A stretch of 64,000 nucleotides of DNA from positions 3,312-67,311 of the forward strand of contig CAKTYZ010000003.1 in the NCBI GenBank assembly GCA_934635225.1. The letters are read 5' to 3'. Below, one piece after another: positions 1 through 64,000 of this stretch. Every line of letters begins with the position of its first letter. The first letter of the stretch is position 1. Both the position numbers and the translations under genes were made by a program. The notes under the pieces are model-generated. The model was given only the letters and a program-made list of their open reading frames with translations, was not told where the DNA came from and ran no database searches. This stretch comes from an uncultured Kiritimatiellota bacterium (GTDB lineage Bacteria; Verrucomicrobiota; Kiritimatiellia; RFP12; UBA1067).

Positions 1-131
1 CCCGAAAGGTCGCGCCCGTTGAAAATCGGGCGGTAGCCGTCGCCCGTGCCGCACGGGCACGTCGCACAGCCCGCAAGCCCCAGCCCAAGCGCCGCTGCCG
101 AGATTGTCTTCACCACCGTTGATTTCGTCAT
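1..131 (-). CDS. Partial lipoprotein gene (N-terminus only; the rest lies off the window start)
   Basis: Reverse-strand reading from ~131 gives MTKSTVVKTISAAALGLGLAGCATCPCG..., a signal peptide with an LAGC lipobox. An AAGGAG RBS sits 9 nt upstream and a TATACT -10-like box at ~215-220. Confidence 0.5.
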   Translation of the reverse strand, partial: MTKSTVVKTISAAALGLGLAGCATCPCGTGDGYRPIFNGRDLS

Positions 132-367
132 GTCGTATCTGCTCCTTGTTTGTCCTTTTCGAGTTGCTCGCCTTCGCGCCCACCTGACGGGTACGCGTTC
201 GAGTCAGTGAGTAGTATACCATACTTCACGGACAATAACGCCAATATAACGCAAAAAAATCGCGCTAACAAAACGAACGACACGCGCCTGAAGACGACAG
301 CGGACCCGAAGGCCCCGCTCAACCTTCGGCCATCTGTTCCTGTCTGTCGATCGGCGCAACAGGGGTT

Positions 368-2047
368 TCAGGGCTCGGCCTGAAACATCTTCATGTCGAG
401 GTGGATGCCACGGCTCTTCAGTTGGTCAATCCACGTTGGAATCGCGCCCGTCGGACGCATCTCGCCGAGGACTTTCCCGTGCGCGTCCACACCCGTCTGA
501 CGGAACGCGAAGATGTCTTGCATGACGATCTGGCTCCCTTCAAGCCCCGTCACCTCGGTGATCGCCGTCACCTTGCGCGAGCCGTCGCTCAGGCGCGATT
601 CGTGGATGATGACGTCAACCGCGCTTGCGATCTGCTCGCGAATCGCCCGGCTCGGCAGTTCCATGCCACTCATGAGGACCATTGTTTCCAAACGCGAAAT
701 GACGTCTCGCGGCGAGTTCGCGTGAACCGTCGTAAGAGAACCGTCGTGACCCGTATTCATTGCCTGAAGCATGTCCAAGGCCTCGCCGCCACGGCACTCT
801 CCGACGATGATGCGGTCCGGGCGCATGCGAAGACAGTTTTTCACGAGGTCGCGTATCGGCACGGCCCCCTTCCCCTCGATGTTCGGAGGCCGCGCCTCCA
901 AGCGGACGACATGCGGCTGCTGCAATCGCAGTTCCGCCGCGTCTTCGACCGTGACAATGCGCTCGCTATGCGGAATGTAGCCTGAAAGAAGGTTGAGAAG
1001 CGTCGTCTTTCCCGAACCCGTTCCGCCCGCGACGATGATGTTCTTGCGAAGGATCACGCACAGGCGCATGAATTCCGCCGCAGCGTGCGTCCAAGTCCCA
1101 AAGCGAATGAAGTCCTCGGGCGAAAGCGCTTTCTGCGAGAACTTGCGAATCGTGATCGTCGGCCCCGAAAGGGCCAGCGGCGCGATGATCGCGTTGACGC
1201 GGCTGCCGTCAGACAGGCGCGCGTCGACATACGGCTGGGATTCGTCGCACCGACGGCCCAATGGCGCGATGATGCGTTCAATGACGGCGAGAACGCTTGC
1301 GTCATCCGAGAACTGGCAATCCGAGAGCTGCAGCTTTCCGTCGCGCTCGACATAGACGCTCTCAGGTCCGTTCACCATGATTTCCGAGACCGAATCGTCC
1401 GCCAACAGGTCTTCCAACGGCCCGAGTCGCATCGCCTCATTGAAAACGTCGTCTTCAAGGCGGACGGGGTCAATGCCCTCGGGCAACCGCCCGTTCGCGA
1501 CGACCTCGTCAATGATTGCGCGAATCTTCGCGCGTGCATTCTCCTCCAGCCCCTCGCGGTCCACGCCCTGCACGGTGAGCTTCTTCATGTCCATTCGCTT
1601 CAAAAGCTCATGCTGGATCTGCTTCTGCACGTTGCGTCGAAGCGCCCGATGGGGATCGGCCGAAGGCATCGGCTCCTCGACGGACTCGACACGAGAGTCG
1701 GACGCGCCCGATTCAGGGTGTGCGTCCTGAGACTTGGATGCCGGCTCGACCTCTTCGGCGGACGGTTCCTCGCTCACGCGCAACATGGCGCTGCCGATCT
1801 GGACGACTTTCCCGCCGTCCAGCGTCTCGGCCTGGTCAATCGCGCAGCCGTTGACGAGCGTGCCGTTCGCGCTGTGCAGGTCTTCAAGGACGGCGCGACC
1901 GCCACGCACCGTCAGGATCGCATGGCGTTCACTCACGTCAGGCAAGGGAAATCGGATGCGACAGCTTCCGCCGCGTCCGATGATGTACGTCCCCTCCGCC
2001 AGTTCCCGCGTTTCGCGTGCGCCGTTGATGAGCGTCGTCAGGACCAT
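368..2047 (-). CDS. cpaF: Tad/Flp pilus assembly ATPase CpaF/TadA with an N-terminal FHA domain
   Basis: The N-terminal ~100 aa is FHA-like ([12 protein letters not shown]...HAILTV...NGTLVNG), followed by an acidic Ser-rich linker. The C-terminal half is a secretion ATPase with Walker [15 protein letters not shown] and CpaF-type motifs. Confidence 0.85.
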
Positions 2048-2058
2048 GTCGCCACCTC

Positions 2059-2862
2059 TTATCGGTTTGTCAGCTTCTGATTCTGGCGCTTGAGGTTCAG
2101 CTCCTCAATCTCACCCTGAATCTTCTCGAAATCAACCTTCGGCAACTCCCTCTCGTACGACGTGTCATTGCGATTGCGCAGCGACAGGACGAGCCGTCCC
2201 TTCATCTGCTCCGCAAACGCCAGCATCTCGGCTTCGCGCGGCGTGACTTCCAGCGTCACCGTCGAGTACCCGGACGACAGTCCCAAGTCCTTCGCGCGCA
2301 TCTTCGCCGTCTGCGAACCCGTCGCCAGCACCAGCACGTTCTGGAGAATCGTGCAGGTGACGAAATTCTTCTTCACGGCATTCCCGCCGAAATCAAACGT
2401 GCCGATTACGTCCACATGGTCATTCGGCCTCACCATCGCCGAAACGCTTGCCGCGCCTGAACAGTTGATGGACACCGCACGCATCGTCTTCTTGATGTCA
2501 GACGACAGCCCCGTCGCCATCGGATTGCCGCCTTCGATATCCGCCCAGAAGACGACATCGCCCTTCCGATGCCCAAGAAGCGTCTTCCGTCCCAGAATGT
2601 CGCCGATGTTCTCCAGTTCCAGCGCCTGTCCGCGCATGCCAATCGCCGGAACGGTCTTCAGTCCGAGATCGCTCTTCGCAAGGACGGTTCCAGACGGGAC
2701 CTCCTTCTTGAAGCAGAGGACGTCCATCGTGCCGTAACGGCTCTTGATCGAGTCCTTCAGGCTTTGGACTTCGGCGTCTTTCGCCGACAGGTAGACACGC
2801 GTCAGCACGGCGGCAAGGACACCGGCGAGAAGGCTCGCGACAAGGACAATCTTTCGTTTCAT
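2059..2862 (-). CDS. cpaB: Flp pilus assembly protein CpaB/RcpC (SAF domain)
   Basis: MKRKIVLVASLLAGVLAAV N-terminal transmembrane segment followed by a SAF/CpaB-like domain. It lies directly upstream of cpaF. The start was chosen at the internal Met (2862), which has a TATAAT box 6 nt upstream. Confidence 0.7.
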   Translation of the reverse strand: MKRKIVLVASLLAGVLAAVLTRVYLSAKDAEVQSLKDSIKSRYGTMDVLCFKKEVPSGTVLAKSDLGLKTVPAIGMRGQALELENIGDILGRKTLLGHRKGDVVFWADIEGGNPMATGLSSDIKKTMRAVSINCSGAASVSAMVRPNDHVDVIGTFDFGGNAVKKNFVTCTILQNVLVLATGSQTAKMRAKDLGLSSGYSTVTLEVTPREAEMLAFAEQMKGRLVLSLRNRNDTSYERELPKVDFEKIQGEIEELNLKRQNQKLTNR

Positions 2863-2868
2863 GTCCGT

Positions 2869-2877
2869 ATTATAGCA
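2869..2877 (-). promoter_or_regulatory. Extended -10 promoter (TGcTATAAT) 6 nt upstream of the cpaB ATG; implies a leaderless or near-leaderless cpaB mRNA. It lies inside the 3' end of purB.
   Basis: The minus strand reads ...TTGTGCTATAATACGGAC-ATG. Coordinates are approximate (+/-2). Confidence 0.4.
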
Positions 2878-2902
2878 CAACGCGCCCGCGCGATGCCACT
2901 CC

Positions 2903-6248
<3,346 letters not shown>

Positions 6249-6272
6249 CGCCTTGTGTCTCCTTGGTTCAAC

Positions 6273-6806
6273 TCAATGTTTGCTATTATACCATAAATGA
6301 CCGAGAATCCGCTTCACGTCACGGGCGAAATCCTTGTCGTTCGTGCGAACCGCGATGCGGTCCGAAAGACCAAGATAGGCCGCCATGCGAACAAATGCGG
6401 TTATGAGCCGGTCCGCCCGGTGTTCGCCAGTCCCGCCCGTGTAGGAGATCCGCAGTCTCCCATCCTGTTGCACGCGCTCGTCCGGGCCGTCAAACACGAT
6501 CCAGATGCGCCGGCTGCCCGTCTCCGCCAGCCGTGCCTTCGCCTGCCCAACCAGAGCCGCGCGGTTCTCGGCCTCTTTCTGAGCGCCAAGGATCAGGTTC
6601 CAGCCGTCCCAGATCTCGAGCCGACCTTCAGGCGGAAGATTCTGCAGGTCAGACGCCGCAAGAAGCGCAAAGTCGAAATGACTCCGCAACGCGGCGTTCT
6701 CCTCGCGCAGCGCCGCGTTTTCGGCCTTCACCGTCGCCAGCTCGGACTGAAGTTCGCGGACATGCGCGACACGCGAACCGAGAATAAGGTCTTGTGCGTT
6801 CATCAT
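6273..6806 (-). CDS. NYN/YacP-like domain protein (predicted RNA-binding nuclease fold) with an N-terminal coiled coil
   Basis: ...IWIVFDGPDERV...RADRLITAFV...IAVRTNDKDF matches the YacP/NYN pattern. The start was set at the internal MM because the longer ORF would overlap rpmB. Confidence 0.5.
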   Translation of the reverse strand: MMNAQDLILGSRVAHVRELQSELATVKAENAALREENAALRSHFDFALLAASDLQNLPPEGRLEIWDGWNLILGAQKEAENRAALVGQAKARLAETGSRRIWIVFDGPDERVQQDGRLRISYTGGTGEHRADRLITAFVRMAAYLGLSDRIAVRTNDKDFARDVKRILGHLWYNSKH

Positions 6807-6868
6807 GAGAAGCAACGGCCCCGGAGAGGATTCCGAGGCCGTTGTTCGTTCGCGGATGACGACAGGCC

Positions 6869-7099
6869 TCAGGCCTTCGTCACCTTGCCCGCCTTCAGGC
6901 AACGCGCACAAACGCACATGCGCTTCGTGTTGCCCTTGCCGTCGGTCGTGCGGACCATGCGGAGGTTCGGCAGGAAGCGGCGCTTCGTGATGCCGGTCGT
7001 GTGGAGACCGATGCCGCCCTTGTACTTCGGGGAGCCCTTGCGGACGACGACGTTGCCGACCGACGGACCCTTACCGCAAATATCACAAACTCTGGACAT
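6869..7099 (-). CDS. rpmB: 50S ribosomal protein L28
   Basis: 76 aa: MSRVCDICGKGPSVGNVVVRKGSPKYKGGIGLHTTGITKRRFLPNL... Confidence 0.93.
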   Translation of the reverse strand: MSRVCDICGKGPSVGNVVVRKGSPKYKGGIGLHTTGITKRRFLPNLRMVRTTDGKGNTKRMCVCARCLKAGKVTKA

Positions 7100-7126
7100 T
7101 TTCGTGTTCCTTTCGTTTGAAGTTGA

Positions 7127-8878
7127 TTAATTGCCGGGCTGCCATTCGACGTTCGCGAAGGCATTGTCGAACGCGGCGGAAAGACCGCCGAGGTTCTCGC
7201 TACCCGCGCTCGTCGTGGAGACGGGCGTCTTCTCCTCGCCTGTGGCCTCGGCCTCAAGCGCCTTGATCTCGTCGTCCGTCATGCTCATCGCGCGAATCGA
7301 CAGGCCGATGCGGCGCTCGCCGCGATCAACCTTGACGACGCGAGCCTCGACCTCCTGACCGACGTCGAGCGCGTCCTTGACCTTCTCGATGCGCTGGTCG
7401 GAGATCTGCGAGATGTGGACGAGACCGTCCACGCCGTCTTCCAGCTCGACGAACGCGCCGAACGAGGCGATCTTCGAGACCTTGCCCTTGACGGTCGAGC
7501 CGACAGGGAACTTCTGGGCGATTTCGTCCCACGGATCCTGCATCGCCGCCTTGAGGCTGAGCGAAATGCGCTGCTCCTTGGCGTTGACGTCGAGAACGAC
7601 CGCCTCGACCTCCTGCCCCTTCTGCAGACATTCCGACGGGTGGTTGATCTTGCGCGTCCAGCTCATGTCGCTGACGTGGATCATGCCGTCGATGCCCTCC
7701 TCGAGCTCGACAAACGCGCCGTACGCCGTGAAGTTGCGGACCTTGCCCTTGACCTTCGAGCCGACCGGATAGCGCTCCTGAACCGTGTCCCACGGATTGT
7801 CCTGGGTCTGACGGATGCCAAGGGCGATCTTCTGGTTCTCGACATCAACCGAAAGGACGACGACCTGAACCTCGTCACCGACGGAAAGCATGTCGGACGC
7901 ACGCGCGACGCGCTTCGTCCAGCTGAACTCGGAGATGTGGACGAGACCCTCGATGCCGGGGGCGATCTCGACGAACGCACCGTAGGCGGCGAGGTTGACG
8001 ACCTTGCCCGAAACGCGCGAACCGACCGGGAACTGCTCCTGGATCGTGTCCCACGGATTCGCCGTCGTCTGCTTGAGGCCAAGCGAGATGCGCTCGCGGT
8101 CGCGGTCCACGTCGAGGACCATGACGTCAAGCTCCTGACCGACCTTGAGAACTTCGCTCGGGTGCTTGACGCGACCCCAGCTCATGTCGGTGATGTGGAG
8201 GAGGCCGTCGATGCCGTCAAGGTCAATGAACGCGCCGAAATCGGTGATGTTCTTCACGCGGCCCTTGCGGACTTCGCCCTTCTGGAGGCTCGCGAGCAGC
8301 TCGGCCTTCTTCTCGGCCATCGTGCCCTCGATGAGTTCACGGCGCGAGACGATGAGGTTGCGGCGCTCGTTGGAAATCTTGATGACCTTGAACTCGTAGG
8401 TCTGGCCCACGTAAGGTTCGAGATCGCGAACCGGCGTGACCTCGACCTGGGAACCGGGAAGGAACGCCTCGACATCGTCGATCTGGACGAGGAGACCGCC
8501 ACGGACGGCGCTCTTGATCGTGCCGGTGACCACGCAGCCCTCGACGTAGCGCTCAAGGATCTTCTCCCAGCGAATCTTGTCATCCGCACGCTTCTTCGAG
8601 ATCTCGACCATGCCCGTCTTGTCATCTTCAAGCTTGACGAGCATGACGGTGACCTTGTCGCCGACCTTGACGTCGGCACCCTCGCCGAACTCGTCGAGAC
8701 CGACCACGCCGACCGACTTGTAGCCGATGTCGACGAAAACATCATCACCCTTGATTGCGCTGACGGTACCCTCAATGAGGCTGCCGCCCTTGTACTTGGA
8801 ATCCTGACCCGCCTGGGTAAGGACATCAGCCATCGCTGCAGACTTCGCCGCAGGAGGCGTAGGCTTTCTAATCGCCAT
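7127..8878 (-). CDS. rpsA: 30S ribosomal protein S1 (six S1 domains)
   Basis: Repeated S1 motifs (GxV..I...GAFV.L..GIDGLLHIS..SW). The true start may be the internal MADVLTQ at ~8833. Confidence 0.93.
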   Translation of the reverse strand: MAIRKPTPPAAKSAAMADVLTQAGQDSKYKGGSLIEGTVSAIKGDDVFVDIGYKSVGVVGLDEFGEGADVKVGDKVTVMLVKLEDDKTGMVEISKKRADDKIRWEKILERYVEGCVVTGTIKSAVRGGLLVQIDDVEAFLPGSQVEVTPVRDLEPYVGQTYEFKVIKISNERRNLIVSRRELIEGTMAEKKAELLASLQKGEVRKGRVKNITDFGAFIDLDGIDGLLHITDMSWGRVKHPSEVLKVGQELDVMVLDVDRDRERISLGLKQTTANPWDTIQEQFPVGSRVSGKVVNLAAYGAFVEIAPGIEGLVHISEFSWTKRVARASDMLSVGDEVQVVVLSVDVENQKIALGIRQTQDNPWDTVQERYPVGSKVKGKVRNFTAYGAFVELEEGIDGMIHVSDMSWTRKINHPSECLQKGQEVEAVVLDVNAKEQRISLSLKAAMQDPWDEIAQKFPVGSTVKGKVSKIASFGAFVELEDGVDGLVHISQISDQRIEKVKDALDVGQEVEARVVKVDRGERRIGLSIRAMSMTDDEIKALEAEATGEEKTPVSTTSAGSENLGGLSAAFDNAFANVEWQPGN

Positions 8879-8953
8879 TATTCGTTTGTTTGCGTTTGTT
8901 TATGATCACGGTTTTCTGCCGTGTCCGCCCCGTCTTTGGGCACGGATTTGCGT

Positions 8954-8983
8954 ATTATACCAAATTCGCGTCTCTCCCCGCAA
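8954..8983 (-). promoter_or_regulatory. Candidate sigma-70 promoter for rpsA: TTGCGG-18-TATAAT
   Basis: On the minus strand, TATAAT lies at ~8954-8959 and a TTGCGG -35 at ~8978-8983 with an 18-nt spacer. This gives a ~70-nt 5' UTR containing CGTTTGTTT repeats. Confidence 0.45.
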
Positions 8984-9043
8984 TGGGGGCGCCCTCCCAA
9001 AATGGTAATATCTAACGGGTCAGCAAAGAAGAGAGACTGGCCA

Positions 9044-9055
9044 GGGGGGGGGGGG
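9044..9055. repeat. Homopolymeric G12 tract (plus strand), intergenic between the esterase 3' end and the rpsA promoter
   Basis: ccaGGGGGGGGGGGGcaacg read directly from the sequence. Confidence 0.9.
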
Positions 9056-9103
9056 CAACGTCACCCCATAGATGCCGGGAACGGCCTGGAACGGATGCGT
9101 TAA

Positions 9104-9172
9104 CCGATGCGGATGGAAGAGGTGTCTCCATGCGGATGGAAGAACCGCCTCCATGCGGATGGGCCGTGGGGG
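9104..9172. repeat. Three tandem ~23-nt direct repeats with core CCATGCGGATGG(AAGA)
   Basis: ccgATGCGGATGGAAGAggtgtct / ccATGCGGATGGAAGAaccgcct / ccATGCGGATGGgccgtggg, with a period of 23 nt. They lie ~120-190 nt upstream of the rpsA promoter. Confidence 0.85.
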
Positions 9173-9245
9173 CCGGGTCACAAACGGCGTCAAGTCATGT
9201 CGGAAAACCGATTTCCAACTGTTTTTAGGTTTAGTGACAAAACTG

Positions 9246-10781
9246 TCACTTCGAGAGGTCAAGGCGAAAGGCACCGAGCGGCAAGGACGTCTCGGCGTGC
9301 AGCGCCCCGTACCACGGCGCGGAATGAAGATAGCGCACGCCTGTCGGTTGCGGCACGTCGGGGCTTGCGACGACGAGACGGCTTTCGCCGATGAATCCCG
9401 TCTGCACGACTTCGCCCGTCTTCGGGTTCTTCCAGAGCCCCATGTTCGTCAGCTCCGCCTTGTGCCAGCGTCCGTCCGCGTCCCGAAGTTCGAACCCCGT
9501 CGCCATCGAACGGTCATCGTTGTAGACGTACCAGCTCTTCACGTGGGAGAAGGACATCTCGACCCGGCCGCCGTCCAGCTGCCGCCAACCCGTCGGCTTC
9601 GGTGCGTCGGCGACGAGATCCTTGTATCCATAGTTCCGCTGCAGGGCGAGGGCGGCGAGTCGCCGTCCGACAGGCCCTTTCACATTCGGGTGGATGTCTT
9701 TCAGATTGCCGAGGTCGTTGACGACCGCCATCCCGGCGTTCGGCTCCTCGTCCGCGAACTTCGCCTGCGCCTCCTGAAGCGCGGCGATGCCGGGATCGCC
9801 CCACGGCGGAATCTGGACGAACAGGAAGGAGAGCGACGGATTCTCGAACGCCGCCTTCCAGCCGTCATAGAGCGCGTGCATACGGGAGGCGTAGCGGCCC
9901 GGCTCGGTTGAGTTCTGCTCGCCCTGGTACCAGATCGCGCCGCGCAGGGCCATCGGCACGAGCGGCGACAGCATGGAATTCCAGAGGACGGTCGGCTGGT
10001 TCGCGGACTCGCTGAAGGGCCAGCGCCGGAGCTTCGGATCGATTTCCTCCATGACCGGGAAGTCCAGAAGATCCTTCAGGTCGGGGCGCGTCGCGAGCCC
10101 CGCACGCGGCGTCCAGGCGTCAATGTTGCTGGCGCCCTTGACAGCAACGACGATCCCGACAGGAATGTCAAGCGTCGCATAGAGTTCAAGCGCAAAGTAG
10201 TAGGCGACGGCCGAAAGGCCCTTGCGCGAGCCCATGACGACATTGCCGCGATCAATCGGCTGCCAACGGGCCGGGCGTTCCCAACGCGTCCGAGGGCGAA
10301 CGGCATGGCGTTCAGTCGAGACCTCGCAGAAGCGCACGAACGGACGGCTCACATACTGCACGAGCAGACCGCCCTCACGATCACGAAAGCGCATGTTCGT
10401 GGCGTTCCAGATGGCGCACTCCATGTTGCTCTGGCCGGACGCAAGCCAGACCTCGCCGACAAGAACATCCCGCAGGACGCGCCGTTCGCCACCAGCAGAG
10501 ACGACAAGCTCGCGCCCTTCCTTCGAGGCGACAAGCGGCGGCAAGTCGGCGCGCCATTTCCCTTCGGCATCCGCTCGCGCCGCCACGCGTGACCCGGCAA
10601 AGACGACAGAGACCTTCTCGCCGGGTGCCGCACGTCCCCACACCGGGACGGGCCGTCCCCGTTGCAACACCATGCCGTCCGCAAACGGGGCGCCCAGTTC
10701 AAGAGCCCTCGCCGATTCCGCCGCCAAGGCGGATGCGTGAATGGACAACCCCACCACGCCCACCAGCAACCAGTTCTTCAT
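9246..10781 (-). CDS. Secreted sialate O-acetylesterase (SGNH hydrolase, DUF303 family)
   Basis: Signal peptide MKNWLLVGVVGLSIHASALA. The DUF303-type N-terminus ...VLQRGRPVPVWG... carries a GQSNM catalytic motif, followed by an inserted beta-sandwich and the C-terminal part of the SGNH hydrolase domain. The start was set at the internal Met (10781), not at the long ORF. Confidence 0.8.
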   Translation of the reverse strand: MKNWLLVGVVGLSIHASALAAESARALELGAPFADGMVLQRGRPVPVWGRAAPGEKVSVVFAGSRVAARADAEGKWRADLPPLVASKEGRELVVSAGGERRVLRDVLVGEVWLASGQSNMECAIWNATNMRFRDREGGLLVQYVSRPFVRFCEVSTERHAVRPRTRWERPARWQPIDRGNVVMGSRKGLSAVAYYFALELYATLDIPVGIVVAVKGASNIDAWTPRAGLATRPDLKDLLDFPVMEEIDPKLRRWPFSESANQPTVLWNSMLSPLVPMALRGAIWYQGEQNSTEPGRYASRMHALYDGWKAAFENPSLSFLFVQIPPWGDPGIAALQEAQAKFADEEPNAGMAVVNDLGNLKDIHPNVKGPVGRRLAALALQRNYGYKDLVADAPKPTGWRQLDGGRVEMSFSHVKSWYVYNDDRSMATGFELRDADGRWHKAELTNMGLWKNPKTGEVVQTGFIGESRLVVASPDVPQPTGVRYLHSAPWYGALHAETSLPLGAFRLDLSK

Positions 10782-10797
10782 TTTTTTCCTTTTTGTC

Positions 10798-12858
10798 CTA
10801 TCGGATGACGATCGCCAAGCCGGCCCTTGACGCGGCAAACGTGAGACGCTTGCGGTCGGCCGACAGGTGCAGCCTGCAGCGTTCGGGCAGGGCCTTGCGC
10901 CACTCGGCCAGCGTCGCGTCCGAGATCTCAATCTCCGTCTCGTCGTTCCGCACGAGTTCGCACCGATGGTTCTTCGACTCGGGCAGGAGACCGACGTTCT
11001 CAAAGCGAACCTTCGTGCCGTCCGCAAAGCGCCACTTCCCCATGCCGACGCCATGCAGCGGCGCCTTCTCGCAGACGCCATCCGCAAAGTCGAAGACGAC
11101 CTCGCCCGCCGACAGGACGTTGCCAGTTCCGTCGACCCTGATCTCAGGCGACGTCCCCTTGAGGACCAGCTTGTTCTGCGTCTGGCTGTGCGCCAGCGCG
11201 AAGTAGCCCACCTCAATCGTGCCGTTCGAGACGATGAGCGTGTTGCCGGACGAGCCGTTCACGCCAACCTGCAGATGGTTTACGCTCAACTCGCCGCCCA
11301 GCACCTCAAGTCGCCCGTCACGTCCGCCGACCGCTTCGGTGTTTGCGGCGTAGCCCAGATAGACATAGCCGTAGCGCGTTTCGGAATCCTCCAGACGCTG
11401 TCCGAGAAGCCTGCCGCCCGGCAGGATGCGCAGGACGTTCCCCGTACAGTTTGTGAAGCCGACGTAGACGGTCTGATTTCCATTGCCGACCGTCATCGTC
11501 GCGTTCGCGACCTCGCACAGGTTCGAGGACCCTTCGTAGCCGATCCAGAGCCCCGATCCGTTTTCGGCGACCACGCCACCGTCAACGACACGCAGGACAT
11601 TTCCGCAAGACGCGGCCTTCGCACCGAGGCGAATGGGGCCGACGCTGTCAAAGCGACCGCCCGACGTCACCTCAAGACAGTTCGAAGAGGACATGTTGCC
11701 GATCAGCGTCGAATACCAGGTCGTGTTCGAGACGATGCCGCCGTCTTCAATCAGCACACGCGAGCCGCCATTGGCCGCATTGCCCTGAACGGCATTCGCA
11801 TTGCTCTTATCCCAGAAATCGCCAATGGTCAGCGCCTCGTCCGAGTAGTTCATGCCGCCGCAGACGAGCACGCCGCCAGACGTGACGTGCAGAAGGTTCG
11901 AGACGCTGGCGACGGCATTGCCCTGGTCGTCCACGCTCGTTGACGTCCGCCCGCCGAGATTGACGCCGCGCAAGAATTCGGCCCGCCCGCCGTTCGAGAC
12001 CGTCAGCGACGCCTCGCCGAACCTCTTCGTGCCGACATAGGCCGTCACGGCCGACATCGTGCTGCCCGGCCCGTCCACGACGACCTTCGCGCGGATGCCG
12101 TTCATGAACAGCGGACCGTTCTCAATCGTGAACGTGCCGCCTTCATGGATGCCGAGCCAGGCGTCTTGCCCGCCCTCCGTCGTGACATTCCATCCATTCC
12201 GAACCGTGAACGTCGCGTTGCTGACGGTCGTTCGCGTCCGGTCATTGCCGAAGAACGAGCAAACTTCCGTGTTCGTGAGCGCCGAGCCATTCAGCACGTT
12301 GACCGTCATGTCTTTCGGATTTCCGTTTCCGAAGCTGAGCTGGCCAACGAACGTCGCGCCATCGTCCATCTCGAACGTGCCGAAGTTCGAGTTGTAGGAC
12401 AACATGAAGCGTCCGTTGGCTTTGAAATGCGTGTCCTTCCCCTTGAGGCGGAAGACGTTGCGCTGCTTTCGTACGCCCCAGTTTGACGAGGAAAGCGGGA
12501 CGAAATCCTTTCCGCTGGTGGACTCATACGTTCCCGACAGGAACTCGACCGTCGCGTTGTTCGCGTCGCAGAAGTAGTTCGAGCCGAATGTGAGCGCGCG
12601 GTCCCTGCCGATGTCGAACGTCAGGCGGATGCCGTCTTTGTTCACCGTGACGACATCCGCAAACGTTCCGTCCGCCGCGAGGGTCAGTCCCTCGGCGTCC
12701 GTCTTGAACCAATGGCCGTCTGCGGACGTTTCCGTCCAGTTCGCCGCATCCGCGAGGTCAAGGCCGGCGGCGCCTGACCATTCCCGCCCCGCCGTCGCGG
12801 ACGTGACGCACAGCGCCGCCGAGGCGGCACAGAGAAACGAAATCGAGTTCCTTTTCAT
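10798..12858 (-). CDS. Secreted Gly/Asn/Thr-rich beta-helix repeat protein (autotransporter-associated beta-strand-repeat-like)
   Basis: Signal peptide MKRNSISFLCAASAALCVTSATA. It contains many ~20-aa repeats (VSNG.., TVGNG.., GG.L...). It is a paralog of the 32503-34632 protein, sharing an N-terminal LDLADAANW/TDLSADANW motif and a C-terminal ...AIVIR/...LMILR ending. Confidence 0.55.
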   Translation of the reverse strand: MKRNSISFLCAASAALCVTSATAGREWSGAAGLDLADAANWTETSADGHWFKTDAEGLTLAADGTFADVVTVNKDGIRLTFDIGRDRALTFGSNYFCDANNATVEFLSGTYESTSGKDFVPLSSSNWGVRKQRNVFRLKGKDTHFKANGRFMLSYNSNFGTFEMDDGATFVGQLSFGNGNPKDMTVNVLNGSALTNTEVCSFFGNDRTRTTVSNATFTVRNGWNVTTEGGQDAWLGIHEGGTFTIENGPLFMNGIRAKVVVDGPGSTMSAVTAYVGTKRFGEASLTVSNGGRAEFLRGVNLGGRTSTSVDDQGNAVASVSNLLHVTSGGVLVCGGMNYSDEALTIGDFWDKSNANAVQGNAANGGSRVLIEDGGIVSNTTWYSTLIGNMSSSNCLEVTSGGRFDSVGPIRLGAKAASCGNVLRVVDGGVVAENGSGLWIGYEGSSNLCEVANATMTVGNGNQTVYVGFTNCTGNVLRILPGGRLLGQRLEDSETRYGYVYLGYAANTEAVGGRDGRLEVLGGELSVNHLQVGVNGSSGNTLIVSNGTIEVGYFALAHSQTQNKLVLKGTSPEIRVDGTGNVLSAGEVVFDFADGVCEKAPLHGVGMGKWRFADGTKVRFENVGLLPESKNHRCELVRNDETEIEISDATLAEWRKALPERCRLHLSADRKRLTFAASRAGLAIVIR

Positions 12859-12887
12859 TGTCTGATCCTTTCCTTGTCTGATGTGAT

Positions 12888-15800
12888 TTAGAGGTTGCAC
12901 CACTCATAGGGGTCGTCCGACGCCTCCGGCACGTCCTTGTACATCGGGAACTTGTGGTAGCCCGTGCCGTTCGTGAACGTCGTCCACCCCAGGTTGCACA
13001 TGAGCCGCGCGAGCATCCGCGCCGCCGCACGCCGCGAGATGCGCTGGTGCGGGCTGTCATCGACGTTGAACTTCCAAGGCGGCAGCTGCCAGAAGACGAT
13101 GGCGCCCTTGCCGTGGCGGACGATCTTCAGGGCCGCGTTTCCGGACGGGTCCGCATCCGCAAAGGCGGCGAACGACAGCCTTCCATGCCAGTTGAAGTCG
13201 GCGTTGGACAGTCCGTTCAGGATGACCGCGTCCGGACGTTCAATACGCGTGAAACAACAGTCGTTCGTGTCCACGACCGACAGCGGACGGGGCGACCACG
13301 CCGCGATCTCGTCCTTCGTCAGGCCCAGGGCCAGGACCTGCGCGCCGTCGGCGATGCGCCGGTGCAGGTCGTCCGGCATCGGCGCGCCGGACGAGACGAC
13401 GTAGTCCCGCCCGTTCGCCCAGCACTTCACGCCATAGGCGAAGCCGGCCCTGAACGCCTCGTTGCCGAGAAATTCGGGAACGCCGCGCAGCTCGTCCAGT
13501 CGCAGGTCGCTCCAGACCTTCGCGAGCAGCGTCTTCACGAGCGCGTCGGCATACGGGTCCGGCACGGTGCGCGCCGTCACGTCGAGCTGGCAGAGGAGGA
13601 GCGTGCCGCGCCCCGTGCGGAACTCAAGGAGCGGCGCGTATTCGAGCGCGAAGAGACCGTCCACCAGCGGCCGCCAGTCTCCGACCGCCGGCTTCTCCGG
13701 GATGACGGTGGCGATGCAGCCCCGGTTGTTGGCGCGCCAGACGCGCGTCTGCGCAAATCCCGCCCAGTTCTGCGTGTTGCGGTTCAGCCGGTCTTTCATC
13801 GGCCCGTTCAGGTTCGCCGACACGAGCGTCGACTCGCCCGCCCAGTTCGCAAGGGCCTCGTCGTCGAGAATCCCCAAGCGCGGCGCATCGCGGAAGCGCA
13901 CGAATCCCTGACGCATGCCCCGGTTCTGCACGCGGAAGCCAAGCGATTCGAGCGTCGACTGGGACTGCTCGAAGACGACGACGGCCCGCCCCTTCTCCAC
14001 GAGCGGCAGAAGCGTGCGCTCCCACAGCTCGCGCGTCAGCGTCTCACGCCCGACGGCCACGACGCCCGGCGTCGCCGCCAGAGCCTCCGCCGTCACCGAA
14101 CGGCAGACGACGCCCAGCCGGTCGAATGTCGCCCGCGTGAGGCCCTTCGGGTCATACAGGGCGATCTCGCCGCGCGGGCCCGGCACGGCGGCAACCGCCC
14201 GGACCTTCCGCCGGTCGCGCGTCTGCGAACCGTCCGAGAACGACGTCTCGGCGGCGATCTCGTAGGTGCCGGCGCCCTTCGTCCCGAACGTGAACGGCAC
14301 GTCCGTGCGACGGCCCGGCGCGACGGTCGCAGTGCCCTTGCCGTCGGCGACGCGGACGCCGCCCGACCGGACCGCCCACCGCCACGAGGCCGTGACCGGG
14401 TACGAATGGTCGTTCACGAGCACAAGACGCTGCGAGACGACGCTGTATTCGGCGTAGTTGCGGCGCGCGGCCGTGAAGACGTCGCCGTCGCCGAGGAACC
14501 CGACGGCGGGACGCGACCACTTGCGCTGCGCCTCGCCGTAGGGCGTCAGCGTGTAGGGCGGCTTCGCCGCATCGTCGCCCATCCCCGAAAAGCACCAGTA
14601 GTTGTACATCCCGCCGGAGAAGCTCTCGTTCTCGTAGTCCGGCCGCAGCCCCGGGCGCTTCAGGTCGACGAAGCGATCCTTGAGCGCGCGCTTGCCAGGC
14701 AGGGGGCGGACGTCGATCATCTCGCCCTGGCACCACGGCAGGACGCCGTGCAGCCCCCAGCCGCGAAAGCCCTTCTGCGTCTCGCCCCAGAAGAGGCCCA
14801 TCACGCGGGCCATCGTCGCGCGCTTTGCCAGCACCGCGCCCTTCGCCCCGCCGCGCTGGTAGACCTTCGGCGCGCCGCGAAAGTGCGCATCCTCGCGCGC
14901 ATGGCTGAAGGCCGTCGCCGTGTCGCCCAGCATCGCCGACTCGCCGAAGTATTCAGCGGCGTACTCGTCGGCCCATACCGAGCAGTACGTCGGGGTGTAG
15001 TAGATGAAGTAGGGACGTCGGAAGCTCTGGAACCGGCTCTCGTCCGGTGTGCCGAACTCGACCCAGTTGACGGGCTTCGTGCCGCGCTTGAACCACTCCT
15101 CCATCCAGTCCGCACGCTCCTGGGGCGGCGCCCAGCCGAGGTAGATGTTCGCCGTGTAGAAGTTGCCGAGAAGGCCGGAGTCGTGATTGTAGGCCGGACG
15201 CGTCGGATCGATCTCGTTGATGGCCACCGCGCTCCATTCCGCGCTCTTGCGCGTCTCGCGCTGGTTCTGGTCGTCGGGGATCTTGCAGTCCCCGACGGCG
15301 ATCGGGTCGAGGTCGCTGCCGTACCCCGTCATGTTCATGTTCAGCTTGTAGAGGATCACGCTCGGATGCCGCCGCACGTCACGGATGGCGCTTTCGGCGC
15401 GCTCGCGGAAGATGCGCTGCATCTCCGGGTCCTTGTAAAGCCGATCCCTGTCCATCGGCGCGTCGGAGACTCTCGGCACGCTCGCGCACATCATGAACAT
15501 GCCCTCGATGTCAGCCGCCTCCATCATCTCGTCGTAGTTCGGCGTCGAGGCGGGCGTGTAGCCGGAGTTGCAGTTGAAGCTGTTGTAGCCGAGACCCTTC
15601 GCGTGGCGCGCGAACGCGCGCGCGGCCTTGCGGCAGACGTGCGCCGCCGTGCCGGACGAGTTCCAGTAGAGCAGCGTCGTCAGGTGGAGGGGGCGTCCGT
15701 TCATCAGCACGTCACGTCCCGCGAGGCGCACCTCGCGAAAGCCCGTCTCGTAGGCCGGCACTTCGTCGATGCGCGATCCGTCGGCCGCAAAGACCTCCGT

Positions 15801-16775
15801 CTCGACGCGATAGCGGTTGTGCGCCGCGTCGAAGTCCCACAGCGCCACGTCCGGCCACGGGGAGACGAAGGACAGGCGGCCCTTCGCGTCCGGCGTCAGG
15901 TTCTTGCCCGTGAAGGCGCGCGCCGTCCCCTGGCAGCCTTCGAGCGGCGTCACGCGCACCTTCACGGTGTAGCGACGTTTGGCGTCCAGACCTTCCGTCT
16001 CCGTCACGAAGCGGACGTTCTTCAGGTCGGCGAGCTCGCCCCAAGCGAACGTCGCGCGCGGCCCCTTCGGCACGAGGGCGAGCGTGACGTCACCCGTGAG
16101 GCCACGCGCGTAGTCGAGCCGCTTGGCCTTGACCGCGCCCTTGAAGGTGAGACCGACGCCCATGAAGGCATCGCCCGTCTTCACCATGTAGTCCGGCAGA
16201 TAGCAGATGAGCCGCAGCGCTATCGTCTGCTCGCGGCCCGGCTTCGCGACGTCCGTCAGGTCGATCTCGCCGTTCGGCCACGTGACCACGCCAACCTCCG
16301 CGCCGTCCGCGAAGACCGTGCAGTGCGTGAAGACGTGCGCGAACTTCAGCAGCACGCGATGGCCTTTCGCCTCGACCGGCATCATGAAGGTGCGCCGGTA
16401 CCAGCGGCGCTCGTTCACCTGCGCGGCAAAGGCTTTCGACGACTTCACCTCGTCCGCAAAACGCGGCGCGAAGAACGTCTCCTGATCCTCCGCATGGTCG
16501 CCGGCGCCCGCGCGCGACAGGTAGCCGGGAATCTTCGCCCAGCCCCAGTCGTCTGACGGAATCTCGGTCTCTGGCTCGCCGTCAATGATCGGACGTGACC
16601 GCCAGAGGCCGTTCAGCGAAATCTCCGTCCGGGACGGCAAGACGACCCGTGCCGCGTCGGCGATCGTCTCAGGGTCGCCAGGATACGCCTCCGGCACCGG
16701 CAGGTTGTCGGCCAAGACGCAGAAGACCACTCCCATCGCGGCACCAACCGCAAGAACCCGTTTGCGTTTATGCAT
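12888..16775 (-). CDS. Large secreted glycoside hydrolase, GH2-like (beta-galactosidase/mannosidase superfamily)
   Basis: Signal peptide MHKRKRVLAVGAAMGVVFCVLA. It has a GH2-type N-terminal sugar-binding region (EISLNGLWRSR...DDW..IP) and a TIM-barrel-like region (FREVRLAGRDVLMNGRPLHL). ~1295 aa. Confidence 0.55.
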   Translation of the reverse strand: MHKRKRVLAVGAAMGVVFCVLADNLPVPEAYPGDPETIADAARVVLPSRTEISLNGLWRSRPIIDGEPETEIPSDDWGWAKIPGYLSRAGAGDHAEDQETFFAPRFADEVKSSKAFAAQVNERRWYRRTFMMPVEAKGHRVLLKFAHVFTHCTVFADGAEVGVVTWPNGEIDLTDVAKPGREQTIALRLICYLPDYMVKTGDAFMGVGLTFKGAVKAKRLDYARGLTGDVTLALVPKGPRATFAWGELADLKNVRFVTETEGLDAKRRYTVKVRVTPLEGCQGTARAFTGKNLTPDAKGRLSFVSPWPDVALWDFDAAHNRYRVETEVFAADGSRIDEVPAYETGFREVRLAGRDVLMNGRPLHLTTLLYWNSSGTAAHVCRKAARAFARHAKGLGYNSFNCNSGYTPASTPNYDEMMEAADIEGMFMMCASVPRVSDAPMDRDRLYKDPEMQRIFRERAESAIRDVRRHPSVILYKLNMNMTGYGSDLDPIAVGDCKIPDDQNQRETRKSAEWSAVAINEIDPTRPAYNHDSGLLGNFYTANIYLGWAPPQERADWMEEWFKRGTKPVNWVEFGTPDESRFQSFRRPYFIYYTPTYCSVWADEYAAEYFGESAMLGDTATAFSHAREDAHFRGAPKVYQRGGAKGAVLAKRATMARVMGLFWGETQKGFRGWGLHGVLPWCQGEMIDVRPLPGKRALKDRFVDLKRPGLRPDYENESFSGGMYNYWCFSGMGDDAAKPPYTLTPYGEAQRKWSRPAVGFLGDGDVFTAARRNYAEYSVVSQRLVLVNDHSYPVTASWRWAVRSGGVRVADGKGTATVAPGRRTDVPFTFGTKGAGTYEIAAETSFSDGSQTRDRRKVRAVAAVPGPRGEIALYDPKGLTRATFDRLGVVCRSVTAEALAATPGVVAVGRETLTRELWERTLLPLVEKGRAVVVFEQSQSTLESLGFRVQNRGMRQGFVRFRDAPRLGILDDEALANWAGESTLVSANLNGPMKDRLNRNTQNWAGFAQTRVWRANNRGCIATVIPEKPAVGDWRPLVDGLFALEYAPLLEFRTGRGTLLLCQLDVTARTVPDPYADALVKTLLAKVWSDLRLDELRGVPEFLGNEAFRAGFAYGVKCWANGRDYVVSSGAPMPDDLHRRIADGAQVLALGLTKDEIAAWSPRPLSVVDTNDCCFTRIERPDAVILNGLSNADFNWHGRLSFAAFADADPSGNAALKIVRHGKGAIVFWQLPPWKFNVDDSPHQRISRRAAARMLARLMCNLGWTTFTNGTGYHKFPMYKDVPEASDDPYEWCNL

Positions 16776-16996
16776 CTTTCTTGTTCTTTCCTTTCTGTTA
16801 TTTCCTTCCAAAACGCTCAAAGCCTCCGATTCTACATTCCCTCCGTGTTAAAGCCGTAGGCTTTGATGCCTCGCACCCTCTCGAATGCTCTCGCTCAACA
16901 CATGCGCCGAAGAACCGCAAAGCTTTCGGAGGGGACCTTCGCCGAAGGCGAACCCCAGAGGCCGTCAGGCGGCCCTCGGAGACGTTTTCAAAGAGC

Positions 16997-17010
16997 GGGG
17001 GGGGGGGGGG
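16997..17010. repeat. Homopolymeric G14 tract (poly-C on the coding strand) in the 425-nt intergenic region upstream of the GH2-like gene
   Basis: agagcGGGGGGGGGGGGGGtattgg read directly from the sequence. Confidence 0.9.
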
Positions 17011-17200
17011 TATTGGAACCGTGCGCGAACACGGCAGGAAGCGCCCCGGCCGCAGCCTCGACAACCGCCGCTCCGCCCGCGCTGTTCTCCGCGAAAAAAG
17101 CCCCTCGCCTATTCATATGCAATATTATGCCATAAATCCCGCGTGTTGTGTGAAAAAAATGCACTCGCTCCTTGCCTTTGCAAGTTGATGCCGATGATCG

Positions 17201-19465
17201 CTATTGTCTGGCGAAGTCACACGGACGGTCCGTCATCTCGAAGACGAGTTCACCGCCGTTGAGAAGGCTCTCGTGGGCGAGGGTACGGGACGTGACGCGC
17301 CGACCGTTCAGCGTGACGCGCTTCACGTAGCGCGCTTCGTCCGAAAGCCCTTCCGCGCGGATCTCCAGTGCGCGCCCGTCGGGCAGCGCGAGCCGCGTTC
17401 TTTCCGCCTGCGGCGCACCGATCACGTAGTCGCCGCCACACGGGTTGAACGGGTAGAACCCCATCATCGAGAACAGGTACCACGCGCTCATCTGTCCGCA
17501 GTCGTCATTGCCGCAAAGCCCGTCCGGGCGCGGACAGTAAGCGTCGCGGCAGATGTCCCGAACGAGTTCCGCCGTGCGGGCGGGGCGGCCCAGCACCGCC
17601 GGGAAGTAGGCGATGTGGTGGCTCGGCTCGTTGCCGTGCCAGTACTGGCCGATTTGCCCGTCCTTGACGCGACCGTCTTCGCTTGCGCCGCCTTCGTCGT
17701 TGTTCTCGCTCGGACGCGCCTGCAGGGGCGGCGTCACGAAGAACGCGTCCAGCTTGGCGAGCGCCTTTTCACGTCCGCCCATCGCATCCGCAAGGCCGAG
17801 GGGATCTTGGAAGACATGCCACGTGTAGATCCAGGCGTTCGCCTCGGTGTAGTCTCCCCAAAACTCGCCGGGGGCGCGGTTCTGCCGCGGATCGAACGGC
17901 TCGCGCCATCCGCCGCCCGCCGTCTTTGGCGCACGCGCCCGGGCAAAGCCGGTCTTTCCGTCAAAGACGTTTCGCCAGAAGCCCGCGTATCGGCGCGCCG
18001 CCGCCGCCGTCTTCGCGTTGCCGATCCGCTCGGCGAAGTCCGCAATGCACCACCAGTCGTAGGCGAACTCCAGCGTGCGCGAGACGGAGCCGCCCGGACG
18101 CAAGTCCGTGTCGAACTCGCCGGGGAAGTGCGGGAAGTAGCCGTTTTCCCAGTAGGCGTTCCAGCAGTTGACCGGGTTCTCCCCGTCGTTGCCGACCATC
18201 GACCTCACCATGAGATTGAGCGCCGCGTCCGCGTCAAAGTCACGGAACCCCTTCGCCCAGGCGTCGGCGATGACAGGAATCGAGTGGATGCCGATCATGT
18301 CGTGCCCGTCGTTCGCCCACATCGTCCACATTGGAAGATGCCCGTGGTGACGCCCGAAGGAGAGCATCGAATCGACGAACCCCGGCACGCGTTCGGGCGC
18401 GATCAGCGTGTAGAGCGGATGCGCCGCGCGGAACGTGTCCCAGAGCGAAAGCGTCGAGTAATGCCCGCGCCGCGCCGTCGCCACGCGGTCGTCCGCCGTG
18501 CGATACCGCCCGTCAACGTCCGTCTGCTCGTTCGGCTGAATGCAAAGATGGTAGAGGGCCGTGTACCAACTCGCCTTCTGCTCGTCAGTTCCTTTCACAA
18601 GCCGTAACCGACCGAGGACGTCGTTCCAGGCGGCACGGTTCGCCGTGCGCACGGTCTCGAAAGTCTGCCCCGCCGTCTCGGACTCGCGATTCCGACGTGC
18701 ACCGTCCGCCGACACGCCCGAGAGCGCAACTTGGACGACAAGCGGGCCATCGCCGTCGAACTCGACGGCAAACCGATCACCCGCCCCGTCGAACGCGTCG
18801 GACGGCAGTCGTCGAATGGACGTCCACGGACGGTCGAACTTCACCGAATAGAAAAGGCGGTAGAGCGTCCAGCCGCGCGCCCGCTTGCCGCCCGAAATCT
18901 CCGTCTTGTCCGACGCGAGCGCAAAGTCCGACTCCGGCACGCGCACGCCGAACTTCATGTTGAACGGCTGCATCAGCATCGCCGCGGCATCGACAAAGAG
19001 ACGCTTGGGAACGCCTTTGGGATAGGTGAAGCGCCACCATGCGACGCGCGGCGAGGTCGTCGCCTCCGCACGGATTCCGTCCTTGTCGAGCGTGACGGCG
19101 TAGCAGTCGGGCGAACAGGACTGCGTTTCCTTCCGGAAGGGAGATGAAAGCCGGGACTCGTCGAAGTCTCCTGCAAACGGCATCAACAGGATGTCACCCA
19201 TCGCCGGGCGCCCTGTGCCGTTCAGGTGAGTCTGCGAAAACCCTCTGATCGTCGTGTCCGTGTGCTTGTACCCCGGGCAGGTCACGCGGTCGCCCGTGTC
19301 GGGACTCGCCTGAACGAGTCCGAACGGACGGCACGAGCCAGGGAACGTGTTCCCCTCGCCAATCGTGCCGACCAGGGGATCGACCCAGCGGACGAAATCC
19401 TCCTCTGCGCCGAACGCGCACAAGGCCATTCCCGCCGCAAGAACAGATACGCTGGCGATTCTCAT
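17201..19465 (-). CDS. GH92 alpha-1,2-mannosidase (secreted)
   Basis: Signal peptide followed by the GH92 N-terminal signature VDPLVGTIGEGNTFPGSCRPFGLVQASPDT. 754 aa. Confidence 0.85.
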   Translation of the reverse strand: MRIASVSVLAAGMALCAFGAEEDFVRWVDPLVGTIGEGNTFPGSCRPFGLVQASPDTGDRVTCPGYKHTDTTIRGFSQTHLNGTGRPAMGDILLMPFAGDFDESRLSSPFRKETQSCSPDCYAVTLDKDGIRAEATTSPRVAWWRFTYPKGVPKRLFVDAAAMLMQPFNMKFGVRVPESDFALASDKTEISGGKRARGWTLYRLFYSVKFDRPWTSIRRLPSDAFDGAGDRFAVEFDGDGPLVVQVALSGVSADGARRNRESETAGQTFETVRTANRAAWNDVLGRLRLVKGTDEQKASWYTALYHLCIQPNEQTDVDGRYRTADDRVATARRGHYSTLSLWDTFRAAHPLYTLIAPERVPGFVDSMLSFGRHHGHLPMWTMWANDGHDMIGIHSIPVIADAWAKGFRDFDADAALNLMVRSMVGNDGENPVNCWNAYWENGYFPHFPGEFDTDLRPGGSVSRTLEFAYDWWCIADFAERIGNAKTAAAARRYAGFWRNVFDGKTGFARARAPKTAGGGWREPFDPRQNRAPGEFWGDYTEANAWIYTWHVFQDPLGLADAMGGREKALAKLDAFFVTPPLQARPSENNDEGGASEDGRVKDGQIGQYWHGNEPSHHIAYFPAVLGRPARTAELVRDICRDAYCPRPDGLCGNDDCGQMSAWYLFSMMGFYPFNPCGGDYVIGAPQAERTRLALPDGRALEIRAEGLSDEARYVKRVTLNGRRVTSRTLAHESLLNGGELVFEMTDRPCDFARQ

Positions 19466-19493
19466 CTCGTCTTTCTCCTTGTCATGTGTCCAC

Positions 19494-22400
19494 CTACCGT
19501 CCTTTCGCCGTGCGCGCCGTCAGGCGCACAAGCTCGACCAAACCCTTTTGCCTTGGATTGTCGTTGCCGACGAGGATGAGCTCGTTCTCATCTCCGAAGC
19601 GCACGAAGGGCGTGATGTCGAGATCCGTACGGTCGCCGAAGCGGTGGTGGTGCCGCCGGACGTAGCGTCCGTTGACGATTACCCCGACGAGGCGGTCGCC
19701 CCGGCTCGTGAAATCGATGCGCACGCGAAGGCTCTTCCAGTCCGCCGGCACGGCGACGCGGCGACGGAAGGCCAGGACGCCCGCGTAATCGCCCGGCAGC
19801 GAGACCGACCGCACGGTCGACCCCGTGAAGTCCGTCAACGCGTCCCATTCCCCGGAAAGGTCAAGCGTCCGCTCCGGGCGCGGACGGCGGTAGAGATAGA
19901 TCGGGCCGCCAAAGCCGCGCACGCGCGGATGCGCATCCCCCCGGACGGACAGCTCCAGCACATGCGTCTCGCCGGCCTTCACCGGCAGGGCGAGTCCGCA
20001 GACGCCTTCGCGCAGCGGGCGGCGGATCTCGCGTCCGTCCAGCCGCACGGACAGCTCCGCCCGCACGAACAGGAACGGGTACATGCCGACCGCCCACAGC
20101 TCGACGTCGCCGTCCGTCCAGTCCGCCGGCACGGTGAACGTGCGCGAAAGCGCATAAGCCTCCGGCGCATCGTCCAGCCCGACCACGCGCGGGGCGACCG
20201 CCGTCGCCGTGCCGTCGGCCGTGCGCCAGCCGTCCGTCAGCGGCAGCACGTCGGGATGGCGCGCGCCCGCCGGCTCGGACGGCGGCGCGGCGTCGGCGCG
20301 ACGCGCGCGCGGACCGCCCTGCCACCAGCCGAACTGGTTCTTCACCCAGTGCCAGGCCGCGCGTTCGTTCGCGCCGCGCAGCGACGTGCCCATCACGAAG
20401 TCGTTGTCTTCAAAATGGCCCTTCATCGCCATCGGCTTCCCGGTCAGCACGTCCGTGACGTCCCGCGCCTTCCCGTCGCGGAAGGAGACCGCGTAGTCGC
20501 GCGCCCTCTCCGTGTCGGCGTACCACACGTCGTACAGCCCGTCCGTCGTCACGTAGTGTCGCGCGAAGCCGCGTCCGCCCGTCATCGCGATCGGCTTCTC
20601 GCGCACGCCGAGTTCCTTCAGCAGCTGACGCAGCGCCCGCCACTCGACCCCTTCGTAGAGGCTGTGCGGGCGGATGCCGAACGACACGAAGCGGCCCTTG
20701 CCGACGCGGCGGACCGTGACGGCGGGCGCGCCGTCCTCCCAGCGCCAGACCGTCTCGACCGCCGGATCCGTCACCCGATAGCGGACGCCGTCCGCCCGGA
20801 AGCTGTCCGGCACGTCGTCCGCGCCCGTTCCCTTCTCGCAGCGCACCTGCGCGAACGGTCCCTTGCAGACGATGCTCGGGATGCCGTTCGCGTCCGCCTC
20901 CGTCGCGTAGACGGACATCCCGTCCGGCTCGACGCCGGCCAGGCCCTTGAGCGCCCAGCGGTCGGGGGCGCGCGGCGTGTGGCGGCCCGACTGGAACATC
21001 GCGACATACGTGCCGCCGCCGCGCACGTAGCGTTCGATGCCCGCAACCTGTGCGGCGTCCATCAGCGTGTTGTTCGCATCGACGAGGCACCTGTAGCGGG
21101 ACGCATTCCCGTCCGCGAAGTCGCACGGCGTCACCGCGTCCAGCTGGAAGCTGTCGCCAAGCGTCGCGGCGAACCGCCAGGTCATGTAGCCGGATGGATA
21201 CGCGCTCGCGACGTCCGTGCGCCACGGGAAGCCCATCGCGTGGTTGACGCCGGAATCGACGACCATCGCGAGCTCCGCCTCGGGCGGCGTCATCCGCCCC
21301 AGCATCTTCAGCGCGGGCAGGCGCCGGACGTACTCGGCGGCGATTTCGGGGTGCCACGACACGCATCCGACGTGGATGAAGTAGTGGATCGCGTTCACGC
21401 CCTCCGCCATGTAGAAGTTCGTCATGCGCCGGAATCCCTCGCGGTCGTGGGCGGGGCCGCCCGGCTCCAGCGAGAACGGCAGCCCCTTCGAGCGCATCAG
21501 CATCGGCAGCAGCTCCCACCAGAACGCCGCCATGCCGCCCGTGTCGTGGAAGCGCGCGCCGTACGCCGCCGCGATCTCGCGCAGCGGCGTCAGGTAGGTC
21601 ATCGGCGCCATCGAGACGATGCCCTTGTCCGGTTCGACTGCGCGCAGGCGGTCAAGCCCCCGGCGCACCGTCTGCACGCGCGACCACTCCTGCCAGCCGC
21701 AGAAGTCGATCCAGCGCGCGTTCCCCCCTTCGCCGAAGTACGGGTACGCTTTCGGCTCCTCGTGCGTGAGGTAGACCTTGTAGCAGCACTTTCCGTCCGG
21801 CAGCGTCAGCTCGACGCCGTTGCGCCCCGGCCGCAGCGCGTCCGTCACCTCGCGCACCATCCAGTGGACGCTGCCGTGCGGCACGAAGCTCTCGAACGAC
21901 GTGCCGTTGACCCGGACGCCGACGCGCGCGAACGCCGTCTTCGACAGGTCCCACACGTACAGCCACGTGCGCGCGCCGGCCTTCGCCCGCGCCGGAAGGT
22001 CGAACGCCCGGCGGTAGACGGCGGACTCCTTCGGCAGGAACGCCGCGAGCTGGTGACCCGGCATCTCGACCCGGCTCCACTCGCCTGTCGCGCCGACGGG
22101 ACGGCGCCGCCATGTGCCCTTCAGGTCGATCGCGTCCGGGCCGAACCCCGCGAATTCCGCGATCTCGGGCAGCCGCACGTCCGCCCAGGACTTCACCGAC
22201 GCGTCCTTCCACCGCGCGGAGACGGCCGCCGCCGTGCCGTATTTCCCCTTCAGGTACTTTCGGTAGGAGGCGTCGGCCAGCGGTCCGTACTCGATGAACG
22301 GCGTGAACGCGCCGTGGCTCAGCTCGCCGCATGGCTCGAGGAAGTCGACCACGTTGGACGAGTTGCATTCGCGCAGGCCGTTCGCCAGCGTCGCGAGCAA

Positions 22401-23207
22401 GTCCTCCCGCCCCCGTTCGCTCGCCCAGCTGAGGAAGGGCTCGCCAACCGAATGCTCCGACCCGACGCCGTGATAGCCGCCAAGGTAGTCCGGCGCGCCC
22501 GTTTCCTGATCCTCGCGGAAGTCGTCCAGTACGCCCGCCGGCGTCGAGCCGTTCGTGTTGAGCACGACGGGCAGCCCATGCGACTCGGCCAGCCGCTTCG
22601 CCCACAGCCAGCCGTTTCGGTCATCCAGCCCCTTCGCCGTGTCGCAGAAGTGGCCGTTCATCCAGAAGACCAGCCCGGCCGCGCCATTCGTCTCGGCGAA
22701 GCCGAACTCCGGCAGCGGATCGTACGTCTCCCACGGCAGCCCATAGCGCTTGGCCGGATTCGCGCTCGGCGGCGTCATCCGCTCGCGGTAGTAGAAGCGG
22801 AAGGCATGGTCGTCCCAGGCGTTCAGGTAGAACGGCACGCCGGGAAGCGTCCCCGCGAAGGAGCCCTTCGGCTCGCCGTCCGAATACGCGACGCGGAACT
22901 CGCGCCCCTCGACGCCAATCTTCGTCCACCCGCCGCCCGGCAGACGGTAGACGCCGGGGCGGGCGCGGTGCGCCGCGTAGACGTGGTCGTAGCGCGCCGC
23001 CCACAGGAGGGCCTTCTCGGGCGTCTCCGCCGTGACGACGGTCACGTTCCCGTGCCGCGACGCCCGTGTCAGGCCATAGCCGCGCAAGTCCCGCGCCGCC
23101 AGCGCCTCCTCGTCTGCCGCGCCGCACGGCGCCCACGCGCAGACGGCCAGCGCACAGGCCGCGCCCATCACGCGAACAGCTCTCATTCTTCTCATTTGCC
23201 AGTGCAT
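19494..23207 (-). CDS. Giant secreted GH42-like glycosidase paralog 1 (family unassigned)
   Basis: Signal peptide MHWQMRRMRAVRVMGAACALAVCAWAPCGA. It has a GGTYVAMF trimerisation-like segment, an L(K/R)GTW motif, and a C-terminal NGRYVRRHHHRFGDRTDLDITPFVRFGDEN domain shared with paralog 2. An alternative start MRRMRAV at 23195 overlaps the upstream stop as ATGA. Confidence 0.5.
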   Translation of the reverse strand: MHWQMRRMRAVRVMGAACALAVCAWAPCGAADEEALAARDLRGYGLTRASRHGNVTVVTAETPEKALLWAARYDHVYAAHRARPGVYRLPGGGWTKIGVEGREFRVAYSDGEPKGSFAGTLPGVPFYLNAWDDHAFRFYYRERMTPPSANPAKRYGLPWETYDPLPEFGFAETNGAAGLVFWMNGHFCDTAKGLDDRNGWLWAKRLAESHGLPVVLNTNGSTPAGVLDDFREDQETGAPDYLGGYHGVGSEHSVGEPFLSWASERGREDLLATLANGLRECNSSNVVDFLEPCGELSHGAFTPFIEYGPLADASYRKYLKGKYGTAAAVSARWKDASVKSWADVRLPEIAEFAGFGPDAIDLKGTWRRRPVGATGEWSRVEMPGHQLAAFLPKESAVYRRAFDLPARAKAGARTWLYVWDLSKTAFARVGVRVNGTSFESFVPHGSVHWMVREVTDALRPGRNGVELTLPDGKCCYKVYLTHEEPKAYPYFGEGGNARWIDFCGWQEWSRVQTVRRGLDRLRAVEPDKGIVSMAPMTYLTPLREIAAAYGARFHDTGGMAAFWWELLPMLMRSKGLPFSLEPGGPAHDREGFRRMTNFYMAEGVNAIHYFIHVGCVSWHPEIAAEYVRRLPALKMLGRMTPPEAELAMVVDSGVNHAMGFPWRTDVASAYPSGYMTWRFAATLGDSFQLDAVTPCDFADGNASRYRCLVDANNTLMDAAQVAGIERYVRGGGTYVAMFQSGRHTPRAPDRWALKGLAGVEPDGMSVYATEADANGIPSIVCKGPFAQVRCEKGTGADDVPDSFRADGVRYRVTDPAVETVWRWEDGAPAVTVRRVGKGRFVSFGIRPHSLYEGVEWRALRQLLKELGVREKPIAMTGGRGFARHYVTTDGLYDVWYADTERARDYAVSFRDGKARDVTDVLTGKPMAMKGHFEDNDFVMGTSLRGANERAAWHWVKNQFGWWQGGPRARRADAAPPSEPAGARHPDVLPLTDGWRTADGTATAVAPRVVGLDDAPEAYALSRTFTVPADWTDGDVELWAVGMYPFLFVRAELSVRLDGREIRRPLREGVCGLALPVKAGETHVLELSVRGDAHPRVRGFGGPIYLYRRPRPERTLDLSGEWDALTDFTGSTVRSVSLPGDYAGVLAFRRRVAVPADWKSLRVRIDFTSRGDRLVGVIVNGRYVRRHHHRFGDRTDLDITPFVRFGDENELILVGNDNPRQKGLVELVRLTARTAKGR

Positions 23208-25201
23208 CCTTTCTTCAAGTCCTCGTCTCTGCCCAGGCCCTCGACCCGGAACGGCCCGGCCGGAAGCCCGGTCGCGCCGAAGATCGCGGCGCCCGGTTCC
23301 GGGAAGTTCCGCCACAGGTAGCGCACGCCGGAAATCGCGAACGGCGCCGTCACGCGGACGCGCCCGCCGTCCGCGAACGCCGCCTCCGCCGCGTGCCACG
23401 CCCCCGAGGCGTCCTGCGCCTCGAACCCCGGCAGCGCGCCGCCCGGCTGCGAGGGCCGCGCGGGCGGCGGCGCGAACGCGACGATCGCCGTCCGGCCTTC
23501 CGCCTCCACGCGCACGGCCTGGGGGCCGTCCGCCACGACGTCCCGGCAGCCATACGTCTTCGCCAGCGCCTGCCGCGCGAGGCGGCGCCCCTGCTCGCGC
23601 TTGTCCGGCGGGTGGATGTCGCGCCGGCTACCGATGTCGATCGAGCACGCGAAGCCGACGCCGGGAATCTGCACGGACGCGAGCCGCTGCGCCTCGCGGA
23701 TCTCGCTCCACGTCTCGTCCGCGCGATGCGGCTCGTGGTTCGCCAGCTGCACGCCGTAGAACGGCAGGTCGGGACGCCCCCAGCCCGCGCGCAAGAGGCT
23801 GATGAGCCGCGAGAGGTCGGCGAGATAGGCGGCGCAGTCCCGCCGCGCCTGCGCGTCCGCCTCGCCCTGGTAGAAGAGGACGCCCTTCACGGGCAGGCGG
23901 AAGAACGGACGGATGCACGCGCCCCAGCTGCCGCCGTAGGTGCGCGGCGGCTTCGGGACCGCAAGACTTCTGCGGCAGCGCCAGCCCGCGCCCGCGAGGG
24001 AGAACGCCGCCTGCGGCGCGTCCGCCGGCGCGAGCGTCAGCGTCCCGCTGAACGCGCCCCACCACGTGAGCCGGTCTCGGCAGCCCACGACGGCGGTGAC
24101 CGCGTTCGACCCCGCCTTCACGGCCGCCGCCGGCACGCGGAAACGCCACGGGCGCGCGCCGGTCTCGCCCGGCACGGGCGCGTCCCACGCCTTTGAGGCG
24201 CCCACGCGCGCGCCATTGAAGAAGATGACGCACGGCAAGGCCGACTGCCCGAGGTCGAGGGCCAGGTCGCGCCCCGTCCAGGCGCCCGGGACCTCGACTT
24301 CTCGCGAAAAGGCGGCAATGCCCGCGAAATCCTTCAGGACCGTGTGCTCAAGCCCGCCCGCCGCCGGAAGGGAGACCGGCTCGCCGTCTTCCGCCTCGGA
24401 CGCCGTCGCAAGCGCCTTCAGCCGCGCCGCGTCGCCGAAAAGCGCGTGCGCTTCGGCTATGGCCGCATCGGCCCGCGCAAAGCCGTCCGCCGCCGCCCGC
24501 AGCGCGTCGCGCGAGCGCGCGAGCGCCTGGGGATCCCGCTGTCCGCTCGGCAGGAAGTGGCGGATCGGGGGCCCCGGCCAGGCCGCGCCGACCAGGCCGA
24601 TCGGCACGTCGCCCAGCCTCTCGCGCACGGCTCGCGCGAAATGGCAGGCCAGCGCGGAGAAGTCGCGCGCCGTCTGCGGCGTCAGGCGCGTCCAGCCGCG
24701 CACGTAGGGCGGCTCGTCCACCTCCGCCTCCGACCCGAGCAGCGGCACGTCCAGAAGGCGGATGTCCGGGCAGTCCGCCGCCGCCAGCTCGCGTTCGGGA
24801 TTCCCGGACCGGGCCAGCGGCCACCAGGCGTTCGACTGCCCCGTGCAGAACCAGACGTCGCCCACGAGGACGTCCGTCAGGCGGACTTCCGCCGCGCCGT
24901 CGGACGCGACGACCTCGTAAGGCCCGCCCGGCGCACCGACGGCGGGGAACTGGACGCGCCACGCGCCGTCCGCCCCCACGGCGACCGTCTCGAACGTCCC
25001 GCCGAACGCGACGCGCACCGTGCGCCCCGTTTCGCCAAAGCCCGCGAAGGGAACCGGCTCGCCGCGCTGGACGACCATGTGCGACGACCAGGCGCGGCCG
25101 AACCTCAGCGGACTCGGCTCCGCCGCCGCGGCGCACGCAAGGGCCAGACCCGCCGCCAAGAAGGCCCCCCGCCCCAGATGCAGATGTCCCGCACGTCCCA
25201 T
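23192..25201 (-). CDS. Secreted sialate O-acetylesterase (SGNH hydrolase, DUF303 family), second copy
   Basis: Signal peptide MGRAGHLHLGRGAFLAAGLALACAAA. The DUF303-type N-terminus ...VVQRGEPVPFAG... has a GQSNAWW motif. A C-terminal SGNH hydrolase block (VLFYQGEADA...DIHP) follows an inserted beta-sandwich. The start was set at the internal Met. Confidence 0.8.
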   Translation of the reverse strand: MGRAGHLHLGRGAFLAAGLALACAAAAEPSPLRFGRAWSSHMVVQRGEPVPFAGFGETGRTVRVAFGGTFETVAVGADGAWRVQFPAVGAPGGPYEVVASDGAAEVRLTDVLVGDVWFCTGQSNAWWPLARSGNPERELAAADCPDIRLLDVPLLGSEAEVDEPPYVRGWTRLTPQTARDFSALACHFARAVRERLGDVPIGLVGAAWPGPPIRHFLPSGQRDPQALARSRDALRAAADGFARADAAIAEAHALFGDAARLKALATASEAEDGEPVSLPAAGGLEHTVLKDFAGIAAFSREVEVPGAWTGRDLALDLGQSALPCVIFFNGARVGASKAWDAPVPGETGARPWRFRVPAAAVKAGSNAVTAVVGCRDRLTWWGAFSGTLTLAPADAPQAAFSLAGAGWRCRRSLAVPKPPRTYGGSWGACIRPFFRLPVKGVLFYQGEADAQARRDCAAYLADLSRLISLLRAGWGRPDLPFYGVQLANHEPHRADETWSEIREAQRLASVQIPGVGFACSIDIGSRRDIHPPDKREQGRRLARQALAKTYGCRDVVADGPQAVRVEAEGRTAIVAFAPPPARPSQPGGALPGFEAQDASGAWHAAEAAFADGGRVRVTAPFAISGVRYLWRNFPEPGAAIFGATGLPAGPFRVEGLGRDEDLKKGCTGK

Positions 25202-25218
25202 GTGGCCCCTTCCCGCGA

Positions 25219-28200
25219 TCACCGCACCGCGTCGCGCGGATAGAGCTCCAGCCGGACGTCGATCTTCGAGAAGTCCCAGCCGCCGCGCGGCGGATCGCCG
25301 CAAGGCTTCAGCACGTTCTCCTCGCCAAAGCGCAGGATCGACGTGACGTCGACGTCGGTCACGTTCCCGAAGCGGTGATGGTGCCGGCGCATGTAGCGCC
25401 CGTTCAGCGTCTCGACGCCGAGCGGGACGGCCACGCGCGCGCCGGGCTTCGGCTCCATGTGGATGAAGACACGGTACCTTCCTTCCCATTCCTTCGGAAC
25501 GAACTGCCGCGTCGGCAGCTTCGCGAGCGTGAAGGACTCTTCGGCAAACGCGCGGTGGAAGAGGTAGACCGCACCGTTCACGCCCGTGAAGCGGTGGCCT
25601 TTCGGCGGCGCGTCGAACGCGAACGTGAGGACGTTCCCCGTCGGCTTGAGCAGGTTGGTCACGTCTTCGGCGACGCGCTCGCCCGTCGTCGTCTTCTCGC
25701 GCAGGACGACGCCGTTCAGCGTGATCTTGGCGGACGACAGGAAGTTCGGCCCCACCCATGCGCCGCAGACGAAGCGCACGCGCCCTCCCTGCAGCCATTT
25801 CGGGTCGTCGAGGTCGAACGTCTTCGTGATCGTCGCGGCCGCGCCGTCGGCGAGGCCCCAGAACTGGAGCGCGTCGGCGACGCACGGATTCCCGGAGTCC
25901 GCGAACGTCCAGCCTGCCTTGAGGTCCTGCGTCGGGTCCTTCCACTTGCCCTGCGCGTAGTTCGAGAAGTCGCGCGTCGGCTTCTTGAGTTCGCGCCAGG
26001 CGGACTGGCTCTCCTTCCACCAGTGTCCGACGGCATCCGCCGGCTCGTAGACGCGGGCGTTCACGACCATCGCCTCCTGCGCCGCGAGGTCCGCCGCGAA
26101 CGTGCAGACGCCGTCGGCGAAGTCGAACGCGAGACTTTCCTCGCCGCGCGCGCTCCACGCCGTCAGCGCGGCGGGCCGGCGCGGCACGCGCAGGGCGACG
26201 CGCGCCTTCTGCATGCCGTTCGTGTTGAAGTTGCAGAGGACGGTCACGGCGTCCAGCCCGTCACCGGAGCGGTAGGGCTGGGCCCAGACGAGCGGGTCGT
26301 CCGTCGTGCAGACGGCCGCGTCCGCGCCGACGTCGGCGAGAAGCTCCTTCCAGAACGCCGTCTCCCCCGCGCCCGGCCACCAGATGCCCATGACGTCGCG
26401 GCTGTCGCGCGCGAACGCGCTGCCGAGCCAGACGACCCGGCCCTTGCCGAGCCGACGCACGGTGACCGCCGCCGCGCCGTTCTCGTACGTCGCGGCAATC
26501 TCGGTCGCGGCGTCCGTCGGCGCGAGCTCGACCGAATAGTCGTTCCGGTTGTTGCCGTTCGAGTCGACCGTCCGTCCCGTGTCGGGATACGCGCGCCCCT
26601 TCCACGTCACCGTGCCGCCGAGGGGCCGCAGCTTCGCCGCCTTCGCCCCCGCGAGCGCGGCGATCGGCCAGGCGTCGTTCGCCGTCGCGAGGGAACGCCC
26701 CGTGAACGGCCAGGCGATGAACGTGCCGCCCGCCTTCACCCAGTCGGCGATTTCCGCGAGGCGCGCCGGGTCGTGGATCTCGTTGCCGCTGTCGACCATG
26801 ACCCTGAAGCCGCGCATCTTGCCCGCCGCGACGCCGTCGTCGTCGATGTAGAGCATGGACTGCCCGAGCGACTGCAGCGCGCCGCGCCCGATGTCCCAGT
26901 CCCACGGCGTGTTGACGTCATGCCCCTTCACGCCGACAAGCGGCTCCGGCGCGGGGAAGCTGTCCATCGTCAGGAGCGAACGGCGGTAGATGAGGACCTG
27001 CGGCCCCGCGATGTCGATGTCATAGGTCCCCATCCGCTGCAGCAGGCCGCGATGCGCGAGCCACCACGCGCGCACGGGCGGATTGCGCGAATACGTCTGC
27101 GTCAGGAACACGGGCTCGTGCATGTCAAGGCCCGCGAGGAAGACGCGGAGCGTCGACCGCCGCGCGTCTTCGACGGTGGCATAGGGCCCGGCGAGCTCGC
27201 TCGTGCCCGGATAGCCCCAGAGCCGGCCGTACCGCTTGTACCAGGGGAAGTACCAGATGCCCTCGCCCGTGAAGTGGGCGAACCCGCCCCAGTCGCGCAT
27301 CAGCTCGTCCGTGATCGGCGTGCCGAGCGTGATCGGCGCCATCATCTTGATCGGGGCGTCGGGATCGGCCTGGCGCATGGCCTCGAAGACGATCTCGAGC
27401 TTGCGCCGCTTCGCGTCGCGACGCCAGTCGTTCCAGAGCGCGTACATCCTGTTCCGCGCCGCGCCGAGGTTCGGGTAGACGGCCGGTTCCTGCGTCGAGA
27501 GGAAGACGCGCCCGTTCCAGAAGTGCCCGCGCATGAGGAACTCGAGCTCGTTCGCGCCCGTGCGCAGACGGTCCGTCACGTCCAGCGCACACCACGTCCC
27601 GACGTCGGCGACCTTCTCGCCGTTGAGCGTGACCTCGTGGCGCACGTTGACCGGCGACATCGGGAAGAAGTAGAGGTAGACCTTCCTGCCGGCGGCGACG
27701 GCCGGATCCCAGCCGAAGAACCGGCGCATCCGGCGCGGCGTCTTCGACTGACGGTCGTTTCCGGCCGTGTCGTAATACTTAAGGTAATCGAGGTTGCCGG
27801 GCATCGCGAGCGCCGTCCAGTCCGTGCGGTTCGACGACGAGAACCACGTGCCCGCAAGATCCTTCACCAGCCCCGGGAGCCCCGCGAACGTCGCGAATTC
27901 CGGCGGCTCGACCTGGTCCCAGCTGACAAATCCGTTCTCCCCGCGCGAATACATCTCGCTCGCCTCGGACAGCGTGACGCCGTTTCGCTTCAGGAAGGCG
28001 GTCCAGTCGGCCTTCGCGGCGGGCGAATAGTCGCCGTGCATGTCGTACCAGGACTGATGGACGATTTCTCCGACCGGATGCATCCACCCGCGCACGGCGG
28101 GCGTCTTGAACTTCCGCATCACGTCAGCGGTCTGCCGACCGATGTAGCTCCAGATGTCCGCGTCGTACCAGCTGATGTGCGGCTGATGGGCGTGGTCGTA

Positions 28201-29016
28201 GCGCAGCCAGCCGTTCATCATCCACGGCGCGGGCTGTTCCATGTGGTCGGCGAACCGGCGGGCTATCCAGTCGAACCCGTTGCACGGCATGTAGAGGCGG
28301 TAGGCGTAGGGAATGCCCTGATCCTCGGCGTACTTCGCCTTCCAGCGGACGCCGTTCGCCGCGACGATTCCGTCCGAGTCGTCCTGGCCCTCGAGCTCAA
28401 GCCAGTTGTCGAAGTGCATCCCGCCCATCTCCTTCAGGAAGGCGAAGTCCTCGCGCGGATCGAGCTGCTCGCCGCGCTTCGCGCCGGCCCGGTTCATCCA
28501 GTTGTGGAAGTCCTCGAGCCCGCCCATGCCGTAGGTGCCCCAGGCGAACGGCGACATCCACTCGGGACACGCCGCCTGCGTGACCAGCCCGTCGCGCACG
28601 TCGGGGTGCACGCCCAGCCAGTCCACCAGCGTCGCCGCGTCCGGCGCGGCGAGAATGACGGCCTCCGTTCCGCGCCGCGCCACGGCGAACGCGGCGCCGG
28701 GCGCTTCCAGCACGCCGTCCCTTTCCGCGACGCCCGCGCCTTTCCGCACGTCGTGCAGGAACTTGCCCGCGACTGTCTCAGCGTTCGTCGCCGAAGCCGT
28801 CGCGAACCGGAATGCGTCCACGCGCCGTGCGCCGTCCGTCATCGTCTCGCACGTCACGGCGCAACGCCCGAAGCCGCGCAGGTCCGCCGTCTCGGCCGTC
28901 TCCAGCCGGCTGACGACGCGCCACGCCGCCCCTTGCACAGCGTCTGCCGACGCCTCCTGCGCGGCAAGCGCCGCGACGCCCATGAAAAGAATTCCGACCT
29001 TCGTTCTCATTTTCAT
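25219..29016 (-). CDS. Giant secreted GH42-like glycosidase paralog 2
   Basis: Signal peptide MKMRTKVGILFMGVAALAAQEASA. Motifs shared with paralogs 1 and 3 include MMAPITLG..., GGTFIAWPF, LAGTW, and a C-terminal NGRYMRRHHHRFGNVTDVDVT...RFGEEN domain. 1265 aa. Confidence 0.5.
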   Translation of the reverse strand: MKMRTKVGILFMGVAALAAQEASADAVQGAAWRVVSRLETAETADLRGFGRCAVTCETMTDGARRVDAFRFATASATNAETVAGKFLHDVRKGAGVAERDGVLEAPGAAFAVARRGTEAVILAAPDAATLVDWLGVHPDVRDGLVTQAACPEWMSPFAWGTYGMGGLEDFHNWMNRAGAKRGEQLDPREDFAFLKEMGGMHFDNWLELEGQDDSDGIVAANGVRWKAKYAEDQGIPYAYRLYMPCNGFDWIARRFADHMEQPAPWMMNGWLRYDHAHQPHISWYDADIWSYIGRQTADVMRKFKTPAVRGWMHPVGEIVHQSWYDMHGDYSPAAKADWTAFLKRNGVTLSEASEMYSRGENGFVSWDQVEPPEFATFAGLPGLVKDLAGTWFSSSNRTDWTALAMPGNLDYLKYYDTAGNDRQSKTPRRMRRFFGWDPAVAAGRKVYLYFFPMSPVNVRHEVTLNGEKVADVGTWCALDVTDRLRTGANELEFLMRGHFWNGRVFLSTQEPAVYPNLGAARNRMYALWNDWRRDAKRRKLEIVFEAMRQADPDAPIKMMAPITLGTPITDELMRDWGGFAHFTGEGIWYFPWYKRYGRLWGYPGTSELAGPYATVEDARRSTLRVFLAGLDMHEPVFLTQTYSRNPPVRAWWLAHRGLLQRMGTYDIDIAGPQVLIYRRSLLTMDSFPAPEPLVGVKGHDVNTPWDWDIGRGALQSLGQSMLYIDDDGVAAGKMRGFRVMVDSGNEIHDPARLAEIADWVKAGGTFIAWPFTGRSLATANDAWPIAALAGAKAAKLRPLGGTVTWKGRAYPDTGRTVDSNGNNRNDYSVELAPTDAATEIAATYENGAAAVTVRRLGKGRVVWLGSAFARDSRDVMGIWWPGAGETAFWKELLADVGADAAVCTTDDPLVWAQPYRSGDGLDAVTVLCNFNTNGMQKARVALRVPRRPAALTAWSARGEESLAFDFADGVCTFAADLAAQEAMVVNARVYEPADAVGHWWKESQSAWRELKKPTRDFSNYAQGKWKDPTQDLKAGWTFADSGNPCVADALQFWGLADGAAATITKTFDLDDPKWLQGGRVRFVCGAWVGPNFLSSAKITLNGVVLREKTTTGERVAEDVTNLLKPTGNVLTFAFDAPPKGHRFTGVNGAVYLFHRAFAEESFTLAKLPTRQFVPKEWEGRYRVFIHMEPKPGARVAVPLGVETLNGRYMRRHHHRFGNVTDVDVTSILRFGEENVLKPCGDPPRGGWDFSKIDVRLELYPRDAVR

Positions 29017-29059
29017 TTTCCAGATGTCCGTATTTTATCAAAATCTCCGAATGCGCGGC

Positions 29060-32000
29060 CTAAGGCAGCTCCAGCCACGCGCGCGGAACCGTCTTCGGCG
29101 GCTTCGTCCGCCAGTCCGGCTCGTCGCGACCGCATTGCGGCCACCAGCGCAGGACGTTCGGTCGTCCGTCCCGCCGCAGGAGGCCCGTCACGTCAACCGC
29201 CTCCATCGTCGGCGGCACCTGAAGCATCACGCCGTTGAGAAGAAGGTAGTTCATCTTCGCTTCCGAGGCCAGAAAGACGCGTCCGCCCGTCGCAGGCGTC
29301 GCGAAAGCCGTGCGGACGCAGCCGGCAAGGCCGGGCGCGAAGTCCTTCAGCGGCGCCGTCTCCGTCGGCTGCGGACGCGCCTCGGCGTAGAAGACGCCGT
29401 GGACGCCGCTCGGCAGATACCGCCGCGCGCCGGCCGGCAGCCGCCCGTCAATCGCGACTTCAAGCGTCACCTCGCCCGCGTCGGGAAGCGCCGCGCGAAA
29501 GGACAGGTTGTCCGTGCGCGGAACGGCCACGCCACCGACCTTCACCGTCGCACGCGGATTCAGCCCCGTCACGTAGCCCTGCGACGCGAACTTCAGCATG
29601 ACGCGACGGCCTTTCCAGGCGGAAGGAATCGCGACGCGCCTCACGAACGTCGCGGACGCGGCCGGATCGTCCAGCCCCATCGTCACATACGATCCGAGCG
29701 TCACGGCGCGACCGCTCTCGACGTGCGTCCACCCCCCCTGCAGCGGCAGGAAGCGTCCCTCGGCGGCGGTGGCTACCGCTGGCTTCGGCGCCGGCGACAC
29801 GGGGTCGAGCGCATACCAACGCCGCGCGAGGGACTTCAGCCAGTAGAGCGGCGCAAACCCGGCGTCCTCGCGAAGCGCCGCGTAGACGCGCGACTCGAAT
29901 GGCTCCAGCGGGACGTCCGTCAGCGTCAGGCGGTTTTCCGCGTCCTGCGCGAACGGACGCTCGGGATGGCCCTCGGCGGACAGTTCGACAAGACGGCCGA
30001 CCCGGCCCGAGACATGGAAGCGCGGCGAGGCCGAGACGCTGTTCGTGCCGCCCATCAGCGCCAGCAGACAGAGGTCGTAGAGGCCGTTCTTTGAGCGCCA
30101 GACCTCGGCAAAGCAGTCGCGCATTCCCTTGAGCTGGGCGCCGCCCGACGTGCGCGGCACGCCCAGGCGATCGAGCAGGTCTCCGAGCGCGGGGACCTGC
30201 GCGGGGTCCTCGAAGTTGAACTTGCGCCCGTCGTCGCGCGTGCGCCACCACGCGCCGCTCCACAGGCAGACAAGCCGCCCCTTCCCGATGGCAAACGTGC
30301 GGCAGTTGACGGGATCCGTCCCGCCGTGCAGGACGGCTTGCGCCGGGAGACCAAGCGCGGCGAACAGCGGCCAGACGTTCCGCTTCAGGTGCGTGTGTGT
30401 CCCCGTGTGCTCGTTGGCGATGAACGTTCCGCCCGCCCGGACGAAGCGCGCGACGGCCTCGGCCTCCTCAGGCGTCAGGATCGTCGTCGCGGCGTCCATG
30501 ATGAACTTCACGCGCGTCCACGGCCGGTCGGCCACCAGGTCTGAGGGGTCGATCAGCCCCGGCACGCGCCCTGTCGCCTGAAGGACGCCACGGGACGGAT
30601 CGAGCCGCCACGGGTTCGGGTCGCGCAGGCGCGAGGCGTTCCGGATCGAGCGCATCACGCAGATGTCGAATTCGTCGCGGTCGTGCTTGCCGAGGCAGTC
30701 GAGCCACGCCCGGTGGCTCTCGATCCACGCGCCCTTGCCGTTCGCGCGGAACATGTCGGGGTCGAACAGCAGGTTCACCGCGTCGTTGCCGAGCATCAGG
30801 TACTGCGTGAACATCTGGCGCAGACGCGTGACGTCCGGCGGCACGCCGCCGTTCTCGCAGGAGACGGGGTCGCCGCGCGTCTTCCAGTAGCGCGAACACC
30901 AGGGCGCCCAGCAGGCCTGCGTCTGCCCGGTGTCGTGCTGGTAGCCGCCGTAGCGGCGCAGGATGTCGAAGCTCAGGTCGCCGATCGCCGTCTGGCACAT
31001 CATGAACTGGGGCCGCCCGGCGGGATCGCCGGCCCGGTTGGCCCGCAGACGGCGTGCGTCATACGCGATGACTCTCTTCGCGGCCGTCTCGGAAAGCGCA
31101 AAGAACGCGCGATTCTTCCGCTCGTCGTCGCTCGGATAGGCGAAGCGCCCGTCCGCGCCGAGAAAGGCATAGTACGAGACCGGCGCCCGAAGGCCCTTGA
31201 GCGCAATCTCGTTCGTGCCGACGCGGAGAAGCCCCGCGAGATCATAGCAGATGTCAAGGTCGCCCGTCAGCGGCACGCGGCGCGTGAGGTCCTTCGCGGC
31301 GCGACCGTTCACGGTCACCTCGCCGACTTCCGAAATCCCTCCGTGCCAGTTGCCGCAGGAGAGGTGCAGGTAGCGCGCCTTGCCGAGGTCGCCCGCGAGA
31401 TCGAACGTGCGCGTCAGCGTGAAGCCGTCCTCCTTGGAGGCGTAGGCGAGCAGGACCGGATCTCCCGCATCGACCGGCTGAGGCGGATTCGTCCCGTCGT
31501 CCAGCGTCCACGTGCCGCGCAGGTCGACCGAGACGCCCGGCTTCCAGCCGACGATCTCGCGCATCGTGACGATGTCCTCGTCGCCGACAAAGCCCGGCAG
31601 GCTGGCCGCCTGGCCCGACCCCTTCTCGACCGAGCCGAAATGGGCGATGAAATGGTCGTCCCTCGCGTAGTGACGGGCGCACGCCTGGTTGTCGTAGTCG
31701 ATCAAGTCCGCGATCTTCGGCATCGGCCAGTCGCTGCCGTGCGCGGCATACTTGAAGTAGTAAAGGCTCGTTGGCCCGATCGCGCCGTCCTTCCCCGTCG
31801 CGTACGGAAGCGGGATCTCGTTCCAGAACCAGGCGGGATTCTCCGCGTGCGCCATGAGCGGATAGTCGAGATAGCCGACGCCAAGCCTCTTCGCGTACGC
31901 GGCGATCGCGTCGCCGAGCGCGTGGTTCCAGACGCCGGGCGCAACCCAGGCGGGGGCGCCATAATTGGCCCCGAAGAGGCCGAAGCCCTGCCGTGCGCTC

Positions 32001-32494
32001 CATTCGACGCCCTCGACGAAGTTCGTGGGGAGATGGCCCCAGCCGCCCTGCCCCATGACGACCGGACGGTTGTCGAAGCGGTCGAACCAGAGCGGATAGG
32101 CGTTCGTCACGGCGGGCGAGAAGCCGTCCGGCAGCGCCGGCGCGCCCTTCCGCGAGAAGACCGCCGCCGCGCGGCAGCCGCGATGCCCGACGGCGAAGAG
32201 ACCCGCGTCGTCACCGAAGCGCGAGATGTCCGTCAGGAACTTGGAAGCCGCCATCCGCGCCTGTTCGGGCGTCTCGCAGTCCAGAAGCGTCGTGACCGAG
32301 CCGTCCGGCGCGGCCAAGGCCTCGGCCGAGACCTTGCCGAGCAGCCGCAAGTCAGCCTCGACCGTCTGCCGGGCGGACGACACGGAGACCGCCAGCGCAA
32401 GACCGAATAGGACAGCGAACTTTTGCTGTTTTGCGAAGGTACGGGAGGGACGCGCTTGTCGCGTCCGAGGTCTTGCAAGTCCTTCCATCATCAT
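29060..32494 (-). CDS. Giant secreted GH42-like glycosidase paralog 3
   Basis: N-terminal signal-like segment. It shares GGTFIANEHTG, DLRGTW and FMMCQTAIGD... blocks with paralogs 1 and 2, and has a weaker copy of the C-terminal domain. 1144 aa. Confidence 0.5.
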   Translation of the reverse strand: MMMEGLARPRTRQARPSRTFAKQQKFAVLFGLALAVSVSSARQTVEADLRLLGKVSAEALAAPDGSVTTLLDCETPEQARMAASKFLTDISRFGDDAGLFAVGHRGCRAAAVFSRKGAPALPDGFSPAVTNAYPLWFDRFDNRPVVMGQGGWGHLPTNFVEGVEWSARQGFGLFGANYGAPAWVAPGVWNHALGDAIAAYAKRLGVGYLDYPLMAHAENPAWFWNEIPLPYATGKDGAIGPTSLYYFKYAAHGSDWPMPKIADLIDYDNQACARHYARDDHFIAHFGSVEKGSGQAASLPGFVGDEDIVTMREIVGWKPGVSVDLRGTWTLDDGTNPPQPVDAGDPVLLAYASKEDGFTLTRTFDLAGDLGKARYLHLSCGNWHGGISEVGEVTVNGRAAKDLTRRVPLTGDLDICYDLAGLLRVGTNEIALKGLRAPVSYYAFLGADGRFAYPSDDERKNRAFFALSETAAKRVIAYDARRLRANRAGDPAGRPQFMMCQTAIGDLSFDILRRYGGYQHDTGQTQACWAPWCSRYWKTRGDPVSCENGGVPPDVTRLRQMFTQYLMLGNDAVNLLFDPDMFRANGKGAWIESHRAWLDCLGKHDRDEFDICVMRSIRNASRLRDPNPWRLDPSRGVLQATGRVPGLIDPSDLVADRPWTRVKFIMDAATTILTPEEAEAVARFVRAGGTFIANEHTGTHTHLKRNVWPLFAALGLPAQAVLHGGTDPVNCRTFAIGKGRLVCLWSGAWWRTRDDGRKFNFEDPAQVPALGDLLDRLGVPRTSGGAQLKGMRDCFAEVWRSKNGLYDLCLLALMGGTNSVSASPRFHVSGRVGRLVELSAEGHPERPFAQDAENRLTLTDVPLEPFESRVYAALREDAGFAPLYWLKSLARRWYALDPVSPAPKPAVATAAEGRFLPLQGGWTHVESGRAVTLGSYVTMGLDDPAASATFVRRVAIPSAWKGRRVMLKFASQGYVTGLNPRATVKVGGVAVPRTDNLSFRAALPDAGEVTLEVAIDGRLPAGARRYLPSGVHGVFYAEARPQPTETAPLKDFAPGLAGCVRTAFATPATGGRVFLASEAKMNYLLLNGVMLQVPPTMEAVDVTGLLRRDGRPNVLRWWPQCGRDEPDWRTKPPKTVPRAWLELP

Positions 32495-32502
32495 CTCCGT
32501 AC

Positions 32503-34632
32503 TTATCTCAGGATCATCAGGAACGCTTCGCGCGGCACGCGGAGGCTGACCGTCCGCCGGTCGTCCGAGAGCGTGACCCGCGCGCGGGAGGCGTGTCGGC
32601 GCGCGGCGTCCTGGATCCTTTCCAGCGTCTTCTGCGAAATGCGGATGCGCCAGGTGTCGTTTCCGCCGGAATAGCGGAAAAGCGTCGTCTTCACGCCCGT
32701 CCGGCGCACGGCCGAGAAATCGAAGTCGAAGGCCGTGTCATCGCACAAGTGGAGCGCCTGGTTGGACGACTCGACAGGCGCGGTCGCGTAACCGCCCTCC
32801 GGGACCGCGAACGCGAACGTGCACCGGTTCGTGAAGTCGCCGCTGTTGCCGCCCGTGAGCATCAGCTTCGCTCTCGGCCCGAAGAACGAGAAGCGCGAGC
32901 CGCCATCCGTCTCCGAATCGTTCTGGTAATTGGGAAGAAGCGCGTTCGAGACGTGCAGCGTGCCGTTTGAGAGAACAAGTTCAGAATCCAGACCCGACAG
33001 CCGGACGATGGAGCAGGAGACCGATGAGTCCGTGCCGACCCACAGGCGGTTGCCGGCATTCCCCGATGAGCCGATCTCAATCCGGCTCGTCGCATTCGTG
33101 AAGGAACAGCCGTCCAGCCTGACCCAGTTGTTCGAGGCGCGCACGTCCTCGCGCCCAATCAGGATGTCTCCCGACACCTTGAGCGAGGCTCCGTCCGTCA
33201 CCTCGACATGGTTTCCTCGCGATCCCATGTGTCCGACGACAAGGGCGGCGCCCGACCCCGACCCAACCGTCACAACGGCATCGCGTCCGCGCACGACGAG
33301 GGCATTGTCAAAGCTCGGATAGAGCGCACCGCACCTAATGCGATTGTCACACTGAAGCGTGCCGCCCTCCAGGACCTCAAAGACATTTGAGGCCACGAGG
33401 CTCGTCAGGTAGAGCGGCATCTCCCTGTCGTCCGGATGACGCGCCGCCACGAACACGTTCGTCGCCGCAAGCGTCGCCCCGCCATCGACCGTGACGCGGT
33501 TCCAGAGCGACGTCACGCAGCTGTCGCCATATCCCTTGGCCTGGCCGCCCGCCGAGATCGTGTCCACGAAGGACACCGAATTGCTCGTGAAGTGAATCCG
33601 ATTGAAGAGGCCGTTCTGGCCGGCGGTCAGCGGTCGGTCAAAGCCCGAGTAGAAGTTGGAGAACGTCGTCCCCTCGCCGGCGACATACAGGAGATTCGAA
33701 TGCGAATAGCCGTCGCCCACGGCGAGAAGGATGTGGCCGCCCGCGGCATACGCGCCGTCCACGCCGCCCGCAAGGAACCGGGCGCCGCCGACCACGTCCA
33801 TGCGGTTGCCGTGGTTGGCGGATCCGTTCCCGCAACAGCCGATGTAGAACTGCTCCTGGGTGCCGTTCGGGCACATCGAAAGCGTCGCGTTCGAGACGCA
33901 CAGATACGCAGCGCCGCCATCGCGGTAGGCACTGAGGCCGCCGACGCCGAGGTAGCTCACGTTGGAGACGACCGCGCCGTCCGTGACGTACGCCTGCGAC
34001 CGAAAGCCCTGTCCGCCGACAAGAAGCTCGCTTTTGTTCGCGTCAAGCGACGACCCCTCGCCGCGGATGAAGACGCGGCAGTCGTTGCCGCGGCTGTGGA
34101 GACGACCGCGCATCGAGCCGCCGTCCGCAATCGTCAAATGACGCGTGCCGCCATCCTGGAAGTTCAGGTTGCCGACGAAGCGACCGCCGTTTTCAATGGA
34201 CATCGTGCAGCGCCGATAGGCGTTCCAGAACGTCACCTCCAGCGGATTGCCGTTCGTGTCCTCAAACGCGACCGTGCCGTTGCGGATGACGTTCGTGGCG
34301 TTGTTGTGGTCATGGTTGCTGTAGGGCTTCCGGAACGTCAGCGTGTGCCCGCCGAGGTCGAACGTTCGCCGACCGGCATTGCCCGCAAACCACCACGTGC
34401 CGGGGAAGTCGAGGTCGGCCGTCAGCGTCAGCGTGTAATCCGCCGACGGCTGCGCCTTGAAGCCCATCGCCTCGGACGCCTGCGTCGGACGCATCCCGCC
34501 CTCCCAGTTCGCGTCCGCCGACAGGTCTGTCGAGGCGACCCCCGTCCACCAGACGACCGTCGGATCACCCGCCAGCCCCGACACGGCGCCCAGCGCAACG
34601 CATCCGAAAAGAAGGAGAGCCGAAAGGTTCAT
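32503..34632 (-). CDS. Secreted beta-helix repeat protein (paralog of 10798-12858)
   Basis: Signal peptide MNLSALLLFGCVALGAVSGLAG, followed by repetitive GG/VSN/TL beta-strand repeats. The ATG at 34632 is the likely start, although the ORF track extends to a TTG at 34656 through a G11 tract. Confidence 0.55.
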   Translation of the reverse strand: MNLSALLLFGCVALGAVSGLAGDPTVVWWTGVASTDLSADANWEGGMRPTQASEAMGFKAQPSADYTLTLTADLDFPGTWWFAGNAGRRTFDLGGHTLTFRKPYSNHDHNNATNVIRNGTVAFEDTNGNPLEVTFWNAYRRCTMSIENGGRFVGNLNFQDGGTRHLTIADGGSMRGRLHSRGNDCRVFIRGEGSSLDANKSELLVGGQGFRSQAYVTDGAVVSNVSYLGVGGLSAYRDGGAAYLCVSNATLSMCPNGTQEQFYIGCCGNGSANHGNRMDVVGGARFLAGGVDGAYAAGGHILLAVGDGYSHSNLLYVAGEGTTFSNFYSGFDRPLTAGQNGLFNRIHFTSNSVSFVDTISAGGQAKGYGDSCVTSLWNRVTVDGGATLAATNVFVAARHPDDREMPLYLTSLVASNVFEVLEGGTLQCDNRIRCGALYPSFDNALVVRGRDAVVTVGSGSGAALVVGHMGSRGNHVEVTDGASLKVSGDILIGREDVRASNNWVRLDGCSFTNATSRIEIGSSGNAGNRLWVGTDSSVSCSIVRLSGLDSELVLSNGTLHVSNALLPNYQNDSETDGGSRFSFFGPRAKLMLTGGNSGDFTNRCTFAFAVPEGGYATAPVESSNQALHLCDDTAFDFDFSAVRRTGVKTTLFRYSGGNDTWRIRISQKTLERIQDAARRHASRARVTLSDDRRTVSLRVPREAFLMILR

Positions 34633-34633
34633 A

Positions 34634-34644
34634 CCCCCCCCCCC
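34634..34644. repeat. Homopolymeric C11 tract (G11 on the coding strand) ending 1 nt upstream of the beta-helix gene ATG, in the RBS position
   Basis: The minus strand reads aatataGGGGGGGGGGGtATGaacctt. Confidence 0.9.
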
Positions 34645-34751
34645 TATATTTAGCAAGAACAGCCTTGCGACAAACCGTTTTAATCATTTTTCTCATGTTC
34701 TTCTCTCCTTTTGCTTTCCTTTGTTTCTGCAAGCCGTTGTTGACGACACCG

Positions 34752-35909
34752 TCATTTGCACGTTATGGTCTTCTTGCGCTTATAGTCATAGCAAAGACAG
34801 TTCTTTTGTCGCAAGTACCGATCTGAATTGTTTCCGACCCGGACGATCTTTATCAGCTTGGAGTTCGTGTCAAACGTAACGAAGTTGAAGCTGTCCTGAC
34901 TTTTCGAGCCTCTGATTCGAACGGAGTCATTCCATTGCGAATTGAGACTGGCGTTCTCAAAGGCGATGCAATACTGGGCCGGATGCCCCTTGATGACGCC
35001 TTGATAGTCATAATGCGAATCTCCGTGCATCCAGCAGATGAAATCTCCTCCAGACGAAATAAAGGCATCCACCTCTTGAACGAACTTCATCATGCTGTGA
35101 CCGCCATTGTAAGGCTTTAAGTCAATGCTGTTGAAGGTGTTGTTCTCCGAATCCTGAATCACTTCAAACGGAAAATGCTTTGCGGCGACAACGGAGAGGC
35201 CTTTCTCCTTCGCGTCCGAAAGCGCCTGTGCAAACCAATGAAGCTGCTCGTCGCCCGTGTCTTTCGGAACGAACATGCAGTCCAGAACGATGAGCCTCAC
35301 CTTGGCCTCCGCATAGTCCTTGTAATACCAGCAAAAGCCCTTTTCCTCGGCATCAACGGGCTGGACGACGCCCCAGCTTCCTATATGGGGCTGAAAGTAC
35401 CTAACGTAAGACTCCTTCCCGGAATGATACGACCAGTCCGCCTCGCTCAGGCTGCTATTGAGGGTGTCGTGATTCCCGATGGTCTTCAGAATCTTTTCCG
35501 TGCCTTCAATGCCGTCCCAGAAGTCCATGGGGTCTGCAAACGAAGATGGAACCATATCGCCAAGGCAGAGCATGTCGTCGATGTAGCGCCCGTACTCACG
35601 CGAGAAGTCGACGTATCTCTTCAGGTTTTCCTTGCAGCCATGAATGTCCGTAAAGACAGACAGGGTGCAAAGCCGATGGGACAGGACCAGGTTGCTTGAA
35701 TAGGGCCTTGTCGACTGCAGGATGAGGTTCCCCACGGTCTGCCTGTCATTTAAGTGGAAGACGGAAGATTTCCCGTCGGCAAGATCGCCCGACAGGCCCG
35801 CCAGAGACGACGGCTTTCCGTCCGAAGCGCAGAGCGGCGCGGCGGCGAACGACGCCGTGCCGACGATAAACGACTTTCTCGTGACCTCGCTCATCTTTTC
35901 TATCGCCAT
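34752..35909 (-). CDS. Calcineurin-like metallophosphoesterase, probably secreted
   Basis: GDMV, GNHD and WMHGDSHYDY motifs. The N-terminus ...TRKSFIVGTASFAAAPLCAS resembles a Tat/Sec signal. GC is lower (~50%) than in the flanking genes. Confidence 0.7.
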   Translation of the reverse strand: MAIEKMSEVTRKSFIVGTASFAAAPLCASDGKPSSLAGLSGDLADGKSSVFHLNDRQTVGNLILQSTRPYSSNLVLSHRLCTLSVFTDIHGCKENLKRYVDFSREYGRYIDDMLCLGDMVPSSFADPMDFWDGIEGTEKILKTIGNHDTLNSSLSEADWSYHSGKESYVRYFQPHIGSWGVVQPVDAEEKGFCWYYKDYAEAKVRLIVLDCMFVPKDTGDEQLHWFAQALSDAKEKGLSVVAAKHFPFEVIQDSENNTFNSIDLKPYNGGHSMMKFVQEVDAFISSGGDFICWMHGDSHYDYQGVIKGHPAQYCIAFENASLNSQWNDSVRIRGSKSQDSFNFVTFDTNSKLIKIVRVGNNSDRYLRQKNCLCYDYKRKKTITCK

Positions 35910-35984
35910 GTTTCAGTTTCCTATATGCATTATACCATACATTCGATTTTTCCGTCAATCACGCCTCCGCACTGGGGCAGGGTC

Positions 35985-37712
35985 CTAAGAATTCTCAATC
36001 TTCAGCACGAACGGCAACGTCGCGTTCGCGAGGCGCGGCGGGAGGCGAACGACCATCTTCGTCCCGTCGCGGCGGGCAGACAAGGCCTCCGTCTCGCCGA
36101 GGGCTGTGACGCACGCGCCCGACGGGATTTCGCAGTCGAGCGCGATTTCCGCCGCCGGCTCCTTCACGATGGCGTAGATCGCCTTCCCGTCCTTCGCCCG
36201 CGTGTAATCGACGGCCGACGTCGAGAACGGCGCGACGATGCGCGTCGCGTAGATCGCCTCGCCGTTCTTCTCCAGCCAGCGTCCGATCGAGAGAAGCCGC
36301 GCCTCCTGCACCTCCGGAATCGCGCCTTGCGCGTCAAGATTGACGAGCAGGAGCAGGTTTCCGCCACGCGCGACGATGGACGTGAAATGGCAGATGAACT
36401 CCCCGTCCGTCATCACCATCGACGGATCAAGCTCCTCCATCCAGTGGTTGCCGTAGGCCTTCGAGATGCCGGAGCACGATTCCCACGGATGCCACGTCTT
36501 CGGGTCGATGTTCTCCGCCGTGTCGCCCCACTCGTCCGTGAAGAAGTCGCCGCGCACCGTCCGGCAGCCGATGAGCCGGATGCCCTTGCGCGCGAAGGCC
36601 GCCTCCTCGGACGGGTCGAGCCGCCCGTAGCGGTCGTTGCAGCAGACTTCCTTGCGTCCTTCCGCCTTGTTGTAGAAGTAGGCGGTTATGTCGTAGGATC
36701 CGTTCTCCGTCGCCCGCGTCGCCCAGTCCGCGTCGTACCAGAGGATGTCAGGGTCATACTTGTCGATGAACGCCGTCATCTGCGGCACGATGTACTCGCG
36801 GACGAAGTCCCGGACGGCGATTTTCCCGGACGACTTGCCCTCCATCTCCGGCGTGTAGTCTGCGACCTTGCCGCCCCAGACCTTCATCCGGATTGAGCCG
36901 TCGTCCTGAAGGATCGGATACTCCCATTCGTCCGCCTGCGAGTTGTAGACGCCGAACTTCAGCCCCTCGGCCCGCGCCGCGTCCGCCATCTCCCGCGCGA
37001 AGTCGCGCTTCGCTGGGCCGTCCGCCGAATTGCGGAACGTGAACGGATCGTCCCAGAGGCAGAAGCCCGAATGGTGCTTGAGGAACGGCACGACGTATTT
37101 CGCGCCGCACCGGCGGAAGACCTTCATCATCTTCGCCGCGTCGAACCGCTCGCCGCGAAAGAGGCCGATGAAATGGTCGGGCTTGAAGTCCGCGCCCCAG
37201 TTCTTGCGGTGATACGCCGCCGCGCTGTCGGCCGCCGCGTATTCGGGGCGGCACTTGTACTCGTACCAGTCCGGATAGAGCCGCGCCCCCTTCGCATACG
37301 GCGAGTAGGCGGCGACCGACCAAGGTCCCCAATCGACGAACATGCCGAGCTTCGCGTCGATGAACCATTCGGGGCAGGCGTGACGATCCATACCGGCGCC
37401 GGTCGCGGCGTATTTCCCGGCGCGATTGACGGCGTTCACCTTCTCCACCTGCGCCCGGGCGCGCGCGATCGTCTCCGCCGAATGGTCGCGGGCGATCTCC
37501 GGCAGCGTCTTCGGGAACGGCGGCGCCGGCTTCCAGCCCGGCGGACGGCGATACTTCGCAGGCGCAGTCGGCACGCCCCCCGCGACCGCCGACCGCCCCT
37601 TGAACTCGTCCGTGAACGCGGCGTTGTCCGCCGGGGCCAGCGTCGTGTCGGCCAGCGTCACCTGCGCCAGCACGCCAACGGACAAGGCGGCAAGAGGAAC
37701 GTCAATCATCAT
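35985..37712 (-). CDS. GH29 alpha-L-fucosidase (secreted)
   Basis: Signal peptide, then the GH29 motif AKLGMFVDWGPWSVAAY and ...YVVPFLKHHSGFCLWDD. The ATG overlaps the regulator's TGA as ATGA. Confidence 0.85.
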   Translation of the reverse strand: MMIDVPLAALSVGVLAQVTLADTTLAPADNAAFTDEFKGRSAVAGGVPTAPAKYRRPPGWKPAPPFPKTLPEIARDHSAETIARARAQVEKVNAVNRAGKYAATGAGMDRHACPEWFIDAKLGMFVDWGPWSVAAYSPYAKGARLYPDWYEYKCRPEYAAADSAAAYHRKNWGADFKPDHFIGLFRGERFDAAKMMKVFRRCGAKYVVPFLKHHSGFCLWDDPFTFRNSADGPAKRDFAREMADAARAEGLKFGVYNSQADEWEYPILQDDGSIRMKVWGGKVADYTPEMEGKSSGKIAVRDFVREYIVPQMTAFIDKYDPDILWYDADWATRATENGSYDITAYFYNKAEGRKEVCCNDRYGRLDPSEEAAFARKGIRLIGCRTVRGDFFTDEWGDTAENIDPKTWHPWESCSGISKAYGNHWMEELDPSMVMTDGEFICHFTSIVARGGNLLLLVNLDAQGAIPEVQEARLLSIGRWLEKNGEAIYATRIVAPFSTSAVDYTRAKDGKAIYAIVKEPAAEIALDCEIPSGACVTALGETEALSARRDGTKMVVRLPPRLANATLPFVLKIENS

Positions 37713-38869
37713 TTCTTCCCTTTCTTCTTCTGCTGTTTCGTTTTCGACTTCTTCAGCGACTGCGTCCGGGCCGCCGCGCCCTCGGGACGACGCGTCGAGG
37801 CGCGCACGACAAGGGGCGCCGGCAACAGGATCTCCGTCGGCGGCAGCGTCGGGTTCACGAGCCGCCGGAGGAGTCGGTCGAACGCGGTCTCGGCGATGAG
37901 GTCACACGGCTGGTGGATCGTCGTGAGCTGCGGCGTCATGACGCACGCCGTGCTCGTGTCGTCGAATCCCGCTAGAAGGATGTCGTCCGGCACGCGCAAC
38001 CCCAGCCCATCCAGCGTGTTCTTGAGGAGCGCCGCCGTGAGGTCCGTGCCGCAGACGATCGCGTCCGGCCTGTGCCGACGCAGGTACCGCCGAATCGCCG
38101 CCGCGTCTTCGGGCTGCGCATCGATCACGCCGCCCTCGGACGCGGCGCCCCTCATCCGCAGCGCGTTCATCACGCCGTTGACGCGCCGGTACATGTTCGC
38201 CGAGCGGTCGGCGTGCATCAGGAAGCGAATGTCCCGCGCGCCCGCCGCGAGCAGGTGTTCGGCGAGACGGCCACCGGCCGACTCGTTGTCGATGCCCACA
38301 AGGTCATAGTCGCTGCGGCGCGGCGGCTTCACGAAGTCGCAGTCGATCAGCACGACCGGCACCTGCGCGTCCGCGAAGACGGACAGGACCTCGCGATTGC
38401 ACGCCTCCGAGTCCGTCACGAACTCCAGCGGCTGATAGATGACGCCGGAAACGCCCTCGCGGACGATCGTCTCGGCGAACCGCTTCGCCTGCTCAACGCG
38501 GGCCGTCGCGCCCTTCGCGGAAACGTCGCCGAAGAGCAGCGTCCGCTCCGCCTTCTGCGCACAGCGCGAGACGCCGCTCACGAGGGCGGAGAAGAAGTCC
38601 GAGTAGGCGACGCCCGGCACGATAAGCCCGACGGGACCGGCGCCGCGCTGCGCACTCTTCGACAGGAACGTGCCCTTGCCGCGCCGCCGCACGAGGAAGC
38701 CCTTTGCGCTCAAGTCCTGCAGGGCCTGGGCGACGACCGAGCGCTTGACGCCAAAGCGCCGCGCGAGTCCACGTTCGCTCGGGAAGGGATTCGCCGCCGC
38801 GAGGTACTTTCCGCTAAGGATTTCCTTTCGCAGGGTCGTGATGATCAGGCTTGTCTCATTGGCTTTCAT
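37709..38869 (-). CDS. Transcriptional regulator with a GntR-type wHTH N-terminus fused to a LacI-like periplasmic-binding-fold sensor domain
   Basis: ...PFPSERGLARRFGVKRSVVAQALQDLSAKGFLVRRRGKGTFL is a GntR HTH. A LacI/PBP-like domain follows (GLIVPGVAYSDFF...), and the protein ends in a Lys-rich tail. It sits at the head of the glycan locus. Confidence 0.75.
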   Translation of the reverse strand: MKANETSLIITTLRKEILSGKYLAAANPFPSERGLARRFGVKRSVVAQALQDLSAKGFLVRRRGKGTFLSKSAQRGAGPVGLIVPGVAYSDFFSALVSGVSRCAQKAERTLLFGDVSAKGATARVEQAKRFAETIVREGVSGVIYQPLEFVTDSEACNREVLSVFADAQVPVVLIDCDFVKPPRRSDYDLVGIDNESAGGRLAEHLLAAGARDIRFLMHADRSANMYRRVNGVMNALRMRGAASEGGVIDAQPEDAAAIRRYLRRHRPDAIVCGTDLTAALLKNTLDGLGLRVPDDILLAGFDDTSTACVMTPQLTTIHQPCDLIAETAFDRLLRRLVNPTLPPTEILLPAPLVVRASTRRPEGAAARTQSLKKSKTKQQKKKGKK

Positions 38870-39068
38870 GGATTCCTTCTCCAGACTACAGTTCGTAGTA
38901 TAGCCGAAATCCTCTCCAGAATCCAGACTGGCCAGCCACTTTGTCAACGCGGCGAGAGGACAAGGAATTGTCTATTTGTGACGTATGCGGCGACGATCCC
39001 GCCAGAGTACGCGATGTGATAGTCCCGGTTGCCGCCGGGATTTGCGCTTGGCATTCTCGCCCCATGGC

Positions 39069-39290
39069 TCAGGGACCTACATTGCCGTCATCCGCCGCAG
39101 CTTGCTGCAGCTCCTTCCGGCAGAACCTCTTGGAAACGCCCATCGCGCAACGCCCCCGCGCCGGAACGGGCATGCAGCTGCGGTTCTCCACACGCTTCAG
39201 TCCCGACATGATCAGGACGGCGTATGCCCCGGTGCAGGTAAAGGCGCGGTCTTCCGCAATACGAACAAGGATATCGTTGTCATCGGCCAT
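39069..39290 (-). pseudogene. Truncated ASCH-domain gene copy (N-terminal 57 aa homologous to the 42711-43202 gene, then divergent)
   Basis: The stretch AFTCTGAYAVLIMSGLKRVENRSCMPVPARGRCAMGVSKRFCR is identical to the full ASCH gene. The GxKxxExR ASCH motif is present but the rest of the domain is missing. Confidence 0.6.
39118..39246. repeat. 129-bp direct repeat, copy A (128/129 identical to 43033-43161)
   Basis: Read directly from the sequence; there is a single mismatch (ctg/cta). Confidence 0.9.
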
Positions 39291-39293
39291 AAG

Positions 39294-39806
39294 CTACCTC
39301 CTAAAACCTATCAATTCACCTCCTTTGAGATAAATGGGGGCGCCCGGCTTGAAGTCGCCGCCTTTCTCGCGCTTGCGCTCCGCGATGAGCTGCGGCACGT
39401 CCAAGTCGCCAAGCGACACTTCCTCCTCCAGCACGTAGCAGTAGTAGTCGCACTGGGCGGAAGCGTAGCCCATCTTGATCATCTTGTCCTTCTCGCAGCG
39501 CATAATTGTTCGGCGCGTCTTCCCCAACTGTTGCGCGTAATGTTCGGCTCGCATGCCTGGATGTGCCTTTATGAGCGAAAGCAATCTGTTCCGATCATCA
39601 TTTACTGTGACATTTACTGTGCTAGTTACTGTGACACCACTTGATTTTGCCGTGACAGCCTTTGCCCTTGCTGTCTCATCCGATGTCATAGTATTTCTAT
39701 GGACATTCATCCTTACGGCGATGCCCGCATCTTCGACCACGACGGGGTTTATGCCATGCCATAATCGCGCAAGATGCCATTCACGCGGCGCAACCCACTG
39801 CCCCAC
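39294..39806 (-). CDS. Hypothetical protein with a C-terminal winged-HTH-like region; true start uncertain
   Basis: The C-terminus ...LLSLIKAHPGMRAEHYAQQLGKTRRTIMRCEKDKMIK is HTH-like. The N-terminal region contains VTVTSTVNVTV, encoded by TTACTGTGAC direct repeats. The gene is low GC. Confidence 0.35.
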   Translation of the reverse strand: MGQWVAPREWHLARLWHGINPVVVEDAGIAVRMNVHRNTMTSDETARAKAVTAKSSGVTVTSTVNVTVNDDRNRLLSLIKAHPGMRAEHYAQQLGKTRRTIMRCEKDKMIKMGYASAQCDYYCYVLEEEVSLGDLDVPQLIAERKREKGGDFKPGAPIYLKGGELIGFRR

Positions 39807-39839
39807 TCCTCATGTCTGTAGGTGGCACAAACGAAGTCT

Positions 39840-40460
39840 TTAGTCACTGTCCTTTGATTCATTTAGAAAACGTTTTCTATGATATGCCGCGATATCATTG
39901 ACAAGCGCATTTACTGTTCCCAATTCGGCATAATGCCATACCGACCATGAGTTCATAAATAATCCTGCCGGTGCTAACGGCAACCAACTAAGACATCTGA
40001 GTTCTTCTGCTTTTGCAGTAGAGTAGATGGGCTTCCTTTTTAATGACAAGACCGCAGACCCATCAAATGTACAGACTTCTCCTGTAGGCACAAGAAAGAA
40101 GGTATAGCCTGCCAATAAACCGACAGCCATTGAATCTTCTACCGTCATACCTGCTTGCCTAAACAAGAATGACACATGATATGAATCGTCGATAGTTCCT
40201 TTGCCATACAAAACCTCAGAGAAAAGACCTGTGGCTTTCAATCCCTCTTCAATCTTGTCCCTTAACTCTTGCATTTCAGGCGCGGCAATTATATCATTCC
40301 TGTCCAAATCCAGAATAACATCGTAGGAGATGGGAACTTTATCTTCGACCGAAATTCGCGTTTCAATGACGGGAGTATTATCCGTATACCCTGCATCCCA
40401 CATTATGCAACCCGAAAACAACACGGAGATTCCAATGCCGATGATAAGTTTACTTTTCAT
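39840..40460 (-). CDS. Lipoprotein (hypothetical)
   Basis: MKSKLIIGIGISVLFSGC lipobox; low GC. Confidence 0.5.
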   Translation of the reverse strand: MKSKLIIGIGISVLFSGCIMWDAGYTDNTPVIETRISVEDKVPISYDVILDLDRNDIIAAPEMQELRDKIEEGLKATGLFSEVLYGKGTIDDSYHVSFLFRQAGMTVEDSMAVGLLAGYTFFLVPTGEVCTFDGSAVLSLKRKPIYSTAKAEELRCLSWLPLAPAGLFMNSWSVWHYAELGTVNALVNDIAAYHRKRFLNESKDSD

Positions 40461-41256
40461 CTGTCACCTCCACTTCCTTGATGGCGCCCTCGTTCGCAAT
40501 AAACGGTGCGATATCTTTTCGCGTCATAATTGGCACTCCATTTATCGACTTTACCACTTGACCTCGCTTGACGCCGTGTTTTTCAGCCTGCGTTCCGTGC
40601 ACGACAGCAAGGACATGGACAACAGTTGGCGAATCGGCTTTCTCCGTTGGAAGTCGTTTTGGGATATGCCACACAATGCCGTATCGACCATTATAATCAA
40701 TCTTTTTGAAAAACATTGCATCATGTTGGTAAATACTCACTTCGCGCTGAACAGGGACGGCATTCAACGTTGTGGTAGTTGACGTTCCGGAATATGTCCC
40801 AGTCCCGTACACATAACCGCCTCTTCCGTATGCTGATGCATTTACAGAACCGCTATGATAAGTTTTAGCGTATGAAGGCAGAAACATCACTGATGTGTAT
40901 TGCTTGTTCTCCTTGAATCGAACATCCAAAAGGACGAGTGCGGCATTGTGTTTTTCAGCCGTATCGATTGCACAGGAAAAAGGACAATACGGACTGTTAA
41001 AGGAACTGTGACCGATAGCCACATATCCATCTTCCATCAGACGGAGTACATCTTCTTCGGTCGTGACCGTCTTAAGAATCACAGGTGCATCACCATGAAC
41101 AGACTGTAGTGCCCTGTCTCTTTCGGAATCAGTATAGAACTTCTCATAATTGTTGGCTATGCACCCAGAAAGAACAATCAAAAGGCATATCGATGCGGTT
41201 GTCCGACTGATGCATTCCCATAAAGACATATTAAAGAGCATTCTTTTAGTATTCAT
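40450..41256 (-). CDS. Lipoprotein with a C-terminal PDZ-like domain
   Basis: The lipobox LIVLSGC is followed at the C-terminus by ...VVHGTQAEKHGVKRGQVVKSINGVPIMTRKDIAPFI, which is PDZ-like. The gene overlaps the previous lipoprotein gene by 11 nt. Confidence 0.5.
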   Translation of the reverse strand: MNTKRMLFNMSLWECISRTTASICLLIVLSGCIANNYEKFYTDSERDRALQSVHGDAPVILKTVTTEEDVLRLMEDGYVAIGHSSFNSPYCPFSCAIDTAEKHNAALVLLDVRFKENKQYTSVMFLPSYAKTYHSGSVNASAYGRGGYVYGTGTYSGTSTTTTLNAVPVQREVSIYQHDAMFFKKIDYNGRYGIVWHIPKRLPTEKADSPTVVHVLAVVHGTQAEKHGVKRGQVVKSINGVPIMTRKDIAPFIANEGAIKEVEVTDEK

Positions 41257-41335
41257 TCGTGGTCTCTTTTTAGTTGCTCAAATCGCTCCACCGCCTCTTC
41301 GCTCACCTTGTACGGCGGGATGTACTTTTCGGAAC

Positions 41336-41680
41336 TCATTGCCCGACCCCTCTTGTTTCTGTCTTCCAATAATGTTTTGCTGAATGCACAACCGCGACCT
41401 CGATTCCGTCTATTATAGCAAGACGTTCTGCTAGACGCTCTGCGAAATACACGGATCGGTGCTGTCCCCCGGTGCAGCCGAAGGCGACTTGAAGATGATC
41501 GCGGCCATCTCGCTTGTATTGTTCTATCGATTGGCGAACAAGCGTCTCGGTCGCCTCAAGGAACGGCTCGACAGTCTTTGGGAAGCGGGCGAAGAAGTCA
41601 CAGACGGGATTGTCGCGCCCCGTGTAGCCGCGTAGTGTCTCGTCCCAGAATGGGTTAGGCATGGCCCGGCAATCGAACAC
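41336..41680 (-). pseudogene. rapZ: C-terminal fragment of rapZ (RNase adaptor RapZ/YhbJ). The N-terminal P-loop half is missing and only 125 nt remain before the next gene.
   Basis: ...CRAMPNPFWDETLRGYTGRDNPV...LQVAFGCTGGQHRSVYFAERLAERL matches RapZ residues ~155-284 (LPNPHW...GCTGGKHRSV). Confidence 0.6.
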
Positions 41681-41805
41681 GAAGCCCCCTCCATTACCGG
41701 TGGGGGTCTTCCGGCAAGCCGCGCTTAAAGGAGAATGATATGACGGTGATGGTCATATGGAATTCACTTCGGCAAGCTGCATATTTACGACGTCGGAAAT
41801 CTTGT

Positions 41806-42711
41806 TCACCTATGGCTCTCCGATTCAGGCGGCTTATCATCGTCAGTCTCGTAGTAGTATGAATAATCAATGCCTTTCATGAACATCTCCCGATCGGCGA
41901 TTTTACTGGTTAGGGCGGGTCGGAGGAGTTGCTTGAGTGGCTTGCTGTCCGAGACGCTTGTTCGCATTGCGGAAAGGTATGTCTTCTTGTCCACCTTGCT
42001 CCAGTCGATGCATCGCTTGAGAGAGCGTTTCAGCATAAGGTCGAGCCAGATGCGCGTGGCGCGTCCATTCCCCTCCATGAACGGGTGCGCTACGTTCATT
42101 TCAACATACTTGTCGATTATCTCTTCGAACGCGTTTTCGGGCATGGCCTCAATTGTCGCGAGCGTTGTCGGGAAGTGCATACAGTTGGCGAATGTGAAGC
42201 CGCCCTTGGAAATGTTCTTCGTCCTGACCTGTCCTGCGAAGTCGTATAGACCGCCGAAGATGTATCCATGAATCTGCCGCAGGCACTTCACGCTTCCCGG
42301 TTCAAGGCTGGACAAGAGATCGCTCTCGAAAAGCGCATACGCCTTATGGCGCGATTTACCGTCAATGGTGTTGTCGGAGTAGAGGAACCAGTCGAGAAAT
42401 GCCGTTGCCCGTTCATTTGGGATTTTCTTTGCAAGCGCGACAACGCCGTCTGCATCCACGACGTCGGAAAGATAGGACTTGCCGTCCGCCGCTTTCAGCT
42501 TCAGTTGGGTAGTGGCGCTAACCAGCTCGTCGTCCGTCCGTTTCAGCTTCGCCTTGAGGAATTTCCAGTAGTTTCGTGCTTTGGCATATTCAGGTTCATT
42601 GTTGATGGCGGCAATGACATCAAGAACAGAGAACCGCCACTTTGCGGCGGCATCATCCCAGATCGCCCGCACCTCGCGGTCATTGTAGAAACGGATGGAA
42701 GATTTATGCAT
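41806..42711 (-). CDS. Fic/Doc family protein with an N-terminal Bro-N/KilA-N-like domain
   Basis: Fic motif HPFMEGNGRATRIWLDLMLKR. The N-terminus IRFYNDREVRAIWDDAAAKWRFSVLDVIAAI is Bro-N-like. There is an AGGAG RBS, and the ATG shares one nt with the ASCH gene's TGA (TGATG). Confidence 0.8.
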   Translation of the reverse strand: MHKSSIRFYNDREVRAIWDDAAAKWRFSVLDVIAAINNEPEYAKARNYWKFLKAKLKRTDDELVSATTQLKLKAADGKSYLSDVVDADGVVALAKKIPNERATAFLDWFLYSDNTIDGKSRHKAYALFESDLLSSLEPGSVKCLRQIHGYIFGGLYDFAGQVRTKNISKGGFTFANCMHFPTTLATIEAMPENAFEEIIDKYVEMNVAHPFMEGNGRATRIWLDLMLKRSLKRCIDWSKVDKKTYLSAMRTSVSDSKPLKQLLRPALTSKIADREMFMKGIDYSYYYETDDDKPPESESHR

Positions 42712-43202
42712 CAGTCAGCTCCTAATTGCGCATTTACTGCACCAGAAACATCTTCCGGCAGCCGCCACATTCCGACATTGCCGCGACAGGGAATGGGAGC
42801 AGGCAACTTGCGAATGTTCGAGAGTAGCCACCAGTAGCGGTAGCCTTCATTCCAAAACTGCGCCTGAACCCGCCAAGGTTCTTCTTCGGGTTCTGCATCT
42901 ATCGCCTGGTAGTCCATCACCGCGACGATGTGGCCCGGCCAACAGCTCGCCTCTTCCCATGTCGGGACGATGGCATCCACCCTGTCGCCGTTTAATCGCC
43001 GCAACCACGCTTTGATGCCGTCATACTCGGCGCGGCAGAACCTCTTGGAAACGCCCATCGCGCAACGCCCCCGCGCCGGAACGGGCATGCAGCTACGGTT
43101 CTCCACACGCTTCAGTCCCGACATGATCAGGACGGCGTATGCCCCGGTGCAGGTAAAGGCGTTGACGATTGGCATAAGTTCAATTAAGAAGATACCCTGC
43201 AA
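42711..43202 (-). CDS. ASCH-domain protein (full length, 163 aa), translationally coupled to the downstream Fic gene
   Basis: The GLKRVENR segment fits the ASCH GxKxxExR motif, and the protein has the expected ~110-aa beta-barrel length plus an extension. Confidence 0.6.
   Translation of the reverse strand: MQGIFLIELMPIVNAFTCTGAYAVLIMSGLKRVENRSCMPVPARGRCAMGVSKRFCRAEYDGIKAWLRRLNGDRVDAIVPTWEEASCWPGHIVAVMDYQAIDAEPEEEPWRVQAQFWNEGYRYWWLLSNIRKLPAPIPCRGNVGMWRLPEDVSGAVNAQLGAD
43033..43161. repeat. 129-bp direct repeat, copy B (inside the 5' part of the ASCH gene)
   Basis: Read directly from the sequence; matches 39118-39246. Confidence 0.9.
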
Positions 43203-43235
43203 TGATTGGAAGAGCCGATAGGCACTCGCGGATGA

Positions 43236-43664
43236 TCAAATGAGAGACAATTCTACCATGGACACAAAGCCTGTGTTTCCAGCACAATCAGATGTGCCAA
43301 GGATTAAATGATCGATAAGCGGTACGCCCATAAGGTCTGCCGCCTCGCGCAGTTTCGTTGTCGCCGCGATGTCCGCCTTGCTGGGCGTGAGGTCGCCCGA
43401 GGGATGGTTGTGCGCGACGATGATTTCCTCCGCGCCGGCTTTCAGCGCCTCGCGGAAGATTGCGCCCGCGTCAATTGTTGCCGTGCCGTCCTTGTGCCCG
43501 ACGGAAACAAGAATCGGCTTGGCAAGTGCCTTGCCGTTGCCGTCCAGCGGCAGGACGAACACACGCTCCTCCTTCTGCTCCTTCGGCAACGCGGCGCGGA
43601 ACATCGCGTCAGCGTCAGCGGGGGTTTCGACGCAGCACTTTTCTAACAAACCTTTATGCCTCAT
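43236..43664 (-). CDS. RadC-like JAB/MPN domain protein
   Basis: ...EIIVAHNHPSGDLTPSKADIAATTKLREAADLMGVPLIDHLILG is the JAMM motif. The start was set at the internal Met (MRHKGLL) because the long ORF overlaps the upstream gene. Confidence 0.75.
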   Translation of the reverse strand: MRHKGLLEKCCVETPADADAMFRAALPKEQKEERVFVLPLDGNGKALAKPILVSVGHKDGTATIDAGAIFREALKAGAEEIIVAHNHPSGDLTPSKADIAATTKLREAADLMGVPLIDHLILGTSDCAGNTGFVSMVELSLI

Positions 43665-43977
43665 AGTGAAACACCTGGTAATTCTCGACATTGCGTTTGT
43701 TGATTGTGAAGCAATCATGTTTTTGTAAAAACTTGGCGATGTCTGCTTCGCATGGAAAAGCATGATGTTCAAGATAGAACGACCTGAAGTCTTGCTTCAG
43801 CAACTTAGCAAGAGTCATTTCAAACTCACCTTTCCAGGACAAACCCATTTTTGCCAAATCAACAACAAACTCGATTTCTCGACTAGTTCCTGAGGCTTCA
43901 AGACATGCAAATACACGAATAGTGTCCTTGCTACCGCGTACTTTTTGCACATCCCCTATGACTGCATCGGTTATCAT
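43654..43977 (-). CDS. Hypothetical 107-aa protein, overlapping and co-oriented with the RadC-like gene
   Basis: The ORF overlaps the radC-like start by 11 nt; low GC; no recognisable motif. Confidence 0.4.
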   Translation of the reverse strand: MITDAVIGDVQKVRGSKDTIRVFACLEASGTSREIEFVVDLAKMGLSWKGEFEMTLAKLLKQDFRSFYLEHHAFPCEADIAKFLQKHDCFTINKRNVENYQVFHYEA

Positions 43978-43986
43978 TGTTTTTCT

Positions 43987-45027
43987 CTAGGGTCTTGAAA
44001 AATCCATGACATAGTTCTCGTCGTCTAGTTTATAGAACTTTACTTCCGTTCGGCCATATCTTTTCAAGTCGGAAACAGAAATATATGCGCCATTCGGCAA
44101 CCCCAACCTTTGGCGAAAATAGCGGCCAATCTCAGAATTGTCCTGTGGTGTTTCTATACCTTTACCATTAGCCTGAGCACGAACACAGGTAAAGATTCTG
44201 TCATCGTCAGTAAGGACAGTGAAGCGATGCTTGACATCTGGAAAAAAACCTGAGCGTTGAAGCGACGCCGGAAGTCCAATGTACGACTGGTTAGGGTCGC
44301 GTTTGCTTACCGACCCATTTCCATTCGTCGATGTCCTCGGCTTCCCATCAGGGCGGACTCCCCAATTTAAGCGCGACCCGTTGCCAGCGTCTCCCTTGGT
44401 TGTGAGCAACGACAAAACAACCATTTCGTGATTGTAGAACGGCGAAGTTTTATCCGTTTCTATCTTAACAGCTTCAGAGGATTTGGCTATTAGCGATGTA
44501 GCATGAGATTTTGTTGAGAAATCCTTATCTCTATTTGCCTTGTCGCATAAGATGGTCTTTTTCTTTACCTCCTCAAAGAAATCAAATGCCGTTGAAGGAT
44601 CGCATTCAGCAAGCGTCTCTCTCCGACTTGGAAGATGGAAGCCTGATTCTGAGTAGTTGGCAGAACCGATGAATGCCTGTACGGGCTTGTCGCCTTTGCA
44701 CCAAACATACACCTTAGAATGCACTGACGACGGCTTTCTCACATACGAACAAGTGAAGTCGCCATTGTATGCGAACTCCTTATGTTGTTCAAGAGAGATA
44801 AAGCCAAGATGGTTTATTTTGCTAACACCATCAGAACCCGCCATGCCATATATCAAATCAACAGATAGACTCTTCTTCCGAGATGTGCTTTCTATCAAAT
44901 GCCGCGCCGCCATCGCATGAGTAGCGTAACCTGAAACAATCTTGATTGAATTGGGTGCATCGCTTCTGAAGAGCGGCTTGATAAGCGCATACTCAAAAAG
45001 TTCATCGTCAACTACAGTTCCAAACAT
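43987..45027 (-). CDS. PLD-family (HxK...GSxN) nuclease, a likely Type II restriction endonuclease of the NgoFVII/BfiI type
   Basis: The HSKVYVW...IGSANYSESGF motif is present. The gene lies 29 nt downstream of a C5-MTase gene and is very low GC. Confidence 0.6.
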   Translation of the reverse strand: MFGTVVDDELFEYALIKPLFRSDAPNSIKIVSGYATHAMAARHLIESTSRKKSLSVDLIYGMAGSDGVSKINHLGFISLEQHKEFAYNGDFTCSYVRKPSSVHSKVYVWCKGDKPVQAFIGSANYSESGFHLPSRRETLAECDPSTAFDFFEEVKKKTILCDKANRDKDFSTKSHATSLIAKSSEAVKIETDKTSPFYNHEMVVLSLLTTKGDAGNGSRLNWGVRPDGKPRTSTNGNGSVSKRDPNQSYIGLPASLQRSGFFPDVKHRFTVLTDDDRIFTCVRAQANGKGIETPQDNSEIGRYFRQRLGLPNGAYISVSDLKRYGRTEVKFYKLDDENYVMDFSRP

Positions 45028-45056
45028 AGGCCTCCTTCGCGGATTGTCATCTGCTT

Positions 45057-46793
45057 CTATTTTAAGACTCCTTCGTCAGAAATGTTACACTCAACATGTT
45101 CATAGGCAATGCCCGCAAGAGTACGAAGCAATGCCTCAAAGATGATTTGCGCACCTCTAGGAGGCACTGCCATACCTATTTGTTTCCGCACACTTTCTTT
45201 ACTGCCTGTAAAGAGATAGTCATCAGGGAATGTCTGCAACCGTGCTCGTTCGCGATTTGTTAGCGCACGCGGCTCTGCGTAATGGTAGATATGAGTACCG
45301 CCACCGCCTGATCCAGTAACTGTATAAGCAGGCTTATCTGGATCGAGGCGCTTATAAATTTGGCTGATTTTAGCGCCTTTTACATTAAGTTGAAGGTGAG
45401 GCGGCAGATTTGCCGTGAATGCGTTTTCTCCAGGCCGTATATACTGCAAGCGTTCTACGACAACGGAACTTTGCGCCGTTCGCGTATTGTTAGGAGCATT
45501 TGGAGGTATGGGAGGATTCTCCAATGCGGCTCTCGCAGAATTGTCCCTCGGCATGATTGAGACTGGGCTGGGCGGAAAGAACGCAAAAGGCAAGTCTTCC
45601 CTTATGCCGATTATGATTATCCTGTGGCGCGTTTGCGGCACGCCGTAATCCTCAAACTTGTAAAGATGAGGATAGATGCGATACCCCGCCTCCTTCATGC
45701 TCGAAAGAATCTTTTTGAGTGCCGCGCCTTCGTTTGCGCTGGCAAGACCACCTACATTCTCGGCAAAGAACCAAAGCGGATTGAACTTGCGAAGCACGGC
45801 AACGCCATATTGATATAATGGGCCGTAGTTTCCGTCAATACCTTTATGTTCGCCTACGACCGAAAAATCATTACACGGGAAACCAAAGGCGAAACCGTCT
45901 ATGCTCGTCAGACGCTTGTCATCCAAGTCTATCTTGCGCACATCATCGCATATAACAGAAGCAGGAGAATCTGGACAGATGTTCTCCGCATAAGTCTTGC
46001 AGGTCTGTTGGTCGTAGTCATTCGACCATGCATGAACAATCTTAAAGTTCTGATTCTCGATCGTCGCATTAAGCGCACCACACGCAAGGCCGCCTGGTCC
46101 GCAAAAGAACTCCCCCATACGATATGGTTGACCATTGGGCGTGCCGGGCATTAAGGCATGGTTGTATTCTGCACGACACTCGTTATCAACATAGTCTATT
46201 GGTTCCGTTCTTGGCACATGGTGTTGTTCTGGGTACATCATTGACAGAAAAGTAAACTGATACGCCGCCTCGCACACGCGCAGCTGTTCGGGGCGCAGTT
46301 TCGTGACGACTTCCGGCAGACGTTTCGCGAGGTCGGGGTCGGCGCGGTCAGGCGACTCGAGGTACGCCTTGAGCTGCTTGCGCACTTTGGGCGCGGTCGC
46401 GAAGTCCGCCGTGCGGACGATGACGCGCGCCGCGTCTTCCGGCGGCGTCAACTTGTGCTGATACTTGAGCTTCGTCTTGAAGAGCAGGTACTTCTCGCCG
46501 TGCGCCCTGCCCTTCGCAGGGTAGCCGTAGTCGCGCACCAGCTCTTCGCGGGTCTTGACGCCGACGAACTCCGCCTTGTACGTCCTCTGCTCCTTCGAGC
46601 CCTTGAAGAGCCACAGCTCCGCGATCGACGCGGCGTCGGCCTCGGCGATCTTGTCGTCGTCCGAAATGGGGTAGTTGTACCAGCCGCGCCACTTCGCCAG
46701 CTGGTCGCCCTTGTAGGTGCCGACGAGGACAACCCTGCCGCGCTGTCCGTCATCCGTCGTCCCTTGCGTTTTCTTCTGCTTTCTCGTTGCCAC
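45057..46793 (-). CDS. DNA (cytosine-5)-methyltransferase with a ~184-aa N-terminal extension of different base composition
   Basis: Motif I FFCGPGGLACG, motif IV GFPCNDFS and an ENV motif. The ORF begins with GTG. GC switches abruptly from ~65% to ~45% at ~46240, where an in-frame MMYPEQ could be the true MTase start. Confidence 0.8.
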   Translation of the reverse strand: MATRKQKKTQGTTDDGQRGRVVLVGTYKGDQLAKWRGWYNYPISDDDKIAEADAASIAELWLFKGSKEQRTYKAEFVGVKTREELVRDYGYPAKGRAHGEKYLLFKTKLKYQHKLTPPEDAARVIVRTADFATAPKVRKQLKAYLESPDRADPDLAKRLPEVVTKLRPEQLRVCEAAYQFTFLSMMYPEQHHVPRTEPIDYVDNECRAEYNHALMPGTPNGQPYRMGEFFCGPGGLACGALNATIENQNFKIVHAWSNDYDQQTCKTYAENICPDSPASVICDDVRKIDLDDKRLTSIDGFAFGFPCNDFSVVGEHKGIDGNYGPLYQYGVAVLRKFNPLWFFAENVGGLASANEGAALKKILSSMKEAGYRIYPHLYKFEDYGVPQTRHRIIIIGIREDLPFAFFPPSPVSIMPRDNSARAALENPPIPPNAPNNTRTAQSSVVVERLQYIRPGENAFTANLPPHLQLNVKGAKISQIYKRLDPDKPAYTVTGSGGGGTHIYHYAEPRALTNRERARLQTFPDDYLFTGSKESVRKQIGMAVPPRGAQIIFEALLRTLAGIAYEHVECNISDEGVLK

Positions 46794-46815
46794 TTTCTCC
46801 GTCTCCCTGAATCGC

Positions 46816-47415
46816 TCAACTTGCGCGGCCCTGCCGCTTCGACTTGCGCCTTCGCGCCCCGCCCTTCGTCCGCGTCCCGTCAGGCCGACGCGCGAACTCC
46901 GCGCATTCCGCGTCGGTCAGAAGCCCCTTCCCGTTGGCCACATGGGCGGCGTCGCGCAGGCGGGCGGGCCCAATCGCGCCATCGGCTCTCGCCGTCCGCA
47001 TCGCCTCGACGAGCCGCTGGCACTTTATGCCCTCGAAGCCCTCGTATTCGACGACTTCACATGGCCGGTTGCAAGCGAGCCGACAGTACTTGGGAAGCCT
47101 GCGCCTCACCCGCCTCGGCGTCCCCAAGTAGACGAACGGCGGACTCGCCGGCGTCAGGCCGAGCATCTGCACGACCGAAGCGCCGCGCAGATACGCGCCC
47201 TCCCCCGCAACGGCGACAGACGCGGCGTAGCGGTCGTTCCGGCCAACCACATGGTGCTTGACCTGGTAAACGCCGTGCCCGAGACGCATCAGGCGACCGC
47301 TGCGCTCCATGGCGACAAGACATTGGCGTGAAACGCCAAGACCCTTCGCTTTCGCGGAGGTGATGATGCCGTAGTTGCCTTCGGCAACGCCCCAAAGTAC
47401 GTCGTATGCGCTCAT
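46816..47415 (-). CDS. AbiEi-like antitoxin N-terminal domain protein (winged-HTH transcription-regulator fold)
   Basis: ...GIITSAKAKGLGVSRQCLVAMERSGRLMRLGHGVYQV fits the AbiEi_4 N-terminal pattern. The start was set at MSAYD, which has a TATAAT box ~13 nt upstream. There is no adjacent AbiEii-type nucleotidyltransferase. Confidence 0.5.
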   Translation of the reverse strand: MSAYDVLWGVAEGNYGIITSAKAKGLGVSRQCLVAMERSGRLMRLGHGVYQVKHHVVGRNDRYAASVAVAGEGAYLRGASVVQMLGLTPASPPFVYLGTPRRVRRRLPKYCRLACNRPCEVVEYEGFEGIKCQRLVEAMRTARADGAIGPARLRDAAHVANGKGLLTDAECAEFARRPDGTRTKGGARRRKSKRQGRAS

Positions 47416-47426
47416 GACAGTGCCGT

Positions 47427-47432
47427 GCATTA
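47427..47432 (-). promoter_or_regulatory. Perfect TATAAT -10 box immediately upstream of the AbiEi-like start
   Basis: The minus strand reads catggTATAATgcacggcactgtcATGagc. Coordinates are +/-2. Confidence 0.35.
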
Positions 47433-47683
47433 TACCATGAGCAGGGCCTGAAAGGCAATGGCGGACGGGCATGGGATTCCGCCGCCGCGCCCGAACGGAC
47501 GCGGAGGCGGAATCGATCAGAGCGTGATCCCGACGCCGGAACCCAAGATGGAGCAGCCTCCCGACAGCGACACGACGCTGCCGCCGAGAACCGCGAGCAG
47601 GACGGGCCTGAGCGCGTCCCACAGCATCTTCGCGAGCCGATCCCAATTTATCATCTTCCGTTTCATTTTCCTCGCACCTTCCC

Positions 47684-48415
47684 TTACGCCTCGACGAGCT
47701 TGGCGGTCTTCGTGAGGAGGCGTTCCGCGCCGCCCTCGCCGCCGTGCAGTCTGAACGAGAACGTCAGCGTCGTGCCGACGGGCACTTCTGCGAGGCCTTC
47801 GGGCCAGTCGAAGCGCAAGTAGGTCGCGCTCTGCTCGACCGGGATGATCTCCAGCGTCTTCGCTTGTGCGCTTTCGTCCTGCCCCTCGAACCACTTGACC
47901 GTCACCGCGTCGCCCCAATCCACGCTGAACGCGAGATTCGCGCCATTCGCGACGATGGTCGCCGCCTTCAAGACCTCGCCGGCGTTCCCGTTGGGCGAGG
48001 CAAGGCTCGTCACGCGCGGGATTGCCGCGTCCGCGCCGTCCGCGTTGACGAACATGCCGTCGATGGTCTTCTCCGCGTCGCTCAGAAGCTGTGCGCGGAC
48101 GTAGGCCTTGCACGTTTTGTTCCATGGGCCCGTGGGCGAGTCAAGGTTGCCCTTGGCGAAGCGGTTCCACTTGATGAGGCGGGTGATGGCGCGCGGCCGC
48201 CCGTCCTGGGCGACTTTCTTCGCGGCGACCTCGCCAAGCATCTCCACGCCGTGGAGGAGCTCCTCGGCGCTCATCGCGAGCCGCTTTTCGACGACGACTT
48301 CCTTGCAGAAGTCGAGGTCCGCGACCATCGGCTGGTTCTCCAGCAGCGGGCGGTGTCCCGTATAGTCGCCGACCTTGTAGGGCACGGCGGTGAACTTGAT
48401 TGTGGGCTTTGCCAT
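47684..48415 (-). CDS. Putative HU-HIG-like DNA-binding protein with a C-terminal beta-sandwich domain (hypothetical)
   Basis: The N-terminus MAKPTIKFTAVPYKVGDYTGH...DLDFCKEVVVEKRLAMSAEELLHGVEML resembles mobile-element HU-like proteins. High GC; the start was set at the internal Met. Confidence 0.3.
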   Translation of the reverse strand: MAKPTIKFTAVPYKVGDYTGHRPLLENQPMVADLDFCKEVVVEKRLAMSAEELLHGVEMLGEVAAKKVAQDGRPRAITRLIKWNRFAKGNLDSPTGPWNKTCKAYVRAQLLSDAEKTIDGMFVNADGADAAIPRVTSLASPNGNAGEVLKAATIVANGANLAFSVDWGDAVTVKWFEGQDESAQAKTLEIIPVEQSATYLRFDWPEGLAEVPVGTTLTFSFRLHGGEGGAERLLTKTAKLVEA

Positions 48416-48491
48416 GTTGCGTTTTCCTTTCCTGTCTGTCGTCTTTTTTTCCTTTGGTTTCCTGTCCGCCGCGAATCGGCGTGAAGCCGTG

Positions 48492-48553
48492 TTGTCCATG
48501 CGCATCCGAGGGGGCGTTCCATGCGCATGGACAACCCCTGCCGATGCGCATGG
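48492..48553. promoter_or_regulatory. Three CCATGCGCATGG palindromic boxes, including a perfect 14-bp inverted repeat TTGTCCATGCGCAT-N15-ATGCGCATGGACAA, lying 80-140 nt upstream of the HU-like gene
   Basis: Read directly from the sequence; CATGCGCATG is itself palindromic. Confidence 0.6.
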
Positions 48554-48772
48554 CGCGTTGCCGCGCCTCTTGAGCGTCGCCTGAACCGTTTCTTCTTGAT
48601 CGCCGTCGGGCTTGACGAGGTGCCGCGACGCCCCTTGGCAATCGGCGCTCGGCTGTCTTGCGTTGGTTTTCGCCCTGCCGCAGGACGTCGCAACCCCTCT
48701 ATGTCTCCATGTGCAGCGGAGGAGCGCACGTTCGTCCGTCCGTCGGGCCTGACGCGCGCGATCCGCCTTGTT

Positions 48773-49593
48773 TTACTGGCCCGTCAGCAACCGGATGATT
48801 TTCCGGCGATGTACGAAATAGCGGGCCTTCGCCACATGGAGCGGCAGGTTCCGCCTGCGGGCGATCTCCGCGATGGACTCGTTCCGATGCGGCCCGTTGC
48901 GGCAGATGAGGAGGAACGTCGGCATCAGGTACCCCATGCCCGCCCGGCGGAAGCGCTGGCGGACGGCGCCGCAGATCCGCTCGTGGCGCGTCCGGGCGGC
49001 CGCCTCCTCGCCCTCGGCCTCGGACGGGTCGTAATCGATTGCCGTCACCAGCCGCGCCACGCCGGCGCCGCCGTCCGAGAGCGACCGGGACTTGTCGGAC
49101 ATCCGGTCGTCGAAGAGCAGGTCCAGCGAGAGGCAGCCGTTTGCGAACCGGTCGTTGCGGTAGCTCATCGCGCACCTCCCGTCGGATGGACCTGCCCGAA
49201 GAGCTGTGTCGTCAGCTTCCGCAGACGCGCATGGAAGGCGCGGGCGGGTTCGCGGATCTCGCCCTGCCGTGCGCACGCCAGCACCGAGTCGAGCTGGTCG
49301 AGGAACGTGTTGACCCCGAGCCGCAGGCAGTAGAAGCACCACGCGCGGCGGAATCGTCCGTCGCCTCGCGCCGTCTCCAGCGCGTAATTGACGGCCGCGT
49401 CCGTATCGCGCACGATGGTCGGGCCGTAGAAGTCCTCGCGTACACGCGCACGCTCATGCGATCCGGAAGTGCCTGTACAGGCATCCAGCATCCCATCCCC
49501 CATCAGATCGCGCCCGCGCACACGCGCGGGCGAGCCTGTCTTACTGTTCATGTGTTTTTCTCCGCGCCAGGGAAGGCGGAGGCATCGGAACAA
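48773..49593 (-). pseudogene. Sigma-70 (ECF-like) family sigma factor split across two overlapping ORFs: region 2 in 49165-49593 and region 4 in 48773-49168
   Basis: ORF1 ...AVNYALETARGDGRFRRAWCFYCLRLGVNTFLDQ is region-2-like. ORF2 ...NESIAEIARRRNLPLHVAKARYFVHRRKIIRLL is a region-4 HTH. The frames overlap as ATGA at 49165-49168. A TATAAT box lies at ~49650 upstream. Confidence 0.4.
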
Positions 49594-49749
49594 CCGCGTC
49601 CCGAACGTCAGTCCCCCGCTTCCGAGGCGTGGGGAGAATTATACGAGGACGCCGCCCCTTGACGAAACTTCATTCGGCGCACGTCAGAGTGCCGAACATC
49701 GGGTTCGAGGGGTTCGGAGCGGGATTCCGGCTCAAATCGCCAGGTCGTC

Positions 49750-50829
49750 TCAAAACGACGCGGGGTTCTTCGAGAGCGCACGAGCCGCGTTGACGTCGAT
49801 CAGTCCGTTCTCAAGCAGCGCGTAAAGGGACTGGTCAAGCGTGCACATGCCGTAAGGCCCGCCGACCTCCATCGCCGAATAGATCTGCTGGCTGCGGCCC
49901 GTGACGATGAAGTTCGAGACGGCCGGGTTGTTCACCAGCAGCTCAAAGGCCGGCACGCGCCCCTCGCCGTCCAATCGTCGCAAGAGATGCTGCGTGAAGA
50001 TGCCGCGCAGGACGAGCGCCAACTGCTGGCGCACGCTCGCCTGCTCGTCGGCGGGGAAGACGCCGACCAGCCGCTCGACGGCGCCGGCACAGTCGCCCGC
50101 GTGCAGGGTCGTCAGGACGAGATGGCCCGTCTCCGCCGCCTGAAGCGCCGTGCGAATCGTGTTCAGGTCACGAATCTCGCCCACGAGAATGACGTCCGGG
50201 TCCTGCCGAAGCGCGGCAACCAGCGCATTGTTGAAGTTCGGCGCGTCACGGCCGATCTGCCGCTGGTTGATGATGCATCGGTCGGAACGATGGACGAATT
50301 CGACGGGATCCTCGATCGTGACGATATGCGCATTTCGGCTGTGGTTGATGCGGTCAATCATCGTCGCAAGCGTCGTGGACTTCCCCGAGCCGGTCGGCCC
50401 CGTCACGATGAACAGCCCGTCCGGCAAGGCGCAGAACTCCTGCAGCCGCGACGGAAGCCCCAGTTCGTCAAACGCGCGGAATCTCGAATCAAGACGCCGC
50501 AGGGCGACAGCGTGCCGCCCGCTCTCGCGGAAGACGTTGAACCGATAGCGCACGCCGCTCGGCGAGGTCAACGCACCGTCCAGCGAGCCTTCGGCCAGCA
50601 GCGTCCGGCGAATCCGCTCCGTCCCGTCCGGGCATCCCGGCGGCAGCGTCAGGAGACCGAGTTCCATCGCCAGACGATCGACGGTCTCCTGGTCGAACGG
50701 ACGATAGCCGCCCTTCTCAACCAACGTCCCGCGCATTCGGAAGCGGGGCGCCATGTCCGCCAAGAGATGCACGTCACTCGCGCCATAGTCCTCGCATTGC
50801 GAGAAGAGATTCGCCAGCAAAGGGTCCAT
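49750..50829 (-). CDS. pilT: Type IV pilus retraction ATPase PilT
   Basis: Walker A GPTGSGKSTTLATMIDRIN, plus TIEDPVEF and DVILVGEIRD motifs. Confidence 0.85.
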   Translation of the reverse strand: MDPLLANLFSQCEDYGASDVHLLADMAPRFRMRGTLVEKGGYRPFDQETVDRLAMELGLLTLPPGCPDGTERIRRTLLAEGSLDGALTSPSGVRYRFNVFRESGRHAVALRRLDSRFRAFDELGLPSRLQEFCALPDGLFIVTGPTGSGKSTTLATMIDRINHSRNAHIVTIEDPVEFVHRSDRCIINQRQIGRDAPNFNNALVAALRQDPDVILVGEIRDLNTIRTALQAAETGHLVLTTLHAGDCAGAVERLVGVFPADEQASVRQQLALVLRGIFTQHLLRRLDGEGRVPAFELLVNNPAVSNFIVTGRSQQIYSAMEVGGPYGMCTLDQSLYALLENGLIDVNAARALSKNPASF

Positions 50830-50841
50830 ATCCGTTCCTCC

Positions 50842-51363
50842 TCAGTCAGGTTTTCCGAAGCCGTCTGCAAAACGCTGCGCCTCCGACATCTTCTGTCGGC
50901 GAGCGTCCCCGAAGTCCGTCACGCGCTTGACCGCCCGGCCGACGGCATTCGTCGCGGTCGCGGGGCCGCCGCCCCACGACAGGCGGCGGAGAAGATTTGT
51001 CCCGACGAGCCCCGAAAGGCGCGAGCGCGCCTGACGCCCCCAGTCGGACAAGGCGTTGACCTGGCGTGCGCAGACGGCGAGTTCGGGAATCTCGTCCGTC
51101 ACAGGCCGCTTGTAGAAGCAGCCATAGACAAACGAGCCGACGACCGTCACGCCCACGCCCGCCAGCAACAGGACCGCCAGCAACACGAGCAGACGCAGGA
51201 CATCGCTCCCCCGTCCCGTCCGACGCGGCGGCTTCCACCTTTTCGCCCGGACGGCCGGCTCAAGGTCCGACACGTCCTCGTCCACCACTGGATGCGCGAC
51301 TTTCACGGGCGTGTAGCCAGCAAAGGGGTCCATCGGGTCCAAGCTGTCAGAAGGCCCTTTCAT
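50842..51363 (-). CDS. Hypothetical membrane protein (one transmembrane segment, Pro/Arg-rich)
   Basis: LRLLVLLAVLLLAGVGVTVVGSFVYG is a transmembrane segment. The start overlaps the upstream stop as ATGA. Confidence 0.4.
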   Translation of the reverse strand: MKGPSDSLDPMDPFAGYTPVKVAHPVVDEDVSDLEPAVRAKRWKPPRRTGRGSDVLRLLVLLAVLLLAGVGVTVVGSFVYGCFYKRPVTDEIPELAVCARQVNALSDWGRQARSRLSGLVGTNLLRRLSWGGGPATATNAVGRAVKRVTDFGDARRQKMSEAQRFADGFGKPD

Positions 51364-52121
51364 CGTCCGTCCGGCAAGCGCATCGCCGCGAGGTCGCAGA
51401 CGCGGTCAACCGACGGATCGGCCGAGAGCTGATGGAGGAAGTCGCGGCGAAACGCCAGATGCCCGCGTTCGGCGCACAGCCGCCGCGCCGTCGCGAAGTG
51501 AAGCCCCGAAATCATCCAGCCGACCTGAATGAGCACAAAGTCGGAGAGCGACTGGACGTTCTGATAGTCAACGGCCTCGCCGCGCGCGATGCAGTTGACG
51601 ACGACGGGATTCGGCGGCGCGGCGACCGCAAGGTTCCAGAACGCGCGCGCGTCCGTCCGCCAGTCCGCATGTTCAAGCTGGTCTTCCAAAACGCGGAAGA
51701 TGTCGAGCTTGTCCGCATCCCGCACCGTCTGCGCGGCAACCGCCGTCAGCGGTTCCATCCGTGCGGGGAGGTCGCGGCGATTGTGCCACAGCACCGCGTC
51801 CAGCACGGCCGGGTCGTCCGTCCAGCCCTTCTCCCTGACGATGTCGTGCGAAAAGACGGCGTGATCGACGGAATCCGAATCGCGAAACGTATTGTATCGG
51901 CGAAGCTGCTCGTATCGCCCCGTGTCATGCAGAAGCGCGGCGGCCAACGAGACTTCGCGTTCGCGCGGCGAGAAGCCCTCGCCCTCGGCGATCAGCTCCG
52001 CATTCTTCACGACGAACGCCGTATGCGCGCGCTTGAGCTGCATCATCGTCGGCAGCCGACCGTCCGCCGCGCGGAACGTGTCAACGTACGCATCGTAAAG
52101 GCGCGTCAGCTCAGGCAGCAT
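51360..52121 (-). CDS. HD-domain phosphohydrolase
   Basis: ...[13 protein letters not shown]...[12 protein letters not shown] contains HD motifs. The start is uncertain; the long N-terminal Arg-rich extension in the ORF track was rejected. Confidence 0.5.
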
Positions 52122-52608
52122 GAATCTTCTCGTTCGCCGCCGCGACCTTGGCCTTGAGCTCTTCCTTGTGCGCGTGGAACTTCGCGCGCAGCGCCGCGTC
52201 AGCCGTGCCGAGGATCTGGACCGCCAGCAGCGCCGCGTTCGTCGGGCCCGCACTCCCGCACGCGACCGTCGCGACAGGGACGCCCGACGGCATCTGCACC
52301 GTCGCGTAAAGCGCGTCCAGCCCATTCAGCGCGCCGCCCGCCACGGGAATGCCGATGACCGGCAGCACCGTCGCAGCCGCCAGGACGCCGCCCAGATGCG
52401 CCGCGCCGCCCGCCGCCGCGATGATGACCTTCAGCCCGCGAGCCTCCGCCGTCTTCGAGTACTCGATCGCGACTTCCGGCGTACGATGCGCACTGATGAC
52501 GCGCGTCTCATAGGCGACGCCGAACTTCTCCAGCGTCACGCACGCCTTCTGGACGAGGGGCCAGTCCGAATCGGAGCCCATGACAATGCCAACGACAGGA
52601 TTTTCCAT
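52111..52608 (-). CDS. purE: N5-carboxyaminoimidazole ribonucleotide mutase
   Basis: [22 protein letters not shown]...[27 protein letters not shown], with an AAGGAG RBS. Confidence 0.92.
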
Positions 52609-52628
52609 CCTCCACTCCTTTCTCATGC

Positions 52629-52668
52629 AAAAACCATCCCGACGGGCAGGAAATCGCCATCGGGATGG
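52629..52668 (-). terminator. Rho-independent terminator downstream of pgk: 9-bp stem CCATCCCGA/TCGGGATGG followed by a T5 run
   Basis: The hairpin and the TTTTT run on the minus strand were read directly. It abuts the purE RBS. Confidence 0.5.
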
Positions 52669-52682
52669 TCTTGCGGGCCTTG

Positions 52683-53996
52683 TTACTTCGAGGTGAGCGC
52701 CGCGACGCCCGGAAGGACCTTGCCTTCAAGGAACTCAAGCGACGCGCCGCCGCCCGTCGAGACGTGGCTCATCTCGGCCGCCTTGCCGCTCTTCTTGACC
52801 GCGGAGACCGAGTCGCCGCCGCCGATGATCGAGACGCCGCCGTTGGCCATGACCGTCGCAACCGCCTCGCAGACGCCATACGTGCCCTTGGAGAGCGGCG
52901 CGAACTCGAAGCAGCCCATCGGGCCGTTCCAGACGACCGTCTTCGCGCCCTTGACCGCCTCGGAGAACAGCGCGACCGACTTCGGACCGATGTCAAGGCC
53001 CATCCAGCCGTCCGGGATGTCGCCTTCGACCGTCTTCATCTCGATGTCGGAAGCGTCCTTCGTCTCCGGGAACTTGTTCGCGATGACGCTGTCAATCGGA
53101 AGGAGAATCTTGATGCCCTTCGTCGTCGCCGCTTCCAGCATCTCCTTGCAGTAGGAGACCTGCTCGTCTTCGCAAAGCGAATTGCCGATCTTGAGGCCCT
53201 GGGCCTTCTTGAAGGTGTAGGCCATGCCGCCGCCGATGATGAGCGTGTCAACCTTGTTGAGAAGCGCCTTCACGACCGCAAGCTTGTCCGAGACCTTCGC
53301 GCCGCCGAGGATGGCGACGAACGGACGGACCGGGTTCTCGACCGCATCGCCGAGGAACTGGATCTCCTTCTCAAGGAGAAAGCCCGAGACCGCCGGCTGG
53401 ATGTAGTCCGCAATGACCGCCGTCGAGGCGTGGGCGCGGTGCGCCGTGCCGAACGCGTCGTTGCAGTAGAGGTCGCCGTAGGACGCGAGCTTCTTCGCCA
53501 TTTCGGCGCGCTCCGCCTTCAGCTCGGCCTTCTTCGCCGCAAACTCCTCATCCGTCAGGTGGATGCCCTTCTTCTCGTCGTCCTTCTTCACCTTGCCGTC
53601 TTCGGCCTTGTAGAAGCGGGTGTTTTCGAGGAGGGCGACTTCGCCCGGCTTGAGGGCCTTGACGACGTCATCCGCCGCCATGCAGTCGGGGACGAACTTG
53701 ACCGCGAGACCAAGCTTCTCGGAAAGGGCCTCGGCGACGGGCTTCAGCGTGAACGCCGCGTTGTCGGGGTTCGCCGGCTTGCCGAGCTTGACGCCTTTCG
53801 GGCGCCCGAGGTGCGACATGAGAACGAGGCTGCCGCCCTGTTCGAGGACATACTTGATGGACGGAAGCGCCGCAACGATGCGGGTATCGTCCGTAATCTT
53901 GCCGCTGCCGTCCTTGGCCATCGGCACGTTGAAATCGACGCGCATGACGACGCGCTTACCCTTAAGCTCGACGTCGCGGAGAGTCATCTTGTCCAT
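52683..53996 (-). CDS. pgk: Phosphoglycerate kinase
   Basis: [25 protein letters not shown]...; 437 aa; AGGAA RBS. Confidence 0.93.
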
Positions 53997-54048
53997 TCTG
54001 TTGTTCCTTTCTGGTTCTTGTTTCCTATTGGTTCTTTTTGAAGCGAAA

Positions 54049-54081
54049 CGGGCACCCGAATGCCTTACATTCTGATGCCCG
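54049..54081 (-). terminator. Candidate terminator hairpin downstream of rpsT (nested stems CGGGCA/TGCCCG and GAATG/CATTC) with a weak T-rich tail
   Basis: Read directly from the sequence; it lies 37 nt after the rpsT stop. Confidence 0.35.
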
Positions 54082-54117
54082 AGACTATCACATTCCCGTA
54101 TTTCCCGAAGAGTAGTC

Positions 54118-54393
54118 TTACTTGGCGATCTTGTTGACCTTGAGCTGGGCGCGCGATTTCTTGCGGTCAGCCGTGTTTCTCGTGATGACACCCCGCTTCA
54201 CGGCCTTGTCGAGACCGGAGACGAACTCCTGGAACTTCTTTTCAGCCTCTTCTTTCGAGCCGGCGTCAGCCAGCTTGAAGAGCTTCTTGTGCGCATCATG
54301 AAGCTTCGCCTTGCACACCGAATTGCGCTTGCGAGCCTTCTCGTTCTGACGATCACGTTTCCTGGCGGCGCGGCCGCCCTTGAGGTTTGCCAT
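54118..54393 (-). CDS. rpsT: 30S ribosomal protein S20
   Basis: MANLKGGRAARKRDRQNEKARKRNSVCKAKL...; start at the internal Met. Confidence 0.9.
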   Translation of the reverse strand: MANLKGGRAARKRDRQNEKARKRNSVCKAKLHDAHKKLFKLADAGSKEEAEKKFQEFVSGLDKAVKRGVITRNTADRKKSRAQLKVNKIAK

Positions 54394-54427
54394 TTTCTTT
54401 GTCCTTTTAGAGGGAATGTTCGCGCGT

Positions 54428-54457
54428 ATTATACACTTTTCGCCCATCCGAAATCAA
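54428..54457 (-). promoter_or_regulatory. Sigma-70 promoter for rpsT: TTGATT-18-TATAAT
   Basis: On the minus strand, TATAAT is at ~54428-54433 and TTGATT at ~54452-54457. Confidence 0.5.
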
Positions 54458-54502
54458 GGGGGCTTCGCGCAACGGCGGCCAAGGGCCGTCGAAGCCGTCA
54501 CG

Positions 54503-55924
54503 TCAGGACGGTTTGGAACACGCCGCGCTCAGGCCGCAGACCAGACAGGCCAACAAGATGACCGCCAGAAACCACTTCAGCGCACTGCGGAAGACCTCGC
54601 CCGCCCGCCCCGGAATCAGCGCCGCCGCCGTGCCGATGGCAATCGACTGCGGGCAGATCATCTTTCCGATGCCCGCGCCCATCACGTTGGCCGCCGCGAG
54701 CAGGTTCGCCGACACGCCGAGCTGCGTCGCCGCGCGGACCTGCAACGCGCCGAAGAGGACGTTCGCGTTCGTGCCCGAGCCCGTGACGAACCCGCCCAGC
54801 GCGCCGACGACCGGCGCGAAAAACGGATAGGCCGCGCCCGTCATCGACACCAGCGCGTCCGCCAGCGTCGCGATCATTCCCGAGGCCGTCATGACCCGCG
54901 CAAGGACGAGGACGCAGCAAATCGTCGCGAAAGCCGTCCAATAGGAGACGAACGTCTTGCCGAGCACCCGAAGCGAACGGCGGAAAGACAGCCTTTGCAC
55001 GGCACCGCCAAGAAAGCCCGCCAGCAGGACCAGCACGCCCGGCGAAGCGACGCGCTGCCAGCCCGACGGCAAGAGGACCGACGCGCTCAGCAACAGCACG
55101 ACAAAGCCAAATGGCGCCCACGCAAGGGCCTGCGCACGGAAGTCGCCGCCCGCGAGACGCCCCTTGGTCACGGCCAGCGACACGCCCGCGAGGACGGAAA
55201 GCCCGCCCAGGATGTCCGGCAGCCCGGGGCCGAGGCAACGCGCCGCCAACAGCCACGGCACGAGGAACGCCGCGTCGGCGACGAGCGCAAGGCCCATCAT
55301 TCCCCGAAGCGCCGCGCGTCCGCCGCAGACCAGCAGGACGAGGAACGGGCCAAGCGCCGTGATCGCGAGCTGGAGAGCCGCCGTCGCCCACGTCAGCACC
55401 GCCGCGTCACAGCCGCAGACTTTCGCAAGAATCGCGACGGGAACGCCGACCGAGCCGAATGCCGTGGGCGTCGTGTTGACGACCAGGCAGACGAGGACCG
55501 CCTTCAGCGGATCGAACCCGACGCCCACGAGAATCGCCGCCGGAATCGCCACCGCCGTGCCAAATCCCGCCATGCCTTCCATGAAGTTCCCGAAGCCCCA
55601 GACGATCAGGAGCGCGAGGACGCGCGCATCCGACGAGACACGGGAGAGTCCCGACCGGATCGTCACCATCGCGCCCGACTCGACCGTGAGCGAATAGACG
55701 AAGAGCGCCGCAAGGACGACCAGGCAAATCGGATAAAGCGCGAAGCCGACGCCGTCCAGCACGACCGCGCCCGTCGCCGCCCACGTCAAGTTCGCGCCGA
55801 AGAAGCCGCGCGCGACCGCCACGGCCAGCAAGGCCGCGCCGAAAGCCGCCTTGTGCGCCTTCACCTTGAAGACCGCCAGGGCAACCGCGAGAAAGACAAT
55901 CGGGAGTACGGACAGGACCAGCAT
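54503..55924 (-). CDS. lctP: L-lactate permease (LctP family)
   Basis: ...ALFVYSLTVESGAMVTIRSG...MEGMAGFGTAVAIPAAILVGVGFDPLKA...NTTPTAFGSVGVP aligns with E. coli LldP. Confidence 0.8.
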   Translation of the reverse strand: MLVLSVLPIVFLAVALAVFKVKAHKAAFGAALLAVAVARGFFGANLTWAATGAVVLDGVGFALYPICLVVLAALFVYSLTVESGAMVTIRSGLSRVSSDARVLALLIVWGFGNFMEGMAGFGTAVAIPAAILVGVGFDPLKAVLVCLVVNTTPTAFGSVGVPVAILAKVCGCDAAVLTWATAALQLAITALGPFLVLLVCGGRAALRGMMGLALVADAAFLVPWLLAARCLGPGLPDILGGLSVLAGVSLAVTKGRLAGGDFRAQALAWAPFGFVVLLLSASVLLPSGWQRVASPGVLVLLAGFLGGAVQRLSFRRSLRVLGKTFVSYWTAFATICCVLVLARVMTASGMIATLADALVSMTGAAYPFFAPVVGALGGFVTGSGTNANVLFGALQVRAATQLGVSANLLAAANVMGAGIGKMICPQSIAIGTAAALIPGRAGEVFRSALKWFLAVILLACLVCGLSAACSKPS

Positions 55925-55947
55925 CTGCGGCTTGACGGCGAGACCGC

Positions 55948-57705
55948 TTACAGGGCGTTCTCGATCTTCCGGATCAGCGTCGCCCTGAGCGTCTCGAACT
56001 CCGGCGCGTCCATCGTCTTGTCGTTCCAGTCGATGAAAGTCTGCTGAAGGTCCATGAAGAACTTGCGCGCCGCCGTCTTCTCCGTGAAGGAATACGTCGC
56101 GGAAAGCGCCCGCTCGACGATGTCGAACATGACTTTCTGGCGCGCGACCGGCGTCGTCGCGTCCGCTTCGCTGAAGGCGTTCTGCTGCAGGTAGACGGCA
56201 TCGAGGAACTCGGCCTTCAGGTAGGTCGTGAAATCGTCAAGGGACGTCCCCTCTTCGCCGACGACCTTCATCATCTGCCCGACTTCGTTGCCCTTGCGCA
56301 GAATCGCACGCGCCCGCTCGACGCGGTCCTGCTCAATGACCGAGTTGTAGTGGCTCCACGAGTCAAGCGGATCGATCGCCGGATAGCGCCGCGCGTCCGA
56401 CCGTGCCCGCGACAGGCCGTGGAAGCCGCCGACGACCTTCAGCGTCGCCTGCGTCACGGGCTCGTCGAAGTTGCCGCCCGCCGGCGAGACCGTGCCGCCG
56501 ATCGTGACCGACCCCGTCTCGCCGTTGCGAAGCCTCACGCGGCCCGCGCGCTCGTAGAAGGCCGCGATGCGCGACTCCAGATACGCGGGGAACGCCTCTT
56601 CGCCCGGGATTTCCTCCAAACGGCCCGAGAGTTCGCGCATCGCCTGCGCCCAGCGCGAAGTCGAGTCCGCGAGGACCAGCACGTTGAGCCCCATCTGGCG
56701 GAAGTATTCCGCAATCGTGACCGCCGTGTAGACAGACGCTTCGCGCGACGCCACCGGCATCGACGAGGTATTGCAGATGATGACCGTGCGCTTCATGAGC
56801 GACTGCCCCGTCTTCGGGTCCACGATCTCGGGGAACTCCTTCAGCGTCTCGACGACCTCGCCCGCGCGCTCGCCGCATGCGGCGGAGATGACGACGTCAA
56901 CCTTCGCGTAGCGCGCCGTCGTCTGCTGGAGAACCGTCTTGCCCGCGCCAAACGGGCCCGGAATGCAGTAGGTTCCGCCAATGGCGACGGGGAAGAACGT
57001 GTCAATCGTGCGCACGGTCGTCTCCAGCGTCTCCTCCGGAGCAAGACGCTCGGCAAAGCACCTGATCGGAACCTTCACCGGCCAGCGCTGGAGCATCTGG
57101 ACGGGAATCTCCTTGCCAGACTCGTCCGCCAGCGTCGCAATCGTCTCCGTCACCGTGTAGTCGCCCTCGGCCGCAACGGACTTGACGACGTAGGCTCCCC
57201 GGAAGGCGAACGGAACCATGATCTTGTGGCCCGGCATCGTCTTGTTGTCGAAGATGCCTTCCGTCACCCAGCCCAGAAAATCGCCCGCGCGCACGCGGTC
57301 GCCGACTTTCGCCAGCGGATGGAAGTCCCACTTCCTGTCACGCGGCAGACCCGGCAGGTAAAGCCCGCGCTGCAGGAAGAACGCCGCACTTTCGGAGATC
57401 TTCCCGGCCTCCTTCGCGAGTTCCGCCAACGGGTTCTGAAGCCCGTCATACACCTGCGCGAGCAGACCCGGGCCAAGTTCCGCCGCCAGAAGCTCTCCCG
57501 TGAACTCGACGTCCGTCCCCACGGCAAGGTCCGTCGTGGACTCGAACACCTGAAGGTCGCACTTCTCGCCGCGCACGCGCACGATCTCAGCCATCAGGCG
57601 CTTGTCGCCCAGCTTCGCGTAGCCGACCTCGTTCTGCGCCACCGCGCCGTCGAAACGGACGGTGATCATGTTGCCGTTGACACCTGTGATTTTGCCTGTC
57701 GTCAT
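55948..57705 (-). CDS. atpA: V-type (A-type) ATP synthase catalytic subunit A
   Basis: MTTGKITGVNGNMITVRF...; Walker A GPFGAGKTVLQQ; 585 aa. Confidence 0.9.
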   Translation of the reverse strand: MTTGKITGVNGNMITVRFDGAVAQNEVGYAKLGDKRLMAEIVRVRGEKCDLQVFESTTDLAVGTDVEFTGELLAAELGPGLLAQVYDGLQNPLAELAKEAGKISESAAFFLQRGLYLPGLPRDRKWDFHPLAKVGDRVRAGDFLGWVTEGIFDNKTMPGHKIMVPFAFRGAYVVKSVAAEGDYTVTETIATLADESGKEIPVQMLQRWPVKVPIRCFAERLAPEETLETTVRTIDTFFPVAIGGTYCIPGPFGAGKTVLQQTTARYAKVDVVISAACGERAGEVVETLKEFPEIVDPKTGQSLMKRTVIICNTSSMPVASREASVYTAVTIAEYFRQMGLNVLVLADSTSRWAQAMRELSGRLEEIPGEEAFPAYLESRIAAFYERAGRVRLRNGETGSVTIGGTVSPAGGNFDEPVTQATLKVVGGFHGLSRARSDARRYPAIDPLDSWSHYNSVIEQDRVERARAILRKGNEVGQMMKVVGEEGTSLDDFTTYLKAEFLDAVYLQQNAFSEADATTPVARQKVMFDIVERALSATYSFTEKTAARKFFMDLQQTFIDWNDKTMDAPEFETLRATLIRKIENAL

Positions 57706-57734
57706 GGAAAGTTGAAGATTTGGAGGTTTTAGAT

Positions 57735-58181
57735 TTAAAGTTGAATGCGCGTCTCGGCGGTGAGCCTGTCAAAGACGGCGTTTCCGACCTCAGCCGAAAT
57801 CCGCGCCCGTTTGAGCGCGATCTTGAGGCGAATCGCGTAAGTCGCAAGGGCCCCCGCGCCAAGCGGGTTCGCCGGCGGCGTCAACTCTCCCGCCGCGTCC
57901 CACCAGACGCGGTCCAGCATCTCGTCTCGCCTGAGAACGTCCGCCTCCTGAAAGCACGCGCGCACGCGGTTCCGCCAGTAGAGCGAACAGCCCTCCGCCG
58001 CGCGGCAGAACCGTTCGCCGCCACGGGCTTCCGCCATCGCGTTGCGGAGCTGGACCTCCAGATCCGTCCACGCCGGGGGAATCTTGACCTCGGCCTGCGC
58101 GGCAAACTCCTCCCACGTGATCGCGGGTGGCTCGCCGAAACGCAAAGCCGGAAGGCTGGCGACGATATAGTCGGTGCTCAT
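57735..58181 (-). CDS. DUF2764 V-ATPase-associated protein (the Chlamydia-type protein found between subunits E and A)
   Basis: The N-terminus YIVASLPALRFGEPPAITWEEF matches the DUF2764 pattern (YYL.SLP.L.F...PPIT.EEF). It overlaps the atpE stop as ATGA. Confidence 0.6.
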   Translation of the reverse strand: MSTDYIVASLPALRFGEPPAITWEEFAAQAEVKIPPAWTDLEVQLRNAMAEARGGERFCRAAEGCSLYWRNRVRACFQEADVLRRDEMLDRVWWDAAGELTPPANPLGAGALATYAIRLKIALKRARISAEVGNAVFDRLTAETRIQL

Positions 58182-58744
58182 TTGAGGAGAGCCGCCAGAT
58201 CGGGACGAAGCCGCTTGGCGAGTTCCGCCGCAATGACCTCTCCCGTGTAAGCGTGTTCGACGCGCCCGGCGTCAAGCCGAACGGAGAACCCCGTGCCCAG
58301 CGTCTCGTCCGTCACAAGGGTGAAGTCGCCCAGCGCAGAAGCCTGGGCCTTCAGGGCGGACGCCAGTTTCGCGCCCGCGACAATCTCGCCGGGGCCGGTC
58401 AGGTCCTGAATGGCGGTCGAGACGAGCGCCATGACCGTCTTTTCGTCGGACAGCGCCGCATCGACGTCCTTTGCCAGCAGGTTCTCCAGCAAAGCCGTGA
58501 CGGACTCGCGCACGCCCAGGACGACGTCACGCGCGGCCTGCTTCACCGTCTCGGCCGCACGCGCCTGGTAGTCGGTCGCCGCCTTCTCGGCCGCCGCCTT
58601 CGCCCGTGCGGCGGCGGTCTCGGCCTCCTTCACGATTTCCGACGCTTTCGCGCGGGCCTCGGCGACGATGCGCGCGGACTCGGCGTTCGCCTTCTCAACG
58701 CCTTCGCGGTTGATTTTCTCCAACAGTCCCTGTAGATCTTCCAT
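58178..58744 (-). CDS. atpE: V-type ATP synthase subunit E
   Basis: Coiled-coil N-terminus MEDLQGLLEKINREGVEKANAESARIVAEARAKASEIVKEAE...; AGGAG RBS. Confidence 0.8.
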   Translation of the reverse strand: MEDLQGLLEKINREGVEKANAESARIVAEARAKASEIVKEAETAAARAKAAAEKAATDYQARAAETVKQAARDVVLGVRESVTALLENLLAKDVDAALSDEKTVMALVSTAIQDLTGPGEIVAGAKLASALKAQASALGDFTLVTDETLGTGFSVRLDAGRVEHAYTGEVIAAELAKRLRPDLAALLK

Positions 58745-58774
58745 GTCTCAACACTCCTGTGCTTATAGGGAATA

Positions 58775-58804
58775 ATTATAACCTTTCTGACGTCTCACAG
58801 TCAA
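58775..58804 (-). promoter_or_regulatory. Sigma-70 promoter for the atpE operon: TTGACT-18-TATAAT
   Basis: On the minus strand: cTTGACTgtgagacgtcagaaaggtTATAATtattccc...AGGAGtgttgagacATG. Confidence 0.55.
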
Positions 58805-58826
58805 GCCGCCACGGGCGGCCTGCCTG

Positions 58827-60293
58827 TCAGGACTTTTCTCCGGCGGCGGCAGAAGCGGCGCGGCGGACTTCGGCGGCCACCGCCTCATTCACGCCCGCCA
58901 CGGACGCGATCTCGCCGATCTCTGCCCGCGCGACGCCGTAAATCGACCGAAACGTCCGCAGAAGCTTCATCTTCTTCACTTCGCCAATGCCAGGGACCTC
59001 GTCCAGCACCGATTCGCGGATATGCCGCTCGCGCAGATTGCGGTGATAGGCAATGGCAAAGCGATGCGCCTCGTCCCGCAGACGCGTCAACACGAACAGG
59101 CCCTGCGAATCGCGCGGCAGAAGAAGATTCTCGCGTCCATCGTCGAAGACGACTTCCTCCTGCCGCTCCGCAAGGCCCACGGTCGGCGGGACCCGAAAGG
59201 AAGGATCGTCCGCCGCCAGTTCCGCAAGCGCCGCGCGCGCCGCGCGCAGCTGCGTGATGCCGCCATCGCACACAAACAAGTCGGGCTGCGGCAGGTTCGT
59301 CCCGTCCGTGAACCGTCGACGCACGACTTCTGCCATCGAACGCGGGTCGTCCGCACCGACAACCGTCTTGATGCGGAAGTGCCGATAATAGCGACCGTCG
59401 GGCAGGCCGTCGCGCGCGACGACGAGCGACGCGACCGAATCCGTGCCGAAGAGATTGGAGATGTCCACGCATTCAATGGTGCGCGGAGGCGCGTCAAGCC
59501 CCAGCGCGTCGGCCAGTTCCGAAAGCCCCCGTTCGGCCTCCTCCTCGCGCAGGTGCGGCGAACGACGGATGAAATGCGCCTTCGTCATCTCTTTCAGCGC
59601 GAAGACCGTATCTCGCCAGCGGGCCGCCGTCTCGTAGTCCCCCTTCGCCGCCGCGTCGCGCATGCGCGCCTCGACCTCTGTCAGGACGTCCGGACGTCGG
59701 CCTTCCAGGAACGCGCACGCCTCGTCGAAACGCGCCCGATACGCCTCGCGCGTGATCTTGCCGAGACAGGGGGCCGCACAGCGGCGAATGACATTCGCGA
59801 GACAGTGACGATGCGCGGCCTCGTCAGGAACCAGGCACTCGCATTCGCGAATGCCGTAATGCTTCTCGACAAAGTCCTTCGCCGCACGCACGACAGGCGC
59901 CGACGGAAACGGTCCGAAGTAACGCGCCCCGTCATCCCGCACGATCCGACAGCAGGTGAAGCGCGGCCAATCGGCCGACGGGTCCGCGCGCAAGGCCAGA
60001 TAGCGCTTGTCATCCCGCATGAGGATGTTGAAATGCGGCTTGTACCTCTTGATGAGCGACGCTTCGGTCAGAAGCGACTCGGCCTCGTTCTTCACCGTCA
60101 TGAACTCGAAGTCGTAGACCGTCTCGACCATCGAGCGGACCTTCGGCGGATGCTTCGCCCCCGCGCGGAAGTAGGACGTGACGCGCCGTCGCAGGTTCTT
60201 GGCCTTGCCGACGTAGATGATGACGCCCCGGCGATCTCGCATGAGATAACAGCCGGGGCGGTTGGGGACGGACTTCAGCCGTTCTCGAATCAA
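58827..60293 (-). CDS. uvrC: Excinuclease ABC subunit C
   Basis: GIY-YIG motif CYLMRDRRGVIIYVGKAKNLRRRVTSYF, plus a C-terminal HhH region. The start is probably a non-ATG codon (TTG at ~60293 or CTG at ~60302) just after the tatA stop. The long Arg-rich N-terminus in the ORF track was rejected. Confidence 0.85.
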   Translation of the reverse strand: MIRERLKSVPNRPGCYLMRDRRGVIIYVGKAKNLRRRVTSYFRAGAKHPPKVRSMVETVYDFEFMTVKNEAESLLTEASLIKRYKPHFNILMRDDKRYLALRADPSADWPRFTCCRIVRDDGARYFGPFPSAPVVRAAKDFVEKHYGIRECECLVPDEAAHRHCLANVIRRCAAPCLGKITREAYRARFDEACAFLEGRRPDVLTEVEARMRDAAAKGDYETAARWRDTVFALKEMTKAHFIRRSPHLREEEAERGLSELADALGLDAPPRTIECVDISNLFGTDSVASLVVARDGLPDGRYYRHFRIKTVVGADDPRSMAEVVRRRFTDGTNLPQPDLFVCDGGITQLRAARAALAELAADDPSFRVPPTVGLAERQEEVVFDDGRENLLLPRDSQGLFVLTRLRDEAHRFAIAYHRNLRERHIRESVLDEVPGIGEVKKMKLLRTFRSIYGVARAEIGEIASVAGVNEAVAAEVRRAASAAAGEKS

Positions 60294-60298
60294 GTCCG

Positions 60299-60502
60299 TC
60301 AGGCAAGCTCCTTCGCGGGCGTCTTCTCGGCCTCTTCGGCCGCCTCCGCGTCCGCCAGCTCCTTCTCGCCTTCCTGAAGGCCCTTCTTGAATTCGCCCTT
60401 CGCCTTGCCGATCGAACGCGCGAGCTCGGGAATCTTCTTCGCGCCGAACAGCACGGCGACAATCAGCAGGACAATAAGGATTTGCATCAAACCTGGTCTC
60501 AT
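60299..60502 (-). CDS. tatA: Twin-arginine translocase TatA/E family protein
   Basis: MRPGLMQILIVLLIVAVLFGAKKIPELARSIGKAKGEFKKG...; AAGGAG RBS 6 nt upstream. Confidence 0.88.
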   Translation of the reverse strand: MRPGLMQILIVLLIVAVLFGAKKIPELARSIGKAKGEFKKGLQEGEKELADAEAAEEAEKTPAKELA

Positions 60503-60616
60503 GTTTTTCTCCTTCTGGATCGAAATGTTGGGTGATAGGATACCGAATTTTTCGGCAAAAAGCAAGTGCGCCCGCCTTCCGGCCGATCCAAATGCGGTGC
60601 CGTGACGCGCCCCCGT

Positions 60617-60646
60617 TGACAGTCCGGTCTGCCTTTTGGTATACTT
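60617..60646 (+). promoter_or_regulatory. Consensus sigma-70 promoter TTGACA-18-TATACT driving tRNA-Val
   Basis: cccgTTGACAgtccggtctgccttttggTATACTttcacccaattcg, ending ~13 nt before the tRNA 5' end. Confidence 0.65.
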
Positions 60647-60658
60647 TCACCCAATTCG

Positions 60659-60732
60659 GGCGATTAGCTCAGTTGGTTAGAGCATTACCTTCACACGGTA
60701 GGGGTCACTGGTCCGAGTCCAGTATCGCCCAC
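60659..60732 (+). tRNA. tRNA-Val (anticodon CAC)
   Basis: A cloverleaf can be folded by hand. The acceptor GGGCGAT pairs with ATCGCCC, the D-arm is GCTC/GAGC, the anticodon loop is TTCACAC (CAC at ~60693-60695), the T-arm is ACTGG/CCAGT with loop TCCGAGT, and the discriminator is A. Confidence 0.85.
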
Positions 60733-60761
60733 CCTTCTTTTGAAAGGGTCCTGTTCCGAAT

Positions 60762-63700
60762 TGACGCAGACGATCACCTATCCTGAAGAACTGCCGGTCT
60801 CCGCGCACCGTGCGGAGATACTTGAGGCCGTGCGCGCGCATCCCGTCGTCATCGTCTGCGGCGACACCGGCTCCGGCAAGACGACGCAGCTTCCCAAGAT
60901 GATGCTCGAACTCGGGCGTGGCGCAAAAGGCCGCCGAATCGCCGTCACCCAGCCGCGTCGCCTCGCCGCCGTGACGATGGCCGAGCGCGTGGCGGACGAG
61001 CTGAAGGACTCCGTCGGCCAGCTCGTCGGCTATCGCCACCGATACGCGCACGAGACTTCCGCCGAGACGCGCATCGAGTTCCTGACGGACGGGGTTCTCC
61101 TCGCCGAGACGAAGTCTGACTTCCTGCTTCGCGCCTACGACACGATTATCGTGGACGAGGCGCACGAACGCTCGCTGAACGTCGATTTCCTGCTCGGCAT
61201 CCTGAAGCGCATCCTTGCGCGACGCCGTGACCTGAAGGTCGTCATCGCGTCTGCGACGATGGACACGGAGAAGTTCGCCGCGTTCTTCAGCGCCCCTGTG
61301 ATCAACGTCCCCGGACGGCTCTTTCCGATTGACATCCGCTACTGCGCGTCCGAAGACGAAGATGCGGCCGATCTTCCCGTCGCCGTGTCCGAGGCCGTGC
61401 GCGAGCTCCCCGACCAAGGCGACATCCTCGTCTTCCTCCCCGGCGAACGCGACATCCGCGAGACGGGCGCACACCTCGAAACGTGCTTCGGCGCCCGTTT
61501 CGACGTCATCCCCCTCCTGGCGTCGCTCCCGGCCGCCGAACAGCGGCGCGCCTTCCGTCTCTCGTCCCGCCGCCGCATCGTCCTCGCCACGAACGTGGCC
61601 GAGACCTCCGTCACGATTCCCGGCGTCCGCGCCGTCATCGACTCGGGGCTCGCGCGCATCTCGCGCTACATCCACCGCACGCAGGTCCAGCGTCTCCAGG
61701 TCGAGCCGATCTCGCAGGCGTCGGCGCGGCAACGCGCAGGACGCTGCGGACGACTGGGTCCGGGGACCTGCATCCGCCTTTATTCCGAAGAGGACTTTCT
61801 CGCGCGCGAGGCCTACACCGCGCCGGAAGTCCTGCGCGCCTCACTTGCGGGCGTCATTCTCACGATGCTCGACCTGCGCCTCGGCGAGATCGACACGTTC
61901 CCGTTCGTCGATCCGCCGAAGCCCACGATGGTGCGCGAAGGCCTGAAAGAGCTCCTTGAACTCGGCGCCATCAAGAGCGGCTACCGGCTCACCGACGTCG
62001 GGCGCCAGCTCGCGCGCATTCCGCTGGAGCCGCGCCTCGCGCGCATGCTCATTGCGGCAAGCGAGAACGCCGTGCTGCCGTTCGCCCTCCCGATTGTCGC
62101 GGCCATGGCCTGTGACGACCCGCGCCGCCGCCCGATTGACGCAAGGGAGAAAGCCGCGCAGGCCCACGCGAAATGGCGCGTGCCGAAATCGGACTTTCTC
62201 TCGACACGCGCACTTTGGGACTGGTGGTCGCGCGAGACGGACGCGCTCTCCCAGTCGAAGGCGCGCAAGCTCGCGCAGACAAACTACCTTGCATGGCCGA
62301 AGCTCCGCGAATGGCGTGACCTCACGCGCCAGCTCGACGCCCTCTGCAAGCGACTCGGCCTCTCCTTCGCCGAGATCCCCAGAGGCCGAACGGCGAAGGA
62401 ACAGGACGTCTTCTACGCGGCGGTTCACATGGCCTTGCTGACGGGCCTTCTCGGACGCCTCGGACACTACCATACGGAGGACCGCACGTATCGCGGCGCA
62501 CACGCCCTGCGCTTCGCCGTGCATCCCGGCTCGACGCTGAAGAAGGAGAAGCGGCCAGCTGACTGGATCGTCGCGGGCGAGCTCGTCGATACGGCGCGCC
62601 TCTTCGCGCGCACCGCCGCCGAGATTGACCCCGCGTGGATCGAGCCTGTCGCAAAGGACCTCTGCAAGCATCATGTCCACTCGCCCCAATGGGACGCGAC
62701 GAGCGGCTTCGTACGCGCGACCGAGCAAGTCACGCTCTACGGTCTCGTCATCATCGAAGCGCGACGGTGCGACTACGCCCGCTTCGACCCGGACGGCGCA
62801 CGCGAGATCTTCTTCCGTCACGGGATTCTCGGCGGCGAGTTCCCGCACCCGCCGCCCGTCCTGCGTGAGACCCTGGGCTTTCTCCGCGAACTCCGCGAAC
62901 GCGCCGAGAAGACGCGCACGCCTGAGGTCTTCGACGAAGACAGGCTCCTTGCGCACTTTGCCGCGTCCGTCCCCGCCGAGGTCACGAACGCCCCGGCGCT
63001 CGAGAAATGGCTCGCGCACGCGACGCCCGACGAGCAGAGCCGCTTCCGACTGAGACGCGCGGACTGGTGGCCCGACGAAGCGGTGTCCGCGCACGATTTC
63101 CCCGACGCGCTCGTGATCAAGGGCGCGAAACTGCGCTTGACCTACCGCAACACGCCAGAAGACCCCGAGCAGGACGGTCTCACTTGCACCGTCAGGAAAC
63201 GCGATGCCGCCGCGCTCGAGCTTTGGCCCGCCGACTGGCTCGTTCCCGGGCTTCTCCGCCGCAAGGTCTCGTATCTCCTCCTGTCGCTCCCGAACTCGCT
63301 TCAACGGCTCCTGAAGCCGCTGGACGAAAGCCTCGCGATTCTCATGGATCTCCTCGGCGAACCCAAGGACACGCTGGAACGGACAATCCGCCGCGCCGTC
63401 AAGGAACGCTGGGGCTTCCGCATTCCCGACGACGCCTGGGCCAAGGTCCGGCTGCCGCCCTATCTCGTCGCGCGGTTCGTCGTGCGCGATGACTGCGACG
63501 GCCATGCCCTCCTCACGACGCGCGACAAATCCGCCGCGTGCGCGCTCGGACGGCACGAGGCGACGCGCTTCACGCCGCCGCCGCCCGAGAAGACGCTCGC
63601 CGAACGGCTGGCGGACAAAGTGCCCTTCTCCTATCGCGGCAAACTGCCGCTCGACTGCTCAATCTTCCTGCGCGAACGCGACTGGAGCGAAGAGGCGTTC

Positions 63701-64000
63701 AAGACGGACGTGCGCGAAGGCGCGATCAAGGCGACGCTGAACGACGCGCAGACGGACGTGCGCTCGACCGAGGAGCTTCTGCGGGCCGAAGCCGAGATCA
63801 TGCGACTCGTCCGCGAGACCATCGAAGCCGTCCGCGCGCTCGACGCGAAACTGGCGACAGGCGCCTATCCCGACGCGACGACAGACGCCGTCCTCGAAGA
63901 GATCGCGTGGCTCACGTTCAAGGGCTTCCCCAAGTCCGTGCCGCTGGCGACTCTCCGCCGCTACGCGCGCTACCTCAAGGGCATCGACGTGCGCCTCGCG
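60762..64000 (+). CDS. hrpA: ATP-dependent RNA helicase HrpA (DEAH-box), 3'-partial
   Basis: The plus-frame translation TQTITYPEELPVSAHRAEILEAVRAHPVVIVCGDTGSGKTTQLPKMMLELG... continues with DEAH (IIVDEAHERS), then SAT and further motifs to the window end with no stop. The start is likely TTG (~60762 or 60741). This ORF is absent from the supplied track because it has no ATG start. Confidence 0.85.

Follow-up and report, generated by a model that had tools for sequence, protein, structure and literature searches.

Ectopic gene conversion (concerted evolution) among dispersed bacterial paralogs is familiar from the tuf genes, rRNA genes, and pairs of silent and expressed cassettes. Cassettes in defence-island hotspots, which have conserved genes at their borders, are replaced through homologous recombination in the flanking sequence, as in the pan-genomes of E. 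coli, Pseudomonas, and Vibrio. Standalone ASCH proteins adjoin restriction-modification systems and are predicted to bind modified DNA; most of the associations described involve type I systems and GNAT-EVE operons (Bell, Wolf and Koonin 2020; PMC7641849).

The DNA considered here, hereafter the window, is a stretch of 64,000 nucleotides from an uncultured Kiritimatiellota bacterium (contig CAKTYZ010000003.1). Two copies of a 129-nt sequence (Table 1), in direct orientation and in the same reading frame, are 128/129 identical by pairwise alignment and by a repeat finder; the latter returns a single direct repeat family with a start-to-start spacing of 3915. The lone mismatch, at core position 66 in gene orientation (C in copy A, T in copy B), is synonymous, and the sequence flanking the repeats is unalignable on either side. 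GC content is 0.50 between the repeats versus ~0.66-0.67 for the host. The reading favored here, with a probability of roughly 0.6, is that two tandem ASCH paralogs in a composite phage-defence island of this human-gut bacterium have nothing left in common but the repeat, which owes its near-identity to intragenomic homologous exchange (gene conversion) rather than to site-specific integration.

Table 1. Coordinates of the repeat copies and surrounding features in the window.
Feature	Position	Strand	Description
Unplaced DNA	38943..39111		About 170 bp, between the A' break and the onset of homology with related genomes
Pseudogene ORF A'	39069..39290	-	73 aa: 15 HD-gene codons (39247-39290), 43 ASCH core codons, 'KE' (39112-39117), unrelated read-through
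Repeat copy A	39118..39246	-	Same ASCH core as copy B, within the truncated ASCH scar
Remnant 'a'	39294..39503	-	Final 69 codons of a gene for a 755-aa protein of the island; gene calls give 69-86 aa
Lipoprotein-like gene	39840..40460	-	206 aa, low GC; 100% protein identity in L072
Lipoprotein-like gene with PDZ domain	40450..41256	-	268 aa, low GC; Pfam; 100% protein identity in L072
RapZ C-terminal-domain fragment	41336..41680	-	114 aa; Pfam PapZ_C E 2.7e-29; NCBIfam RapZ residues 180-275 only
Diverged ASCH 3' tail remnant	41753..41799	-	Aligns with last 47 nt of the L072 ASCH gene; downstream of Fic cassette
Fic-domain gene	41806..42711	-	Candidate defence gene PDC-S04; Pfam Fic; PADLOC PDC-S04 E 3.6e-160
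Intact ASCH-fold gene B	42711..43175	-	154 aa from ATG 'MPIVNAF'; called as 154 aa in independent contigs; family alignment
Repeat copy B	43033..43161	-	Conserved 5' core (codons ~6-48) of the intact ASCH gene
RadC-like JAB-domain gene	43236..43664	-	Pfam/NCBIfam; conserved neighbor or fusion partner of the ASCH family
NgoFVII-family endonuclease	43987..45027	-	Part of type II restriction-modification system 43987..46793; Pfam, PADLOC
C5 cytosine methyltransferase	45057..46793	-	N-terminal extension; same type II restriction-modification system; Pfam, PADLOC

That the pair arose in assembly, whether by collapse or duplication of a repeat or by the joining of two strains into a chimera, is hardly credible. 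The interior of the core is indeed a break point of many contigs from other samples, but both copies with their unique flanks are spanned by contigs from different samples and assemblers, including MEGAHIT at k=141. Contig k141_256608 (locus L021; related loci are designated L with a number) is 100% identical to window positions 29069-47559 and spans both copies at a k-mer length, k=141, that exceeds the 129-bp repeat. The same two-copy layout is given by other assemblers and samples; at least 10 gut-metagenome assemblies, all independent, contain it at 99.8-100% identity. The near-perfect 129-bp direct repeat described in the first-pass annotation is real, and the assembly artefact that it named as a danger was checked for and is contradicted by the spanning contigs.

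The intact gene whose 5' core is copy B belongs to a methylase-NgoFVII-RadC-ASCH module. Its ORF extends over 163 aa (42711-43202), and the internal ATG that gives 154 aa is probably the real start; an exact look-up of the 163-aa TTG-start ORF is empty, as gene calls start at the internal ATG. Gene B has no match in Pfam (tried up to E≤10), NCBIfam, or PADLOC. Its product is predicted to have the ASCH beta-barrel (PUA-like) fold: the AlphaFold model (pLDDT 90, pTM 0.84) finds the TRIP4 ASCH domain as its best Foldseek match (E 7.5e-9, TM 0.73), followed by EOLA1/CXorf40A and a Zymomonas ASCH protein, and a profile search against PDB sequences matches TRIP4 and EOLA1, marginally only (TRIP4 E 1.5e-3). 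The ASCH identity first proposed from the letters alone is supported by model, Foldseek match, and profile matches. The stop of gene B overlaps the start of the Fic gene, and this translational coupling, together with the truncation of the other copy, agrees with the original description of one intact, Fic-coupled copy and one truncated copy. RadC and ASCH are syntenic in about 50 loci, and RadC-ASCH fusions (P0108-P0120) exist.

Copy A lies in a dead scar composed of 69 end codons of a 755-aa gene, 15 HD codons, the ASCH core, and two further codons, broken at 39112. Elsewhere the 755-aa gene, a 406-aa HD gene, and the ASCH gene form one operon. In A', 13/15 N-terminal residues match the 406-aa HD protein of L074, and remnant 'a' is 93% identical to residues 687-755 of the 755-aa ORF of that locus; in 21 loci the fused ASCH allele and this remnant occur together. 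The notion that the two N-terminal types are natural variants was rejected, since in the longer type a deletion has joined the opening 15 codons of the HD gene to the ASCH gene. L072 matches window positions 39759-39112 at 98.9% identity and then runs on as a full 167-aa gene, which places the break at 39111/39112 and not at the repeat edge, 39118, formerly taken as the truncation point; the 6 bases past copy A ('KE') are recognizable as ASCH of another C-terminal type. Copy A differs from B in both its 5' end (the HD-gene fusion) and its 3' continuation, and duplication of the 5' region, the origin put forward at first, does not describe it. The DNA to the right of the break is probably the native region upstream of the regulator; BLAST against all 133 loci finds only a leader-like motif from 38942 onward, and 28 nt of this DNA has 0 matches in a metagenome scan. 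Homology with related genomes, and with it the host, starts at 38942, 176 bp beyond copy A.

The DNA between the repeats is a patchwork of the ASCH 3' part, the Fic cassette, the RapZ fragment, two lipoprotein genes, and the scar; no RNA family was recognized by Rfam between 38.5 and 47.8 kb. The RapZ remnant follows ASCH genes in many loci. Fic is missing between ASCH and this remnant in L001, L006-L014, and L072, and is a cassette (about 41800-42744) inserted into the 3' end of ASCH. The first-pass annotation had contrasted a high-GC pseudogene with a lower-GC gene and proposed a crossover between a host and an island-borne homolog. The GC contrast is marginal (0.617 vs 0.591) and stems from the GC-rich core alone, and both copies lie in island DNA: the scar of copy A is built from pieces of the 755-aa and HD island operon, RadC and the restriction-modification genes stand upstream of copy B, and host homology is reached only beyond the scar.

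Within the core, G at position 119, which changes Lys to Arg, is present in both window copies and in 0/27 other core haplotypes, drawn from dozens of loci; the position is A in L072, whose flank is nearest to that of A', and in L054 and L057, which are nearest to B. Both copies also have G106, found in only 3/27 of the other haplotypes. At position 66, copy A has C as in L072, its nearest flank relative, and copy B has T as in L054 and L057. Copies A and B are 1 difference apart, and each is 2-5 differences from the nearest relative of its own flanks. A shared Lys-to-Arg change that is absent elsewhere suggests gene conversion or a recent common origin in this genome, in keeping with the earlier proposal that the near-identity reflects recombination or gene conversion and not the slow divergence of old paralogs.

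Genes A and B are of different mosaic types, with 'MPIVN' versus the HD fusion upstream and 'AEYDG' versus 'KEY' downstream; as the types differ on both sides, the repeat ends where homology ends. Directly after the core the two sequence types are only about 60-70% identical, and the C-terminal part of L072 past 39112 is only about 64% identical in protein to B. Two homologues in one genome share a tract far more alike than their flanks, and the paralogs have in common a derived substitution absent from the closest relatives of each flank, both of which are marks of gene conversion.

Under gene conversion, the Lys-to-Arg mutation would have been new in one copy and would then have passed to the other by a short conversion tract, with the C/T mismatch at position 66 an old family polymorphism left unconverted; alternatively, a single recent sequence in this lineage could be ancestral to both cores. 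The ASCH core may in this way act as a homology patch for swapping alleles and upstream cassettes between islands. What we infer about direction, tract length, and number of conversion events comes from one lineage-specific substitution plus the minority allele at position 106. Three position-66 haplotypes, (T,C), (C,C), and (T,T), are seen, with (C,C) in L022 and ERZ28614275 (L030 with L037) and (T,T) in L023; the fully phased homogenized cases all trace to a single assembly pipeline, where they could be products of bubble-popping at a repeat that had collapsed. Flipping at this position was considered as proof of ongoing conversion but, given its single-pipeline source, was downgraded and is not counted. 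Conversion does not explain how the two-copy layout first arose.

A crossover junction, as initially proposed, persists as a rival reading without its host gene, given that both copies are in island DNA. A circular unit of ~3-3.9 kb would have entered, through a single homologous crossover, the core of an ASCH gene that was resident and already truncated, or unequal crossing-over would have given a tandem array that was later trimmed. The unit would comprise the ASCH 3' part, Fic, RapZ', the two lipoprotein genes, 'a', and the fused N-terminus, and the repeats would be recombinant joints, attL/attR-like yet RecA-driven. Contigs with an uninterrupted gene run through the fused N-terminus, core, and B-type C-terminus and then into the RapZ remnant, so that the window appears as a circular permutation; L072 is exactly one unit (about 2966 bp without Fic), its ASCH gene leading straight into RapZ'-PDZ-lipoprotein, and in L032 a complete gene of the fused type stands upstream of Fic while the fused-type core reappears at the other end. 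The permutation in L072 and L032 also fits a tandem duplication or circular intermediate. However, a crossover does not homogenize its partners, and the lineage-specific G119 would have had to be present in both parents beforehand; A' continues after the core with the L072 C-terminal type and not the B type, and the presumed target (type-2 N-terminus, core, and 'KE', cut at 39112) is never observed. The two 'a'-plus-N-terminus ends of L032 are ~5% different, so that L032 is no simple circle, the unit has no replication or recombination gene, and L072 ends in a fold-back that obscures its topology. A crossover origin is on balance unlikely. An invertible segment behind the L072 end was also considered and rejected, as the window lacks flanking inverted repeats.

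It is still less probable that no intragenomic exchange took place and that two closely related alleles came separately with two island modules, their identity stemming from the ~97% DNA identity across the clade and from strong purifying selection on the core. Other genomes have cores that agree with the window copies at 125-127/129 positions, and no protein segment of the family is more conserved than the core, both as such an arrival would have it; against it stand the sharing of G119 and G106 by the two copies, their closeness to each other relative to the nearest kin of their own flanks, and the divergence of the sequence types after the core. Very improbable are att sites of an integrase-mobilized island, the TR/VR pair of a diversity-generating retroelement (DGR), or a phase-variation cassette system, even though low-GC DNA is bracketed by direct repeats and 5' gene fragments recur upstream of cassettes in L088, L106, and L117. 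Integrase, invertase, and reverse transcriptase are all absent nearby: scans of all ORFs at 34.7-54 kb with Pfam, NCBIfam, and PADLOC, and the precomputed Pfam annotation of the called genes, contain no integrase or transposase, and no recombinase gene lies within about 10 kb. The ends of the 5' fragments vary by locus, leaving no fixed crossover site; the lone mismatch is C/T and not adenine-specific, and copy A has no sequence diversity to donate. A DGR was rejected on the missing reverse transcriptase in the window region, the C/T difference, and the 5' location of the repeat within its gene. Neither plasmid nor phage records contain a near match to the island by megablast, and the ASCH family is absent from IMG/VR viral contigs. 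The repeat edges, for which the first-pass annotation offered an attL/attR-like junction or gene conversion, coincide with the points at which two gene mosaics lose homology, and the reading of the 3.8-kb segment as an insertion between att sites is not supported. The repeats do not sit at element/host boundaries, copy B being enclosed by RadC on its upstream side and by the ASCH 3' part and Fic on its downstream side, all of them island genes. No deletion form occurs among 22 regulator-bearing or 19 RadC-bearing contigs, and the comparison with relatives that had been recommended found no empty site or single-copy relative; in a search of GTDB genomes by way of the host regulator, three Kiritimatiellaeota MAGs share only the regulator and a fucosidase, in an otherwise different neighborhood.

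Exchange is also visible across the family. In nine mid-distance relatives the core has 87.5% DNA identity versus 57% for the rest of the gene, and in 53 far relatives identity at third codon positions is 0.53 in the core versus 0.58 in the rest; because third-position identity is no higher in the core of far relatives, the mid-distance excess is attributed to exchange and not to constraint at the DNA level. A single downstream context, represented by 23 loci and consisting of ASCH, the RapZ remnant, and a TPR gene, is joined to at least four upstream contexts, with cargo that includes SIR2-HerA, Schlafen-like, HD, and restriction-modification genes. In L032 the same Fic-to-scar segment follows a different upstream copy, which is of the fusion type and departs from the window core at 4 positions. 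The 5' ASCH fragments found upstream of cassettes end after codons about 22, 27, 46, and 59, depending on the locus.

A tentative extension is that the 5' core is a portable homology patch by which gut/rumen Kiritimatiellia-type defence islands gain, stack, and swap cassettes without a dedicated recombinase, and that methylase-endonuclease-ASCH-RadC is an undescribed type II accessory layout in which ASCH possibly reads methylated DNA. The route would be homologous or homology-facilitated illegitimate recombination, and the traces expected of it are mosaic ASCH alleles and 5' gene fragments beside each added cassette, of which the window pair would be one. The locus provides a worked example of stepwise defence-island rebuilding in a poorly studied gut phylum, with a Fic cassette in a gene tail, an operon cut to a three-piece scar, and upstream swaps that break in one small gene. 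The literature searched contains no paper mentioning ASCH together with RadC, and the recurring methyltransferase-ASCH-RadC association could guide work on the roles of ASCH and RadC beside restriction-modification systems.

The repeat is an ordinary by-product of paralog recombination in a defence island, in a little-studied setting, and marks no excisable mobile element. Like Campbell-type or attL/attR-bounded elements, the locus has foreign DNA between direct repeats, one in an intact gene and one in a partial copy; unlike them, it has no integrase, its repeat greatly exceeds the usual att core in length, the partial copy is downstream of the intact one and host-adjacent, island DNA flanks copy B on both sides, and neither an empty site nor a circle was found. 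It resembles ectopic conversion in having two copies, a short near-identical tract with abrupt edges in diverged genes, and a shared derived substitution. In contrast to tuf, rRNA genes, and cassette pairs, one partner here is a dead scar, so that nothing functional is maintained or diversified; the tract stops at 129 bp, since its flanks come from different gene mosaics; and conversion is deduced from sequence rather than observed. As in defence-island hotspots, a constant downstream context is joined to at least four upstream cargo sets; the border, however, is a small island gene that travels with a methylase and RadC, and the breakpoints fall inside this border gene, leaving 5' fragments and mosaic alleles. 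The predicted fold is that of the ASCH proteins of PMC7641849 and of the TRIP4 ASCH-dsDNA structures 8yfi and 8yfj, whereas the partners differ from the associations described there: at this family of loci they are a C5 methyltransferase, variable type II endonucleases, and RadC, including ASCH-RadC fusions.

Pairwise alignment and a repeat finder both recover the near-perfect direct repeat of the first-pass annotation: two 129-nt copies, identical at 128 of 129 positions and spaced 3915 nt apart, whose flanking sequences cannot be aligned pairwise. Every gene in the region around both copies lies on the minus strand. Copy A sits in a short scar ORF and copy B in an intact gene with an ASCH fold (B); the 129-bp block common to both genes is referred to as the core, with positions counted in gene orientation. 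GC content is 0.50 between the copies and 0.66-0.67 in the surrounding genome, and the low-GC island spans roughly 39.4 to 46.2 kb, extending far past copy B. The contrast drawn earlier between a high-GC and a lower-GC ASCH ORF exists, but it is small (0.617 vs 0.591) and reflects the GC-rich core.

Features of the ASCH repeat region (window coordinates unless a contig is named)
Feature	Coordinates	Strand	Details
Repeat copy A	39118-39246		in scar ORF
Repeat copy B	43033-43161		in intact ASCH gene
Copy A ORF (scar)	39069-39290	minus	73 aa
Copy B ORF	42711-43202	minus	gene callers use internal ATG, giving 154 aa (42711-43175)
Fic gene	41806-42711		PADLOC candidate defence family PDC-S04, full length, E 3.6e-160
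Fic cassette	41800-42744		945 bp
Diverged copy of old ASCH tail	41753-41799		beyond Fic cassette
RapZ fragment	41336-41680		C-terminal domain only
Methyltransferase-endonuclease-ASCH-RadC block	43236-46793		also in L081-L133
AbiEi antitoxin-like gene	46816-47415		PADLOC AbiEi, E 1.9e-37; host-like GC
Regulator and fucosidase	35996-38942		shared with three related MAGs
Second lower-GC gene	34752-35909		385 aa; GC 0.525; no Pfam match
Long-ORF segment upstream of 69-codon remnant	39504-39806
Motif upstream of regulator	38886-38942		~50 nt
Motif recurrences, L003	9921-9977, 13005-13061		related MAG
Motif recurrences, L004	9930-9986, 14242-14289, 18289-18335		related MAG
Fold-back, L072	2607-2997		contig end

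Four proteins served as queries for exact look-ups (the 73-aa product, Fic, RadC and the regulator), and each retrieved 12-22 contigs, which derive from numerous human-gut metagenomes, with Hadza and further cohorts represented, and from differing assemblers. Gene order is identical in every contig of sufficient length: AbiEi-like gene, C5 methyltransferase, NgoFVII-type endonuclease, 107-aa gene, RadC, ASCH B, Fic, RapZ fragment, PDZ lipoprotein, lipoprotein, 86-aa gene, 73-aa scar, GntR/LacI regulator and fucosidase. Contigs with the two-copy layout are 99.8-100% identical to the window; one MEGAHIT contig, built with k=141 and so exceeding the repeat length, is 100% identical across window 29069-47559, and many further contigs end within the core, the expected behaviour for a repeat. 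An assembly artefact is rejected, as different samples and assemblers agree and the k=141 contig covers both copies. The layout is fixed in a population, and no deletion form of the locus occurs among the look-up contigs.

The island belongs to a gut bacterium of the Kiritimatiellaeota. Comparison with loci in relatives, as proposed in the first-pass annotation, yielded an uninterrupted ASCH gene but no empty site, the latter having been sought in three related Kiritimatiellaeota MAGs that have only the regulator and fucosidase in common with the window. Upstream of the regulator lies a motif (TGACAAAGTGGCTGGCCAGTCTGGATTCTGGAGAGG...) that is repeated before other genes in related MAGs, possibly as a promoter or leader element common to them. 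The fucosidase is separated from a large surface-protein gene by a second lower-GC gene, which was probably acquired as well. The AbiEi-like gene at the other end of the region has no adjoining AbiEii partner.

The uninterrupted version of the copy-A gene is found in fetched loci carrying relatives of the family or island (L001, L006-L014, L057-L066 and L071), in which the match to 39811-39118 continues directly into a match to 43161-42745 and then into a RapZ remnant; in L057-L065 the upstream match covers at least 39504-39118. Two other loci, L074 and L015, carry an operon of a 755-aa gene, a 406-aa HD gene and an ASCH gene. The window's 86-aa gene includes the final 69 residues of the 755-aa protein (93% identity), and scar residues 1-15 correspond to the N-terminus of the HD protein (13/15 identical). 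Because pieces of the 755-aa and HD genes precede the ASCH core, the allele with the fused N-terminus is, on its sequence, a deletion fusion; a long N-terminus as natural variant is rejected, the HD-protein start being joined to the ASCH core. Beyond the 69-codon remnant on its upstream side, the long ORF contains a 'VTVTSTVNVTVN' stretch of repetitive sequence and a segment resembling a helix-turn-helix, both foreign to the 755-aa protein; since its upstream part does not derive from that protein, the 86-aa gene is a chimera.

The nearest relative of the copy-A flank, contig L072, is 98.9% identical to window 39759-39112 and then runs on as a full 167-aa gene, whose post-core part is of a different type ('KEYESL...') with ~64% protein identity to B. 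The scar retains two codons of this C-terminus ('KE', 39112-39117), placing the gene break at 39111/39112, six bases past the repeat end. The 170 bp after the break match no fetched sequence, and 28 nt of them gave no hit in a metagenome scan; the simplest reading makes them the regulator's native upstream region.

Upstream of the core, B has 'MPIVN' and the scar the HD fusion; downstream, B has the 'AEYDG' type and the scar the 'KEY' type. As the genes differ on both sides, the repeat is bounded by the ends of homology and not by a cutting site. Within the core, position 119 is G (Arg) in the two window copies only and A (Lys) in each of the other 27 distinct core haplotypes, drawn from dozens of loci; the G at position 106, common to both copies, occurs in three of those 27. 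The sole difference is at position 66, where copy A has C, as in L072, and copy B has T, as in L054 and L057 (loci with family relatives), both bases occurring widely in the family. This pattern suggests conversion between the two copies as the simplest account of the core identity: a new substitution would have arisen in one ASCH copy, and a short conversion tract would have carried it to the other, leaving position 66 untouched. Some strain contigs carry (C,C) or (T,T) at position 66, and one homogenised contig differs from the window at that position alone over 14 kb; the fully phased cases all come from one scaffold pipeline, in which bubble-popping in a collapsed repeat is possible. The earlier preference for recombination or gene conversion over ancient paralogy was thus right in spirit, the position-119 change being common to copies whose flanks differ. 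Its model in which an island splits a host gene, leaving attL/attR-like joints, does not hold: the repeat edges are homology ends, and ORF domain and family scans of the island and its surroundings found neither an integrase nor a transposase nor a reverse transcriptase.

Conversion accounts for core identity, not for the presence of two copies 3.9 kb apart. An origin of the layout by crossover or duplication, which is compatible with later conversion, seems unlikely. Such an origin fits the window order, which is circularly permuted with respect to L072 and the contigs that carry a single uninterrupted gene, and the content of L072, which holds exactly one unit of sequence (~2966 bp, or 3915 minus the Fic cassette); a single reciprocal crossover (Campbell integration), however, would not homogenise the partners. 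An old tandem duplication, a circular copy integrated by homologous recombination, and two near-identical scar-bearing copies collapsed into a cycle by short reads would each fit this order and content. The two ends of L032, a locus with the window's Fic-to-scar segment, diverge by 5%. L072 ends in a fold-back, jumping after window 40085 to 39761 and reading to 40118 on the opposite strand; no inverted repeats flank this point in the window, and the fold-back is either an assembly artefact or a strain rearrangement.

Conversion of the core can be set beside the mosaicism of the wider family. Nine mid-distance relatives have 87.5% DNA identity to B in the core and 57% in the rest of the gene (third-position identity 0.77 and 0.63); for 53 far relatives the values are 65% and 53%, and third-position identity (0.53 in the core, 0.58 in the rest) shows no core excess, so the core is exchanged among alleles, not constrained as DNA. 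Further observations agree. Upstream of a TPR gene at one host locus, one and the same border of ASCH and RapZ remnant adjoins at least four cargo sets on its upstream side, SIR2-HerA, Schlafen-like, HD and RadC modules among them. In L032 the Fic-to-scar segment comes after another upstream copy, of the fused type, whose core has four differences. ASCH 5' fragments in L088, L106 and L117 end after about codon 46, 27 and 22, respectively; they are 93-94% identical to the full copy and lie 0.8-2 kb upstream of it with a cassette between, preceded in L088 and L117 by a restriction-modification system. That the end points vary by locus speaks against any fixed site of recombination. The Fic cassette, inserted within the ASCH 3' end and supplying the gene with a new 13-residue tail, points the same way, to the same habit at the gene's other end. 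A fragment of RapZ (RNase adapter), or a shorter remnant, follows ASCH genes in many unrelated islands (L001, L006-L017, L054-L067, L075) and resembles a piece of either the travelling unit or an old insertion site.

The Pfam ASCH model matches neither copy. In the PDB, a 41-sequence profile has meaningful full-length matches to just two proteins, TRIP4 and EOLA1, in both cases to the ASCH domain (E 1.5e-3 to 0.06), and a confident AlphaFold model (pLDDT 90) superposes on the TRIP4 domain in Foldseek (E 7.5e-9, TM 0.73); in terms of fold, the ASCH label is therefore valid. More than 500 relatives of the family occur in gut and rumen metagenomes; IMG/VR viral contigs yielded none. At about 50 of these gut and rumen loci, the ASCH gene adjoins RadC downstream of a C5 methyltransferase, which often bears the same ~190-aa N-terminal extension, and a variable type II endonuclease; at times ASCH and RadC are fused (~280 aa, P0108-P0120). 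A literature search found no paper mentioning both ASCH and RadC. This methylase-ASCH-RadC block and the ASCH core as a repeated seam of cassette turnover are the parts worth following; the repeat pair itself is a fresh example of a known process.

Follow-up and report, generated by a model that had tools for sequence, protein, structure and literature searches.

A composition step inside a Kiritimatiellota methyltransferase gene as the probable boundary of a replaceable restriction-modification cassette

The minus-strand open reading frame (ORF) at 45057..46793 of the window, by which we mean the whole stretch of 64,000 nucleotides that was analysed, probably encodes a genuine two-domain protein belonging to a framework locus with a replaceable restriction-modification (R-M) cassette. 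The abrupt drop in GC content at 46263 within this ORF would then represent the 5′ boundary of the cassette. The architecture recurs in other genomes, the cassette is delimited by two boundaries, and the modules of the locus have decoupled histories.

Results

Composition and start codon of the fusion ORF

The ORF of 578 aa with a GTG start is present as a preceding sequence-only reading had described it. A two-segment likelihood scan of the ORF revealed a single change point at 46263 with a 2-log-likelihood support interval of 46255-46272. GC content was 0.652 upstream and 0.482 downstream of this position, and the likelihood ratio reached 43.3 compared to a maximum of 21.4 among 1000 codon shuffles. 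The abrupt switch is thus real, and the ~65% GC originally given for the first ~550 nt agrees with our value, whereas the ~45% given for the downstream part is lower than the measured ~0.48. The switch is as sharp as had been claimed, but it does not coincide exactly with the in-frame MMYPEQ (46241); the break lies ~7 codons upstream, between Y178 and Q179. Methylase motif I, F230-x-G-x-G-G235, starts ~45 aa after M185 rather than ~30 aa after MMYPEQ. GC3 of the N-terminal part (0.89) matched the host genes of the window (0.83-0.89), and GC3 of the methylase part (0.46) was close to that of the downstream restriction endonuclease gene (REase; 0.46) and of orf107 (0.42).

Use of the GTG start is backed by homologues carrying ATG at the equivalent position (MATQKHKK..., MAVKK...). 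An SD-like GGAG is located 5-8 nt upstream of the GTG. On 11 metagenome contigs from different samples, gene callers had independently predicted the identical product of 578 aa, indicating an intact gene. Judged from these sequence features, the full fusion would be the translated product. Near-identical proteins are called at 565-580 aa outside NCBI records, and NCBI records start proteins of the same 90% clusters internally, at 364-397 aa. Given these internal starts, a minor additional short methylase isoform could exist alongside the full fusion, and the inconsistent public annotation calls for care with methylase start sites in these phyla. The chromosomal surroundings of the locus consist of housekeeping genes and contain no integrase.

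Domain organisation of the fusion protein

Residues 1-20 (46733..46793; minus strand, as all features below) comprise the GTG start and a Lys/Arg-rich leader with pLDDT <50. The leader sequence differs among loci while its character remains similar. Framework block 1 follows, a conserved N-terminal domain (N-domain; aa 21-177; 46263..46732) with a GC content of 0.65. AF2 predicted a beta-barrel followed by helices with a pLDDT of ~90, including an extra C-terminal helical subdomain (aa 135-175). By sequence comparison this is an uncharacterised conserved protein domain, which is defined by the present analysis. We found 229 homologues, and 244 representative clusters among 1.84 billion representative proteins, in which the domain is nearly always N-terminal. 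The domain, approximately the first 178 aa, was found only in Kiritimatiellota and Lentisphaerota from gut and rumen, where a single genome often has more than one such locus. The domain is under purifying selection across the two phyla, its conserved residues varying at synonymous sites, and many aromatic residues are invariant.

Searches of Pfam (also at E<=1, with 68 members), NCBIfam, PADLOC, PHROGs and PDB sequences yielded no match to the N-domain. Foldseek comparison of the model gave weak ASCH/DUF3850-like matches (E 0.007-0.07, TM 0.26-0.49), the best being ZmASCH (5y6b), PF0470, AF2351, phage DUF3850 proteins and reader domains of modification-dependent nucleases. The model weakly suggests a PUA/ASCH-like fold. 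PUA-like (ASCH/EVE/DUF3850) nucleic-acid-binding domains provide its best structural matches and share the abundance of invariant aromatics, but the scores are weak, a sequence-profile match is lacking and the C-terminal helical subdomain is additional. The N-domain may contribute a function that is independent of the methylase class, probably in regulation or in the binding of nucleic acids.

The junction and linker (aa 178-222; 46128..46262) form the first part of the low-GC cassette and are methylase-class-specific. The linker opens with a conserved Q-x-x-F-[LFW] motif and is only ~40% identical even where the catalytic domain is 88% identical. As pLDDT is <50 at aa 176-190, between two confidently predicted domains, the composition junction coincides with a predicted flexible linker.

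The C5 cytosine DNA methyltransferase catalytic domain (aa 223-578; 45057..46127) matched PF00145 (233.7 bits, cutoff 22, aa 225-556), TIGR00675 (167.2 bits, cutoff 100.65) and PADLOC MTase_II (E 1e-112, from aa 224). Motifs I (F230-CGPGG235), IV (G304-FPCNDFS311 with Cys307), VI (E345-NV347) and VIII (Q387-TRHR391) are invariant in the alignment of its class. Standalone relatives of 349-356 aa, which start near aa 222 and lack the linker segment, are by their sequence the likely source type of the methylase part; standalone methylases including those of Clostridium and Methanocorpusculum are 71-74% identical to the window methylase. The same N-domain is also carried by ~60 of the closest relatives of this methylase. 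By analogy with NgoFVII, the family of the partner REase, GCSGC is its putative recognition site. With 708 GCSGC sites in the window and 547 expected, there was no depletion of the kind that would signal long residence.

A solo AbiEi-type regulator/antitoxin gene (46816..47415; PF13338; PADLOC AbiEi, E 4.5e-37; called at 199 aa) ends 22 nt before the GTG of the fusion ORF. The AbiEii gene that would complete an AbiE pair is absent next to it. Just upstream of the AbiEi start lies the best sigma-70-like promoter match of the region (47429..47458; TTGCCT-18-TATAAT with an upstream TG), a consensus match only, and AbiEi is probably the first gene of the operon. Homologues of this AbiEi were not found in the other loci, and its placement upstream of the fusion is a lineage-specific arrangement.

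The partnerless AbiEi gene directly upstream, the standalone relatives beginning near aa 222 and the NCBI annotation of 364-397 aa would fit an internal Met (M185/M186 or M215) as the true start of the methylase; the 530 nt ahead of it would then be either a gene of their own or the dead remains of one such as AbiEii. The sequence-only reading had likewise proposed a true start at MMYPEQ preceded by the remnant of a disrupted host gene, possibly an AbiEii-like partner. The data speak against both proposals. The internal Met codons are not conserved (A-L in locus L047, T-I in L062) and are not preceded by an SD-like sequence, and the N-domain coding region contains no promoter-like site comparable to the match at 47429..47458. 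The N-domain has no NTase/DUF1814 (AbiEii) match in Pfam, NCBIfam or PADLOC and no other Pfam or NCBIfam match, and the other loci lack the window AbiEi. Moreover, the domain is uninterrupted and in frame in 49 fusions, is predicted to fold confidently and is under purifying selection in both phyla. An internal Met as the true start is quite unlikely in the light of these data.

Recurrence of the N-domain/RadC framework

In 48 of 61 loci from other genomes (GTDB), and in the window, the N-domain is fused in frame to a full-length methylase at the same residue. The methylases joined in these loci (490-697 aa) belong to the C5, N4/N6, Dam-like and Eco57I-like classes. Partner families among 70 cluster representatives were PF00145 (36), N6_N4 (9), D12 (2), Eco57I (1) and DUF3791 (7). 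Methylase stumps of 55-76 aa following the N-domain were common among the loci. Their tail, ...WEAA*, was considered as a conserved recombination site and rejected, as it arises by translation through the RBS and ATG of the gene that follows.

Framework block 2 is a RadC-like JAB-domain gene (43236..43664; 142 aa from the ATG at 43664), which is called at this length in metagenome contigs and matched PF04002 (96.6 bits, cutoff 22.1) and PHROG 10276 (E 9e-24). Its conserved part (43297-43630) has a GC content of ~0.60. Of the 61 genome loci, 46 have RadC downstream of the N-domain, at a distance of 1.5-4.5 kb. At least one ORF of at least 70 aa separates methylase and RadC in 40 of 44 pairable loci (window included), mostly a single gene. 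The types identified among the intervening genes are HpaII, NgoMIV, MvaI/BcnI, Bpu10I, EcoO109I, EcoRII, BsaWI, MutH-like, HNH, MTaX1 and DUF4928, with an N6_Mtase/Eco57I-type protein as one further type. The usual order is thus the fusion, one restriction gene from any of many families and the conserved RadC/JAB gene; no component other than the N-domain and RadC is conserved from locus to locus.

Content and boundaries of the cassette

In the window, the methylase stop codon is followed after 29 nt by the start of an NgoFVII-type PLD-family Type II restriction endonuclease gene (43987..45027; PF09565, PF20731, PADLOC REase_II), which is adjacent and co-oriented as in Type II R-M systems. The same methylase class and an NgoFVII-type REase are paired in three other loci (L047, L027, L062). 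The small low-GC gene orf107 (43654..43977) at the 3′ end of the cassette has no assigned function; a weak homologue lies upstream of RadC in L018.

Blastn comparison with L008, L009, L010 and L031, four genomes with four different cassettes, detected homology only at 46732-46263 and 43630-43297 (88-95%). Block 1 was 92-95% identical at the nucleotide level and ended at 46255-46270. Nearly the same two blocks recurred against about 55 loci, and homology to other loci began only at 46732, after the leader. This confinement of homology identifies the 2.6 kb in between as a replaceable R-M cassette flanked by two framework genes. The entire cassette (43631..46262; 2.63 kb) comprises the linker and methylase catalytic domain, the REase gene, orf107 and the first ~11 RadC codons. 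GC change points at 46263 and 43637 bound it.

No alternative alleles were detected at the exact chromosomal site, since exact look-ups showed the same cassette on all 17-19 contigs with identical AbiEi or RadC. No near-identical copy of the cassette, by which its acquisition could be dated, was found in another framework.

Composition and histories of the modules

The composition step is a property of the whole family. Mean GC3 was 0.69 for the N-domain, 0.46 for the methylase part and 0.63 for RadC, and in 47 of 49 fusions the N-domain had the higher GC3 of the two joined parts (Wilcoxon 7e-14). The averaged GC3 profile was flat at 0.65-0.71 up to the junction and then reached 0.44 within 10-20 codons. 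The sequence-only reading had expected a genuine domain fusion to be revealed by full-length homologues with the same domain in unrelated taxa together with a smooth profile. Such homologues exist in two PVC phyla, but the profile is stepped throughout.

A sharp GC step, a host-like upstream part and a low-GC region extending leftwards could also result from a single event, in which the right edge of a horizontally acquired island fell within a host gene, joining the 5′ portion of that gene to an incoming methylase. The boundary between host-like and foreign sequence and the mosaic nature of the protein, both part of the sequence-only reading, are confirmed. An accidental chimera at an island edge is not, because the fusion occurs at the same residue, with many methylase classes, in 48 loci of other genomes, and the step is repeated in 47 of 49 fusions. 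In addition, host-like composition returns 2.6 kb downstream in RadC, so that 46263 is a cassette boundary and not an island edge. Recurrence of the fusion, the family-wide step and the blastn-bounded cassette refute the one-off origin, which we regard as barely credible.

Pairwise comparisons uncovered decoupled module histories. The window and L008 share 94% identity in the N-domain and 31% in the methylase, and for the window and L062 the values are 33% in the N-domain, 80% in the methylase and 69% in the REase. Within the window methylase class, median identity was 82% for the catalytic domain and 27% for the N-domain. Paralogous frameworks of one genome hold different cassettes despite an identity of 92-97%.

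This within-genome identity (L023/L025, L018/L029, L017/L059) exceeds any match between genomes. Together with the presence of several loci per genome, it would be compatible with GC-biased gene conversion that homogenises the multi-copy framework while the unique middle retains an older, lower GC content, without recent acquisition. However, the N-domain GC3 of 0.89 is simply at the level of ordinary host genes present in a single copy. Across the family, N-domain GC3 follows the GC of the flanks, down to 0.32-0.40 in low-GC hosts, whereas cassette GC3 stays at ~0.3-0.6. Furthermore, the module identities are frankly incongruent and the middles are unrelated enzyme families. Gene conversion is a rather improbable source of the contrast.

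Search for a recombination site at the junction

The family-wide sharpness of the step (~10 codons), the in-frame capture of at least four unrelated methylase superfamilies and DUF3791 at one residue and the presence of RadC, a protein with predicted nucleic-acid processing function (PMC5512222), in the frame (downstream in 46/61 loci) could indicate integron-like insertion, with a recombinase encoded elsewhere, or RadC itself, acting at the N-domain/linker junction. Other observations argue against a site-specific process. A recombinase conserved within +/-10 kb of the loci was not found, and the locus lacks the adjacent site-specific recombinase and the repeated site at cassette ends that define an integron. 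No repeat, direct or inverted, of the junction sequence was tied to the junction across 33-49 kb, and the two cassette ends share no repeat. Extra synonymous or third-position conservation near the junction, sought as a sign of a recombination site, was not in excess. Breakpoints are scattered over ~20 nt (46249-46270), and imprecise replacements leaving methylase stumps are common. Ungapped DNA identity windows around the junction of cassette-sharing loci were uninformative because of indels. On balance, site-specific insertion appears unlikely. A neighbouring 3.9-kb segment, unrelated to the junction, is flanked by a 129-nt direct repeat.

Discussion

We propose that the ORF encodes a basic leader and an N-domain of ~160 aa connected by a flexible linker to a C5 DNA methyltransferase, which would guard the genome against the adjacent NgoFVII-type endonuclease. 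The N-domain and the RadC/JAB gene 2.6 kb downstream would constitute the long-resident framework of a defence locus. Cassettes, consisting of the methylase catalytic part and usually one restriction gene, would stem from a pool of lower GC content and be replaced far more rapidly than the framework. The 5′ boundary would be at 46263, where the linker between the domains begins and joints that keep the frame may be tolerated, and the 3′ boundary at ~43630. Cassettes may be swapped by recombination with the framework blocks (470 and 334 nt) as homology arms, the partners being paralogous loci or DNA of related bacteria. New methylase classes may be captured now and then by illegitimate joints, of which selection would keep only the in-frame ones. 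Several observations stand against this proposal, among them the single cassette seen at this chromosomal site, the failure to find a near-identical cassette in another framework, the weak fold matches of the N-domain, the internal starts in NCBI records and the undepleted GCSGC sites. In addition, homologous recombination explains neither transfer between frameworks with N-domains only 25-40% identical nor how members of four methylase superfamilies were captured time and again in frame at one and the same residue.

Allelic substitution and mobility of R-M gene complexes between conserved flanks have been described (Furuta, Abe and Kobayashi 2010; PMC2853133). As in these cases and in defence-island hotspots, different R-M systems occupy one slot between conserved sequences, and as in allelic substitution, cassette GC is below that of the host and no integrase is linked. 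The nearby 3.9-kb segment with its repeat flanks resembles the 'insertion with long target duplication' of R-M systems. In contrast to allelic substitution, the slot is flanked on either side by the coding sequence of a dedicated framework gene, which accompanies it to many positions in the genome, and the 5′ boundary is inside an ORF, so that any methylase that enters is joined in frame to the N-domain. Domain movement (DoMo) in Helicobacter pylori methyltransferases (Furuta et al. 2012 and 2014; PMC3467074, PMC3983042) also generates mosaic methylases, by swapping specificity modules between genes through recombination at conserved flanks. DoMo shifts target-recognition domains inside one enzyme family, whereas in the present locus type entire catalytic domains of unrelated superfamilies are swapped along with the restriction gene and the non-catalytic N-domain stays.

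C5 methylases of the M.SsoII/M.EcoRII type likewise possess an extra N-terminal region on a flexible linker, which adds transcriptional control of the R-M operon (PMC3978073, PMC6100179). The SsoII region is ~70 aa long and contains an HTH. According to its sequence features the window fusion carries no such region; its N-domain of ~160 aa consists mainly of beta strands and matches no HTH family. Unlike the SsoII region, this N-domain is joined to DUF3791 as well as to every class of methylase. Iyer et al. 2017 (PMC5512222) described RadC-like JAB proteins in mobile elements and among polyvalent proteins. In those conflict-related loci, too, DNA methylases are accompanied by a short RadC/JAB gene. 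Those proteins reside in conjugative elements and phages, whereas the present locus is chromosomal, lacks transfer genes within 10 kb and has RadC as the fixed frame on the 3′ side of its R-M slot. In the literature on RadC and methylase hotspots and on R-M in Kiritimatiellota, we found no account of the N-domain...RadC architecture.

A more far-reaching interpretation, to which we give a small though real chance, is that N-domain and RadC are a dedicated functional two-gene chassis specific to PVC bacteria, which captures and operates interchangeable toxin/antidote modules with the antidote always fused to the N-domain. Such modules could be Type II R-M pairs, whatever their class, as well as DUF3791/DUF3990 and nucleases of the HNH or NOV_C type. 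A possible role of the N-domain is to tether or regulate the attached methylase, RadC could process the fusion protein or DNA, and the junction could be a programmed docking point. The chassis would be integron-like for restriction-modification, without a classical integrase.

The replaceable-cassette reading favoured here implies that a composition break within a gene can mark a recurrent, selected module boundary and not an accident. It defines a fixed N-domain...RadC frame and, within it, a collection of Type II R-M systems from gut and rumen bacteria that have received little study. If this frame is functional, it would represent a new mode of organising and diversifying restriction-modification and would provide a testable role for RadC-like proteins.

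A compositional break inside the methylase ORF

The ORF at 45057..46793(-) encodes a product of 578 aa and starts with GTG. The window has an overall GC content of ~65% with a lower-GC mosaic at ~39.3-46.3 kb, and a sliding-window analysis displayed values of ~0.64 at 46300-46800 and ~0.49 at 45057-46200. A two-segment likelihood scan of the ORF revealed a single change point at 46263 (support 46255-46272), which separates a GC content of 0.652 upstream from 0.482 downstream. The likelihood ratio of 43.3 (1000 codon shuffles reached at most 21.4) bears out the abrupt switch described in the sequence-only reading. That reading had placed the switch exactly at an in-frame MMYPEQ, ~30 aa ahead of motif I. 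The step stands, but it separates Y178 from Q179 and so precedes MMYPEQ by seven codons, and motif I was measured ~45 aa past this sequence. Nearly all of the contrast is carried by third codon positions. Upstream of the break GC3 is 0.89, as in AbiEi, PilT, LacI and other host genes (0.73-0.89); downstream it is 0.46, with 0.46 in the adjacent restriction endonuclease (REase) gene and 0.42 in the small gene orf107. A second lower-GC patch (0.45-0.55) at 34600-35950, surrounded by high-GC genes, holds an ORF of 385 aa (34752-35909(-)), which could likewise have been acquired.

The N-terminal part is a conserved domain

Residues 1-184 had no match in Pfam, NCBIfam, PADLOC, PHROGs or PDB sequences. 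A protein search with this query retrieved 229 homologues with 50-89% identity, all of them collinear through ...LRPEQLRVCEAAYQ and divergent beyond. An exhaustive profile search covering 1.84 billion representative proteins recovered the region in just 244 clusters, almost always at the N-terminus. Pfam partners in 70 representatives were C5 methylase (36), N4/N6 methylase (9), DUF3791 (7), Dam-type D12 (2) and Eco57I-type (1). GTDB genomes contained 61 loci, often two or three per genome, and all hosts were MAGs from gut or rumen, assigned to Kiritimatiellota or Lentisphaerota (including Victivallales) or to unclassified bacteria of the same habitats. AlphaFold predicted a beta-barrel followed by helices for aa 20-175 (pLDDT ~90). 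In the full-length model, aa 176-190 are the sole low-confidence inter-domain stretch, exactly at the compositional break. Fold searches gave weak but consistent PUA-like matches, namely ZmASCH, PF0470, AF2351, DUF3850 phage proteins and reader domains of modification-dependent nucleases. The N-terminal part is thus a real, conserved domain (N-domain).

A DUF3791 tail was present in 25 of 68 close N-domain homologues. Upstream of its intact N-domain, at a distance of 1.1 kb, locus L017 has a second, truncated copy (8503-8886, protein P0119). Here, ...RTADFA is joined directly onto ...ANRPDTNVINDD of a methylase, as if the DNA between two short 'DFA(A/T)' stretches had been deleted.

The sequence-only reading had also considered an internal start at MMYPEQ, with the upstream piece as a dead remnant. 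Conservation of the N-domain argues against this, as does the reading frame, which runs stop-free from the N-domain into a full-length methylase (490-697 aa) in 48 of the 61 loci. Moreover, M185/M186 are not conserved within the same methylase class (A-L in locus L047, T-I in L062), and no SD-like sequence precedes them. The GTG is preceded by an SD-like GGAG, corresponds to ATG in homologues and is followed by a similar basic leader. Gene calls on 11 independent metagenome contigs gave an identical 578-aa product. Within the same 90% clusters, NCBI records are 364-397 aa long and products of other gene callers 565-580 aa. The N-domain is missing from GenBank annotation because NCBI starts these methylases internally (MDO5313053.1, MBO7435220.1, MBQ0031401.1 and MCQ2395860.1 in the clusters of P0259, P0263 and P0267). 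Full-length versus internal start is a conflict between annotations.

An exchangeable cassette between N-domain and RadC

Residues 225-556 form a canonical C5 methylase (PF00145, 233.7 bits; TIGR00675; PADLOC MTase_II from aa 224) with the full set of catalytic motifs. As the next gene encodes an NgoFVII-type PLD restriction endonuclease (43987-45027), the two constitute a complete Type II R-M pair. NgoFVII recognizes GCSGC. Across the whole window no avoidance of GCSGC was detected (708 sites, ~1 per 90 bp, versus 547 +/- 22 expected from shuffles).

The window was compared by blastn with L008, L009, L010 and L031, homologous loci from four genomes with four different cassettes. Homology was restricted to two blocks, one at 46732-46263/46270/46255 (92-95% identity) and one at 43630/43628-~43297 (88-92%), with none in between. 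Both blocks recurred against ~55 loci with nearly unchanged ends. A second GC change point was located at 43637 (support 43620-43649). Block ends and change points together define an exchangeable cassette of 2.63 kb (~43631-46262), comprising the linker and catalytic domain, the REase gene, orf107 at its 3' end and the first ~11 RadC codons. The breakpoints scatter over ~20 nt and the junction showed no excess of third-position conservation, which counts against a precise site-specific recombination site.

When all ORFs within +/-10 kb were clustered, the N-domain and RadC were the only components common to the loci. With the window proteins as tblastn queries, 46 of the 61 genome loci had a RadC/JAB gene that follows the N-domain at a distance of 1.5-4.5 kb. 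Methylase and RadC could both be paired in 44 loci, window included, and 40 of these contain at least one ORF of >=70 aa between methylase stop and RadC, mostly a single gene. Families that could be assigned to these middle genes were HpaII, NgoMIV, MvaI/BcnI, Bpu10I, EcoO109I, EcoRII, BsaWI, MutH-like, HNH, MTaX1 and DUF4928, as well as an N6_Mtase/Eco57I-type protein. In L032 (3685-5200) an N-domain-DUF3791 fusion is followed by DUF3990 and RadC, indicating that a non-R-M cassette can fit the same slot.

Several loci (L001, L005, L011, L036) and proteins (P0001, representing 52 member sequences, P0007 and P0018) retain only a stump of 55-76 aa of C5 methylase, including motif I, after the N-domain. 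The stump ORFs end with ...WEAA*/LEVA*, the translated ribosome binding site and ATG of an unrelated next gene, e.g. ORF6N+HNH or NOV_C. One stump sequence was found on N-domains just 70-80% identical to each other. These stumps are scars from imprecise replacement.

Module histories and the family-wide GC step

Between the window and L008 the N-domains are 94% and the methylases 31% identical, whereas between the window and L062 the values are 33% for the N-domain, 80% for the methylase and 69% for the REase. All of the ~60 nearest relatives of the catalytic domain (72-93% identity) carry an N-terminal extension, with N-domain identities to the window from 25% to 94%. In the window's methylase class, catalytic domains share a median identity of 82%, compared with 27% for the N-domains. 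Frameworks (N-domain block and RadC) of the same genome can be 92-97% identical despite different cassettes. Framework and cassette modules have different histories. Standalone methylases of 349-356 aa, among them enzymes of Clostridium and Methanocorpusculum, have no linker and show 71-74% identity, which fits capture from low-GC gut organisms.

Across 49 fusions, the N-domain had a mean GC3 of 0.69, compared with 0.46 in the methylase part and 0.63 in RadC, and the N-domain exceeded the methylase part in 47 of them (Wilcoxon 7e-14). The averaged profile is level until the junction and then drops within 10-20 codons. N-domain and RadC GC3 follow flank GC (rho ~0.53), cassette GC3 only weakly. 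The GC step is a property of the whole family.

Genomic surroundings

The locus is flanked by housekeeping genes on one side (V-ATPase, S20, PGK, PurE, PilT) and by a GntR/LacI regulator and a fucosidase on the other, with no integrase or transfer gene around it. The methylase GTG lies 22 nt beyond the end of a solo AbiEi-type gene without AbiEii partner (46816-47646 region, minus strand). The best promoter-like site of the region, a strong sigma-70-like sequence at 47458-47429, lies just upstream of AbiEi, which may therefore regulate the operon and may have been recruited as R-M controller. The neighbourhood of AbiEi and methylase is specific to the window's lineage. Among contigs with identical AbiEi or RadC, no allelic variant at this exact chromosomal site was found.

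Downstream of RadC, orf163 (42711-43202(-); PHROG 3193, function unknown) contains a LIMSGLKRVENRS stretch, which we take to resemble an ASCH motif. Together with orf114 (41336-41680(-); PHROG 18111, 'ATPase') it also follows RadC in L009, L015 and L017, and orf163 occurs in L056; both act like additional framework genes, separated by variable insertions. They adjoin each other in L009 and L017. In the window they enclose a Fic-domain gene (41806-42711(-)), whose product matches the PADLOC candidate defence family PDC-S04 nearly end-to-end (E 3.6e-160) and which looks like a second inserted cassette of the same island. A 129-nt direct repeat (39118-39246 and 43033-43161, 99% identical) containing the 5' part of orf163 flanks a 3.9-kb segment with the rest of orf163, Fic, orf114, two lipoprotein genes and orf170. 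As the pieces 39118-39504 and 42745-43161 are contiguous in L009 (17783-18457, 98% identity), the window arrangement is a circular permutation. This arrangement is reminiscent of a Campbell-type insertion that duplicated a long target, or of a truncated tandem duplication. Contigs L083, L084 and L085 and the ends of L070, L074 and L082 carry an identical RadC followed immediately, at the 5' part of orf163, by a contig break or a change in gene content, which suggests either heterogeneity among strains or assembly breaks induced by the 129-nt repeat.

A proposed conserved frame for R-M exchange

An island junction inside the ORF, the other possibility raised from the sequence, holds as history; the same fusion and GC step throughout the family speak against an accident. 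The evidence best supports a model in which a conserved N-domain...RadC frame hosts exchangeable R-M cassettes. Homologous recombination in both framework blocks would plausibly spread cassettes among related loci, and rarer illegitimate joints, retained only if in frame at the flexible linker, could introduce new methylase classes. The antidote component is always fused to the N-domain.

Closest to this arrangement are R-M complexes with allelic substitution and mobility by long target duplication (PMC2853133), methylases of H. pylori that undergo domain movement (PMC3467074, PMC3983042), methylases that carry N-terminal regulatory regions, e.g. M.SsoII (PMC3978073), and RadC in mobile-element conflict loci (PMC5512222). 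None of these combines a fixed non-catalytic N-domain on all methylase classes with a fixed RadC partner.
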